In this document: positions 1 to 64,000 of the stretch, piece by piece
How positions within the stretch are numbered: the first letter of the stretch is position 1
How the letters are laid out: every line of letters starts with the position of its first letter
From: Eledone cirrhosa
Lineage: Eukaryota
DNA: 64,000 bases
NCBI GenBank assembly: GCA_964016885.1
Contig: OZ024756.1
Span: forward strand, 15,128,001-15,192,000
Direction: 5' to 3'
Made by a program: the position numbers and the translations under genes
Notes under the pieces: model-generated
What the model saw: the letters and a program-made list of their open reading frames with translations, nothing else
Told to the model about the DNA's origin: nothing
Databases searched by the model: none

Positions 1-48
1 CCCTATCGGAGGTGGACGACCCTGAACCACCCTGCGCTTCTAGGGCAA

Positions 49-256
49 TAATAATAATAATAATAATTGTTTCTACGTTAGGCACAAGGCCAGCAATTAC
101 CCAGTGTATTACTGGTACTTTATTTTATCGACCCCGTAAGGATGAAAGGCAAAGTTAACCTCGGCGGGATTTGAACTCAGAATGGCAAGGGCCATAACTC
201 TATGCGTCAAAACATGGCGTCCGACCCTCTACCGATACTGCCAATCCACTGCCTCA
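49..256 (-). mobile_element. SINE-B (tRNA-like head, Deu/Nin-like domain, (AAT)n tail); representative copy
   Basis: Minus strand GGATTGGCAGTATCGGTAGAG...GAGTTCAAATCCCGCC...GCCTTTCATCCTTACGGGGTCGATAAAATAAAGTACCAG; other copies near 9225, 19195, 24005, 34490, 37895, 42760, 45570, 45950, 46900, 50810, 58000. Confidence 0.85.
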
Positions 257-289
257 TAATAATAATAATAATAATGGTTTCTTTATTAA

Positions 290-2200
290 CCACGAGAGTT
301 GACATAAAGTATAACATTAAGGACAGCACAGGATGGTACAAATGGGCATTTCTGCGTGTAAGGAAAAAAACCCAAAGAAAATGACAAAAAAGAAACAAAG
401 GAAAATTCCCCAATAGGGGGAAGACTTCCGAGGGACACTCATGGAGAAATCACAGTGACCCTCTCCCACTTTTCCACCTTCAATTTACAGCCGCATACTC
501 AGAGCAGGCCCATTCACTCGGGCCATGATTGCCTCTCTCACCCATCTTTCAACAAATTGCTGGGAAGAGAGCACTTCCCTCTCCACCTTGATTTTCCTTT
601 GCCAGCACCTTGGCCAAAATCTTGAACTCTGCGTTTATAACAGAGTTATGGGCCTGAAATTATCTATGTTATCCCCCTTGTTGGGGTCCTTTCTCAGCAG
701 CACTACTGCTCCTCAGCTCACAGAGATAGGAATTCTTCTGTTCTGCTGCCGGTTGCAGTAGAAGTCTGCCAAGAGGTCGCCAAACAAGTCTGGCATGTGT
801 ACGTAAAGTTTGTAGGGCAGACCATCCAAACCTGGCGATTTACCCATCATGCAGTCAGTCATGGCTACCCATATTTCAGCAGCTGTTATCGGCTTTATGC
901 AACACTCCGTCATAGTGGCCTAGAGCCATGGCAGTCCATCGAGGTAGGCACCCACCACTGCCCCCGAACAGCTGAACGAAGTGCCGCTGAAAAGCAGCAC
1001 ACATTAGCTCGGGTTTGAGTAACATGCACCCATTGTGGTCCTCCAAAGACCGGATTGTGGCTTTGTTGCCACAATGCACCTCCACCACTTGAGCCCATCG
1101 AATGACTTTCATTCCCTCGTTTTCCAAGAGCACGTGCCCTAGTTCTGACAATGCAGCCATCATGCTTTGCATTGAAGAATTGGTCAAGGACCAATTTCGC
1201 CACAAGCACATTGGTCGCGATGCTTTTACTATGCCCCTCGTCTAATTTTATAACTAGTTCTCCCTCTGCTTTATTTTTCTCTATTGCTAACACCATACTA
1301 AACCTAATGGACTCCATTCTAATCGCCCTTTTCAGGGTGAACCACCATTTGTTGTTGACGATTGCCCCCGTCAGCACCTGCTTAACTAGTTCTCTAATCC
1401 AGTCTCTGTAAGCTATGCGCGCAGTGAAGGACACGTTTAGCTTCCAGGAGCTGGGTCCCTCTCTATGAAGCCTATCTAAGTCGACCACACAGGTCACGAA
1501 TTTGTGGTCTGTGTAGTCGACTATCTTGAATTGTAGACAGCCTATGCTAGAACTATCTATTTCCTTACAAAATACTCTATCTAGATAAGATCTGGATGAC
1601 CTGATGCGGTTTGTCCATGTCCACATTAGCACATTCGAGAAATCCAGTCGGTACCTGTTAGATAGTTGGAAACGTCTGAGCAGGTTTACGAGGCTTTACA
1701 CCCTCCTCTTCTATCTGTTAATCCCACACCATCCCAGCGTGCATCTAAGATCCCGCTCCAGTCGCCCACTAACACTACAGAGCAGGACGTTCCAAGAAGA
1801 GTCTCCAGATGGTGGAAGAAGTCAGGCCGTCATGCCCCTGTTGGGGCATAGACAGCCACTAGCCTGAAAGCTTGCCCTTCTCCATTGGTCACATCCAGCA
1901 CCACTAACTTACCTTCTGGGTCCAAGAAGATGACCCGTATTTCAAGATCCAGACTTCTCTGGAATAACACAGCAACCATCCACCCCCACCCACCCCTGAT
2001 CTGGGACGGCTTGGAGATGTGTACACCTCTTAGCCACCAAAAATGGGTGTGAGTGCTCGGGCCTCAGAGATTCTGGTCTTGCTGAATTACCACCACATCT
2101 GTGTTTAGCAAACTGAGATCATTGTGCAGGTGACCCTACTTCCAAGATAACCGCAGGCCACGTGCATTTATGCTACCTATCCTGAGAGAAGGTGGTGATG
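290..2200 (-). mobile_element. Decayed Tx1/L1-clade LINE (APE endonuclease, start of RT, internal deletion to C-terminus and 3' UTR)
   Basis: IGSINARGL, VGDW, WTWTN..SYLDR, DHK, WKLN (APE motifs); KSPGLDGLP and RPITLL (RT entry); frameshifts and stops; jumps near 590 to KVEREVLSSQQFVERW...MRL*. Confidence 0.85.
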
Positions 2201-2259
2201 GTGTAGGTGGTTTGGGGGGGGGGGGGTGACTGTTTGATGGTGATGACGGTGGGGTCAAT

Positions 2260-2606
2260 ACTAAGGAGAGCACAGGATGGTACAAATGGGCATTTTTGCA
2301 TGTAAAGAAAAAAACAATAATAAAGGGAATAAGAAAAAAGGAAACAAAGGAAAATTTCACAATAGTGGGGAACTTCCAAGGGTCATTCATGGAGAAAGCC
2401 CATTAAAAAAGCCACAGTGACCCTGACCACCAGGGCAAATGCCCTCTCCCAGTTTTTAACCTCCAATCTACAGGCACATACTCAAAGCAGGCCTATTCAC
2501 TCGGGCCATGCTTGCCTCTCTCACCCATCTTTCAAATTTTATTTCTTTATTAACCACAAAGGGTCCACATCAAGAAAAAAGATTATGACAGTACAGGACA
2601 AAAACA

Positions 2607-2703
<97 letters not shown>

Positions 2704-3545
2704 TGTGTCTGTGTGTGTGTGTGTGTGTGTGTGTTCGTGTGTAGCTTTTGCATGTTAGCAAAGTTTAAAAAAGAAGATAATAAAATTAAAACAAAGAAGG
2801 TTCCTCAATATGGAGGAGACGTTCAAGGGTCATTCGTGGAAAAAACTCATAAAACCATGAGTACCCTGAAATCTAGGGCAAGTGCCCTTCCCCAGTTGTT
2901 CTCCTCCAATCTACAGGCTCACACTCAGAGCGAACCCATTCACTTGGGCCATGCTCGCCTCCTTCACTCACCTTTCAACAAATTGTTTTGAATTTGAAGG
3001 CAGCTTCCTTTTCCACCTTAATTTTCCTCCTCAAGTGAAACCTGAAGAAGTTAATCAGCGCTTCACCGAAAACGAAAGTGCTTGTCTTCAAAACTTTCAA
3101 GCAAGTCCACCATATGACATCTTTCGTCATGGCCACAAGACACATAAAAACACACTGCCCTTCCCAACTAAAAAAAAGGAGGCAGGGCAAGCTTCCCAAT
3201 GGACTTAGCTAATAACCGGATTCATCCTACATGCGACAGCCGGTGTTCAACGTAAACTCACAAGTCAGCAAAGCTCAGACACTGGACAATTGCGTGCAGG
3301 ATGGTTTTGTTACCCTGTGTACACCTCAGACAGGCCCAACTGATATTCAAGGGCTGCTCATAGAAAAGAAAAACATAAAACCACGAGTGCCCTGATCTCT
3401 AGGGCAAGGGTGCCCTGTTCCAGTTGTATTCCTCCAATCAACAGGTGCACACTTTCTTTATTACTTACACAGGTTTCACATTAAGAAAACATTAAGGCTG
3501 GCACAAGAAGACACTTACAGATTTAGGTGTTTCTCCTGAAAAAGA
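2260..3545 (-). mobile_element. Cluster of further 3'-end fragments of the same Tx1/L1-like family
   Basis: Segments near 2260-2560, 2760-3030 and 3360-3540 resemble 290-590 (gcacaggatggtacaaatgggcattt; ctcagagcaggcccattcactcgggccatg). Confidence 0.7.
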
Positions 3546-3698
3546 AAGACAGATATATTAGTAGATAGTAAGGGCTGAAGTGATTATAGCAACAACAGTA
3601 GGATGGTGGATAGGCAGAATCGGTAGAGCGTCAAACAACATGCTTTGCGATATAGAGTTATGGCCCTTTACGTCCTGAGTTTCAATGCTGCTGAGGTT

Positions 3699-3995
3699 TT
3701 GTTTCCTTGAGCAAGACACTTTATTTCACATTGCTCCAGTTTACTCAGCTGTAGAAATGAGATGATAGGACTAGGGTCGCTATCATTCCACTGCAAAGTG
3801 GTCGTGGAGGTGCCACGGCAAAAAAGCACCCAGCCCACACTGTAAAGTGGACGTGTAGGTGCCACGGCAAAAAAGCACCCAGCACTCACTGTAAATGAGG
3901 TTGGTGTTAGGAAGGGCATCCAGCTGTAGAAATCAAGCCAGAATCAGTTCCTGTCCCACGCTTGCAAGCAGGGAAAAGCGGACATAAAATGAGGA
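3699..3995 (+). mobile_element. 5'-truncated SINE-A nested in a SINE-B copy (3600-4130)
   Basis: Flanked by TGAGGTT duplication (3692-3698, 3996-4002); SINE-B sequence resumes after it. Confidence 0.85.
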
Positions 3996-4246
3996 TGAGG
4001 TTAACTTTACCTTTCATCCTTACGGGGACAAAAAATAAAGCACCCATAATGCACCGGCATCGATTTAATCAACTTTCCCCCTCTCCCCAAATTGCTGGCC
4101 TTGTGCCTGTAGTAGAAATCATTATTATGAGTGAAGACTTCAATTTTCTATGACCTTTTATATTTCAGATTTTGAAAATATGTTACTTGGAAACATTATG
4201 GAGAATTTCCAGGTAACATATTTTCAAAATGAATTAAATAGTTGAC

Positions 4247-4474
4247 TTAACCCTTTAGCATGTCATTACTCGATATATACAATTGTATTGTCGTGATAAA
4301 GGCTTTATCTTACATAATTATCTCACATAATATCGAATCTATGAGATTTTGATATTATATATTTTGAGAACAATATCTTAACATAAGTATGAGCAGCCAG
4401 TTACAGCCAGTTTGAACAGAAAGAGGTGAGAGAATTCTGGCCAGATATGGCTGGTTTAAATGCTAAAGGGTTAA
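4247..4474 (+). mobile_element. piggyBac-like MITE family 1
   Basis: TTAA-CCCTTTAGCAT ... ATGCTAAAGGG-TTAA; copies at 46439-46662 (reverse), about 53506-53737 and 57696-57921. Confidence 0.85.
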
Positions 4475-4625
4475 GAAGCATTGGTAAAAGTTTGAAATTT
4501 GAATTATGCGTATCCCAACGCAAATAACCATAATAATAATTGAGAAAATCAAGTCACCTCTGTTCCATCTCCAGGTATATTTTACCTGATTTTCTCAACT
4601 ATTGTTTATAGTGATGGACTATGGT

Positions 4626-4793
4626 CAGTGCTGGATTTAGGACAAATGAAGCTCTTGTGCTAGTTAAGTCATGAACCTCAAACATTTGAAAAATTCATTG
4701 CATTAATTTTTTTGTCAAGAACATTCCCCCACCTCTCTTGCAATGGGGCCCTGTGCTTAAGCACACCTAAACACAATGTTAAATCCGACATTG
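4626..4793. mobile_element. hAT-type MITE
   Basis: TIR CAGTGCTGGATTTA / TAAATCCGACATTG with perfect 8-bp TSD ACTATGGT. Confidence 0.85.
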
Positions 4794-4975
4794 ACTATGG
4801 TTATTTGTGTTGTGACAACTATATTTCCAAGTACAAATAAATTTTGATAAAAAAAAGAAGCTATTAAATTTCTAAACTGTAAAACCCTGATTTCTCACAT
4901 AGAAGGCATAAAGCCCCAAATTTTGAGGAAATAGTGAACAGGTAGTTGAAGTGACACACTAAATTGTGTCACTCT

Positions 4976-5321
4976 CATCATCATCATCATCATTTCATTT
5001 TACGTTCGCTTTTCCCTGCTTGCAAGGGTGGGACGGGAACTGATTCTGGCTTGATTTCTACAGCTGGATGCCCTTCCTAACACCAACCTCATTTACAGTG
5101 AGTGCTGGGTGCTTTTTTGCCATGGCACCTCCACGACCACTTTACAGTGGAATGATAGGGACCCCAGTCCCTATCATCTCATTTCTACAGCTGAGTAAAC
5201 TGGAGCAATGTGAAATAAAGTGTCTTGCTCAAGGAAACAACACAACACCCGGTCTGAGAATTGAACTCACAACCTTTCGATTGCAAGGCCAATGCTCTAA
5301 CCACCAAGCCATGTGCCTCCA
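4976..5321 (-). mobile_element. SINE-A full-length copy
   Basis: Near-identical reverse complement of 48462-48793. Confidence 0.9.
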
Positions 5322-5342
5322 TAACATAACATAAGGTAACTT

Positions 5343-7037
5343 TTAACCCCTCTGATACCAAACCTGACCCTTGTTTTATGACACAAAACTGTTTGTTTTA
5401 AAATGTTTGTATTCATCTAAAAACTTCCCTCATAATTTTATGTAAGAACCTTTGTTAAGTTATGTTCCAAACAACCCTCGTTCTGTGATAAAAATAACTG
5501 TTTGTTTAAAAGCGTTTATATTTATCTAAAAACTTTCTACCATAATTTTATGTAACAACCTTTGTTAAGTTATGTTCCAAGCACCCCTGGTTTTACAATA
5601 ACAAACTGTTTGTTAAGTTATGTTCTAAGCAACCCTGGTTCTACAATAACAAACTGTTAAGTTATTTTCAAAGCACCCCTGGTTCTACAATAACAAACTG
5701 TTTGTTAAGTTATGTTCCAAGCACCCCTTGTTCTATCTAAAAACCTTCTACCATAATTCATGTAATAACATTTGCTGGTATGTTCCAAAGACCAGCTTAA
5801 TCACAAGAAAGTTATATTACTAAACATCTCCAAATTTTTTATTATTTACAAAATTAGTTTCTTTCATGAGAAATATGGTAATGAAAGGGTTAATGACATA
5901 TGCAGTGTCTTTCATTAGAAATATGGTAATGAAAGGGCTAACGACATAGACAATGTCTTTCATTAGAAATATGGTAATGGAAGGGTTAATGACATAGGTA
6001 GTGTCTTTCATTAGAAATACGGTAATAGAAGGGTTAATGACATAGGCAGTGTCTTTCATTAGAAATATGGTAATGAAAGGGTTAATGACATAGACAGTGT
6101 CTTTCATTAGAAATATGGTAATAAAAGGGTTAATGACATAGGTAGTGTCTTTCATTAGAAATATGGTAATGAAAGGGTTAACAACATAGACAGTGTCTTT
6201 CATTAGAAATATGGTAATGAAAGGGTTAATGACATAGGCAGTGTCTTTCATTAGAAATATGGTAATGAAAGGGTTAGACATAGACAGTGTCTTTCATTAG
6301 AAATATGGTAATGAAAGGGTTAATGACATAGGCAGTGTCTTTCATTAGAAATATGGTAATGAAAGGGTTAAAGACATAGACAGTGTCTTTCATTAGAAAT
6401 ATGGTAATGAAAGGGTTAACAACATAGACAGTGTCTTTCATTAGAAATATGGTAATGAAAGGGTTAATGACATAGGCAGTGTCTTTCATTAGAAATATGG
6501 TAATGAAAGGGTTAACAACATAGACAGTGTCTTTCATTAGAAATATGGTAATGAAAGGGTTAATGACATAGGCAGTGTCTTTCATTAGAAATATGGTAAT
6601 GAAAGGGTTAACAACATAGACAGTGTCTTTCATTAGAAATATGGTAATGAAAGGGTTAACAACATAGACAGTGTCTTTCATTAGAAATATGGTAATGAAA
6701 GGGTTAATGACATAGGCAGTGTCATCCATTAGAAATATGGTAATGAACGGGTTAAAGACATAGGCAGTGTCTTTCATTAGAAATATGGTAATGAAAGGGT
6801 TAATGACATAGGCAGTATCTTTCATTAGAAATATGGTAATGAAAGGGTTAAAGACATAGACAGTGTCTTTCATTAGAAATATGGTAATGAAAGGGTTAAC
6901 AACATAGACAGTGTCTTTCATTAGAAATATGGTAATGAAAGGGTTAATGACATAGGCAGTGTCATCCATTAGAAATATGGTAATGAACGGGTTAAAGACA
7001 GTCTCTTTTATTAGAAATATGGTAATGAAAGAGTTAA
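5343..7037 (+). mobile_element. piggyBac-like MITE family 2 with 3' terminus amplified as a 48-bp minisatellite (about 5860-7037)
   Basis: Starts TTAACCCCTCTGATACCA; each unit ends TGGTAATGAAAGGGTTAA; single-terminus relatives near 34370-34828 and 35110-35323. Confidence 0.75.
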
Positions 7038-7059
7038 TGCAAATGAAATATTTTCCTAC

Positions 7060-7136
7060 CTGGGTTGTCCGGATTTATTATAGTTGTTTGCTGTCCATTC
7101 ATTTGAATGACCAATTTTGCTTGACGGTCCACCTCC
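7060..7136 (-). CDS. KIF28P: Kinesin-3 motor domain exon 3 (gene continues past left edge)
   Basis: ctgcAG / GTAGG; 77 nt, phase 2 to 1; (R)EVDRQAKLVIQMNGQQTTIINPDNP matches the kinesin-3 'RE....K.II.M.G..T.I.NP' pattern; no next exon found in 1-7059. Confidence 0.9.
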
Positions 7137-7372
7137 CTGCAGTGATCAACACAAGAAAACAAGTGATTATCATTTGATAAAATATTTTTGGATGATTTTC
7201 TCTTTTTTAAATGTAGAGTCATGAGGATTGATTAGTTCCTGCTTACAAACATGTCATTGAGATAGCTGTGACATGATCACGGCTTAAAATATTCATAGCA
7301 AGACTATTAATTAATTTTTATATAGCATATATGATGTACATACATGTTACATGACTTGTGTATGTATTACTG

Positions 7373-7463
<91 letters not shown>

Positions 7464-7474
7464 TATATATGACT

Positions 7475-9100
7475 AATAACATAGACAGTGGCTTTCATTA
7501 GAAATATGGTAATGAAAGGGTTAATGACATAGGTAGTGTCTTTCATTAGAAATATGGTAATGAAAGGGTTAATGACATAGGCAGTATCTTTCATTAGAAA
7601 TGTGGTAAAGAAAGGGTTAATGACATAGACAGTGTCTTTCATTAGAAATATGGTAATGAAAGGGTTAATGACATAGGCAGTGTCTTTCATTAGAAATATG
7701 GTAATGAAAGGGTTAATGACATAGGCAGTATCTTTCATTAGAAATGTGGTAAAGAAAGGGTTAATGACATAGACAGTGTCTTTCATTAGAAATAAAGTAA
7801 TGGAAGGGTTAATGACATAGACAGTGTCTTTCATTAGAAATATGGTAATGAAAGGGTTAAAGACATAGACAGTGTCTTTCATTAGAAATATGGTAATGAA
7901 AGGGTTAAAGACATAGACAGTATCTTTCATTAGAAATATGGTAATGAAAGGGTTAATGACATAGACAGTGTCTTTCATTAGAAATATGGTAATGAAAGGG
8001 TTAATGACAGACAGTGTCTTTCATTAGAAATATGGTGATGAAAGGGTTAATGACATAGACAGTGTATTTCATTAGAAATATGGTAATGAAAGGGTTAATG
8101 ACATAGGCAGTATCTTTCATTAGAAATGTGGTAAAGAAAGGGTTAATGACATAGACAGTGTCTTTCATTAGAAATAAAGTAATGGAAGGGTTAATGACAT
8201 AGACAGTGTCTTTCATTAGAAATATGGTAATGAAAGGGTTAAAGACATAGACAGTGTCTTTCATTAGAAATATGGTAATGAAAGGGTTAAAGACATAGAC
8301 AGTATCTTTCATTAGAAATATGGTAATGAAAGGGTTAATGACATAGACAGTGTCTTTCATTAGAAATATGGTAATGAAAGGGTTAATGACAGACAGTGTC
8401 TTTCATTAGAAATATGGTGATGAAAGGGTTAATGACATAGACAGTGTATTTCATTAGAAATATGGTAATGAAAGGGTTAAAGACATAGACAGTGTCTTTC
8501 ATTAGAAATATGGTACTGAAAGGGTTAATGACATAGACAGTGTCTTCCATTAGAAATATGGTAATGAAAGGGTTAATGACAGACAGTGTCTTTCATTAGA
8601 AATATGGTGATGAAAGGGTTAATGACATAGACAGTGTATTTCATTAGAAATATGGTAATGAAAGGGTTAATGACATAGACAGTGTCTTTCATTAGAAACA
8701 TGGTAATGAAAGGGTTAATGACATAGACAGTGTCTTCCATTAGAAATATGGTAATGAAAGGGTTAATGACAGACAGTGTCTTTCATTAGAAATATGGTGA
8801 TGAAAGGGTTAATGACATAGACAGTGTATTTCATTAGAAATATGGTAATGAAAGGGTTAAAGACATAGACAGTGTCTTTCATTAGAAATATGGTACTGAA
8901 AGGGTTAAAGACATAGACAGTGTCTTTCATTAGAAATATGGTACTGAAAGGGTTAAAGACATAGACAGTGTCTTTCATTAGAAATATGGTACTGAAAGGG
9001 TTAAAGACATAGACAGTGTCTTTCATTAGAAATATGGTACTGAAAGGGTTAAAGACATAGGCAGTGTCTTTCATTAGAAATACAGTGATGAAAGGGTTAA
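7475..9100 (+). repeat. 48-bp minisatellite array 2
   Basis: tgacatagacagtgtctttcattagaaatatggtaatgaaagggttaa, about 34 units. Confidence 0.95.
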
Positions 9101-9164
9101 TAGTCTGGCGTTAAAACCATTTGGTTTAATTACAACATGGAATAGTGAAGTTGATGTAACTTAC

Positions 9165-9203
9165 CGCTGGTTGAAAGGCCGGACACGTACTGCTACTTTC
9201 ACA
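9165..9203 (-). CDS. KIF28P: Kinesin-3 motor domain exon 2
   Basis: ttacAG / GTAAGT; 39 nt, phase 2-2; (S)VKVAVRVRPFNQ(R), the canonical kinesin motor N-terminal motif. Confidence 0.92.
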
Positions 9204-9224
9204 CTGTAACAGAAGACATTTCAT

Positions 9225-9640
9225 AATAATAATAATTGTTTCTACTCTTTGCACAAGGTCAGCAATTATCCCAGTGTATTACTGGTACTTTATTTTATCG
9301 ACCCCCCCCCCCCCCCCCCGTAAGCATGAAAGGCAATGTTAACTTCGGCGGGATTTGAACTCAGATCATAAAGGGCCGTAACTCTGTGTGGTAAAACATG
9401 GCGTCCAACACAATACTGCCAATCCACCAATGATAATGGTTTCTGATTTAGGCACACACAGTTCAACAAACTTTTGGGGGAAGGGGAAAATCGATGAAAT
9501 CAACCCCAGTACTTGACTGGTACTTTATTTATCAACCTTGAAATGATGATGAAAGGCAAAGTTGAACTAAATCAGGCTTGAACTGAGGTGGAGAGGGGGG
9601 GGGGGGGGGGGGCAGGATTAAATACTGTAAAAGCATTCTA
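9225..9640 (-). mobile_element. Two tandem SINE-B copies
   Basis: Shared actggtactttattttatcgaccc...gaaaggcaaagtt...ttgaactcag motifs. Confidence 0.8.
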
Positions 9641-10420
9641 CACCATCATCATCATCATCATAATAGTAAATATAGCACCACCATCAACATTACCACAACC
9701 AGCACCACCGACATCATCATCATAACCACTGCCACCACCACCACCACCACCACTACAATCATCATCATCATCATTACCACCACCATTACCATCGCCGCTA
9801 TCAATACCATCATCATCATTCTTATTACCACCACCACCACCACCACCACCATCACCACCATCATTCTTATTACCACCACCACCACCATCACCACCACCAT
9901 CAATACCATCACCATCATTCTTATTACCACCACCACCACCATCACCACCATCACCACCATCACCACCATCACCACCATCACCACCATCACCATCATTCTT
10001 ATTACCACCACCACCACCATCACCACCATCACCATCATTCTTATTACCACCACCACCATCACCATCAATACCATCACTATCAATACCATCATCATCATTC
10101 TTATTACCACCACCATCACCATCACCACCATCACCATCATTCTTATTACCACCACCACCACCACCACCACCACCATCACCATCAATACCATCATCATCAT
10201 TCTTATTACCACCACCACCATCACCATCACCATCAATACCATCATCATCATTCTTATTACCACCACCACCACCACCATCAATACCATCACCATCAATACC
10301 ATCATCATCATTCTTATTACCACCACCACCACCACCACCATCACCACCATCATCATCATTCTTATTACCACCACCACCACCACCACCATCACCATCATTC
10401 TTATTACCACCACCACCACC
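9640..10420. repeat. ACC/ATC trinucleotide-based complex repeat
   Basis: (ACC)n and (ATC)n punctuated by attcttatt; ends in a SINE-A/RTE tail at 10421-10470. Confidence 0.9.
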
Positions 10421-10501
10421 ACCCTTGCAAGCAGGGAAAAGTGGACGTAAAATGAAATGATGATGATGATGATATATACATACATATATATATATATGTA
10501 C

Positions 10502-10591
<90 letters not shown>

Positions 10592-10902
10592 GTGTACACA
10601 ACCGATGGAGCCAGTGAACATTAAACAAAACTATCTCTGCTTTGATAAGCAAAGCAAATTATCGCCATAAATATATTGTAGTATTATTTTATCATGTATC
10701 TTTGTGTATACAGACGTAGATACCAAAGTTCAGCACACATTTATCTATACATCTGTCAACTTCCAGATACACCAGATGTCCATACCAGCAAATCCCTTCT
10801 GTGTTGCACATTACATTCGATTCCTCTTACACCTAGTTTTTCTCTGTTCTCTTATGCAAACCAATATTACCATATCCGTTGGACTATTGTAGCATACTCA
10901 CA

Positions 10903-13725
10903 CATCTTCCTTCTAGCCTCTCTGACAGACAGACAGACAGTCAACCATAACTCACTCCATCTCCTTCTAGCCTCTCTGACAGACAGACAGACAGTCAACC
11001 ATAACTCACTCCATCTACTTCTAGCCTCCATGATAGACAGACAGACAGACAGTCAACCATAACTCACTCCATCTCCTTCTAGCCTCCATGACAGACAGAC
11101 AGACAGACAGACAGTCAGCCATAACTCACTCCATCTCCTTCTAGCCTCCATGACAGACAGACAGACAGACAGTCAACCATAACTCACTCCATCTCCTTCT
11201 AGCCTCCATGACAGACAGACAGACAGTCAACCATAACTCACTCCATCTCCTTCTAGCCTCCATGACAGACAGACAGACAGACAGTCAACCATAACTCACT
11301 CCATCTCCTTCTAGCCTCCATGACAGACAGACAGACAGTCAGCCATAACTCACTCCATCTCCTTCTAGCCTCCATGACAGACAGACAGACAGTCAGCCAT
11401 AACTCACTCCATCTCCTTCTAGCCTCCATGACAGACAGACAGACAGTCAGCCATAACTCACTCCATCTCCTTCTAGCCTCCATGACAGACAGACAGACAG
11501 ACAGACAGTCAGCCATAACTCACTCCATCTCCTTCTAGCCTCCATGACAGACAGACAGACAGTCAGCCATAACTCACTCCATCTCCTTCTAGCCTCCATG
11601 ACAGACAGACAGACAGTCAACCATAACTCACTCCATCTCCTTCTAGCCTCCATGACAGACAGACAGACAGTCAGCCATAACTCACTCCATCTCCTTCTAG
11701 CCTCCATGACAGACAGACAGACAGACAGACAGTCAGCCATAACTCACTCCATCTCCTTCTAGCCTCCATGACAGACAGACAGACAGACAGTCAGCCATAA
11801 CTCACTCCATCTCCTTCTAGCCTCCATGACAGACAGACAGACAGTCAGCCATAACTCACTCCATTTCCTTCTAGCCTCCATGACAGACAGACAGACTGTC
11901 AACCATAACTCACTCCATCTCCTTCTAGCCTCCATAACAGACAGACAGACAGTCAACCATAACTCACTCCATCTCCTTCTAGCCTCCATGACAGACAGAC
12001 AGACAGTCAACCATAACTCACTCCATTTCCTTCTAGCCTCTCTGACAGACAGACAGACAGTCAACCATAACTCACTCCATCTCCTTCTAGCCTCCATAAC
12101 AGATAGACAGACAGTCAGCCATAACTCACTCCATCTCCTTCTAGCCTCCATGACAGACAGACAGTCAGTCAGCCATAACTCACTCCATCTCCTTCTAGCC
12201 TCCATGACAGACAGACAGACAGTCAACCATAACTCACTCCATCTCCTTCTAGCCTCCATGACAGACAGACAGACTGTCAACCATAACTCACTCCATCTCC
12301 TTCTAGCCTCCATGACAGACAGACAGACAGTCAACCATAACTCACTCCATCTCCTTCTAGCCTCCATGACAGACAGACAGACAGTCAACCATAACTCACT
12401 CCATCTCCTTCTAGCCTCCATGACAGACAGACAGACAGTCAACCATAACTCACTCCATCTCCTTCTAGCCTCCATGACAGACAGACAGACAGTCAACCAT
12501 AACTCACTCCATCTCCTTCTAGCCTCCATGACAGACAGACAGACAGTCAACCATAACTCACTCCATCTCCTTCTAGCCTCCATGACAGACAGACAGACAG
12601 TCAACCATAACTCACTCCATCTCCTTCTAGCCTCCATGACAGACAGACAGACAGACAGTCAACCATAACTCACTCCATCTCCTTCTAGCCTCCATGACAG
12701 ACAGACAGACAGACTGTCAACCATAACTCACTCCATCTCCTTTTAGCCTCCATGACAGACAGACAGACAGTCAACCATAACTCACTCCATCTCCTTCTAG
12801 CCTCCATGACAGACAGACAGACTGTCAACCATAACTCACTCCATCTCCTTCTAGCCTCCATGACAGACAGACAGACAGTCAACCATAACTCACTCCATCT
12901 CCTTCTAGCCTCCATGACAGACAGACAGACAGTCAACCATAACTCACTCCATCTCCTTCTAGCCTCCATGACAGACAGACAGACAGACAGTCAACCATAA
13001 CTCACTCCATCTCCTTCAAGCCTCCATGATAGACAGACAGACAGACAGTCAGCCATAACTCACTCCATTTCCTTCTAGCCTCCATGACAGACAGACAGAC
13101 TGTCAACCATAACTCACTCCATCTCCTTCTAGCCTCCATGACAGAGAGACAGACAGACAGTCAACCATAACTCACTCCATCTCCTTCTAGCCTCCATGAC
13201 AGACAGACAGACAGTCAACCATAACTCACTCCATCTCCTTCTAGCCTCCATGACAGACAGACAGACAGTCAACCATAACTCACTCCATCTCCTTCTAGCC
13301 TCCATGACAGACAGACAGACAGTCAACCATAACTCACTCCATCTCCTTCTAGCCTCCATGACAGACAGACAGACTGTCAACCATAACTCACTCCATCTCC
13401 TTCTAGCCTCCATGACAGACAGACAGACAGACAGTCAACCATAACTCACTCCATCTCCTTCTAGCCTCCATGACAGACAGACAGACAGACAGTCAACCAT
13501 AACTCACTCCATCTCCTTCTAGCCTCCATGACAGACAGACAGACAGACAGACAGACAGTCAACCATAACTCACTCCATCTCCTTCTAACCTCCATGACAG
13601 ACAGACAGTCAACCATAACTCTCTCCATCTCCTTCTAGCCTCCATGACAGACAGACAGACAGACAGTCAACCATAACTCTCTCCATCTCCTTCTAACCTC
13701 CATGACAGACAGACAGACAGTCTGA
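10903..13725. repeat. 54-bp minisatellite with variable internal (GACA)n
   Basis: gtcaaccataactcactccatctccttctagcctccat(gaca)n, about 50 units. Confidence 0.95.
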
Positions 13726-14299
13726 CAAACTGACTGACAGACAGACAGACAAACTGCCCTTACCAGTTCTTTCTTAACCCTACATTTCAAATCGATATCA
13801 ACATTATTTAATCCTAACCCTAACTTTAAATCTTAAACCTTAACCCTAAATTTTAACTCCATTCATAACATAATATTAACTCTATCCTAAACCATAACCA
13901 TAAGACTAAGCCTTTGCCCTAAACTCTAATCCAATCTCTAAACTCTATCCCTAAAATCTACCCCTAATTGTAATTTATATAATATTTCAATTTGAAATGC
14001 AGAGTAATAACGATAGGGCCCCTTGTTCCTTTACAACCTCCACCACTCCACTAAAAAAATATTCAAATTGCCACCCCCTGGGGTTTGTGTTCCTTACATT
14101 CAGAATCACTACCCACAAAAATAGGGGGCTGCCTTAACAGCATCATAGGACCCCTACGATTAAAAAAAAAAAATTCATTGGGAAGGAGGCACTCCTAGAT
14201 ATGGTAACGCCCCCCCCCCCCCCCCAGCCTTCTCTAAACTGCTAAAGCCCCGTTCCCTACTAAAATTCAAATACGTCTTACTTAACATTACAAGCTTCT

Positions 14300-15270
14300 G
14301 GAGCAAAGCAATGCACTTGGGGACCCACTGCATACACAACCACGCAGATTAGTATTAGGCCAGGTGGGACCTCTGACAACTTGCCCAGTGGGTTCAGGAC
14401 CTTAAGATGATACTGCTAAAACCCCTAAACCCAGGGACGTCATAACAGTATTTATAAGACATTGAGGCAAAGCAATACACTGTGGGGTGAGAGGGGCCAC
14501 CTACATACACAACAATCACGGAATACATAGATTAGAATTGCACCTCTAGACCTTAAGATGGGGGGGGGGGGGCGGGGGGAGGCTACATACACAATCACAG
14601 CATACATAGATTAACAGTGGGACCTTCAACCAGGTGTGTTCAGATCTTAAGATGGTGGCACTGCTAAACCCTAGAGACGTCTCAATCGTATTTATCAGAG
14701 ACTGGGGCAAAGCAAGTGGGGTAGGGGGCCCTACACAAAAAAATCACTGCATAAATAGATTAACAGTGGGTCCCTTGTCCAAGCCTTAATATGGCAGCAC
14801 TGGTAAACCCCAGGGATGTATTAAACAATATTTATAAGTTCTTAGGTAAAGCTGCAGTGGGGGAGGGGACCCTTACATACACAATCACAGCATACATAGA
14901 TTAGATTTGGGTCCCTAGGTCTAGTGTGTCCAGGCCTTAAGATAGCACTGCTAAAATGCCTAAACCCCAGGGATGTCTCCACAGTATTTATCAGACCCTG
15001 AGGCAAAGCAATAAACATGGTGGGCAAGAGGAACCCCTTATAAACACAAGCACAGCATACTTAGATTATTAACATCGAGCCACTTGAGTAGTTGAGTCCA
15101 GATGTTATGATGTCAGTGCTGAACTCCAGGGTTGTCTTTATAAGACCCTGGGGAAAAGAAACTCACATAGATCAGGCCTCTACCCTTGATCATTCAGGTC
15201 CTCGGACTACTGTCCAGTGCTAAACCCCAGGGCAAAGCAATACATTGTGGAGGTAAGAGGGAGCCCTTAC
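14300..15270. repeat. Degenerate tandem repeat of about 140 bp
   Basis: Recurring gcaaagcaa...cacaatcacagcatacatagatta...ccttaagat...gctaaaccccaggga. Confidence 0.7.
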
Positions 15271-15277
15271 ACAATAA

Positions 15278-15537
15278 TCATCATCATCATCATCATTTTT
15301 ACGTCCGCTTTTCCCTGCTTGCAAGGGTGGGATGGGAACTGATTCTGGCTTGATTTCTACAGCTGGATGCCCTTCCTAACACCAACCTCATTTACAGTGA
15401 GTGCTGGGTGCTTTTTTGCTGTGGCACCTCCACGACCACTTTGCAGTGGAATGATATAGACCCCACTCCCTATCATCTCATTTCTACAGCTGAGTAAACT
15501 GGAGCAATGTGAAATAAAGTGTCTTGCTCAAGGAAAA
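15278..15537 (-). mobile_element. SINE-A, 5'-truncated
   Basis: Same body and tail, tRNA head missing. Confidence 0.85.
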
Positions 15538-15684
15538 CAGCATATTTAACATTGGGCCACTAGTGAACTACCACCACCCTCACACACCCAAGGAAAGGGC
15601 GTGGATCATCTGTCCAGTGTACCCATGGTGTGGTGGTGGTGCTGGTTCGGACGATGATGTTACCCACCCCACATAGACAAGCAA

Positions 15685-16110
15685 CCGTGACACAACTCAG
15701 ACTAGGGTATAGTCTCTCTCTCTCTCTCCTTGTGACACCACCCATACTGGGGTATATCCCTCTCCTTGTGACACCACCCAGACTGGGGTATAGCCCCTCT
15801 CTCCTTGTGACACTGTCCAGACTGGGGTATAGCCCCTCTCTCCTTGTGGCACCACCCAGACTGGGGTATAGCCCCTCTCTCTCCTTGTGACACCACCCAG
15901 ACTGGAGTATTATAGCCCCCTCTCCTTGTGACACCGCCAAGACTGGGGTATAGCCCCTCCCTTTGTGACACCACCCAGACTGGAGTATTATAGCCCCCTC
16001 TCCTTGTGACACCGCCCAGACTGGGGTATAGCCCCTCTCTCTCCTTGTGACACCACCCAGACTGGGGCATAGCCCCGCCCCTTGTGACACCGCCCAGACT
16101 GGGGTTTAGT
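15685..16110. repeat. 39-42-bp minisatellite
   Basis: ccttgtgacaccacccagactggggtatagcccctct. Confidence 0.92.
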
Positions 16111-16350
16111 CTCTCCCCACCTCCTCTTTCTTTCGTTGCTTTATCCTTTTTTAAATCTTTTCCTTCTTTTCATTTCCTCCTTTTTTTTTCTTCTTCCTTT
16201 TTTTCTCTTCCCTTTGATAGTGTTTTGTTTTGTTTTTATTAGACACTGCTCAATTATTTTTTTTATGTAATTAAATCCTAGAAATAAAAACATTATCACA
16301 ATATAACAATACACAATATATAAGAAAGAAAAAAAACCTCTTTTACTTAC

Positions 16351-16364
16351 GATTCTCCCGACAT
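16351..16364 (-). CDS. KIF28P: Kinesin-3 (KIF28/KLP-6-like) first coding exon, ATG to donor
   Basis: ATG TCG GGA GAA TC|GTAAGT; joins the next exon in phase 2 to give MSGES-VKVAVRVRP; possible upstream acceptor (ttttcAG) puts exon start at 16437. Subfamily call from N-terminus only (KIF1/unc-104 not excluded). Confidence 0.8.
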
Positions 16365-16729
16365 ATTCTTTTGTTTTATATTTTCTCTTCTTTTATCGCT
16401 GTTAATAATTAACAAAATATATTGTTAATATATTGTCCTGAAAACACGAACGACTTGCGGCTTTTTTTTTTTTTTTACATTAAAAATGAATAAAAATGAA
16501 GAGAAATGTGGTGTAACTCCTTTTCTTTCCTCTGTTGTGGGTTAATTGCTTGGTTTTTTCAGTCACTTTCTATTCACATGTTCGTTTGTTTAGGATGAAC
16601 GAAAGAGAAGAAGAAGAAGAAATAATAATATAATAAAATAATAATAACATAATGACTCTTAAATGTTGTGAAGTAAGTCTTTCTTTTAGCTGATGCATCA
16701 GCCGTTGTTTAATGTGTGTATACATTTGA

Positions 16730-19045
<2,316 letters not shown>

Positions 19046-19369
19046 AGAGTGATGGAGAAAACGGACGCGCTTCTCTGGCCAGGAGTTTAAACCAATATGC
19101 GTTTATGTGTATGTGTGTTTATATATATATATATATGTGTTATTAAACATGGTAATCAAAATGTGTATACATTTTTGGGGGACACCCTGTATATATAACT
19201 GTTTCTACTTTTTGGCACAAGGCCAGCAATTAACCAGTGTATTACTGGTACTTTATTTTATCGACCCCGTAAGGATGAAAGGCAAAGTCAAACGCGCGCG
19301 CGTGTGTGTGTGTGTGGTCCTGTGTATATACACACACACACACACACGCGCGCGCGCGTTATATATATA

Positions 19370-19460
19370 CAGGGTGTCCCCCCAAAAATGTATACACATT
19401 TTGATTACCTGTTTAATAATTATTAGAATGCTGTTGAAGTGAGTATACATTTTTATTGAC

Positions 19461-19466
<6 letters not shown>
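19370..19466. mobile_element. Tc1/mariner-type MITE
   Basis: TA-CAGGGTGTCC...GACACCCT-A; copies at 53940-54039 and partial at 19150-19190 and 26028-26112. Confidence 0.75.
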
Positions 19467-19523
<57 letters not shown>

Positions 19524-19528
<5 letters not shown>

Positions 19529-19735
19529 AACGAGTAGGACCCCGACGGCTGAGCTCAAGCCGTTTCGACGGCTATTTCTGGACAAAAGTAAGAGTTTAGT
19601 CCAGAATTAGCCGTCGAAACGGCTTGAGCTCAGCCGTCGGGGTCCTACTCGTTCCTATTACCCACTCTACTACCCTAAGTATTGAGTACTCTGGTGCGTT
19701 ATGGTCCACCTGGTTCCTTACCACATTTCCTACAT
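19524..19735. mobile_element. (TA)n-embedded fold-back element, copy 1
   Basis: About 60-bp inverted arms plus 75-bp tail ttacccactctactaccctaagtattgagtactctggtg. Confidence 0.75.
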
Positions 19736-19817
<82 letters not shown>

Positions 19818-20031
19818 GAAACACACAGATACATGCGGACACACACATATATACATGAATGCATCCGCACCCAACCGTGAGTTAAGGGTGCCAACTTCAC
19901 CGATGTTGCTCAATGAATGACCGGGACAGACCAATTCAGTTTGAACCAGACTGAACCAGTATCAGAGTTAAAAATACATTATGAAGAGAGAAGAAACATT
20001 TAGATATAATTAGTAATAAAATGTATCATAC

Positions 20032-20248
20032 CTAAACTGTTCCTAAATTCCTCGACTACGTAGTTTCGTGGCATAAACAAAAACAATATATCAAAGATAT
20101 AGAGTCCTTGCGAGGTCTGCCGACTTATCAAGAGGATACCTCATTTTACTAGTCTCAAGAACGCGTCTACACGACGTGAGAAAGAATCCCAAAAGGCGGA
20201 GGGGGAGATAGTCACGCGATATAACGGTCGAGAAACAGAGCTAAGCCT

Positions 20249-20250
<2 letters not shown>
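20032..20250 (-). promoter_or_regulatory. Possible non-coding first exon / promoter of the kinesin gene
   Basis: Unique CpG-enriched patch among microsatellites, upstream of the ATG exon, ending in a minus-strand donor TAG|GTATGA at 20032. Confidence 0.3.
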
Positions 20251-20674
<424 letters not shown>

Positions 20675-20737
20675 GGTCGCTTATATTTATGGTACGTCAA
20701 AATTATTTAAATTATTTATAAAACTGTTTATATATTG

Positions 20738-20803
20738 TATTTTATCTGACGAAGGCATGCCATATTTTTAATATGGTATCCCTGAAATATGTATAATGAA
20801 ATA
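20738..20803 (+). ncRNA. Type I hammerhead ribozyme motif
   Basis: Stem I UAUUUUAU/AUGAAAUA, CUGACGA, long stem II, GAAA, short stem III, AUA triplet. Confidence 0.65.
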
Positions 20804-20843
20804 AATATGGTTTTATAAATATAATTTCCATTTGTTTAATATC

Positions 20844-20900
<57 letters not shown>

Positions 20901-21032
20901 CAAAGAGTTATTTAATTTGTTGGTTATTCAACAAATTTGTTTATAACAGATTCGAAGCACTCTACAATATTTCTTCTGGAGTATAATATCAATAATATTA
21001 ATAAATGGAAACCATCTTTATAAAACCATATT

Positions 21033-21095
21033 TATTTTATGATATATATTTCAAGGGTGGCAACATTTTTTGGTACGCCCTCATCAGATAAAATA
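21033..21095 (-). ncRNA. Type I hammerhead ribozyme motif (inverted relative, imperfect stem II)
   Basis: UAUUUUAU-CUGAUGA-GGG...CCC-UU-GAAA-UAUAUA-UC-AUAAAAUA. Confidence 0.5.
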
Positions 21096-21159
21096 CAAAA
21101 GTTGTTTTATAGATAGTGACATATCCAAGAAAGAATAAGAACCTATCGTTTTAACTTGT

Positions 21160-22563
21160 GTCTACCACCATCACCACTACCTCTACCATCACCTCTACCA
21201 CCACCACCACCTCTACCTCTACCATCACCACCTCTACCACCACCACCACCACCTCTACCACCACCACCTCTACTACCACCTCTACCACCACTACCACCGC
21301 AAACCTCTACCTCTACCACCACCACATCTACCACCACCACCACTTCTACCACCACCACCTCTAACTCAACCACCACCACTACCACCGCAAACCTCTACCT
21401 CTACCACCACCACCCCTGCCACCACCACCACCTCTACCACCACCACTACTACCAACATCACCACCACCTCTACCACCACCTCTACCACCACCACCACCAC
21501 CACCACTACTACCACTACCACCACCTCTACCACCACCACCACTACTACCACCACCTCTACCACCATCACCACCTCTACCACCACCACCACTACTACCAAC
21601 ATCACCACCATCTCTACCACCACCACAACCACCTCTACCATCACCTCTAACACCACCACCACCACCACCACCTCTACCACCACCACCACCACCACTACTA
21701 CCACCACTACCACCACCACCACTACTACCACCACTACCACCACCACCACCACTACTACCACCACCACCACCTCTACCATCCCCACCACCACCACCACCAC
21801 CACCACCTCTACCACCACCACCACTTCTACCACCATTTCTACCACCATCCCCACCACCAGCACCACCACCTCTACCACCACCACCACCACCACCACCTCT
21901 ACCACCACCACCACTTCTACCACCACCTCTACCACCACCACCACCTCTACCATCCCCACCACCACCACCTCTACCACCACCACCACTACTACCAACACCA
22001 CCACCACCACCTCTACCACTACCACCACTTCTACCACCACTTCTACCACCATCCCCACCACCAGCACCACCACCTCTACCACCACCTCTACCACCACCAC
22101 CACCACCACCTCCACCACCACCTCTACCACCACCACCACTACTACCATCACCTCTACCATCCCCACCACCAACACCACCAATATCTATATGTATGTATGT
22201 GGCTATGTATATATATGTGTGTGTATGTGTATGTGTGTGTGTGTGTGGCTATGTAAATACGTATATATGTATGTATGTGGCTATGTATATATATGTGTGT
22301 ATGTATGTATGTGTGTGTGTGTGTGGCTATGTAAATATATATATGTATGTATGTGGCTATGTATATATATATGTGTGTATGTATGTGTGTGTGTGTGTAT
22401 GTGTCTATATATATGTGTGTGTATGTATGTGTGTTTGTGGCTATGTAAATATCTATATGTATGTATGTGTCTATGTATATATATATATGTGTGTGTGGCT
22501 ATGTAGATATATGTGTGTGTGTGTGTCTATATATATATATATGTGTGTGTGTGTGTATGTGTC

Positions 22564-22594
<31 letters not shown>

Positions 22595-22715
22595 ATGTGT
22601 CTATATATATGTGTGTGTATGTATGTGTGTGTGTGTGTTTGTGGCTATGTAAATATCTATATGTATGTATGTGTCTATGTATATATATATATATGTGTAT
22701 GTATGTGTCTATGTC

Positions 22716-22746
<31 letters not shown>

Positions 22747-23640
22747 ATGTGTCTATATATATATATGTGTGTGTATGTGTCTATATGTATATATATGTGT
22801 GTATATGTCTATATGTATATATATGTGTGTGTATGTCTATATGTATATATGTGTGTGTGTGTGTGTGTGTATATGTATATATGCTTCAATTCATTGCTTG
22901 ATTGATTCAATATTACGGCAGTAAATGTTTACCCGTATCTATGTTACAACTACAATTACCATACAAGAACAACACTGCCACCACTACCACCACTACAACC
23001 ACCACGGCCACCACCACCACCACTACAACCACCACCACCACCACCACCACTACAACCACCACCATCACTACCACCACCACAACCACCACCACCACCACCA
23101 CCACCACGACGGCCACCACCACCACTACTACCACCATCACCATTACCATCACCACTACCACTGCCACCATCACTACCACCACCACAACCACCACCACCAC
23201 CACCACCACCACGACGGCCACCACCACCACTACTACCACCATCACCATTACCATCACCACTACCACTGCCACCACCACCACCACGGCCACCACCACCACC
23301 ACCATCATCACGGCCACCATCACCATTACCATCACCACTACCACTGCCACCACCACCACGGCTACCATCACCACCACCTTCACGGCCACCACCATCACCA
23401 CTACCATCACCACCACTACTGCCACCACCACCACTACCACCACCATCACCGCCACCACCACTGCCACCACCACCACCACTACCATCAGCACCACCACTGC
23501 CACCACGACCACTACCACCACCATCACCACCGCCACCACAACCACCACCACCATCACCACAACCATCACAACTACCACCACCACGGTCACCACTACCACT
23601 GCCACCACCACCACCACCACCTCTACCACCACCACCACCT
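21160..23640. repeat. (ACC)n-type tracts (21160-22180, 22970-23640) flanking a TG/TA field
   Basis: Direct inspection. Confidence 0.92.
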
Positions 23641-23699
23641 CAGATCAATACCTCCATGGCAACATGTAACTAATGTAACTACAGCTGTAATAAACACCA

Positions 23700-24270
23700 A
23701 AAGGAATGCGGTGGCTTAGTGGTTAGGGTGTTCTGCTGACCACCGCGTGCTGGTCAGTTCGATTCCCGGTAGCCATGTTGAGTGCTTCAGCAAGGCTCTT
23801 TATTTGCCGTTGATCCAGTCTACTCAACTGGACAAATGGATATGTATTTGTAATTTCAAAGGGCCAGCCTTGTCGTTCACCGTCCCATGCCGAATCTCCC
23901 TGAGAACAAGTTAAGAAAACACAAGGCCAGCAATTTTAGGGGTGCGGGAGGCGAGTCGATTAAATCAACTCCAGGGCGTGACTGGTACTTTATAAGGCAA
24001 AGCTAATAATAATTGTTTCTACTTTTGGCACAAGGCCAGCAATTACTCCAGTGCATTACTGGTACTTTATTTTATCGACCCCGTCAGGATGAAAGGCAAA
24101 GTTAACCTCGGCGGGATTTGAACTCAGAATGGCAAGGGCCGTAACTCTATGCATAAAAGCATGGCGTCCGACCCTCTACCGATACTGCCAATCCACCCTA
24201 ATAATAATAATTGTTTCTACTTTTGGCACAAGGCCAGCAATTATCCCAGTGCATTACTGGTACTTTATTT
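23700..24270. mobile_element. tRNA-derived SINE (plus) followed by SINE-B copies (minus)
   Basis: gtggcttagtggttagggtg...gttcgattccc head; body related to 39040-39200; SINE-B at 24005-24198. Confidence 0.7.
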
Positions 24271-24454
24271 TAGACTCCCGAGCAAGATGGTTGGATAACA
24301 TCCTTGAGCTTGGCTGGTGGCACTTGTGGATCCAGCCAGATCAGTTGGGGGCAGTTACTTCTATCAGGACCCACTGGAAGGAGTGTTTGAGGGCTCTTCC
24401 CCCATGACCCTCTCAGAAATAAGCGGGCAAACAAGTTTGTTTTCTGCCCAAGAC

Positions 24455-25585
24455 AACACATCACCAGCACCAACACCACTCACTACCATTGCCAACACCA
24501 CCACTACCATGACCAACACCACCATTAACACCAACACCACTACCATTGCCAACACCACCACTACCATTGCCAACACCACCACTACCATGACCAACACCAC
24601 CATTAACACCAACACCACTACCATTGCCAACACCACCACTACCAACACCACCATACCAACACCACCATAACCACCACCACCATTGCCAACACCACCACTA
24701 CCATTACCAACACCACCATACCAACACCACCATAACCACCACCACCATTAACACCAACACCACTACCAACACCACCATACCAACACCACCATAACCACCA
24801 CCACCATTAACACCACCACCACCACTACCAACACATCGCCAGCACCAACACCACCATTAACACCACCACCAACACCACCATTACCAACACCACCATGCCA
24901 ACACAACCATTACCACCACCACCACCACCTCCATCTCCACCACCACCACCACCACTACCACTATCTCCACCACCACTACCACCACCACCACCTCCATCTC
25001 CACCACTATCACCACCAGCACCACCTTCATCTCCACCACCACCATCACCACTACCACCACCACCACCACCACTCCATCACCACCACCTTCATCTCCATTA
25101 CCACCACCACCACCACCCCTCTATCTACCACCACCATCCCTCCACCACCATCACCACCACCACTACCCCAAAACGATGAAATTCGAAGTCGATCTCGATG
25201 AGATTTGAACTTAGAATGCAGGGAACTCAAACAAATACGACCCAATCCCCCCCCCACCCGACTCTTACGACTCCCAATCCTCCCCGTAATACACTCTTAC
25301 GACCCCCGACCCCCCGTAATACACTCTTACGACCCCAATGCCCCGAAATACACTCTTACGACCCCAGACCCTCCGTAATACACTCTTACGACCCCCCAAT
25401 CCACCCGTAATACACTCTTACGACCCCCAATCCCCTCGTAATACACTCTTACGACAACCCAATCCCCTCGTAATACACTCTTACGACAACCCAATCCCCT
25501 CCTAATACACTCTTACGACCCCCCCCCCCCCCCCACACCCACACCCCACCCCAATACCCCCGTAATGCACTCTTACGACCCCCCG
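24455..25585. repeat. ACC/AAC low-complexity tract and 28-bp repeat (25260-25585)
   Basis: cgtaatacactcttacgacccc unit. Confidence 0.9.
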
Positions 25586-25766
25586 ACCCCCGGGGACCAT
25601 GGGTGATCTGCTGCTGGATAAAATTTCTCAATATATCACTGAGAGGAAATTACAGCTGAATAATTTATGTAATTGATTGTCAGTAGATTTCACACACACA
25701 CACACACACACACATAAACACAGACATACACATAAATATATACATATATATACACACATATATATA

Positions 25767-25824
<58 letters not shown>

Positions 25825-25984
25825 AATATATACATATATATACACACATATATATACACACACATACACACACACACGCGCATATATTCCTAATGATCGA
25901 CTTTCGTCAAATCGGACCGAGGAAACAGTGTTTCCATTGGTCTTTCCAATTGCTAATACTATCTATCGGTCGCAACTCCAGGTA

Positions 25985-26029
<45 letters not shown>

Positions 26030-26128
26030 GGGGGTCCCCCAAAAATATATAAACACACTTTGATTCTTGTACAACAATATTTACAAGGATGTTGTTGAAG
26101 TGTGTATACATTGAAATAGCAGGAAGAG

Positions 26129-26166
26129 ATCTTAACGTTTCGGACACTAGTCCTTCATCAGAAGAT
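26129..26166 (-). ncRNA. Minimal hammerhead ribozyme motif, Penelope-like
   Basis: AUCUU-CUGAUGA-A-GGAC-UAGU-GUCC-GAAAC-GUU-AAGAU; truncated copy at 48998-49030 (+). Confidence 0.65.
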
Positions 26167-26287
26167 AGAGTTGGAAATAGAAACTAAAGAGTGATGAGAG
26201 GAAGGAACGGGGAAAAAGAGGAAAACAAATTGGGGATAAAAAAAAACACACGTGCGTATTCAGTCGCTGATCTTGGAGAGTATGTGC

Positions 26288-26366
<79 letters not shown>

Positions 26367-26369
<3 letters not shown>

Positions 26370-27862
26370 TGTCATACCCAAAGACTGGTGCAGCAGTATT
26401 CTCATAAATTGCTACAAAGGTAAATGGGATGCTCTAGGGAGGAGCAATTATAGGGGCTTAAAGCTGATGGATCAGGTTATGAAAGTGGCAGAGAGAATAT
26501 TAGCGCAACTGATTAGAGAAAGGGTCAAATTAGATGAGATGCAGTTTGGTTTTGTGCCCCGGAAAAGTACAACAGAGGCCCCCTTCTTAGTGAAGCAACT
26601 ACAAGAGTTGTTAGAGAAGAATAAGCCACTATACTTAGCTTTTGTTGACCTAGAGAAGGCCTTTGATAGGGCACCCCGATCTGTCATCTGGTGGTCCCTA
26701 AGGAAACTAGGTATAGAGCAATGGCTTGTGAGGACAGTGCAAGCTATGTACAGGAGTGCTGTCAGTAAAGTGAGAGTAGGCATGGAGTTTAGTGAGGAAT
26801 TCCAGATACAAGTAGGTGTACATCAGGGTTCGGTCCTCAGCCCGCTCTTGTTCATTATAGTCCTCCAAGCCATAACAGAGGAGTTTAAGACTGGATGCCC
26901 ATGGGAACTTCTCTATGCTGATGATCTCTATAGCAGAATCAATAGAGGAGCTAGAGAATAAATTCTGGCTATGGAAACAGCAGTTGGAATCAAGAGGACT
27001 GAGAGTAAACCTAGCTAAGACAAAAGTGTTGATAAGTAGAAGAGAGGACAATACTCCGATTCCATCAGGGAAATGGCCATGTTCGATATGTAGAAAAGGA
27101 ACTGGCATAAATTCCATAAAATGTACGCAATGCAGATCTTGGGTATACAAGAGATGTAGTGGGATAGCAGGCAAACTAACAGGTAGGGAAAACTACGTAT
27201 GCAGTAGATGTACAGGGAAAGTTGGCAGTAGTAATCGCAGTGATAGACACATTTTTCCAATGCAGGTGAGTGCTATAGAAGTGTTTGATAGCTTTCTGTA
27301 CCTAGGTGATCAGATTAGCATGGGAGGGGGGGGGTCCAAGGCTATACTATCTAGAATAAGGACGGGTTGGAAGAAGTTTAGGGAGCTTCTTCCTCTGTTG
27401 ACAAAGAAGGGTTTCTCCCTGCGTACGAAAGGACGGTTATATGATGCCTGTGTGAGATGCTGCATGGTAGTGAGACATGGGCAGCAACTGTGGAAGATAT
27501 GCTCCGTTGGATGTGCAATGCCAATGTGCGTGAACGACCAAGCATAGACGAGTTGAGAAAGAAACTGGGTATAAGAGGGATAAGTTGCGGTGTGTAGGAG
27601 AGAAGGCTGAGATGGTATGGACATATGATGCGCGTGGAGGATGACCGCTGGGTAAAGAAGTGCCAAGAAATCCGAGTAGAACGAAGACGCGGTAGAGGTA
27701 GACCACGAAAAACATGGGTGGAGGTGGTGAGAGCAGACCTCAGATCGCTGAAACTCATGGTGGAGATGACGAAGGACCGTGACAAGTGGAGAGATGATGT
27801 GCTGAATAGGACCCGCCCAACCCTTGCAAGCAGGGAAAAGCGGACGTAAAATGATGATGATA
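26367..27862 (+). mobile_element. 5'-truncated, frameshifted RTE-type LINE with RT and internal PHD-like Zn finger
   Basis: NYRGLKL, QFGF, FVDLEKAFD, GVHQGSVLSPLLF, LLYADDL, GLRVNLAKTK, CSIC..C..C.SW...C..C..C, RRLRWYGH, RGRGRPRKTW; (ATG)n tail. Confidence 0.93.
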
Positions 27863-28211
27863 ATAATATATATCATCACTTAACGTCCATCTTCCACGTT
27901 GGCATGGGTTGGACGGGTTTGTCCCACTTGAGGCAAGATTGGTCGGGTGACCATGTCTCGCTCGTACAGAACTGTTTCTGGCAGATTTTCTACGGCTGGA
28001 TGCCCTTCCTAACACCAACCACATTTACAGCCTTTTTACCGTGTCTCCTACACAACCGCTTTATAGTGTGGACTGGGTGCTTTTTGTTGTGTCACCGACA
28101 CAAAGGACGGAAATGGGGGGATGGGGCGGGGGTGTGGGGTGTATATTGAGTTAAGAAGTGCCTACTGATTATAGGTTTAAGTTCGTACGTAACCCACAGT
28201 CAGAAGGCACC

Positions 28212-28279
<68 letters not shown>

Positions 28280-28389
28280 TTATCCGAAATAGATTTAATT
28301 AAATTAAATTAAAGGAGTCATGTCCGAGACATGCGCCATATCCACCGTAGAATAAGCTCAAAGATTCCAATGAATAGATCCGAGCATTT

Positions 28390-28656
28390 TATATCAACTA
28401 GAAATTGATTGACATATATATATATTTAAAATAAACACATGAAACAATCACAGGGGATAATTTGTAAAGTGTGTAATCACACACAAAAAAAAAATAATCA
28501 CACACAAAAAAAGGTAATATTTGAAACTCTAGTTAAACTTTAATTAGTTACCTACCTAGCTGTGTGTGATTACACACTTTACAAATTATCCCCTGTGATT
28601 GTTTCATGTGTTTATTTTAAATATATATATATGTCAATCAATTTCTAGTTGATATA
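28390..28656. repeat. About 96-bp perfect inverted repeat with 75-bp spacer
   Basis: 28390-28485 is the reverse complement of 28561-28656. Confidence 0.9.
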
Positions 28657-28685
28657 TATATACGTATATATATATATATATATAT

Positions 28686-29219
<534 letters not shown>

Positions 29220-29351
29220 TAAAATAACAGATTAAAGTTGATTCTTTGCTTAAACTTTAATCTGTTATTTTAATAAATATTTGCTCTACGGTTCTTATAT
29301 ATTTGATATATATTTATCCTTATCGAGCCCTCTTTGGATTTTAGTCTTCAA

Positions 29352-29391
<40 letters not shown>

Positions 29392-29503
29392 TGACAAGTA
29401 AGTATGTTTTGAAACAGTGAGCAGGTTTGAAATTAGAAAATAGAATAGCTTTCACCGTATTTTTTACTAAAGAGATTTTTTAGTCTGATAATGGGGTTTA
29501 GAA

Positions 29504-29564
<61 letters not shown>

Positions 29565-29951
29565 TACATACACACGCCGCACGAGGGAGTGTTGAAAAGA
29601 TTCTGGCGAAAGAAAATACAGGAGGATCAGTTAATTATGATTTTATTCAATAAATTCCCTCTTTCAGATTCAGACACAACATATACGCATGAGCAAGACA
29701 TACTCACCTGACCTGACATTGCTTACAACAGGATAACTTGTCTAACCCATGCTAGCGTGGAAAAATGGACGTTAAACGGGGATGATGATGATGATGATGA
29801 TATATATGGCTTCTCGTTCTTTGGGAACTAATATTTTTCTAGAATTTCAAGATGGCTGCTGTCAATTGCAGCTCTTGGCTTCACCATCTGTCGATGTTAA
29901 TCAACGGTAAATGTTGATGATTCTTGCTGCATGAAATGGTACCATATAGGA

Positions 29952-30152
29952 GAGGCATGTCAAACGTGCGGCCCTTTACAAGCGCACCTACGGCCCGCAC
30001 AAAGGTTTTTACACCGCAAGCATGTTTTATCTTTGTAATGTAAAATTTAAAAAAATAGTTGTAATGTGCACAACTAGTTGTCGTGTGCGGCCCTCAGACA
30101 ATACATATGTGACCCATGTAACCCTCGGGACACCCTCAGTTTGACATGCCGG
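29952..30152. mobile_element. hAT/Charlie-type MITE
   Basis: GGCATGTCAAAC ... GTTTGACATGCC termini, internal gcggccc motifs. Confidence 0.75.
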
Positions 30153-30207
30153 CTATAGGGCCTTGTCAAAACTTAGTGACATTGTAAGTATAATATATAT
30201 TATACTT

Positions 30208-30516
30208 ACTTCTGAGAAGGAGCCCCGTGGGGTGGGGTGGCTGTTGCAGCGGGTGTCGTTGGCCATTGTCCGCAGGAATGCTTTTGCGCTCTTGTCCGTG
30301 AGGCGCAGCTCCATCACCGCCGCGTCCAGAGCCCAAACCCTCTCCTCCTCCCCATTCTTCTATGACACTAGAGCTCTTGCCTTTCTCTTCCTTTTCTGTT
30401 TTTTTTTATATTTTTTTATTTTACATTCCATTCTTTCTTCTCAATCTATTTTTTTTCTTTTTCTATTAAATTGTATTTACATGATATATAGTTTTCATAG
30501 AATAAAATAAATAAAA
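30208..30516 (+). mobile_element. 3' fragment of a CRE-like (RLE-type) non-LTR retrotransposon
   Basis: EPRGVGWLLQRVSLAIVRRNAFALL resembles the CRE C-terminal LFQRxSxAIQRGNA motif; T-rich 3' UTR and A-rich tail. Confidence 0.6.
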
Positions 30517-30879
30517 CGACTTCAATACGCCTCTATGTTTTTTACCTAATTTTATTGTTATCTGAAAAATAGATATATGGTTTCCTAGGATATTGCCAGT
30601 GTGCAACACTCTGACCTATTGGACTTTTAGTTCCAATTCTCTCATAGAGCTATCATAAAGCCACGTGATCATTATATATTATATATCGATCTCTTTTTAT
30701 CAGTACGGAAATGTTATTTTATTTATCGACCTCAAAGGGCTTAAATGCGAAGTTGACTTCGGTGGGGAAGTCAGTGCAAATACCACCAAGCATTCTACTC
30801 AACGTTCTAACGACTCTGCCAATTCGCCGATTTCTAGCAGAGATACGAAGCGACAATGTATGCGAGAGGGGAGTGAAAG

Positions 30880-31325
30880 AGTAAATGGGATATACATGAT
30901 TACATTAACCCCCAATACTTAATTGGAACTTTATTTTATCAATCCTAGAACGGATGAAAAGCACCTGTATAAGGTAAACCAAATGTACACCTATTGGTGC
31001 TCCACCGCTAATCTCATTAGCCAGTCTCCCAGTTCAATATTTTATGTTAGAAAAATCAGCAATTTATATTAATGTTTCGTAGAATTAGTTACAGTGGTTG
31101 AGTACACCACATTTTCTGGTAAAACTTTCCAACAATTCACCACTCTTTGAGAGAACAGAAATTTGTTTCCTATTTGTTCTTTCATATTTTTAATCTGTCT
31201 TCTCATTTAACTTCTATTTAGCTGGAAAAATCTTGGAGCTATCGATCTGTTCCTTTCCATCGCTATTCATTTTCCTTGCTTCAAGAGTATACGTACAATG
31301 AAAGTTTCTTTAATTTATCTCCGTG
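30880..31325 (-). repeat. Left arm of long inverted repeat (CR1/L2 3' fragment plus SINE piece)
   Basis: Reverse complement of 33780-34265; core about 30924-31181 appears identical. Confidence 0.9.
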
Positions 31326-31475
31326 TGCTAATTGACAAGAATAAAGCCTATCAACATTATATTTGGATGAAGACGCTAGGAATGGGGAATAAAGAGAGCA
31401 AGGGAGAGTAAAACACTAACCCGGGCAGCAAAATTTCGAATACAGAGAGATAAATATTTAAAATTTTTCTAACAG

Positions 31476-31581
31476 AAATCGACAGTTATTAGAGAACAGC
31501 TATCAAGGGTCAAGTATCATCTGTCTCTTGCTGTTGGACGTTCCCAGCGTTTCTCATTCCGTACAACGAATATTTTGAACG
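31476..31581 (+). CDS. Unknown plus-strand gene, exon A
   Basis: tttttctaacAG / GTGAC; 106 nt, phase 0 to 1; KSTVIREQLSRVKYHLSLAVGRSQRFSFRTTNILN. Confidence 0.5.
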
Positions 31582-32049
31582 GTGACGCTGTCTTATGTTT
31601 TTAGTGGTGGTGATTTCTAAACCAGGATCCATTTAACGGGGGGAAGTTAAGAAAATATGAGGGAAAAATTTTACCCTACCAAAGTTTATCCTTCAAAATC
31701 ATCTTATTTCTTACGTAAGAGTATTATTGGTACCAAGGAAACTGGAAATTCTTGGGAAAAATGTATACCAGTAAGGTTTTTTTTTATCATTATTATTATC
31801 GTTTCATTTTTCGGCGCTTCTTCTACCCTGCATTTCAAATCGAATCAAACGCTACCATAGCCCTAATTCAATTCCTCACAATTGTCGTAATCCTAACATT
31901 AATGAATCGTAAACCTAACAAAAACAAATCCTAACACTAACTTTGCTAGTCTACCAGGAATCCTTAGATAACATATCTTAGTTAAAATCTTCCCATAGAA
32001 TTGCTTGATTATTAGAGCTTTACAACTAGCCAAAGTAATTACTATTTAG

Positions 32050-32092
32050 CACCAAATGAAGACGTGGTACCATGGTACCTTATTTCTGGGAG
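32050..32092 (+). CDS. Unknown plus-strand gene, exon B
   Basis: atttAG / GTGAGA; 43 nt, phase 1 to 2; (A)PNEDVVPWYLISG(R). Confidence 0.55.
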
Positions 32093-32220
32093 GTGAGAAG
32101 GAAGTAATCAAATCGGACGCCCCCTCATTAGTCTGTTGATTGATCATGTGTTTTCGAGTAAGTTTGGAAAATAATTAGTACTACTTTTATTTTTCATTTT
32201 AATACTTTGGTATCTGTCAG

Positions 32221-32286
32221 ATACAAGAGATATGGGATTTTTTTTACCACTGGTCAGTCAGGATTTCAGCTGCAGCAGCAACACGA
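32221..32286 (+). CDS. Unknown plus-strand gene, exon C
   Basis: T-rich tract, tgtcAG / GTAAGG; 66 nt, phase 2-2; (R)YKRYGIFFTTGQSGFQLQQQH(D). Confidence 0.6.
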
Positions 32287-32998
32287 GTAAGGCAAACACC
32301 TTCACGCTGTTACTGTCGATTTTTACTGTTCCACGAAAACGACTTCTCTACGTAACGCAAGTCGTAACTGGATATATGGAGATACCGGGTAGCCCAGACG
32401 TCAAAATCCAAGCCTCTCGACCTCATTGGCGTGGTACAAATGAGATGCAGAGTAATACATCTGACACCAGGGTTTACCGGAAAAGTGTCGAATCGAAAAC
32501 CAGACCATCTTAGGGGCTCCACTCCTGGATCTATTATAAAGTTTACATCATAGAATTTGGATGGGGGGAATGAAAAGTAAAGTTGACCTCGGCAAGATTT
32601 TCAACCTTCAAGATGTAAATACGTGGAACAAATACTGCAAAGCATTTTATTCGACGTTCTACCAATTCTTCCAATCCACTAGCACATTGCACTAATGAAA
32701 TTTTTACTGAATTTCTACAAGTTAAAACAGTTAAATTCTTTCTCAAGCCAAGAGCTTGTCCTGGTTTTATGTGGCGTTATGCAACTGAGAGTGCAAGACT
32801 TCTTCCCTCACTGGATGTACACCTGTCTGCGGCAAGGTTATCCTCCTCACAACCCCAGTAGGTGGTGGTATTGAGTTTTTCAGATGAATATAAAATGATC
32901 ATGGACACAACTGAAGCCATCACCTTACGGTTCTGACAATACCTAATGCGCAGATAGAATTGATTTTCCGAAAAGTAGGGTAGAACTTACAGACGAAG

Positions 32999-33040
<42 letters not shown>

Positions 33041-33045
<5 letters not shown>

Positions 33046-33230
33046 TTGTCCCCCGGTATTAGAGGGGTTTACATTCCTAGAGCATCTGCGAAGAGCGGAA
33101 GACCGCGAATATTGGATATGGTCCATAAAAATGCCTATAAATGTAACGTAAAAGATAGGCGGGCAAATACGGTATATTGCTATTAATAATTAAGTGTCAA
33201 AAACGTGAAAAATATATATATATTTAGAGC
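33041..33230 (+). mobile_element. Tigger/pogo-like terminal fragment
   Basis: TA-CAGTTGTCCCCCGGTATT..GGGGTTTACATTCC; no matching right end seen. Confidence 0.45.
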
Positions 33231-33658
33231 GGGTTGGTGGTTGAGTCAAGAAATATGGATGATGTCTTGGATCTAGTATAGACATTTAGTTTGTAATTAG
33301 CTTTGTTTTAAGGAGTGTATTAGCTACAAGTTTGACATTCGATGGTCTTACCCACTGGCTGTTTCGTTTATCATTGGTTTTGTTTTCGGGGTGTATCATA
33401 TCGAAATGGTAATTCAGCCAATCACTGTTATGAATTTAGTTAGTTCTTCCGGCCCCCTATTGTGGCTTTAGACAATGAGAGATCTCCACCTAGACCCACC
33501 GCCGTAAGCCCTGTCACATGCCTATCCCTATCTACCAGATTCTCAACCATCTTTTCTTTGCTCCTCGCCCCCACACGTACTCGTTCTGGTTTCCTACTTG
33601 AGAGAGGCTCTTGTCATTTTGTTGACATACGTAGCACGTGGCCGAGCATCTTTTGCAG

Positions 33659-33713
33659 TCTTAAGGTGATAGTATTTCATAAATTACTCAACCCGGTCTC
33701 TTCCATAAACGAG
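33659..33713 (+). CDS. Unknown plus-strand gene, exon D
   Basis: cttttgcAG / GTCGC (weak donor); 55 nt, phase 2 to 0; (D)LKVIVFHKLLNPVSSINE. Confidence 0.5.
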
Positions 33714-33779
33714 GTCGCGTTAAGAAATTCTTAGACAACGTCTACAATTTTAATCAGTAGCAAATTTACGACAACCACT

Positions 33780-34265
33780 AAACGAAGAAAGATTAAAGAA
33801 ACTATCATTGGCAACTCTTGAAGCAAGAAGGATAATAAGAGGTGGTTTAATTGAAACCTTTAATATTATTAATAGAAAGGAACTGATCGATACCTCCAAG
33901 ATTTTTTCCAGCTAAATAGAAATTAAATGTGAAAACACAAAGTAAAATATTCAAGAAATATACAAGAACAAATAGGAAACAAATTTCTGTTCTCTCAAAG
34001 AGTGGTGAATTGTTGGAAAGTTTTACCAGAAAATGTGGTGTACTCAACCACTGTAACTAATTCTACGAAACATTAATATAAATTGCTGATTTTTCTAACA
34101 TAAAATATTGAACTGGGAGACTGGCTAATGAGATTAGCGGTGGAGCACCAATAGGTGTACATTTGGTTTACCTTATACAGGTGCTTTTCATCCGTTCTAG
34201 GATTGATAAAATAAAGTTCCAGTTAAATATTGGGGGGTTAATATAATCGTATATATCCCATTTAA
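33780..34265 (+). repeat. Right arm of long inverted repeat (CR1/L2 3' fragment plus SINE piece)
   Basis: Decayed ERLKKLSLATLEARR..RGGLIETFNII and SQRVVNCWKVLPENVV, typical of a CR1/L2 ORF2 end. Confidence 0.9.
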
Positions 34266-35402
34266 TCCCCCCCCCCCCCCACCTACGCGGAAGACTAGTT
34301 AGTGAGACGAGCAACAGTAGATGGGTATTAGGCCCCACCGCTGAGTTATAGAAATATTTTCATAGGAAACCGCCCCTCGTTCTACGATACAAAACTGTTT
34401 TAAAATGTTTATATTATCTAGATACCTCCCATCATAATTTTATGTAAAAACCTTTGTTAAGTTATGTTCCAAACACCAACTTGATAATACTTTCTACATT
34501 TGGCACAAGGTCAGCAATTTCAAGGGAAGGGGAAAGTCAATTACATCGACCCCAGTGGTACTTCATTTTATCGACCCCGTAAAGATAAAAGACAAAGCTA
34601 ACCTTGGCGGGATTTGAATTCAGAACGAAAAGGGCCGTAACTATATGCCGCAAAGAATGTTGTTTGACGCGATACCGACACTACCAATCCACCGCGCTAC
34701 AACAACTTATTAATAATAAAAAAATTAGTTGTATTACTAAATCTCTCCACATTCTTCATTATTTTCAAAATTATGAAAATGTTATAGACAGTGTCTTTTA
34801 TTTGAAATATGGTAACGAAAGGGTTTAAAGTGATTTTATCTAAAGTCGTTAGAATGTTGTTTGTGGTATTCGTTTCGGCTCTGTGAGTTCAAATTTTGCC
34901 GAGGTCAACTTTGTCTTTCATCCTTTCGAATTCGATAAAAAAAAAAACCTAGCAGTCTGGGATCGATTCTTCCTCTATATATTTTTTTCCATCTCTGGAA
35001 GAAATCTGCTGTATTCAGACCTGGAGAGGAGATTGTGCTCCACCAGAAACGCCGTCAATACGGCTCCCCTACGACTTCTTCGTGAGTTATGGGACCATAT
35101 ATACATACAAACAAACATTTATCTAAAACATAAAAAGACACCTTCCAGTATAAGTTTATGTAAAATCTTTGTTAAATTATGTTTCAAACATCAGTTTATT
35201 AATGGCTATTTAGTTAAATTATTAAAAAAAGAAAAGAGCCTTCCAAATTCTTGATTATTTTCAAAATGATTTCAAAACCATAGACAGTGTTTTTCATTAT
35301 AAATATTTTTCCTAAATGGTTAACTGTGGTTATTTTTCTCCTTTATATTTAAAGCCTTCTTTTTAAGAGTTGCTCTTTTTTGTTATTTTCTTTGATTTGA
35401 AG

Positions 35403-35843
35403 GAGTCTTTGCTAAAACTCGAGGACTTCATAAAAAAGGGACTACTGATCTCAGATATGAATTTCCTGCAGCAGACTAGAGGAAAATTGGCTGCTTTGAA
35501 ATATTCGAAAATTAATGGTATATGTCGTAAGAGCCACTTCACTCTTGATGTGCAGGACATGCGTAAAGAAGCCCTGTTGCGGGTAACACACCGTCGAATT
35601 AAAGGGTATTTGGATATCCTAGAGCACAGCTTCGAAGAGGAGGTGCCTACCTTTACCAGCAGCAATTACTATCCGTCGAAAGAAGGTGCCAACTTCGATA
35701 ATGTTGACAACGAGAAATTTCTCTCGGAAGATGTGAAAGAAGAGGCAATCGGCGATAGTCTAGCTACCGGCATTAAAATGATCCAGCCACACACAAAACA
35801 AAGGAGAATTGAAACACAACATTATAATGTTACAACATCCTGA
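35403..35843 (+). CDS. Unknown plus-strand gene, terminal exon
   Basis: Long pyrimidine tract, gaAG acceptor, phase 0; 146-codon non-repetitive ORF ESLLKLEDFIKKG...NVTTS*; AATAAA at 35968-35973. Confidence 0.6.
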   Translation, partial: ESLLKLEDFIKKGLLISDMNFLQQTRGKLAALKYSKINGICRKSHFTLDVQDMRKEALLRVTHRRIKGYLDILEHSFEEEVPTFTSSNYYPSKEGANFDNVDNEKFLSEDVKEEAIGDSLATGIKMIQPHTKQRRIETQHYNVTTS

Positions 35844-36439
35844 AACCAATCAAGAGCTGTGGGATATCGTGGCTCCAAACCCCAGAGAATATCTGAGTGG
35901 TAATGCCTATTTTTATAAACAGGAAAACTTCGATTGGATTTCGAAGAACCTTGAAATCCTTAATAATAATAAAAAGATGTCAATGTGTATATTATTTCTT
36001 TATCGTCGTTATTTATTACTATGGGTTATTTGTCCCGTTTTCACTTCAAATTACGCCTTGTCACTCATTGTGTCGGACTGTCCACTCTCCCCGTCCGACG
36101 GGGAGATTTCCCACTTACTTTTGTGAAAATGGGTATAACTTTCATTATGTAAAATCTTCCCATTTTGCCTCATTTCTCACTTTTTTTTCATGGTACTCCC
36201 CGTTTGAGTTTTTAGAGGTTGGCAGGTCTGTTGTGTCGTCACGCAAAATTTCCCTGTAACTACGCTAAGGTTGCACTTGCCTGTAAAATGTTCAGACAAT
36301 TGCAGGTTAATTTCAAGACCAAATTGTTCCAATAACTGGAACACTGCCTTTATTTTTCTTAATAACATTGTCAGACAAAGACAAAAAACTTCCTGACACA
36401 CCTGTTCCATATTATTTTATGTATTTATTTAATGTCTGC

Positions 36440-38210
36440 GAGTTCCTCCATATTTAGAATCACATTTTGGCAAGCAAAGATACAAAAGATTTCATCACAT
36501 ATTAACGCTATATCTCTCCACCTTTTTTTGTTTCTATTAGAAACATCCATATTAAGAATTTCATCCATATTAAGAATTTAGACTCAGCTGTGACAGGGGC
36601 AGTGGAAGCATGTCTGAATTGGGGGTGCCAACTTTGGTCAATTTAGTTATAGTGATTAGTTTAGCTCTTTGCGATCTTAAATGGTCAGAAAACTTCGATA
36701 TGCGATAAACATAACATGTACATAAATTGTAGCGCATATACAAATAGATGTGTGTTTTAGTAGTTTTGGGAGAAAAATATAATTATTTTATTTGTCTATG
36801 TGTCCAAACCCACCCCTACCCATCCTCAACATTACATTCTGGCAACCAAATAGACAAAAGATTTTGGAACATACCTGCACCATTTATTCTGGTCTGCGAG
36901 TTCCTCCATATTTAGAATTACAATTTAGCAGACAATGACAGAAGATTTCGTAACATTGCTGTGCTGTATTCTAACTTTCTCTCTGGAAAAGTTTCCCTAT
37001 ATTTAGAATTATATTTCAGCTGACAAGACAAAAGATTTCGATACATTGCTACGCTGTATTCTAACTTTCTCTCTGGAAAAGTTCCCCTATATTTAGAATT
37101 ATATTTCAGCTGACAAGACAAAAGATTTCGTAACATTGCTACACTGTATTCTAACTTTCTCTATGGGAGAGTTCCCCTATATTTAGAATTATATTTTAGC
37201 TAACAAGACAAAAGATTTCGATACATTGCTGTACCGAGTTCTAACTTTTGTTATGGGAGAATTCCTCTACATTTAAAATTATATTTTGGTTGACAAGACA
37301 AAAAATTTCGTTAGATTGCTGTACCGTATGCTATCTTTTTTATCGGAGAGTTCGCATATATTTGGCGGCGAATTGGCAGAGTCCTTAGACCGTCGGATAG
37401 AATGCTTTATGGCATTCGTTCCGGCTCTCTGCTTTCAAATCCCGCTGAGGTCGATAAAGAAAGTACTAGTCTATTACTGGGGACGATTCTTCCTCTATAT
37501 AATTTTCTCATTTTCTCTCGCTCACTTTTTGTCTTTCTCTGGAAGAAATCTGCTGTACTCAGGCCTGGAGAGGGATGGGCCCCGCCAGGCTTAAAATGCC
37601 CAGGAAACGCCGCCCCCACGACTCTATTGGGAGTTATGGGACAATTTTGGCAGGAGAAGTCACAGAAAATCTCATTATATTGCGGCACTGTATTCTATCT
37701 TTCTGTATAGGAGAGTTCCCACCTCTATTCAGAAATACATTCTGGTTAGAAAGAACACAGATTTCGTTACTTACCTCTACCATATTCCTTCTTTCATTCT
37801 TTTTATTTCACGTTTTAAATTTCCCCTAAATACAGAATTTATATTTTTGGCAAGCGAGAGCACAATAGATTTCGCGACATATCTGCACTATATTCTGTCG
37901 ATTGGCAGTATCAGTAGAGCGTCAGACGCCATGCTTCGCAGCATAGAGATATGGCCCTTTACGTTCCGAGTTCAAATCCTGCCGAAGTTAGCTTTGCTTT
38001 TCATCCTTACGGGGTCAATGAAATAAAGCACCAGTAAAATAGAAATAATTTTTTTTTTTTTTTTTTTTAGATTTCCTCCATATTCAGAATTAAATTTGGG
38101 CGGGAAAGAAGACAAAATATTTCGTAACATACCTGTACTAAATACTTTTTTTTAATCCTCCAAGTTAAGAATTTACATTCTGGCAGACAAGGGGATAGAT
38201 TTTCGTACCC
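36440..38210. repeat. Degenerate 90-bp tandem repeat interrupted by SINEs
   Basis: atttagaattatatttcagctgacaagacaaaagatttcg recurs at 36911, 37001, 37091, 37181, 37271, with diverged outliers. Confidence 0.8.
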
Positions 38211-38337
38211 TAGTTGTTCCGTAAGGCGGCGGAGTAGTAGTAGTGGGGACATCAGATTAAAAATGCCTGTGTTTGTTCCGGTTCTCAGCACTCCAAGCTA
38301 ACTATGTCCTTCATCCTTTCGAGGTGGATACAAAAGA

Positions 38338-38690
38338 AAAAGTACCAGTCATACACTGGCGCTGATTCTTGATCACCTCTCCCTCTAAAAAGTACCAGTC
38401 ATACACTGGCGCTGATTCTTGATCCACCACCCTCTAAAAAGTACCAGTCATACACTGGCGCTGATTCTTGATCACCTCTCCCTCTAAAAAGTACCAGTCA
38501 CACACTGAGGCTGAGTTTTGATCCACCTCTCCCTCTAAAAAGTACCAGTCATACACTGGCGCTGATTTTTGATCCACCTCTCCCTCTAAAAAGTACCAGT
38601 CATGTACTGGGGTTGATTCTTGATCCACCTCTCCCTCTAAAAAGTACCAGTCATGTACTGGGGTTGATTCTTCACCCCCATCTCCCTCTT
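38338..38690. repeat. About 50-bp minisatellite derived from SINE-B body
   Basis: aaaagtaccagtcatacactgg unit continues a SINE-B copy starting near 38225. Confidence 0.85.
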
Positions 38691-38964
38691 TGGAAGAAAC
38701 CTGGAGAGGTATAGGTTCCACTAGGTGTAAAATGGTGAAGATTCAAGACGTGTCAGGACCTACAAAGCACCCCTACGACTTCGTCAAGAGTTAAGCACTC
38801 TTGACATATTCTATGTAGAAGTGGGGGGTGAGGGTGATCTATTAAGTGGAGTGGAGGAGAGGGAGGGGGGGGGGGGGGCTTTGATCCAACCAATGTGGTT
38901 TCTCACAGATAAACACTCAAATACACACAGACATATACAGATAAAAACACTCAACCCCACACTG

Positions 38965-38999
<35 letters not shown>

Positions 39000-39329
39000 G
39001 ACTGAAAAACAATGGACCTCTGTCAGTTCCAGCAATGAGTGTTCCAATCATTCTATAAACTGAACAACCTACTCATGAAATTGATGTATAACTGGCTGAA
39101 CATTCCATAGGCACATGTACTTTTAGAATAATTCTCAGGGAGATTCAGTGTGATACAAATTATGACAAGACAGACCCTTTGAATTACAGGCACAGCTCTT
39201 CCGACAGGCTTCCAAACAGCTTCTGTCTACCCAATGCCACTCACAAGACATAGATTGACCTAAAGCTGTGGTAAATGACACTTTCCTAAGATGTCACAGT
39301 GAGATTGAACCCAGAACCTACACTGTCCT

Positions 39330-39690
39330 ATGAGGTCACCTGGGTCCTACTGGAGGTGAAACACTTTAAGAAATCACCTGGGATTGACTGCTGGTGAAAC
39401 ACTTTAAGAGGACACCTGGGATTCAACCTGGGACCTACAGGTGGTGAAACACTTTAAGAGGTCATCTGGGATTCAACCTGGGACCTACAGGTGGTGAAAC
39501 ACTTTAAGAGGACACCTGGGATTCAACCTGGGACCTACTGCTGGTGAAACACTTTAAGAGGTCATCTGGGATTGAACCTGGGACCTACTGCTGGTGAAAC
39601 ACTTTAAGAGGTCATCTGGGATTGAACCTGGGACCTACTGCTGGTGAAACACTTTAAGAGGTCACCTGGGACCTACTGCTGGTGAAAGAA
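39330..39690. repeat. 50-bp minisatellite derived from a SINE tRNA head
   Basis: ctgggattgaacctgggacctactgctggtgaaacactttaagaggtca contains a reverse B box. Confidence 0.85.
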
Positions 39691-40138
39691 ACTCCTTAAC
39701 CATTTGGTTATGCTATGTCCACAAAAAGAAACATACATACACATTGAGAGACTGATACATACATAGATACATGCACACATATACAGGCAAACAACCATAC
39801 ACACAAGCAAACATACACACACATTCACTGACACACACACACACCACACTGCCACAAACACATATACACACCACACTGCCATAAACACATATACACACCA
39901 CACTGCCATAAACACACACCAGCAGCAACATCACATAACATAGATGATGTAAAATAACATCCCCCACCATTACTGGTACACACCAGACTGAAACTTGTTA
40001 GAACCAGTTTCTGGCTGGTTCTGACAAGTTATTAAATTGAGCCGATTGGGTACAGTGAGGCGGGTGATGTGTATATGTAAACGTATGTATGTATGTGCAA
40101 ATGTACACACACACACACACATGAGAGAAACAAAGATG

Positions 40139-40170
<32 letters not shown>

Positions 40171-40268
40171 GAGGAAGAGAGATGTGTGTGTGTGTGCGTG
40201 TGAAAGATATATATATGAAATATATACATATATGAAAGCTATATAATATATATATACATATATGAAAG

Positions 40269-40301
<33 letters not shown>

Positions 40302-40527
40302 GACATCTTGTTAACTTTATTGACTCTATTGTATGGATGTCAAGCAAAGTACCAGTCCAATACTGGGGATTGATTCTTTCTGCTGCCCCCCCCCCCTTTC
40401 TCTCTCTGTCCAGACATAGAAGGGGAGTGGCTCCACAATGTTTAAATGCTGCCCAAGTCCACATCCCTCTGACTCCATCAGGACCCTGTACAGATGGTTT
40501 TTATGTATACATATACGCACACAATAT

Positions 40528-40570
<43 letters not shown>

Positions 40571-40709
40571 CGCACGTGTGTATGAAAAAACGAAAACATC
40601 AATGACACAGTACATGGAAGAAATATATTAGTTAGTTTAACGCTTGAAATAGCAGGAAGAGAGTCTTAACGGATGATGTGCTCATGCGAGAGATTGGCTA
40701 AGATCTTTT

Positions 40710-40761
<52 letters not shown>

Positions 40762-40857
40762 AAGTAAACAGAAACAACAAAGCAAACACTCAGTACAATG
40801 AAGAAATATATTAGTTTAACACTTGATTTAGTAGGAAAAGAGTCTTTCATCATTTCA

Positions 40858-41377
40858 TTTCATCATCATAATTTTATTTTTCCGTCTGCTTTTTCCATGC
40901 TTGCAAGGGTGGGACAAAAACCGATTCTGGCTCGATTTCTACAGCTAGATGCCCTTCCTAATACCAACCTCATTTACAGTGAGTGCTGGGTACTTTATTG
41001 CCATGGCACCTCCACGACTACTTTGCAGTGTGGGCTGGGTGCTTTTTTGCTGTGGCACCTCCACGACCACTTTGCAGTGTGGGCTGGGTGCTTTTTTGCC
41101 TTGGCACCTCCACGTCCACTTTGCAGTGAGTGCTGGGTGCTTTTTTGCCTTGGCACCTCCACGTCCACTTTGCAGTGAGTGCAGGGTGCTTTTTTGCCGT
41201 GGTACCTCCACGACCACTTTGCAGTGGAATGATAGGGACCCCTATCATCTCATTTCTACAGCTGAGTAAACTGGAGCAATGTGAAATAAAGTGTCTTGCT
41301 CAAGGAAACAACACATCACCCGGTCTGAGAATTGAACTCACAACCTTTCGATTGCAAGGACAATGCTCTAACCACTA
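40858..41377 (-). mobile_element. SINE-A with internal 49-bp unit amplified about 5 times
   Basis: gctgggtgcttttttgccttggcacctccacgtccactttgcagtgagt repeated inside the SINE body. Confidence 0.85.
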
Positions 41378-42054
41378 ATTCTATCTTCTGAAGGAGGACC
41401 AGACTGAGAAAAAAGATGAAATAGAAAGTTAGAAAAGGAAAGAACAGATAAAAGTTGTGTATTCAGTCAGCCATTTTGGGGGAAAAAATAAAACATAAAT
41501 TTTAAATATATTGTATTTTATTAATTTATTTATTCTAAATTAAAATCATTCTCTCTCGAAAGAGAGAGATGTGTGTGTATATATACATATATATATATGG
41601 TGAGAGAGAAAGAGAGGGATATGTGTGTGTGAGTGTGTGTGTCTATACATATATGCACACACACACACATATGTATCTATGTATGTAGATATATCGACAG
41701 TCGATCGACAAAAATCGCAGACCTCATTCACTTAACGAGTGGGATGGAGCTCATCAAATCTGACTGAGGAAACAACGTTTCCATTTGTCTTTCCAATCGC
41801 TAATACTATATCGATCGCAAATGCAGGCAGAAGGAGCAACGTGAAATAAAGTGTTTTGCTTAAGGACGAGACGCATCGCCCGGTCTGGGAATCGAAATCA
41901 CAACCTCACGATTGTGAATCCAAGTCTCTAACCACTTAGACATGCGCCTTCACAGATATATATACATATATCAGATAGGGTGTGGTAAAAACTAACTAGA
42001 CCATAACCCACCAGAGTACTCAATACTTGGGGTAGTAGAGTTAGTAATATATTA

Positions 42055-42093
<39 letters not shown>

Positions 42094-43529
42094 TACATAC
42101 ATGGTGGCTGCCAACTCGTTTTCGAGTATGGCCACTACTTTATATCCATGGAGGAGAACCCTACCGATGCGCTGAATGAGTGGGACTTTTTAGTCCAGCC
42201 AGCAACTTGAAAACTCTGGTACAAACACTACACTTGTGACAATTATTGACATATAGTGCTGGGCCTATGGTACCATGTGATGACAAGTGCAGAGAGATCT
42301 CCAGATATAAAGCAATGCCTGAGCCGTTAAGATTTTATAGTGAGCAAAGGCACTGCACAAAGCCAGTCCCACTCTCTTAACCAAGATGATATTTACCAAA
42401 AAGAAGAACAAGTCAACATCATTGGATACCATCAGGGTTGCAGGTGTTATATCAGAGTTTTCCTTCTCATACATACATACATACATACATACATACATAC
42501 ATACATACATACATACATACATACATACATACATACATACATACATAGTAAAGGTTTCTATTGTACACACATTCTTAGATTTGTGCAAATATATGATCAA
42601 CAATGTGAAGGATTTGGGGCCCTGTCTCTGGTAAAATCTAAAACTAGCAGCAAAAAAAAAAAAAAAAAAAAAAACATTTTCACCTGATGTGATTTTCGAT
42701 TTTGCATTTTAATTTTGTACAAAATATTTTTCTCTGAATTACACAAAAAAAAAACGGCTTTGATTTAGGCTCAAAGCCAGCAATTTCTTTTTAGTGAGGG
42801 AGTTCATTTTATTGACCCTAGAAGGAATGAAAGGCAAAGCTGACCTCAGCAGGATTTGAGTTCAGAGCATAAAGGCCATAACTAAATGCTACAAAGCATT
42901 TTGTCCGACGCTCTACCAATCCACTGCCTTCAGACATTAAATAATAATGGTTTCTGATTTAGGCATAAGGCCAGCAATTGGGGGGGGAGGGGGAAATCGA
43001 TTAACTTGACCCAAGTGCATTACTGGTCCTTTATTTTATAATCTATACTATATAATAACAGTTTCTGATTTAGGCAAAAGGCCAGCAATTTAATTGGAAG
43101 AGGGAAAGTTAATTAAATTGATGCCAGTGCATTACTGGTACTTTATTTCATAATAATAATAATAATAATGATAACAATAAAAATATGATAATCTCATTTC
43201 ATTTCGTTTAAAAAATAAAATTTAAAAAAAATGTAACAACTTATGATCGTGCTAAAAAAAAATGTAACATAAACATGGATCTGGACAGTGTGCAGGGGAG
43301 AGGGAGGGTAGAATGGTTGATTTGACTAAATCCCTAGAGTGTGACTGGTACAGGTACAACACTGATTTATCTGGCAACTCATAATCCAATAACTCTTTAA
43401 TCCAGACATCATTATGAGAGGAGACTTGAATGTCTTGTGACCCACCTGTGTAGTTTACTGTGTGACCCTGTAAGTAACACTGCAGGGCCCCGTAGGGAAC
43501 ACTGTGTACCATTTGCAATCATCTCTTCT

Positions 43530-43950
43530 ACACTATTTCACTGGTACTTTAATTTTATCAACCTCTGCCCACACTATTTCACTGGTCCTTTTATTTTATC
43601 GATACCCAGTCTTCCAGTATTTCACTGGTCCTTTTATTTTATCGATACCCAGTCTTCCAGTATTTCACTGGTCCTTTTATTTTATCGATACCCAGTCTTC
43701 CAGTATTTCACTGGTCCTTTTATTTTATCGATACCCAGTCTTCCAGTATTTCACTGGTCCTTTTATTTTATCGATACCCAGTCTTCCAGTATTTCACTGG
43801 TCCTTTTATTTTATCGATACCCAGTCTTCCAGTATTTCACTGGTCCTTTTATTTTATCGATACCCAGTCTTCCAGTATTTCACTGGTCCTTTTATTTTAT
43901 CGATACCCAGTCTTCCAGTATTTCACTGGTCCTTTATTTTATCAACCTCT
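43530..43950. repeat. 43-bp minisatellite downstream of MROH1 stop
   Basis: atttcactggtccttttattttatcgatacccagtcttccagt, about 9 units, SINE-B-derived. Confidence 0.9.
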
Positions 43951-44140
43951 TTCCCCGGCCACTCGAAAGGATGATGACAATGATAATAATAATAACAACA
44001 AAAAAACAACAATGATAATAAAAACAGGATTTAACAACTACAACAACAACAACTTGTAATTGATGCTGCTACTGCTCCTTGCATTTCTTCGTCTTCTGCT
44101 GCTGCAGTTGGCGTCGGTTTATTTGATAAAAAGAGAACCA

Positions 44141-44223
44141 TTAATAGTTATAAAGAAGACTCATCGCCTCGGCTGCTTTGCCTCTCACTTGCGATGATGG
44201 ATCTTTCAAAAGGTCGATTAACG
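44141..44223 (-). CDS. MROH1: MROH1 terminal coding exon
   Basis: Long T tract, ttctAG acceptor, phase 1; (A)LIDLLKDPSSQVRGKAAEAMSLLYNY*, resembling the MROH1 C-terminus LLKDP..VR..AAEA. Confidence 0.92.
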
Positions 44224-44744
44224 CTAGAAATAAAAAAATTAAAAAAATTAAAAAATAAATAAATAAATAAATAAAAAAATAAAAAAATAAAATAAATAAA
44301 TAAAATAAAATAAAAAAAATAAAAAAAAGATAAATAATAACTCATAACATCCGGTAATAATTAAGCAAAAAATATCTAAAAACAGGTTTTGTTAATTGAA
44401 ATGTTTATAGTATCTTTATTTGCCAGAGCAGATTGTTGTAAAAATTTGCAGTATTAGAGTATGGTATGGACTCCTGAGGGAGACATAGGGGTGCCATATT
44501 GACATTTCTTAGGGCATTTTAAAACCTGGCAGAGCTCATCTCCTCTCCAGGTCTAAATACAGCAGATTTCTTCCAGAGAAGGATAGGAAATGAGAAAGAG
44601 ATATAGATGAAGAATCAACTGGTACTTTTTTTTTTAATCGACCTTGAATGGCTGAAAGGCAAAGTTAACCTTGGTGGGATTTGAACTGAGAGAGAGCAGA
44701 GAGCTGGATTGAATACTGTAAAGCATTCTATCTGACATTCTAAC

Positions 44745-45170
44745 AATTCTACTAGACATCACCGACATTCTAACATTACTAGACATCATTGACACTACTA
44801 GACATCATTGACACTACTAGACATCACTGACACTACTGACACTACTAGACACCACTGACACTACTAGACATCACAGACAATCTGCTAGACATCACTGACA
44901 CTACTAGACATCCCTGACACTACTAGACATCACTGACAATCTGCTAGACATCACTGACACTACTAGACATTACTGACACTACTAGACATCACTGACACTA
45001 CTAGACATCACTGACACTACTAGACATCACTGACACTACTAGACATCACTGACACTACTAGACATCACTGACACTACTAAACATCACACACACTACTAGA
45101 CATCACTGACACTACTAGACATCACACACACTACTAGACATCACACACACTACTAGACATCACACACACA
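44745..45170. repeat. 19-bp minisatellite
   Basis: ctagacatcactgacacta. Confidence 0.9.
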
Positions 45171-45567
45171 GACCTTACATAGGAATGGTTTCAATACAAG
45201 AAAAAAAAAATACCACAAAACAAAAAATTATAAACATTTTCAGATGAGAAAAGTTGAAAATATAAATGAAAATAAATAAAAACAGAAAACAGAAAAACAA
45301 AAATAAAATAAAATAAAAAGCAAAAGAAAAACAAACAATAAAAGTCAAATAAATATCAACAGAAATGGTTTCATGTTTTCATGACAATATTTCTATCAAG
45401 AATATATTGCCTTTGTGTTTTAATTAAGGAAAATAATCAAGAATTTTTTATTATTTCAGGTAAGAACCTTTGTTAAGTTATGTTCCAAACACATTTATCT
45501 AAAAAATCTATTACTATTTCATCAAAAATTATGAGAGGTTTTCGTGAAATACTTAACTTACAACTTA

Positions 45568-46190
45568 ATAATTGTTTCTATTTTTGGCACAAGGCCAGTA
45601 ATTACCCCAGTGCATTACTGGTACTTTATTTTATCAACCCTGTAAGGATGAAAGGGAAAGTGGGATTGAACTCAGACCGTAAAGGGCAGTAGCACTGTGC
45701 TGCAAAGCATGTCGTCCGACCCTCTGCCAATACTGCCAATCTAATTTGGGCAGAAGGTCAGTAAGTTTTGGGGAGGAGAAAGTCAATTAAATCAACCCCA
45801 GTATGTCACTGGTACCTTATTTTATCGACACCAAAAGGACGAAAGGCAAAGCTAACCTTGGTAGGATTTAAACTCAGAATGTAAAGAGCCGTAACTGTGT
45901 TGCGAAGCATGGCGTCCAACCCTCTACCAATACTGCTAATCCACCGCCCTTTCAATTTAATAATGGTTTCTAGTTTAGGCACAAGGTCATTAATTTCGGA
46001 AGAGAAGGTTAGAGGGGAATTGAACCCTCCCCCAGTACTTAGATGGTACTTTATTTTGTCAACCCTGAAAGATTGAAAGACAAAGTTGACCTCAGCAGGA
46101 TTTGAACTCAAAATGTAAAGAGCTCTAAGTCAACTGACTTCGACAAAATATTTTGTCTGATACCCTCACCATTCTACCAAGCCACTAACT
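45568..46190 (-). mobile_element. Three head-to-tail SINE-B copies
   Basis: Repeated ggcacaagg...ctggtac..ttattttatc...gaactca motifs. Confidence 0.8.
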
Positions 46191-46438
46191 TAAATATTAA
46201 AATATTTCTCTTTTATTAAGTTAACTCCTGAAAACTAATATTATGGATCTTATAATAATAAGATTTGAAGTTAAATTTAAACACTAACACTTTAGCATTT
46301 AAACCAGTTGTATTTGGCCAGAATCCCCACCTCTTTCTGTTCAATCTGGCCATAACTGGCCGTTCATACCAGTGAAAGTTGTGATAATATGTGTTGTTTT
46401 AATGTTAGACATAAGGGCGGTAGCTTTGGACATGGTGT

Positions 46439-46662
46439 TTAACCCTTTAGCATTTAAACTGGACGTATCCTGCCAGAATTCTCTTACCTCTTTCTGTTCA
46501 AATCGGCTGTAGCCAGCCACTCATACTGATGTTATGGTACTGTTCTCAAAATAAATATCAAAATCTCAGATTCAATATTATAGGAGATAAATATGTGAGG
46601 TGAAGCATTTACCACAAAAATACAATAGTATTTATAGAGTAATGTAAATTCTAAAGGGTTAA
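46439..46662 (-). mobile_element. piggyBac-like MITE family 1 copy
   Basis: TTAACCCTTTAGCATTTA...TCTAAAGGGTTAA; body is the reverse complement of 4247-4474. Confidence 0.85.
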
Positions 46663-47907
46663 GTGAAGTAGTTCAGGACATGGTGGTGTTTAATGGCTAA
46701 AGAATGTTGAGTTATGTTTGTTGAAATGACTCGCTATCGTCTTAATGAAAGACAAATTACTAATTATTAATTATTTATAACCTTCTGTGTGCTCTAAGCA
46801 CCTTATGTCGCTGATAGAGTAATCTCCCCTTAATATATAATACAGTGTCAAGGGAAGCAAATCATAAAAAAATTCATTCAGCATGCTAAAGATTAATTTA
46901 CTCACAAAACCAGTTTTAGTGGGAAGAGAAAGTCAATTAAATTGACCCCATTACTTGACTGGCATTTCATTTTATCAACTCCATAAGAACGAGAGGCAAA
47001 GTTAACTTTGATGAATTTGAACTCTGAATGTAGAGAGTCAGAACAAACATTACTAAGCACTTGTTTGACACTTTAACAACTCTTGCCAATGCATCAATTA
47101 AATTGATCACAGTACGTGACCAGTATCGACCCTGTAAGGATGCCAAACTTACATTCAATGTTCTAATCATTATGCTAATTCAACATCCATTTTCGATGGA
47201 TTTCTAAACAGTTTGGGTTGGTTGTTTGAAGGGTTAAAGAAGGTGGATTTGTGTTGCCTTGTATAAAACATGAGATGCAGACCTCCTCAGCCTGTTAGGA
47301 AGGTCAGTAGCCCCATTTCAGGATTGACATGGTCTATGTAGACCTATCTAACCCATGATAGCAGGGAAAACAGATGTTAAAGATTTATGTTGTCTTAGTT
47401 GTGGGGAACAAAACTCTGAATACCCCCCCCCCCCCCCCCCCCCGCGTAACTAAAAGTGGACTAGGCAAAAAGCCTATAAATAAAAACTGAAGTGAATGGT
47501 CAGGTAGACTGTGTACGGAGTCTCATTGTAGTCTCTCGGTAGTTTGTAATTACACCTGGTGGATACTTTTGGTTTTACCTTCGTTTCATACAGATATAGA
47601 AAATAGGAGACACGCCATTATAACAGTCTTGTATAAGGTTGTGATCTACACTAACAACAACAACCACCATCAGTGAAATATATAAACATATACAACAAGA
47701 GATGACACTAATCTTAATACTTGACAAACTCATAACATGGCTTCTTATGTTCAGTTACTGGGTATCAATAGTAACAGAGACAGTGGTGGGTATTTTTAGC
47801 TGAAAAGCAAAGCTGGTTATTATCAGGGCCAAAAACAAAATAAATGCCATGACAAGCAACACATTAAAAACATGCAAAGTTAGTGAAGATCTTTGACAAG
47901 ATTTTCC

Positions 47908-47939
<32 letters not shown>

Positions 47940-47961
47940 AGAGAAAGAGAAAGAGAAAGAG

Positions 47962-48039
<78 letters not shown>

Positions 48040-48045
48040 AAGAGA

Positions 48046-48076
<31 letters not shown>

Positions 48077-48252
48077 TGGGTGTGTGTGTGTGCGCGTGTG
48101 TGTGTTGAGTGTCTGCGTGTCTGCGTGTCTGCGTGTCTGCGTGTGTGCGTGTGTGCGTGTGTGCGTGTGTGCGTGTCTGCGTGTCAATTACTGTGGTGGT
48201 GGTGGGTGAGAGTGTAGGGTTGGGACTCTTGTACACACACACACACACACTT

Positions 48253-48299
<47 letters not shown>

Positions 48300-48461
48300 A
48301 AAGGATAACAAGGACGATTGATTACTCCTTCATTGCATTTATTGATAGGTGACACGTGTTTCACCACTGATCAGCTCAAGGTTCGATCTGTATCGATCCT
48401 ACCCTACTGTGAACCTGCAGTAACTCCTAGTTACACCCCCTGGATATATATATATATATAT

Positions 48462-48793
48462 ATGGAGGCACATGGCTTAGTGGTTAGAGCAGTGGCCTTG
48501 CAATCGAAAGGTTGTGAGTTCAATTCTCAGACCGGGTGATATGTTGTTTCCTTGAGCAAGACACTTTATTTCACATTGCTCCAGTTTACTCAGCTGTAGA
48601 AATGAGATGATAGGGACTGGGGTCCCTATCATTCCACTGCAAAGTGGTCATGTAGGTACCACGGTAAAAAAGCACCCAGCACTCACTGTAAATGAGGTTG
48701 GTGTTAGGAAGGGCATCCAGCTGTAGAAATCAAGCCAGAATCAGTTCCCGTCCCACCCTTGCAAGCAGGGAAAAGCGGACATAAAATGATGAT
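48462..48793 (+). mobile_element. SINE-A, full-length tRNA-derived SINE with RTE-derived tail
   Basis: A box TGGCTTAGTGG, B box GTTCAATTC, CCTTGAGCAAGACACTT central domain, tail acccttgcaagcagggaaaagcggac(ATG)n. Confidence 0.9.
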
Positions 48794-48856
48794 ATATCCA
48801 CACACATACACATAATACATAGATACAAATATGCTTACGTATGTATATGCACATAC

Positions 48857-48889
<33 letters not shown>

Positions 48890-49959
48890 CAGGGTCGAAT
48901 TTTAATAATTCAGATTTAAATTATTGGGTGAGAGAGGAAACGACTGAAGCTGTGTCCATTCTATTTGGTAAACTTTGTTAAAAAAATTATATATATATGA
49001 TGAAGGACTAGCGTCCGAAATGTTAAGACCCTCTTCCTGCTATTTCAAGCGTTAAACTAATATATTCCTTCCATATACTGTACCGATTGTGTTGTTTTTT
49101 CTGTTTAGCTTTTACATACAAATATATATATATAGAGAGATATATATATATATAAATGTATGCATAGTATATTTGGCAATATACCGTATGTTTAATTAAA
49201 AACCTTTTGAAGACCTTACACTATCATTTTAAAGTAGTGACTGTGTCACTTCTTTTCGGCGAAAGAAGGCAGAGAAGCCAACAGTCTGTTTCATGCTGTT
49301 TGGCAATCATCAGAGCTATGTACTGCCCTCTTCTGCTGAATATTATAGAAGCTGGATTCCGATAGAATTCCAGTAATAATCAGGAGCTGATTATACAAAA
49401 ATTAAGTATTAGGATTGGTGCTCTGAAATAGCGATGTAGTCACATGAATAACCATGTAACAGAAATATATATAATGCAATAAACAATTAAGGTGATTTAA
49501 ATTTCTGTTACATTATTCATGTGACTTCATCAGATGCTTATGCAATCATTGGTGCAGTTATGTATTTTCGGTTTGTATTTTTTCTTAATTTATTCTTTTA
49601 AATTGTGTCTGGCAAACCCTATCGTTCATAGTTAGTATTTTTTTCACCCTAGCAAATCTGGTCCCCTACGATTGAAACACATATGTATATATCTGTGTTT
49701 ATCTCTCTTTTATATTCAATTATAAATACATACATATTCATTTGTCTTATGTGTTTTAATTTTCTGAGTGCAACTTGTATATAAGTGTGTGTATAAGTGT
49801 GTGTATAAGTGTAAAGATTGTGGTTAGTTGGTGACACTATGACAGTGACAATGACAGGACTGCAATAGTGACTATAACAGTGACTACGACAATGACAAAC
49901 TAAAGCTTTCATCACACACCATTAACACAACTGGCAATAGGAAATAAGCTGCAAAGGTG

Positions 49960-50086
49960 TATGTGTGAGTGTGTATGTATGTATGTAAAAATATATATAT
50001 ATACACACACACAAACATGTATATATGTACACACACACATATATATATATATATGTGATATGAGTGTGTATGTATGTATGTATGTA

Positions 50087-50130
<44 letters not shown>

Positions 50131-50216
50131 AACATATATATATGTACACACACACATATATATATTTATATATATATGTGATATGAGTGTGTATGTATGT
50201 ATGTATGTATGTAAAA

Positions 50217-50249
<33 letters not shown>

Positions 50250-50504
50250 AACATGTATATATGTACACACACATATATTTATATATATATATATATGTGA
50301 TATGAGTGTGCATGTATGTATGTATGTATGTATGTAAAAAAAAAAATATATATATATATACACACACAAACATGTATATATGTACACATATCACATATAT
50401 ATATATATGTGTGTGAGTGTGTATGTATGTATGTAAAAATATATATATATATATATATACAGACACACACACACAAACATGTATATATGTACACACACAC
50501 ACAC

Positions 50505-50550
<46 letters not shown>

Positions 50551-50672
50551 ATATGAGTGTGTATGTATGTATGTATGTAAAAATATATATATATATATAT
50601 ACACACACACAAACATGTATATATGTACACACACACATTTATATGTATATATATATATATATATATATGTGA
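49960..50672. repeat. Higher-order microsatellite repeat
   Basis: Recurring gtgatatgagtgt(gtat)n-aaaa(ta)n(ca)n-aacatgta block. Confidence 0.85.
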
Positions 50673-50743
50673 TAAATATAAATGAATAAATGAGTTAAGA
50701 AGCTAATATAGTCAGGATAGTTGTAGAGTCATGCAAAACTTAC

Positions 50744-50758
50744 CACGGGGATTGAAAC
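50744..50758 (-). CDS. MROH1: Candidate 15-nt alternative microexon in last MROH1 intron
   Basis: T-rich tract then cttAG|GTTTCAATCCCCGTG|GTAAGT; phase 1-1 and frame-preserving (adds GFNPR); no transcript evidence. Confidence 0.4.
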
Positions 50759-50809
50759 CTAAGTAGGATTGACAGTGTATAAAACAAGGCAAAAATTACA
50801 AAACCAAAA

Positions 50810-51025
50810 ATAATGATTTCCTATATCGGCACAAGGCCAGCAATTTTTGGGGAGAGGGGGAAAGTCGATTAAATCGACCCCAGTGCGTGACTGGTACTTT
50901 ATTTTAATGACCCCCGTAAGGATGAAAGGCAAAGTTAACCTCGGCGGGATTTGATCTTAGGACGTAAAGGGCCGTAACTCTATGCTGCAAAGCAGGGCGT
51001 CCGACGCTCTACCAATTACTGCTAA
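50810..51025 (-). mobile_element. SINE-B copy
   Basis: Matches 49-256. Confidence 0.8.
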
Positions 51026-51186
51026 TAATAATATGTAAGATACAAAAGAAAAAAAAAACAAAACAAGAAATGAAGACAAAAAAACAAAACAAGAAATGAA
51101 GACAAAAAAACAAAACAAGAAATGAAGACAAAAAAAAGATAAGACATGACAGGAATAAAGAAGAAATAAAAATGGTAGAAATACAG

Positions 51187-51547
51187 TGAAGACACGAGGC
51201 CTGATGGTTAGGGTATTGGACTTATGGCCATATGGCCATGGGCTGTATTCTTTGACTGGGTGACATGTGGTGTTCTTGAGCAAGTCATTTCATGTGGAGG
51301 TGTGTGGCCTAGTGTTAAGTGTATTGGAGTTACAATCAAAATGTTGTGGGTTTGATTCCAGGGCAGGGTTCATTTCATGTTGCTCCAGTATAAACAGCTG
51401 AAAATGAGTACCAGAAATAGCTGGGGGTTCAACCCTGCGATGGACTGGTGTCCTGTCCAGAGGGGTGTCTTGTACACTCAGTCGCTTCATGCCACGAAAC
51501 TGATATAAGCACTGGCCTAACGAGCCTTCTGGCTTAAGACAGACTTA
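51187..51547 (+). mobile_element. tRNA-derived SINEs with a V-domain-like segment
   Basis: Two A/B-box heads; aaccctgcgatggactggtgtcctgtccag resembles the V-SINE conserved motif. Confidence 0.6.
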
Positions 51548-51619
51548 TGTGGGAGGCCATCTAAACCTATAAAGATGTGAGCTGTAACCCTAAGTTACAC
51601 ACACATATCAGTGATGTTT

Positions 51620-52220
51620 GTGATATTAGGTATATCATTGTATCACTTATGATGTACTATGACTGGTCATAGTATAACAATATGACAGTGATATTGGCAA
51701 TATCATAACAGTGATATAGTATACCTAATATTACAGTTATGATATTACTGTGATGTACTATGACTGGTCATAGTATAACAATATGACAGTGATATTAGCA
51801 ATATCATAACAGTGATATAATAATATACCTAATATCAGAGTTACGATATTACTGTGATGTAATATGACTGGTCATAGTATAACAATATGACAGTGATAAT
51901 GGCAATATCATAACAGTGATATAGTATACCTAATATCACAGTTATGATATTACTGTGATGTACTATGACTGGTCATAGTATAACAATATGACAGTGATAT
52001 TAGCAATATCATAACAGTGATATAATAATATACCTAATATCAGAGTTACGATATTACTGTGATGTACTATGACTGGTCATAGTATAACAATATGACAGTG
52101 ATAATGGCAATATCATAACAGTGATATAGTATACCTAATATCACAGTTATGATATTACTGTGATGTACTATGACTGGTCATAGTATAACAATATGACAGT
52201 GATATTGGCAATATCATAAC
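51620..52220. repeat. Alternating 101/104-bp tandem repeat
   Basis: gactggtcatag at 51661, 51762, 51866, 51967, 52071, 52172. Confidence 0.9.
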
Positions 52221-52356
52221 ATTGGCAGACAAATACAAATATTTGTACAAAATACATGCAAAATCAGTTGATATTACGACATCAATCATGCAATTGCACA
52301 TGATGCAACCTATTATGTATGGGATGTTATTTATGGCAAGTCTTTGTAATAGTTAC

Positions 52357-52422
52357 CTGTACACATGTGTTCCCTGGGTAAAGTACTGTGACTGTCTTTT
52401 GTCAAATTACCAAGAAGAAAAC
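52357..52422 (-). CDS. MROH1: MROH1 penultimate constitutive exon
   Basis: ttttcAG / GTAAC; 66 nt, phase 1-1; (G)FLLGNLTKDSHSTLPREHMCT. Confidence 0.88.
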
Positions 52423-52464
52423 CTGAAAAAGCAAAACAGAAAACCTTGAAACACCTGTTCTGGT

Positions 52465-53508
52465 TTTAACCCTTCCATTTCCATATTTCTAATGAAAGAC
52501 ACTGTCTATGTCATTAACCCTTTCATTACCATATTTCTAATGAAAGACACTGTCAATGTCATTAACCCTTTTACTACCATATTTCTAGTGAAAGACACAG
52601 CCTGTCATTACCATATTTCTAATGAAAGACACTGCCTATGTCATTAACCCTTTCCTTACCATATTTCTAATGAAAGACACTGCCTATGTCATTAACCCTT
52701 TCATTACCATATTTCTAATGAAAGACACTGTCTATGTCATTAACCCTTTCCTTACCATATTTCTAATGAAAGACACTGCCTATGTCATTAACCCTTTCAT
52801 TACCATATTTCTAATGAAAGACACTGCCTATGTCATTAACCCTTTCCTTACCATATTTCTAATGAAAGACACTGTCTATGTCATTAACCCTTTCCTTACC
52901 ATATTTCTAATGAAAGACACTGCCTATGTCATTAACCCTTTCCTTACCATATTTCTAATGAAAGACACTGCCTATGTCATTAACCCTTTCATTACCATAT
53001 TTCTAATGAAAGACACTGCCTATGTCATTAACCCTTTCATTACCATATTTCTAATGAAAGACACTGTCTATGTCATTAACCCTTTCCTTACCATATTTCT
53101 AATGAAAGACACTGCCTATGTCATTAACCCTTTCCTTACCATATTTCTAATGAAAGACACTGTCTATGTCATTAACCCTTTCCTTACCATATTTCTAATG
53201 AAAGACACTGCCTATGTCATTAACCCTTTCCTTACCATATTTCTAATGAAAGACACTGCCTATGTCATTAACCCTTTCATTACCATATTTCTAATGAAAG
53301 ACACTGTCTATGTCATTAACCCTTTCATTACCATATTTCTAATGAAAGACACTGCCTATGTCATTAACCCTTTCCTTACCATATTTCTAATGAAAGACAC
53401 TGCCTATGTCTTTAACCCTTTAGATAAATATAAACACTTTAAAATAAACAGCTTTCTATGGTAGAACCAGGAGTGGTTTCAGATGGTTTGGTATTGAAAG
53501 GATTATAA
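52465..53508 (-). repeat. 48-bp minisatellite array 3 with attached MITE family 2 5' end, in MROH1 intron
   Basis: Reverse complement of the same unit (about 20 copies); 53420-53508 resembles the reverse complement of 5343-5420. Confidence 0.9.
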
Positions 53509-53737
53509 CCCATTTTTATTTAGCATTTACATCACACTATATTTACTATAACATTTTCACAGTAAAGGCTTTATCTCGCATAAATATCTCACATAATATC
53601 AAATCTATGAGATTTTGTTATTTATTTTGAGAACAATACCTTAAAGTTGGTATAAGTGGCTGGTTATGGCCAGTTTGAATGGAAACAGGTATGAGAATTC
53701 TGGCCGATTACAACTGGTTTAAATGCTAATGGTTTAA
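53506..53737 (+). mobile_element. piggyBac-like MITE family 1 copy (degenerate ends)
   Basis: Body matches 4247-4474. Confidence 0.75.
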
Positions 53738-53777
53738 TAAAAGTTCTGGCTTCAAAATGGTTAAGAATTATCATTAC

Positions 53778-53880
53778 CTGAGAACATGGCAGCATTGGCA
53801 CGAATTTCTGACCAAATACTGTTGTAGAATGACATACAAGACAATAGGTATTGGTTTATTTTATCTGGCATCTCCTTAAT
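53778..53880 (-). CDS. MROH1: MROH1 exon
   Basis: tttcAG / GTAAT; 103 nt, phase 0 to 1; IKEMPDKINQYLLSCMSFYNSIWSEIRANAAMFS(G). Confidence 0.92.
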
Positions 53881-53939
53881 CTGAAAGTAAAAAGACACGT
53901 ACCTCATATCAATCAGACATTGGCTACGGTGCATATATA

Positions 53940-54039
53940 CACGGTGTCCCAACAAAATGTATACACACTTTGATTGCCTGTACAGGCAATATTTATTAGA
54001 ATGTTGTTGAAGTGTCTATATATTTTTCGAAACACCCTG
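53940..54039. mobile_element. Tc1/mariner-type MITE copy
   Basis: TA-CACGGTGTCC...AACACCCTG-TA; body matches 19370-19466. Confidence 0.75.
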
Positions 54040-54230
54040 TATGTATGTATGTATGTATGTATGTATGTATGTATGTATGTATGTATGTATGTATGTATGT
54101 ATGTATGTATGTATGTATGTATGTATATATATATATATATATATACACACACTAACTCTGCATGAATCCCATTGCATCAAGCTTACAACCTTCTGGTAAA
54201 GTTTCAACTAAATAACAATATTATTAATAA

Positions 54231-54318
<88 letters not shown>

Positions 54319-54426
54319 GTATGCGTGTGCATATATGGATATATATGTGTATACATATATATACACATACATGCATATATTAATGTACAAACAATTAATG
54401 TACATATATGAATATATATATACATA

Positions 54427-54673
54427 TGGAGGCACATGGCTTAGTGGTTAGGGCATTGGCCTTGCAATCGAAAAGTTGTGAGTTCAATTCCAAGACCGGG
54501 TGATGTGTTGTTTCCTTGAGCAAGACACTTTATTTCACATTGCTCCAGTTTACTCAGCTGTAGAAATGAGATGATAGGGACTGGGTCCCTATCATTCCAC
54601 TGCAAAGTGGACGTGGAGGTGCCACGGCAAAAAAAGCACCCAGCACTCACTGTAAATGAGGTTGGTGTTAGGA
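54427..54673 (+). mobile_element. SINE-A lacking 3' tail, followed by CAC/AAC low-complexity tract
   Basis: Head and body match 48462 onward; breaks at ggtgttaggaa. Confidence 0.85.
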
Positions 54674-54950
54674 ACCACTACCCACCACACCACCAACAAC
54701 AACCACCACTCCACCACCCACCAACAACTACCACTACCTCCCCCCACTCCAACACCAAACGGCCACACCACCACTACCACTACACCACCAACAACAACCA
54801 CTACTCCACCACCCACCACCACCAACAGCCACACCACCACTACCCACCACACCACCAACAACAACCACCACCACCACACCACCACTACCAGCCACACCAC
54901 CACTACCCACCACACCACCCACCCAAACACCAAACCAGATGTTCTCTTAC

Positions 54951-55085
54951 AATCAATTTGGAAATGTCATTCATAAATTCTCCATAATACAGGTTGGCAT
55001 CATCCAACAGAAGTTTCTGGAATTTCTCATCAATCTTTGGACAGTCTAGTAAGGTTCCTAGGGACCGCAATGTGAATTTACAGGC
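54951..55085 (-). CDS. MROH1: MROH1 exon
   Basis: poly-T tAG / GTAAG; 135 nt, phase 0-0; ACKFTLRSLGTLLDCPKIDEKFQKLLLDDANLYYGEFMNDISKLI. Confidence 0.92.
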
Positions 55086-55760
55086 CTAAAAAAAAAAAAA
55101 AGAAAAAAATACACATATAATCATCACTGTTTTATGTTCATTTTTCTACACTAGCATGGGTTAGACTAGTTGTCCTGTTATGGGCAATGTCAGGTCAGGT
55201 AACCATGCCTTGCTCATACAGAACTGATTTTGACTTGGTTTCTACAGTTAGATGCCTTCCCTAAAGCGAGATAGATAGATAGATATAGATGGCCAGTCTG
55301 CTGATATGCAAATCTGGCTGATCAGTGGATCTGCTAATATGCAGATCTGACTGACTGATCAGCCAGTCTGCTAATATGCAAATCAGGCCAATCAATCACT
55401 GTATATTTTAGAAAATAGCATATATTTTCACTAGCTCTGACAGTTGGCAAGTGAACAGTGAACTGCACTGATGAAGTGTGATACCCAGAAACATTAATGT
55501 CTGCAGTTCTATTTACATGCCAACACAAAAGCAAAAATTAGGAGCTCATTCTACTGCGTACATGGCTTTAAAAAAGAGGCTGTTTGCATAATTGTAAACG
55601 AATCAAATATTATAATATTCGAAAAATTCAGATTACATTTATTGTATTCAGCCATGCAGAGCGATAATTTGAAAAATATTTTTTTTTTAATTTATTTTTA
55701 ATATTTATATCTTTATAGCATGGAAGATAGACGTTAAACGATGATATCTCTCTCTCTATG

Positions 55761-55797
<37 letters not shown>

Positions 55798-56064
55798 CTC
55801 TCAAGGGCGATGACAGACGACCGTGACCTCTGGCGTCATGCAGTAATACAGAAGACCCGACTTCCCACGAGTACAAGCCAAAGCTGAAGCATATAGACTA
55901 TATGCCCCCACCCCTCCCACTGCGAAGTGGGCATGGAGGTGCCATGGCAAAAAAAGCACGCAGCCCACACTGTAAAATGAACGTGTAGGTGCCCCGGAAA
56001 AAAGCTCCCAGCACTCACTGTAAATGAAGTGTGTGCACGTGTTCAGAGTCCATATCAGTGGATG

Positions 56065-56121
<57 letters not shown>

Positions 56122-56399
56122 TATACACACAGACAGAGACATCTGTTCAGTCGTCAACCAAAATTAGATTGTCATCTGCTTTGTATGAAATTTCTTTATG
56201 AATATTTCTAATAAGTTGTTGCCTCGTTTTGGAGGACTGAGTTGTGGGAAGAGGAAGGGGAGTAGTGGGTGGGAGGGTTTAACATACAGTAGTAGTATCT
56301 CCTCTTCCTTCTCTCTCACTGAAACGTCTTCTCTTTCCTCCTCCATTGTAAAGATGTCCCCAGGGGTTCCATTATTGATTTTTTTTTATTGAAATCCAA

Positions 56400-56520
56400 T
56401 TAGCCAGTCCTGTTTCTCAATATTAGCTTAACATATGTGTAAAGTTTCATCAGGATCGGATCACTAGTGTAGGCACCAACTGGTCATACACAGACAGAAA
56501 TTGCCATTTATATAGGAGAG
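56400..56520 (+). mobile_element. Possible non-autonomous Helitron-like 3' end
   Basis: aaagtttcatcaggatcgg...acagacagaaattgccatttatatag resembles DINE/Lep1-type termini. Confidence 0.35.
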
Positions 56521-57448
56521 AGAGAGAGAGAGATGTTTTAATACCTAACCAACTGAAACTGTTTGTGGTTCTATGACACAAAACTGTTTATTTTAAGGTG
56601 TTTAGATTTATCATTACAATGCAAAGATGAAGAATAGGGAGGGGGGGGGGGGTCACAGCCCCAGTACTACATGCATGTGGTTAGAATGGCTAAAGAAAGA
56701 ATCACTGGACATGTTTTACAAACAAAGCTAACCAGCAGGAAACCTTGAGGTAGACCATGATCAAGATGTTTGGATAACATCCATAAGCTCAGTTGATCTC
56801 ACATGGTGATCCAGTCAGATCATGGTTGCTTCTGATTGAACCCTCTTGAAGGACTACCCCTGGGCAAAGAAGATGAAGGAGACTTTTGTATTCTAGAATC
56901 AGGGGCAATTCCAGGAAGTTTGCCATTAACCTGTTGACTGCCACATATTTTACACAGCTACAGTTGCTGAACCAGGTTTTTTTTCAGTAAAATAACTATT
57001 TTTTAAAACAAACATTTATTAACAACACATATCTGAATGATTGACAACCGTCACTTCAATAAACTAGTAACCCCATCTAGTTTTGAAGTTATGAACTGTT
57101 GGAAACGAGTTCATAACTTTGAAGTTGTGAACTGTTGGAAACCAGTTAGAATGAGTTATCTCGTTTACAGCACTGAAGAGGTTAAAAGGGTTAAACATGA
57201 TCAGGTTCAGTATCCTGAGATCAGCTTTCACCATATCTCCCCCCTCCCACTGCCCTCATTTGGATCTCCAGGCACGTCTTCACCCAAATCCCATCATCCA
57301 TACACATCACATCTCTGTACCAGAGCAGCCCTCTCCCTCTCTCTTGCACATGGCATCTGATGACATAACTTACAGTGAGGGAGCAGAAGAAGAAATAAGA
57401 TATGACAAAGTGGTAATAAGTCCCATGAGTAGGTGAAGATGTTCCTAC

Positions 57449-57604
57449 CTTGCGTACGTCTATTTCAGCATCATTTAAATGTAAGAGTAAACTAACAAAA
57501 TTCGAATGGATTTGTTCCAATATGGCTGCTTTCGACTGTCCACCACCAAACCTGGACAGATTACCAAAGAGTAGGATCGCTTGAGCACGCACACAAGGCA
57601 CTTC
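57449..57604 (-). CDS. MROH1: MROH1 exon
   Basis: ttacAG / GTAGG; 156 nt, phase 0-0; EVPCVRAQAILLFGNLSRFGGGQSKAAILEQIHSNFVSLLLHLNDAEIDVRK (LFG.L and LLLHL.D motifs). Confidence 0.93.
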
Positions 57605-57695
57605 CTGTAAAGTTGCATGTTGGGAAGAAAAAAAAGACAGTTTAACTCTTTAAATCTTGTAATGACTTAGTAGAAAATATCTAAAAACAGGTTTG

Positions 57696-57921
57696 TTAAC
57701 CCTTTACCATTTACAGTAATCTATATATACTACTGTATTTTCACAGTAAAGGCTTTACCTTACATAATTATCTCACATAATATTGAATTTATGAGATTTT
57801 GATATTTGTTTTCAGAACAATACCTTAACATAAGTATGAGCAGCCAGTTATGGCCGGTTTGCACAGAAAGAGATGAGAGAATTCTGGCCGGATACGGCCA
57901 GTTTAAATGTTAAAGAATTAA
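57696..57921 (+). mobile_element. piggyBac-like MITE family 1 copy
   Basis: TTAA at both ends; empty-site paralog near 44368-44460. Confidence 0.85.
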
Positions 57922-57999
57922 GTTAAATGTTGACAATATTTTTACTATTAGAGAGATTGTCGTAAAAATTTGTAATACTACACTAAAGACTATAATTTT

Positions 58000-58183
58000 T
58001 AATTGTTTCTACTTTTGGCACAAGGCCAGCAATTATCCCAGTGTATTACTGGTACTTTATTTTACCAACCCCGTAAGAATGAAAAGCAAAGTTAACCTCG
58101 GCGGGATTTGAACTCAGATCATAAAGGGCCATAACTCTTTGCGTCAAAGCATGGTGTCCGTCCCTCTACCGATACTGCCAATC
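58000..58183 (-). mobile_element. SINE-B copy
   Basis: Matches 49-256; flanked by ctataatttttaat duplication. Confidence 0.85.
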
Positions 58184-58439
58184 TATAATTTTTAATGCGA
58201 AACAGTCACAGTGCTGTTTTGTATTTTTTAAGAATGTCCTTCTCATATTGTTTCATGTGCTTTGTTAATTCAACTGTTTGTAGTATCTTCAGTATTGGAC
58301 AGATGATCATAAAAATGTGTAGTATTACTGTAAAGATTGTAATTGTTATTGAAATGCAGCCATAGTGCTGTTTTATGTCTCCAGAATGTCTTTTTGATGT
58401 GGTATCATGTGGTACAGGTCATTAAGAGTCGAGTTAAAG

Positions 58440-58761
58440 CAGAGGTTCTCAAAGCGGGCGCTACTGCACAATAGGGTGCGTTGAGAAGATCCAGGGGGTG
58501 CAGGGGTCTAAGGAGGCAGTGGAGGGGCGGTAGAGCTGATATAATAGTATATTAAATATCAAATGATACATATTATATATATAATATTTATTTATTTATA
58601 CATTGTATATATATTTATTATATATAAATTAACGATTTTATTTATTATATATTATTTGCAATTTGCATGTAGGCAGGTCTCTCTGGAAATAGGGTTGGGG
58701 GGTGCTAGGGTACTATGTGGCCATGAGTGGAGCGGTGGCCCAAAAAGTTTGAGAACCTCCG
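58440..58761. mobile_element. hAT/Charlie-type MITE
   Basis: CAGAGGTTCTCAAA ... TTTGAGAACCTCCG; TSD not clear. Confidence 0.7.
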
Positions 58762-59039
58762 AGTGTCCCAAACATAAAGGAGTGGGAGGGGGTAATACAT
58801 GATGCAAGTTTCATTGGAGTTTATAAGAGCAGGCATGGCCATGGGGTTAAGCAGTTCTCTTCACAACCACACTGTCTCACTGAACGACACCTTGGGCAAG
58901 TCTCTTCTACCATATCTTCATGTTGACAAATGTCTTGTGTGAGTGTATATTTGTGTTAGGGCATCTGTATGCACGCATGCATGTGTGCGTTCATGTTTGG
59001 TGTCCTATAGTTTGATGATAGTAATGAATATGCTGACCA

Positions 59040-59134
<95 letters not shown>

Positions 59135-59224
59135 TGAGTGTGAGTGTGTGTGTCTTCCATAGTTTGATGATGATGATGCTAAACATGGTGACCAAAGACT
59201 GACCAACTAAACCAACCACCATAC

Positions 59225-59413
59225 CTTCTCGAAACATGGACGAATTTTCAGGATGACGTTGATAAGGATGGATCGTATGTCTTCCTCATCAATGACCGAC
59301 ATGACACGAGACAGTCCACCCATAGCCTCCATGGTGATGCTGTCATTGATGTCCTCTTTGTCATCCAGACCAGACATCAGAGCCGACAGGACAGTTGTGG
59401 AATATTTCTGGAT
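59225..59413 (-). CDS. MROH1: MROH1 exon
   Basis: aAG / GTATG; 189 nt, phase 0-0; IQKYSTTVLSALMSGLDDKEDINDSITMEAMGGLSRVMSVIDEEDIRSILINVILKIRPCFEK. Confidence 0.92.
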
Positions 59414-59894
59414 CTTTCATTGTAGAATGGACAAAGAGAGAGAGAGAGATGAAATAGAAGTAAAGAAGATTTAACTCTGCATCATAACACCACCACACCA
59501 CACCATACCTTAACATCATAACATCACCACATCATACCTTAACATCATAACACCACAACACCACACCTTAACATCATAACACCACCACACCACACCATAC
59601 CTTAACATCATAACATCACCACACCATACCATCATAACACCACAACACCACACCTCTATATCCAACATCACAACTACATCACAACACCCAACATCACAAC
59701 TCTACATCACAATATACCACAACACCTAACACCACAACTCTACATCACAACACAACACTACGCCATACCACAATATCCAACACCACAACTCTACATGACA
59801 ACACCACAACACCACGCCATACCACAATATCCAACACCATAACTCTACATCATAACTTCGCATTCAGCATCATAGCTCTACACGAAACTTATAT

Positions 59895-61865
59895 CATAAC
59901 TTTATATCTGGTCATAGGACTACCACCCATCACAGCCTCTCTCTCTGTTCAGTAGTACACTAAGATGTTGCACTGTTATAACTATATATCTCTGGTCATA
60001 GGACTACCACCCATCACAGCCTCTCTCTGTGTTCAGTAGTACACTCAGATGTACTGTCATATAACTATATATCTCTAGTCATAGGACTACCACCCATCAC
60101 AGCCTCTATCTCTTCAGTAGTACACTAAGATGTTGTACTGTCATATAACTATATATCTCTAGTCATAGGACTACCACCCATCACAGCCTCTCTCTCTGTT
60201 CAGTAGTACACTAAGATGTACTGTCATATAACTATATATCTCTGGTCATAGGACTACCACCCATCAAAGCCTCTCTCTCTGTTCAGTAGTACACTAAGAT
60301 GTTGTACTGTCATATAACTATATATCTCTAGTCATAGGACTACCACCCATCACAGCCTCTCTCTCTGTTCAGTAGTACACTAAGATGTACTGTCATATAA
60401 CTATATATCTCTAGTCATAGGACTACCACCCATCACAGCCTCTCTCTCTGTTCAGTAGTACACTAAGATGTTGTACTGTCATATAACTATATATCTCTGG
60501 TCATAGGACTACCACCCATCACTGCCTCTCTGTTCAGTAGTACACTAAGATGTTGTACTGTCATAACTATATATCTCTAGTCATAGGACTACCACCCATC
60601 ACAGCCTCGCTCTCTGTTCAGTAGTACATTAAGATGTACTGTCATATAACTATATATCTCTGGTCATAGGACTACCACCCATCACAGCCTCTCTCTCTGT
60701 TCAGTAGTACACTAAGATGTTGTACTGTCATATAACTATATATCTCTGGTCATAGGACTACCACCCATCACAGCCTCTCTCTCTGTTCAGTAGTACACTA
60801 AGATGTTGTACTGTCATATAACTATATATCTCTGGTCATAGGACTACCACCCATCACAGCCTCTCTCTCTGTTCAGTAGTACACTCAGATGTACTGTCAT
60901 ATAACTATATATCTCTGGTCATAGGACTACCACCCATCACTGCCTCTCTGTTCAGTAGTATACTAAGATGTTGTACTGTCATATAACTATATATCTCTGG
61001 TCATAGGACTACCACCCATCACAGCCTCTATCTCTTCAGTAGTACACTAAGATGTTGAACTGTCATATAACTATATATCTCTGGTCATAGGACTACCACC
61101 CATCACTGCCTCTCTCTCTGTTCAGTAGTACACTAAGATGTTGTACTGTCATATAACTATATATCTCTGGTCATAGGACTACCACCCATCACTGCCTCTA
61201 TCTCTTCAGTAGAACACTAAGATGTTGTACTGTCATATAACTATATATCTCTGGTCATAGGACTACCACCCATCACAGCCTCTCTGTTCAGTAGTACACT
61301 AAGATGTTGTACTGTCATAACTATGTATCTCTAGTCATAGGACTACCACCCATCACAGCATCGCTCTCTGTTCAGTAGTACATTAAGATGTACTGTCATA
61401 TAACTATATATCTCTGGTCATAGGACTACCACCCATCACAGCCTCTATCTCTTCAGTAGTACACTAAGATGTTGTACTGTCATATAACTATATATCTCTA
61501 GTCATAGGACTACCACCCATCACAGCCTCTATCTCTTCAGTAGTACACTAAGATGTTGTACTGTCATATAACTATATATCTCTGGTCATAGGACTACCAC
61601 CCATCACAGCCTCTATCTCTTCAGTAGAACACTAAGATGTTGTACTCTCATATAACTTTATATCTCTGGTCATAGGACTACCACCATCACAGCCTCTCTG
61701 TTCAATAGTACACTAAGATGTTATACTGTCATATAACTATATATCTCTGGTCATAGGACCACCACCCATCACAGCCTCTCTCTCTGTTCAGTAGTACACT
61801 CAGATGTACTGTCATAACTATATATCTCTGGTCATAGGACTACCAACCATCACAGCTGCTCTCTA
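59895..61865. repeat. 82-86-bp minisatellite filling an MROH1 intron
   Basis: ggtcataggactaccacccatcacagcc(tc)ntgttcagtagtacactaagatg, about 23 units. Confidence 0.95.
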
Positions 61866-61925
61866 TGATCAGTGATATACAGTAAGACACAACATTGTCA
61901 TATATATATATATATATATACTTAC

Positions 61926-62072
61926 TAAGTCCTTTCCCATGCTAGCTATGTTACCAAGACCTCGAATGCAATACATTCGGACGATATGCGAACTGTCCAC
62001 CATACGACTCAGTAAACCATTGATTATTGACTCAATTAGGGCAGTTTTCTCTGGGCATTTCTGGTTGATGAG
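61926..62072 (-). CDS. MROH1: MROH1 exon
   Basis: ctgcAG / GTAAG; 147 nt, phase 0-0; LINQKCPEKTALIESIINGLLSRMVDSSHIVRMYCIRGLGNIASMGKDL (HEAT repeat, RGLGN motif). Confidence 0.92.
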
Positions 62073-62358
62073 CTGCAGAAATACATTAAAAAGTAACATA
62101 GAAAATAGATTTACAAGACATTGTAGGAAAGTGGCGGGGTAGAGTATTTATATATGTGGGTGTACAGTCTGTTAAGTGGTAGAGCTCATGCTACAATAAA
62201 CAAACAAGCAAGCAAACAAATTTATAGATATAGATATATATAGATATATATATATATTTATATATTTATAGAATTTACAGAAAAACTCATAAGAGACAAG
62301 CACATGGACAATTCCCAGTCATCAGCTGTCTTCTGGGGATCATTATAGTTTCAGATGC

Positions 62359-62392
<34 letters not shown>

Positions 62393-62544
62393 ATATATAT
62401 GTGTATATATATGTGTGTATATATATATATGTGTATATATATGTGTGTGTGTGTGCGTGTGTGTATATATATATATATGTGTGTATATATGTGTATGTAT
62501 GTGTGTGTATATATATATGCGTGTGAAATTCAGTAGCAATAGAA

Positions 62545-62707
62545 GCTTTCGTCATAATTTTGACTAAAGAAATTTAGCCTTATAGTGGGGTTTAAAACCC
62601 TTTAAAATGGAAAAGGGTGAGTAGTCAATACTCATCCTTTTCCATTTTAGAGGGATTTAAACCCCACTATCAGGCTAAATTTCTTTAGTCAAAAATACGG
62701 CGAAAGC
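62545..62707. repeat. Imperfect fold-back with about 78-bp arms and 5-nt loop, between TA tracts
   Basis: gctttcg...gagta gtcaa tactc...cgaaagc; single-arm relative at 29445-29505. Confidence 0.85.
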
Positions 62708-62759
62708 CAATTCCACTAAATTTTAAACTTCACTTGCTGTCTTCAAAACAAACGCTTGC

Positions 62760-62801
<42 letters not shown>

Positions 62802-62943
62802 GGTTGGTAGACAGATTAGAGAGAGAGAAAGGAAGAGAGACTGACAGACAGGTAGATAAATAGATAGACAGATAGACAGCAAGAAAGACAACTCAGCCAA
62901 TAAATTAGAGAAAGTAAAGAGAAAAAAGAAGTTGCAGATTTAC

Positions 62944-63058
62944 CTCAGCATAGAAAGCAGCAGTAACTATTCTCTGGGGTTCGTGATAGCTAGGTAATGC
63001 AGGGTGTAAAGTAATAACGATCTGAGGTATGATGTTGGGGTTGTTTTGTGAAAGGGTT
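62944..63058 (-). CDS. MROH1: MROH1/HEATR7A internal exon (first seen in window; gene continues beyond right edge)
   Basis: ttttacAG acceptor, GTAA donor; 115 nt, phase 2 to 0; encodes TLSQNNPNIIPQIVITLHPALPSYHEPQRIVTAAFYAE, resembling the MROH1 'QRVTTTAFLAE' HEAT segment. Confidence 0.9.
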
Positions 63059-63558
63059 CTGTAAAAAGATAGAGTTAAACTAATTAAGGTGTTGTAACGA
63101 TAATGTAATGATGGATATCAGACAAGTATGGTAGCTACGGTGGTGATTTGATTGAGGCACGGTTTTCCGTCTTCTAAGTTCAAATCATGCCAAGATCAAC
63201 TCTGCTTTTCCTCTTTTATTTTTTAGGGGACAGAGCATAAAATACAATTCTAGTGGAGCAGGGCTGGTGGAATTGATAGAATATTGGACAAGAATCCTTT
63301 TAATATCTGTTCCAGCAATCTGAGATCCGAGTTCAAATTCCACATTTCATCCTTTCAGGGGTCACTAAAATAAAATATCAGTCCAGCAGGGGCAGTGGAT
63401 TGGTGTTAGAGCATCAGAGAAGAATCCTTTCCAGATCTCTGAGCTCAAATGCTACCTTTCACTTTTTCAGGGGTCACTAAAATAAAGTACTAGTCCCAGT
63501 TGTAGTAGGCTGTGATAGGCGAGACATTTCACTACTATTTCTATCAGATCAAGTGACC

Positions 63559-63895
63559 ATCATCATCATCATTTTACGTCCACTTTTCCCTGCTTGCAAG
63601 GGTGGGACGGGAACTGATTCTGGCTTGATTTCTACAGCTGGATGCCCTTCCTAACACCAACCTCATTTACAGTGAGTGCTGGGTGCTTTTTTGCCGTGGC
63701 ACCTCCATGACCACTTTGCAGTGGAATGATAGCGACCCCAGTCCCTATCATCTCATTTCTACAGCTGAGTAAACTGGAGCAATGTGAAATAAAGTGTCTT
63801 GCTCAAGGAAACAACACATCACCCGGTCTGAGAATTGAACTCACAACCTTTCGATTGCAAGGCCAATGCTCTAACCACTAAGCCATGTGCCTCCA
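63559..63895 (-). mobile_element. SINE-A full-length copy
   Basis: Near-identical to 4976-5321. Confidence 0.9.
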
Positions 63896-64000
63896 TGTAG
63901 GGATTTTTTTTTAATCTCTCTCCTTTCTGAAAATGGTGGTGATGTTGCCTGGTTACAATATAACAGTTCTCATACTTTACAACAACTTTGTTTATTTAAC

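Follow-up and report, generated by a model that had tools for sequence, protein, structure and literature searches.

The window, that is, the whole stretch of 64,000 nucleotides of Eledone cirrhosa DNA analysed here, contains two type I hammerhead ribozyme motifs that face each other across a (TA)n tract. On one side of them, an exon at 59210-59416 (minus strand) matches MROH1 of Argonauta hians with 98% identity, which places the host among the octopods; read by eye, the exons resembling MROH1 end near 44144-44220 on the same strand. On the other side, also by eye and on the minus strand, we found exons at 16364-16351 (with the ATG), about 9165-9200 and about 7070-7135, which, judged by a motif, are probably those of a kinesin-like gene. 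The kinesin domain had no Pfam match among the 235 open reading frames of the window (at least 55 aa, low-complexity frames dropped). The pair and its surroundings comprise the following features, given with the basis of each:

20583..20672, no strand: (TA)45 tract, 5' of the plus element (sequence, pair table)
20673..20844, plus strand: element of subfamily P, ~172 nt ((TA)n tracts on either side; 3' end equal to the commonest family end)
20713..20821, plus strand: extended stem I with a distal 15-bp helix, in which 20713-20727 pairs with 20807-20821 beyond an internal loop (pair table)
20738..20803, plus strand: type I hammerhead motif, intact (descriptor, shuffles, pair table)
20845..20898, no strand: (TA)27 tract abutted by the 3' ends of both elements, likely a shared insertion target (sequence)
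20899..21132, minus strand: element of subfamily M, ~234 nt (fall in depth almost to that of single-copy DNA beyond ~21132, bridging contigs)
21033..21095, minus strand: type I hammerhead motif, decayed (descriptor, pair table, folds, contig variants)

The original prediction of an opposed type I pair flanking (TA)n was confirmed for both motifs, with the tract 20845-20898 between them. The core elements CUGANGA, GAAA and NUH are present in both, their stems I and II are arranged as in type I, and only these 2 of the window's 23 CTGANGA sites pass a type I descriptor; the stem I and core proposed for the minus copy were recovered by the same search at 21095-21033. Three sites matched a looser descriptor, the additional one lying at 26166-26129; 200 shuffled windows (block-wise, dinucleotide-preserving) gave 0.035 matches on average and 1 at most. 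The strict class to which both copies belong (stem I of at least 8, stem II of at least 5) was produced by none of these 200 shuffles. Moreover, when aligned over 109 columns (20735-20842 versus 21098-20995; E 6e-18 within the window), the two copies share 78% identity.

That the motifs are chance matches within AT-rich DNA is hardly conceivable. The region is indeed strongly AT-rich, a similar pattern was matched once by chance in a bacterial contig, and Rfam had no hammerhead match, either in the whole window at the gathering score or among the 14 matches obtained for 20600-21250 up to E 10. The Rfam models are nevertheless a weak test here, because the textbook minimal motif at 26166-26129 was missed as well. 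Against chance stand the empty strict class in the shuffles and, as described below, a family core that does not vary and stems that covary; a chance origin of the motif itself is already refuted. When the family pattern was searched in viral contigs, there were no matches. The sole metagenome-contig match (L001) is bacterial, lies beside a methyltransferase-like frame and has an unpaired stem II, and it was set aside as a chance match. A scan for sigma-70 promoters, irrelevant for animal DNA, stayed at chance level.

The third match represents another hammerhead family, unrelated to the first and of the classical minimal type of Penelope-like elements (PLEs), present at 26166-26129 (minus) and as remnants at 48998-49048 (plus) and 40644-40671 (minus). 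It has a stem I of 5 bp, a stem II of 4 bp, a 4-nt palindrome and a GUU site, and its remnant at 48998 begins within the core, directly after a short TA run.

The plus copy has the core that had been claimed for it, with an 8-bp stem I, followed by CUGACGA, stem II and GAAA, and a cut predicted after 20795 at an AUA triplet. Its stem II is paired at 13 of 14 positions, the exception being a C-C mismatch at position 4 (20756/20780), and its palindromic stem III occupies 20787-20794. The extended region folds with a z of -3.95, equalled by 0 of 200 shuffles, and the hammerhead fold of the monomer is predicted at -10.3 kcal/mol. In the minus copy we found a stem I of 8 bp, CUGAUGA, GAAA, an AUC triplet with a predicted cut after 21041 and a palindromic stem III at 21049-21042. 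Its stem II is paired at 8 of the first 11 positions, pairs 7 and 8 being broken (21059, 21060). The predicted fold includes a distal stem I helix matching that of the plus copy; it is no better than shuffles (z -1.05), and the monomeric hammerhead is predicted at +3.2 kcal/mol.

In both copies the eight bases of stem III from A15.1 to U16.1 are fully self-complementary. This palindrome, the distal extension of stem I and the partly broken stem II of the minus copy go beyond the original prediction. Pairing of A15.1 with U16.1 in the monomer has predicted probabilities of 0.0006 and 0.0002 in the two copies, and the 8-mers are predicted to pair weakly, whether like with like or plus with minus (-2.2 to -3.2 kcal/mol). 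Palindromic stem III of a dimer type is described for PLE hammerheads (PMC4209133; review PMC6765202), and the 8-nt palindrome of both copies is of this design. Cleavage by the plus copy is predicted to be feasible in a dimer, whereas an impaired function is predicted for the minus copy.

Copies of the same family are abundant in sequencing runs of this and other organisms. Contigs from 4 of the 11 runs listed were aligned at 80% likeness on the minus copy alone (20899-21162), organism E (X8) and the RAD-seq runs lying outside this comparison. No RNA run was listed as a carrier of the family, which has no bearing on its expression. Run X1, which comes from the same organism and may be the window's own sample, gave 4,525 contigs; in the runs of organisms B, C and D, 3, 6 and 2 contigs matched, respectively. 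The summed depth in X1, which is not a copy number, is 4.8e5 over the core, with a peak of 2.8e6, against 8-23 beyond 21142. Dividing this depth by ~10 and by up to 31 for overlap, a rough reckoning would put the family at thousands to 1e5 copies.

Among the contigs on the minus copy, no core variants at 5% or above were listed in CUGAUGA (21081-21087) or GAAA (21049-21052). Variants in stems I and III at 21037, 21038 and 21045 (23-30%) are A-to-G changes opposite U that keep the pairing. In the majority letters of the family, 10 of the first 11 stem II positions are paired, and the exception is the same C-C mismatch at pair 4, which is kept in both subfamilies. From the plus copy to the minus majority, three pairs of stem II change on both sides (pair 2 from G-C to A-U, pair 5 from A-U to G-C, pair 11 from U-A to A-U) and pair 7 on one side, from G-U to A-U. 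These letters are depth-weighted contig majorities and are unlinked; a 37-contig loose-end consensus at 21058 agrees with them. Additionally, loose ends bearing the P-type stem II were found in both X1 and organism B. The plus and minus copies are of different subfamilies; stem II covaries between these, and the fold is conserved in the family. Core conservation and stem covariation among copies, whose absence was named in advance as part of what would refute the original prediction, were both found, the covariation from unlinked majorities.

Compared with this family, the minus copy is an outlier. It differs from the depth majority of X1 at 21059 (97%) and 21060 (95%), which are the two broken stem II pairs, and also at 21041 (99.8%) and 21079 (84%). 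The cut-site triplet of the family is by majority AUA, as in the plus copy, against AUC in the minus copy of the window. Since its two broken pairs are intact in 95-97% of the family depth, the minus copy has decayed and the family fold has been kept; an assembly error at 21059, 21060, 21041 and 21079 is a possible source of these oddities. The suggestion that structure rather than sequence is retained therefore holds for the family, with its paired and covarying stem II, and fails for the minus copy of the window, with its two broken pairs and a z of -1.05.

The element ends provide a second line of information. In X1, the best-supported 3' loose-end clusters lie at 20986 (36 contigs), 20995 (40) and 21000 (14), all of them AT-rich; those at 20986 and 20995 run into TA repeats, the consensus agreement of the three clusters being only 0.55-0.73. 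A contig of organism B likewise enters a TA repeat at 20995. The main 3' ends of the family lie ~40-55 nt past the cut site and are followed by (TA)n, and the 3' end of the plus element is the equivalent of this commonest end (minus-copy 20986-21000). A minority form is ~95 nt longer at the 3' end and is TA-terminated too (organism C contig, 20909). The corresponding extension of the minus copy, 20899-20995, is common to other family copies, including those of organisms C and D, and in records 5 and 6 of X1 non-identical contigs join it to the 3' side of the hammerhead. This extension is predicted to form hairpins, one of them with a variable middle (20963-20973). Both window copies have the hammerhead near a defined 3' end that abuts (TA)n; their 5' ends differ, at ~65 versus ~37 nt before stem I. 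No go-back joint of the kind expected from head-to-tail arrays was present among the X1 loose ends listed, no tandem copy was found within the window, and X1 yielded one opposite-strand joint.

The palindromic stem III, the TA-flanked 3' ends and the existence of a family support the proposed link to the type I hammerheads of PLEs and retrozymes. The motifs are hammerhead sequences of one very abundant family in an octopod genome and, in our opinion, are probably 3'-terminal stubs of a TA-targeting PLE that inserted twice independently, on opposite strands, in the same TA tract. The RT/GIY-YIG endonuclease of such an element would nick AT-rich DNA, and copying of the element RNA would begin at a fixed distance beyond the cut site, 40-55 nt and more rarely ~135 nt. 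Reverse transcription would end early, leaving stubs of ~170-230 nt that contain the hammerhead. Because (TA)n is its own reverse complement, insertion would be random in orientation and some tracts would come to contain two copies tail to tail. The hammerhead of the parent element would trim multimeric or read-through RNA, cutting slowly as a dimer through its palindromic stem III and perhaps with the assistance of protein.

Several properties described for PLEs are in line with these steps. PLEs are strongly 5' truncated, their hammerhead lies close to the 3' end, and several clades show a preference for (TA)n (PMC8557442). A PLE protein cleaves both strands of AT-rich DNA and begins reverse transcription at two internal sites; the hammerhead of the element cleaves only with the protein and is dispensable for insertion in vitro (PMC11167929). 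In cephalopods, Hydra-1_Obim of Octopus bimaculoides has a (TA)n preference and a hammerhead at 2403 of 2507 nt (PMC8557442), and recently active PLE families occur in O. vulgaris (PMC13282606). Octopus PLEs are thus known (PMC13282606, PMC8967140), and the word ribozyme is absent from the available portions of both texts. Five motifs from the window had no match in the supplement of Craig et al.; since this contains consensus sequences of the octopus Hydra and Naiad elements, the parent family must be a different one.

The window itself contains little that could be a coding partner. No Pfam match to the GIY-YIG domain was obtained among the 235 open reading frames, and the only RVT_1 match lies 5 kb from the pair, beside a PHD finger. 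This is a broken LINE at 26188-27879 (plus), with an RT domain at 26188-26958 (E 4e-19) and the PHD finger, and it is probably of the RTE type. As an RT/GIY-YIG partner was not found in the window, the PLE clade of the stubs is something that we infer.

A coding remnant is missing beside either window copy, and this is also what would be seen if the copies were self-standing non-autonomous mini-elements of ~170-240 nt, SINE-like or solo units of a non-LTR retrozyme, which are transcribed and cut, may form circles, and reach TA tracts as copies made by a PLE enzyme acting in trans. We regard this as possible, if rather doubtful. Both copies are short and have a closed extended stem I, suggesting a compact structured unit; copies are very numerous, with a structure that covaries between subfamilies; and solo retrozyme monomers akin to PLE terminal repeats have been described (bioRxiv 10.64898/2026.07.22.740005). 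However, retrozymes are defined by tandem units, whereas no go-back joint was listed among the 4,525 contigs and the 3' ends enter TA. The differing 5' ends, at ~65 and ~37 nt before stem I, are moreover as expected of random truncation.

Truncated PLE stubs would also account for the opposed layout noted in the original prediction. We found no support for a special meaning of this layout. The copies come from separate subfamilies, and hammerhead pairs on opposite strands, 100-700 bp apart, are already published (PMC4209133). Within the window alone, 47 (TA)n tracts reach eight units or more. With an assumed genome of 2-3 Gb, the number of tail-to-tail pairs expected by chance per genome is ~6-200 at 1e4 to 5e4 copies and less than 1 at 2,000. 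Chance therefore suffices for the pair if the family is as large as it appears. Other long inverted repeats adjoining TA tracts were seen by eye at about 28380-28650 and 29215-29285. Long palindromic hairpins with a common ~60-nt tail lie at 19524-19718, 20304-20525, 28699-28848, 28976-29149 and 41999-42049; they mostly adjoin (TA)n or (GA)n, and their spacers vary in length with arms still complementary. As a guess, this family is MITE- or Helentron-like. Additionally, a tandem repeat of ~40 bp forms two arrays of opposite orientation, at about 5870-9100 (plus) and 52460-53420 (minus), by eye.

The pair might instead descend from one old inverted insertion, a PLE copy with its inverted partner, whose arms have since diverged, and we consider this very unlikely. 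PLEs do often build inverted-repeat structures (PMC8557442), hammerhead pairs on opposite strands at 100-700 bp are on record (PMC4209133), and X1 has its single opposite-strand joint. Nevertheless, the partners described stand at the 5' end of the unit and not tail to tail, the 3' ends of the two copies are unequal in length, and what distinguishes the copies is a set of compensatory changes that reappear in other places as traits of the subfamilies.

Read-through RNA across both copies is predicted to form 77-81 base pairs between them. In this hairpin, stem I of the hammerhead has a predicted probability of 0.0 on either strand. The convergent layout would hinder cleavage in cis, because the modelled transcript pairs the copies together and loses stem I. 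The pairing could be taken to favour an adoption by the host, in which the pair cuts or, as a long dsRNA hairpin editable by ADAR, dampens read-through or upstream transcripts near the kinesin gene, and the minus copy has the orientation of both the kinesin and the MROH1-like gene. We find this reading extremely improbable. The same hairpin is predicted to abolish stem I, the minus copy has decayed relative to the family, and such pairs are expected by chance at this copy number. As for the position attributed to the pair, just upstream of a kinesin promoter, it is upstream; "just" does not apply, since 4.4 kb containing microsatellites and other repeats separate it from the predicted ATG at 16364 (minus), a distance that also speaks against a host role. 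No support was found for a tie to that promoter, and most likely the pair does nothing for the host.

Considering the known hammerheads of PLEs, those of the Hydra clade (PMC8557442) are the closest in appearance. Both are of type I, with a palindromic stem III of 3-4 bp and little or no loop; the published table (File S2) has stem III of 3-4 bp, loops of 0-3 nt and often an A at the cut site. An extra base often stands at each side of the foot of stem II, the motifs lie ~100-200 nt from the 3' end, (TA)n is targeted and Octopus is among the carriers. On the other hand, stem II has 10-13 bp here, with the conserved C-C mismatch, versus 3-7 bp there; the distal stem I helix distinguishes the present family, and it has no sequence match in the supplement of that paper and no linked RT/EN frame. 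Membership of that clade we infer by analogy from these features.

The minimal hammerheads of PLE pseudo-LTRs (PMC4209133) share with the family the CUGANGA/GAAA core, the palindromic positions 15-16, thousands of scattered solo copies that fall into covarying consensus families, pairs on opposite strands at distances of 100-700 bp, and U-rich 5' and AU-rich 3' flanks. They differ in having mostly a 4-nt palindrome and a stem I of 3-5 bp, versus an 8-nt palindrome and an 8-bp stem I with distal helix in our copies, and a stem II of ~3-8 bp versus 10-13 bp. Non-LTR retrozymes (PMC7229834; bioRxiv 10.64898/2026.07.22.740005) are similarly non-coding, AT-rich, intergenic and of high copy number, with a type I hammerhead whose stem III is weak. 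Unlike them, the family is without tandem units in the window or among the listed joints, and without a 4-bp stem II and the canonical geometry of loop 1 and loop 2.

In the available portions of the literature found, cephalopod hammerheads amount to 235 Rfam matches in the giant squid (PMC6962438) and, in octopus, one PLE motif and one half core (PMC8557442). A long stem II with a fixed C-C mismatch together with a two-part stem I is absent from the published hammerhead tables compared. The family was not described in the literature found, a search that left Repbase and Dfam outside and in which the dimer-cleavage variants of Lunse et al. may already include this architecture. The PLE-type hammerhead is a known kind, and the family itself is apparently not described.

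A more far-reaching view, which we hold to be unlikely, would make the family an octopod-wide non-autonomous mini-element of thousands to perhaps 1e5 copies, invisible to Rfam. In it, the ribozyme would have a hitherto undescribed architecture: the conserved C-C mismatch at position 4 of the 10-13 bp stem II, at the usual place of loop 2, would dock on the internal loop of stem I and replace the loop-loop contact, and inverted pairs would supply dsRNA for the A-to-I editing of cephalopods. Extensions of stem I with an internal loop are described as helping newt hammerheads (PMC6155905).

Returning to the PLE stubs that we consider probable, the locus is most likely a place where two mobile elements left remains, and its added value lies in a very abundant family of octopod hammerheads that Rfam misses, with natural covariation and a long stem II. 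If the family cleaves, it would offer a test case for the dimerisation of PLE hammerheads and for the replacement of loop 2 by an internal mismatch.

What the first reader, a model, noticed from the sequence alone, without database searches (positions are those of the whole stretch)
30880..34265. Inverted repeat with an apparently identical core brackets a 270-nt, phase-symmetric four-exon module
Seen: the arms 30880-31325 and 33780-34265 are decayed CR1/L2 plus SINE sequence. About 250 bp (30924-31181 vs about 33964-34221) looks identical by eye while both flanks have diverged. Seen: predicted exons A-D (106+43+66+55 = 270 nt) all lie between the arms, 150 bp and 70 bp from them, start and end in phase 0, and contain no stop. 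Known: reverse-complementary intronic sequences drive back-splicing or multi-exon skipping and form ADAR substrates, and coleoids edit RNA heavily. Inference: this could be a circRNA or skip cassette (a circle would be an endless ORF, though with no in-frame AUG) or an invertible exon block, with the arms homogenised by gene conversion.
Basis: partly seen in the sequence, partly recalled or inferred. Interest (0 to 1): 0.8.

Follow-up and report, generated by a model that had tools for sequence, protein, structure and literature searches.

The report
Gene-conversion patch between inverted retroelement remnants
Two old mirror-image retrotransposon remnants lying 2.8 kb apart between two genes of an octopus-like genome share a letter-perfect 258-base core, likely because one copy recently overwrote the other; the four exons proposed between them have little support, so this is likely an ordinary event rather than a circular-RNA device.

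Summary
The repeat is real. A 258-bp core (30924-31181 / 33964-34221) is identical, while the flanks differ at 21 of 170 sites plus indels. Short-read contigs, probably of the same animal, show the core once at twice flank depth, so it is not a polishing artefact. A relative about 6.5% diverged has the left arm joined to the spacer in the same orientation, differs from the core at 18 of 217 sites, and shows no perfect repeat. This fits a recent, lineage-specific gene conversion without net inversion; the donor arm is unresolved. The four-exon module is poorly supported. It lies between MROH1 (stop 44141) and a kinesin-3 gene, both on the minus strand, in CpG-undepleted, likely intergenic DNA. 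Its splice sites are weak, and 31 of 60 control windows yield an equally good stop-free chain. Against my reading: no substitution of the relative is listed across exon A (truncated table). No RNA run was available. The scan has noted similar patches in other genomes (unchecked). Ordinary; low interest.

The parts
30879..31325 (-). Left arm: decayed 3' end of a LINE (CR1-like by recalled motif) followed by a SINE-like tail, reading leftwards
33780..34267 (+). Right arm: same LINE 3' end plus SINE-like tail
30924..31181 (-). Identical 258-bp core, left copy (inferred conversion tract)
33964..34221 (+). Identical 258-bp core, right copy; one short-read contig of exactly these limits at depth 11.5 against about 6 for the flanks
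31326..33779 (.). Spacer: old, mostly low-copy DNA with decayed repeats; its left part (to 32154) is collinear in organism B
31476..31581 (+). Predicted exon A: weak splice sites and no protein relative, but no substitution of organism B is listed in 31445-31594 (possible conserved element)
32050..32092 (+). Predicted exon B (my reconstruction): acceptor weaker than all 28 reference acceptors, donor average
32221..32286 (+). Predicted exon C (my reconstruction): weak sites; weak DNA match to another locus (65%, E 0.002)
33659..33713 (+). Predicted exon D: its first 33 nt lie in an old dispersed repeat (33433-33691, 63% to a copy on C1)
44141..44224 (-). Last coding exon and stop of MROH1, 10 kb from the right arm (context)
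9163..16365 (-). 5' coding end of a kinesin-3-type gene: SVKVAVRVRP exon starting at 9203; candidate ATG exon 16365-16351, inferred (context)

Best explanation
Two old inverted copies of a retroelement remnant, 2.8 kb apart in likely intergenic DNA, share an identical 258-bp core, likely because a recent non-crossover gene conversion copied that stretch from one arm onto the other. Shown: the perfect core within flanks about 12% diverged; its presence in short reads; the relative's left arm differing from the core and being collinear with the spacer. Inferred: the pair arose by a local inverted duplication of a LINE-end plus SINE-tail unit before the split from organism B, since arm-to-arm divergence is about twice the A-B divergence. 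A break in one arm was then repaired on the other as an intrachromosomal template, within roughly the last fifth of the time since that split. The spacer did not end up flipped. Exons A-D are likely chance AG..GT chains, so the repeat likely has no RNA function.
For: Core 0 of 258 against flanks 21 of 170; run probability about 2e-10 and the patchiest of 137 local repeat pairs in 1.464 Mb. Run X1 has one contig exactly 33964-34221 at depth 11.5, with neighbours ending 30 nt inside the core; depth ratio 1.93. The organism B contig runs unbroken 30816-32154 with 88 substitutions, 18 of them in 217 readable core sites. A second B contig over 34102-34180 has 8 differences in 79 and does not share the left contig's listed changes. 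0 of 6 other family copies inspected carry the SINE tail behind the LINE end. Gene context: MROH1 ends at 44141 and the kinesin exons lie at or below about 16.4 kb. CpG observed/expected is 0.41-0.50 in both gene bodies and 0.82 in 30.4-38.3 kb; octopus methylation sits on gene bodies and is depleted in intergenic DNA (PMC9476566, passages). Exon tests.
Against: Organism B's right arm was not seen over 33900-34101 (deleted or not assembled), and the 79-bp piece is only a candidate orthologue, so the pre-conversion state is not reconstructed. Donor direction is weak (3:1 for the left arm), and at the 4 informative visible sites in 34132-34150 the core follows B's second contig at 3. X1-X3 are one sample, probably the assembly's own. 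Inner-flank identity between arms (0.85) is only modestly above identity to other family copies (0.76-0.82), so two independent insertions plus older conversion are not excluded. No B substitution is listed in 31445-31594, covering exon A (rough P 0.001-0.05; only 40 of 447 rows shown), which my reading does not explain. Many octopus genes are unmethylated, so high CpG does not exclude a transcript.
Confidence: 0.75

Rival explanations
1. Flip-flop block: the arms recombine with crossover, the 2.8-kb spacer exists in both orientations in the population, and the core is the conversion tract that accompanies the flips.
For: 258 bp of perfect inverted identity at short distance is a possible substrate. 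A precedent exists in the yeast FF region (PMC9731477, abstract and section 10). Short-read contigs cannot tell orientation.
Against: Organism B joins the outer left flank to the same spacer end as the window, so zero or an even number of flips. In the human P6 palindrome, inversions were rare (3) beside 146 conversions (PMC3723533, abstract).
Confidence: 0.1
2. An unannotated, probably non-coding transcript or a regulatory element uses the exon A region; if it is transcribed through both arms, the duplex would form and be A-to-I edited as a by-product.
For: No B substitution listed in 31445-31594. The DNA there is single-copy as far as the search sees, and CpG-rich. AG sites with acceptor-like scores lie just upstream of the kinesin's candidate ATG exon, so an untranslated first exon could lie further out. 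Predicted duplex -640 kcal/mol.
Against: The variant table is truncated and drops overlapped sites. No Rfam match in 29.5-38.5 kb. CpG depletion stops at about 16.4 kb, where the kinesin's candidate ATG exon lies.
Confidence: 0.1
3. One reading: exons A-D are real internal exons of a plus-strand gene, and the arms act as reverse-complementary matches that drive back-splicing or skipping.
For: The geometry fits (150 and 66 bp from the arms), 270 nt, open frame. All eight sites have AG/GT and score above the median of local AG/GT (62nd-99th percentile). Exon A conservation hint.
Against: All 4 acceptors score at or below the lowest 2 of 28 MROH1 acceptors, and 3 of 4 donors at or below the lowest 3 of 28. 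Summed score is -7.8 against about 33.6 for four real exons. 31 of 60 control windows give a chain as good, and the spacer itself gives a better, different chain on each strand. Exon A frame: 2 hits among 1.84 billion representatives, both repeat artefacts with no significant stretch. No plus-strand host gene was found. Exon D overlaps an old repeat. The perfect core is not seen in the relative. Octopus circRNAs are low overall (PMC9699675, passages).
Confidence: 0.04
4. The identity is an assembly or polishing artefact.
For: The confirming runs are probably from the same animal as the assembly.
Against: Short-read contigs built independently of the assembly reproduce the core with exact limits and about double depth, with 0 differences on every listed piece that touches an arm (X1 4 pieces, X2 3, X3 2). 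X2's mean depth 5.82 is nearer the two-copy expectation 6.3 than the 1.5-copy 5.0.
Confidence: 0.01

Closest known systems
Arm-to-arm (non-allelic) gene conversion in inverted repeats, e.g. human Y palindrome P6 (PMC3723533; abstract and outline seen)
   Same: Inverted arms homogenised in tracts; conversion without inversion is the usual outcome.
   Different: Here the arms are about 450-bp retroelement remnants 12% diverged, with one 258-bp tract, no genes inside and no sign of maintained identity across species.
Saccharomyces flip/flop region with recurrently homogenised inverted repeats (PMC9731477; abstract and section 10 seen)
   Same: Inverted repeat around a spacer, with arms more alike within a genome than expected.
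   Different: There the 4-kb arms hold genes, are homogenised in every species and both orientations are found. Here only one orientation is seen and the relative shows no perfect repeat.
Template switching between imperfect inverted repeats (PMC8604942; abstract seen)
   Same: Homogenises inverted arms by copying one onto the other; sequence alone cannot separate this from recombinational conversion.
   Different: Described for short inverted repeats; a 2.8-kb spacer and a 258-bp tract fit break repair better (inference).
Reverse-complementary matches that promote back-splicing and exon skipping (PMC8938519, PMC8330042; search listing with start of abstract only)
   Same: Complementary arms close to the ends of a block.
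   Different: Those lie in the introns of transcribed host genes around real exons; neither is shown here.
Inverted duplications at staggered-break inversion breakpoints in Drosophila (PMC1885836; search listing only, mechanism recalled)
   Same: A possible origin of the old local inverted pair.
   Different: Not testable here; would predate the split from organism B.

Membership tests
Non-allelic gene conversion between inverted repeats | A tract of identity far beyond the divergence of the surrounding paralogous sequence | tested here: met
   0 of 258 against 21 of 170; P about 2e-10
Non-allelic gene conversion between inverted repeats | The identity is in the DNA, not made by the assembler | tested here: met
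   258-nt short-read contig at 1.93 times flank depth; one sample only
Non-allelic gene conversion between inverted repeats | Arms closer within the species than to their orthologues in an outgroup | tested here: met
   A-left against A-right 0 of 217; against B-left 18 of 217; B's second copy seen over 79 bp only, 8 differences
Non-allelic gene conversion between inverted repeats | Non-reciprocal: flanks not exchanged | tested here: met
   B contig collinear from outer flank 30816 through the arm to spacer 32154; an even number of flips is not excluded
Non-allelic gene conversion between inverted repeats | Donor and acceptor arm identifiable | tested here: inconclusive
   Likelihood ratio 3:1 for a left donor; 3 of 4 visible sites point the other way
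circRNA or skipping cassette driven by reverse-complementary matches | Arms lie in the flanking introns of a transcribed host gene | tested here: inconclusive
   No host gene found; flanked by two minus-strand genes; CpG pattern intergenic-like; an unmethylated or non-coding host is not excluded
circRNA or skipping cassette driven by reverse-complementary matches | Bracketed exons have splice sites like the organism's real exons | tested here: not met
   7 of 8 sites in the lowest tail of 28 MROH1 introns; chain matched by 31 of 60 controls
circRNA or skipping cassette driven by reverse-complementary matches | Back-splice or skipping junction reads; A-to-G clusters in the arms | not testable with these tools
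   No RNA holder listed
Flip-flop inversion polymorphism | Both orientations present among individuals | not testable with these tools
   No long reads; RAD runs gave 1-4 stray reads each
Flip-flop inversion polymorphism | Arms homogenised in each related species | tested here: inconclusive
   No perfect repeat seen in B, but B's right arm was mostly not recovered
CR1-clade LINE 3' end | Match to a curated CR1 model | not testable with these tools
   Assignment rests on recalled motifs in the translation and on dispersed copies; Pfam and Atlas gave nothing

The most novel reading that the evidence does not exclude
An unannotated transcript with a conserved exon A runs through both arms, and the recent conversion turned a 12%-mismatched pair into a perfect 258-bp duplex. 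A single repair event would then have switched on back-splicing or heavy ADAR editing in this lineage only: gene conversion as a birth mechanism for a circRNA in a coleoid.
Probability: 0.05. Interest if true: 0.6.

Novelty: new member of a known kind. Interest (0 to 1): 0.17.

Why it matters
As it stands it is a clean, datable example of a known process, and a marker for testing how often short inverted repeats convert or flip in a cephalopod genome. One full-text search (cephalopod, genome, inverted repeat, gene conversion) listed 3 papers, none on this by title or start of abstract; that is a narrow search, not proof of absence. It would matter more only if RNA showed a transcript across both arms.

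Tried and rejected
No RNA holder listed: no evidence either way. RAD runs X5-X7 gave 4, 1 and 1 partial reads on 33900-34180. One X7 read matches 33921-33985 at 99% or more, between two AATT sites, but a single read is below the tool's threshold. Host gene = MROH1: rejected, the gene is complete to its stop at 44141. The ORF at 35367-35843 as a downstream exon of a host gene: no homologue among longer proteins, no Pfam, no Atlas hit, single copy. My recalled impression that exons C and D lie antisense in RTE-type LINE remnants was not confirmed: four local profiles did not score those stretches and a protein search with the C1 copy found nothing; only the DNA-level repeat match for D stands. 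Of 424 candidate low-repeat ORFs left of MROH1, I viewed the best 40 and scanned 32 hand-picked ones (16 in the window) against Pfam; the rest were not scanned. The exon A 24-mer had 0 matches in metagenome contigs. Rfam: 0 matches. One search was flooded by N runs and redone. The splice model rests on 28 introns of one gene, a few probably misplaced, and the 60 control windows overlap each other. No earlier notes on this genome. Supplements of the cited papers were not opened.

Full report
Observation. The two arms align in inverted orientation from 30879/34267 inwards. The longest identical run is 258 bp, 30924-31181 against 33964-34221. Outside it the arms differ at 21 of 170 aligned sites with six indel events in the three flank blocks. 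With 27 differences over about 434 positions, a clean run this long has probability about 2e-10, and 0 of 100,000 permutations reached it. The exons, rebuilt from the stated lengths (B and C each 1 of 6 candidates), give 270 nt, an open frame 0 and no in-frame ATG.

What the arms are. The right arm translates in broken frames to stretches that I recall as the C-terminal end of a CR1-clade reverse transcriptase; no curated model confirmed this. The genome holds dispersed copies, 68-75% identical over the long matches (40 of 83 candidates scored). After the LINE end both arms continue into a SINE-like tail that has many 77-87% copies in the window. None of 6 other family copies inspected has that tail. 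This points to a local inverted duplication of one composite unit. The margin is small, though: the inner flanks are 0.85 alike and 0.76-0.82 alike to family copies, so independent insertions with older conversion remain possible.

Not an artefact. Runs X1-X3 are one sample of organism A, probably the assembly's own. X1 has one contig of exactly 258 nt at 33964-34221 with depth 11.5, and its neighbours end 30 nt inside the core (31152-32654, 33342-33993, 34192-34408), all with 0 differences. The depth ratio is 1.93. That is the graph expected from two identical copies on both haplotypes. It says nothing about orientation.

Outgroup. Organism B (X4) has one contig running 30816-32154 with 88 substitutions and 38 gap letters: outer flank, left arm and spacer in the same order as the window, so there is no net inversion. 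Pooling, it differs from the core at 18 of 217 readable sites (8.3%), against 70 of 1122 elsewhere (6.2%; Fisher P 0.29). Laid on the right arm, a second B contig covers 34102-34180 with 8 differences in 79, lacks the left contig's changes at 34135, 34143 and 34145, and has its own at 34144. It is a candidate right arm and is not identical to B's left arm. No B right-arm contig was seen over 33900-34101. So the perfect core is seen only in A. Zero differences in 258 bp bound its age at about 18% of the A-B divergence (95% bound). The donor is unresolved.

Gene context. MROH1 (91-94% to the nearest hits over the queried exon, including Argonauta) runs on the minus strand and ends at 44141. A kinesin with motor, Kinesin_assoc (weak) and KIF1B matches lies to the left, also on the minus strand. 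Its SVKVAVRVRP exon starts at 9203 and a candidate ATG exon at 16365-16351 joins it in frame (1 of 13 candidates, chosen by plausibility). CpG observed/expected is 0.50 and 0.41 in the two gene bodies, 0.73 in 16.5-30.4 kb and 0.82 in 30.4-38.3 kb (208 CpG against 115 expected at the gene-body rate). In octopus, methylation is enriched in gene bodies and depleted in intergenic DNA, though the largest class of genes is unmethylated (PMC9476566, passages). The repeat is therefore likely intergenic. No plus-strand host gene was found among the ORFs scanned.

The exons. Scored with a matrix from 28 MROH1 introns, all four acceptors fall at or below the lowest 2 of 28, and three of four donors at or below the lowest 3 of 28; only donor B is average. 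The summed score is -7.8 against about 33.6 for four real exons. A stop-free, phase-symmetric four-exon chain at least that good exists in 31 of 60 control windows (24 had no chain), and the spacer offers a better chain on each strand. Exon A's frame found 2 hits among 1.84 billion representatives, both sums of non-significant repeats. Exon D overlaps an old dispersed repeat. Against this: one search lists no B substitution between 31444 and 31595, which covers exon A. The table shows 40 of 447 rows and drops sites overlapped by other contigs; allowing for that, P is roughly 0.001-0.05. I could not retest it, and it keeps open a conserved element or non-coding exon there. No RNA run was listed, which is no evidence either way.

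How ordinary. In 1.464 Mb of this genome (six regions, one containing the window) there are 68 inverted and 69 direct pairs of at least 200 bp with 0.2-10 kb spacers; 13 inverted pairs are at least 95% identical. Patchiness P under 0.01 occurs in 5 of 68 inverted and 4 of 69 direct pairs, and this pair is the most extreme, as expected for one picked for that trait. Exact inverted matches of 80 bp or more occur in all six regions. Complementary arms are thus common here, and their closeness to AG/GT chains needs no explanation.

Comparison. It works like arm-to-arm conversion in palindromes, where conversion is common and inversion rare (PMC3723533, abstract), and it meets the testable features of that class. 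It differs from the yeast flip/flop region in showing one orientation and no shared homogenisation (PMC9731477). Polymerase template switching cannot be excluded by sequence (PMC8604942, abstract). [quoted passage not shown] Unchecked notes of this scan describe similar 210-257-bp patches in other genomes; they are not support.

Verdict.

Noticed in passing
window 44141-63060 (-) and G000:C17 up to 15301214: MROH1 gene, last eight coding exons in the window, intact to the stop; about 32 kb inside it (about C17:15196000-15228000) is wholly tandem repeat.
   Followed up: partly
window 9163-16365 (-) and L044-L050: Kinesin-3-type gene directly downstream of MROH1 on the same strand; KIF28/KLP-6-like by recall; transcription start not located.
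   Followed up: partly
window 31445-31594: No substitution of organism B listed in 150 bp of CpG-rich, apparently single-copy DNA; possible conserved non-coding element.
   Followed up: partly
window 35367-35843 and 35782-36126 (+): Two overlapping open frames (158 and 114 aa) in single-copy DNA with no homologue found; the X1 contig over 35254-36147 has one gap against the window, place not shown, which might be a frame-joining indel.
   Followed up: partly
window 28390-28485 / 28561-28656: Perfect 96-bp inverted repeat with a 75-bp spacer; similar perfect short-spacer hairpins of 90-730 bp occur in all six regions sampled.
   Followed up: partly
G000:C9:20003535-20011702 (L091-L092): 3.25-kb arms, 99% identical, in inverted orientation around 1.7 kb, holding long LINE-like ORFs.
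   Followed up: no
G000:C1:200111812-200113106; C9:20012456-20015232; C9:20016453-20018925: Weaker perfect-patch-in-diverged-arms inverted pairs (135, 204 and 101 bp runs; P 7e-4 to 8e-3, uncorrected).
   Followed up: no
L046:1820-2260 (-): The frame holds a stretch resembling the histone H2B C-terminus (recalled) next to a kinesin exon; possibly a processed fragment in the intron.
   Followed up: no
window 5856-9101 and 52466-53421: Arrays of the same 48-bp satellite in opposite orientations, about 92% alike, 43 kb apart.
   Followed up: no
L037:3476-3745 and L038:5412-5651 (+): Exons of an immunoglobulin-domain gene about 130 kb left of the window, beyond the kinesin's 3' end.
   Followed up: no
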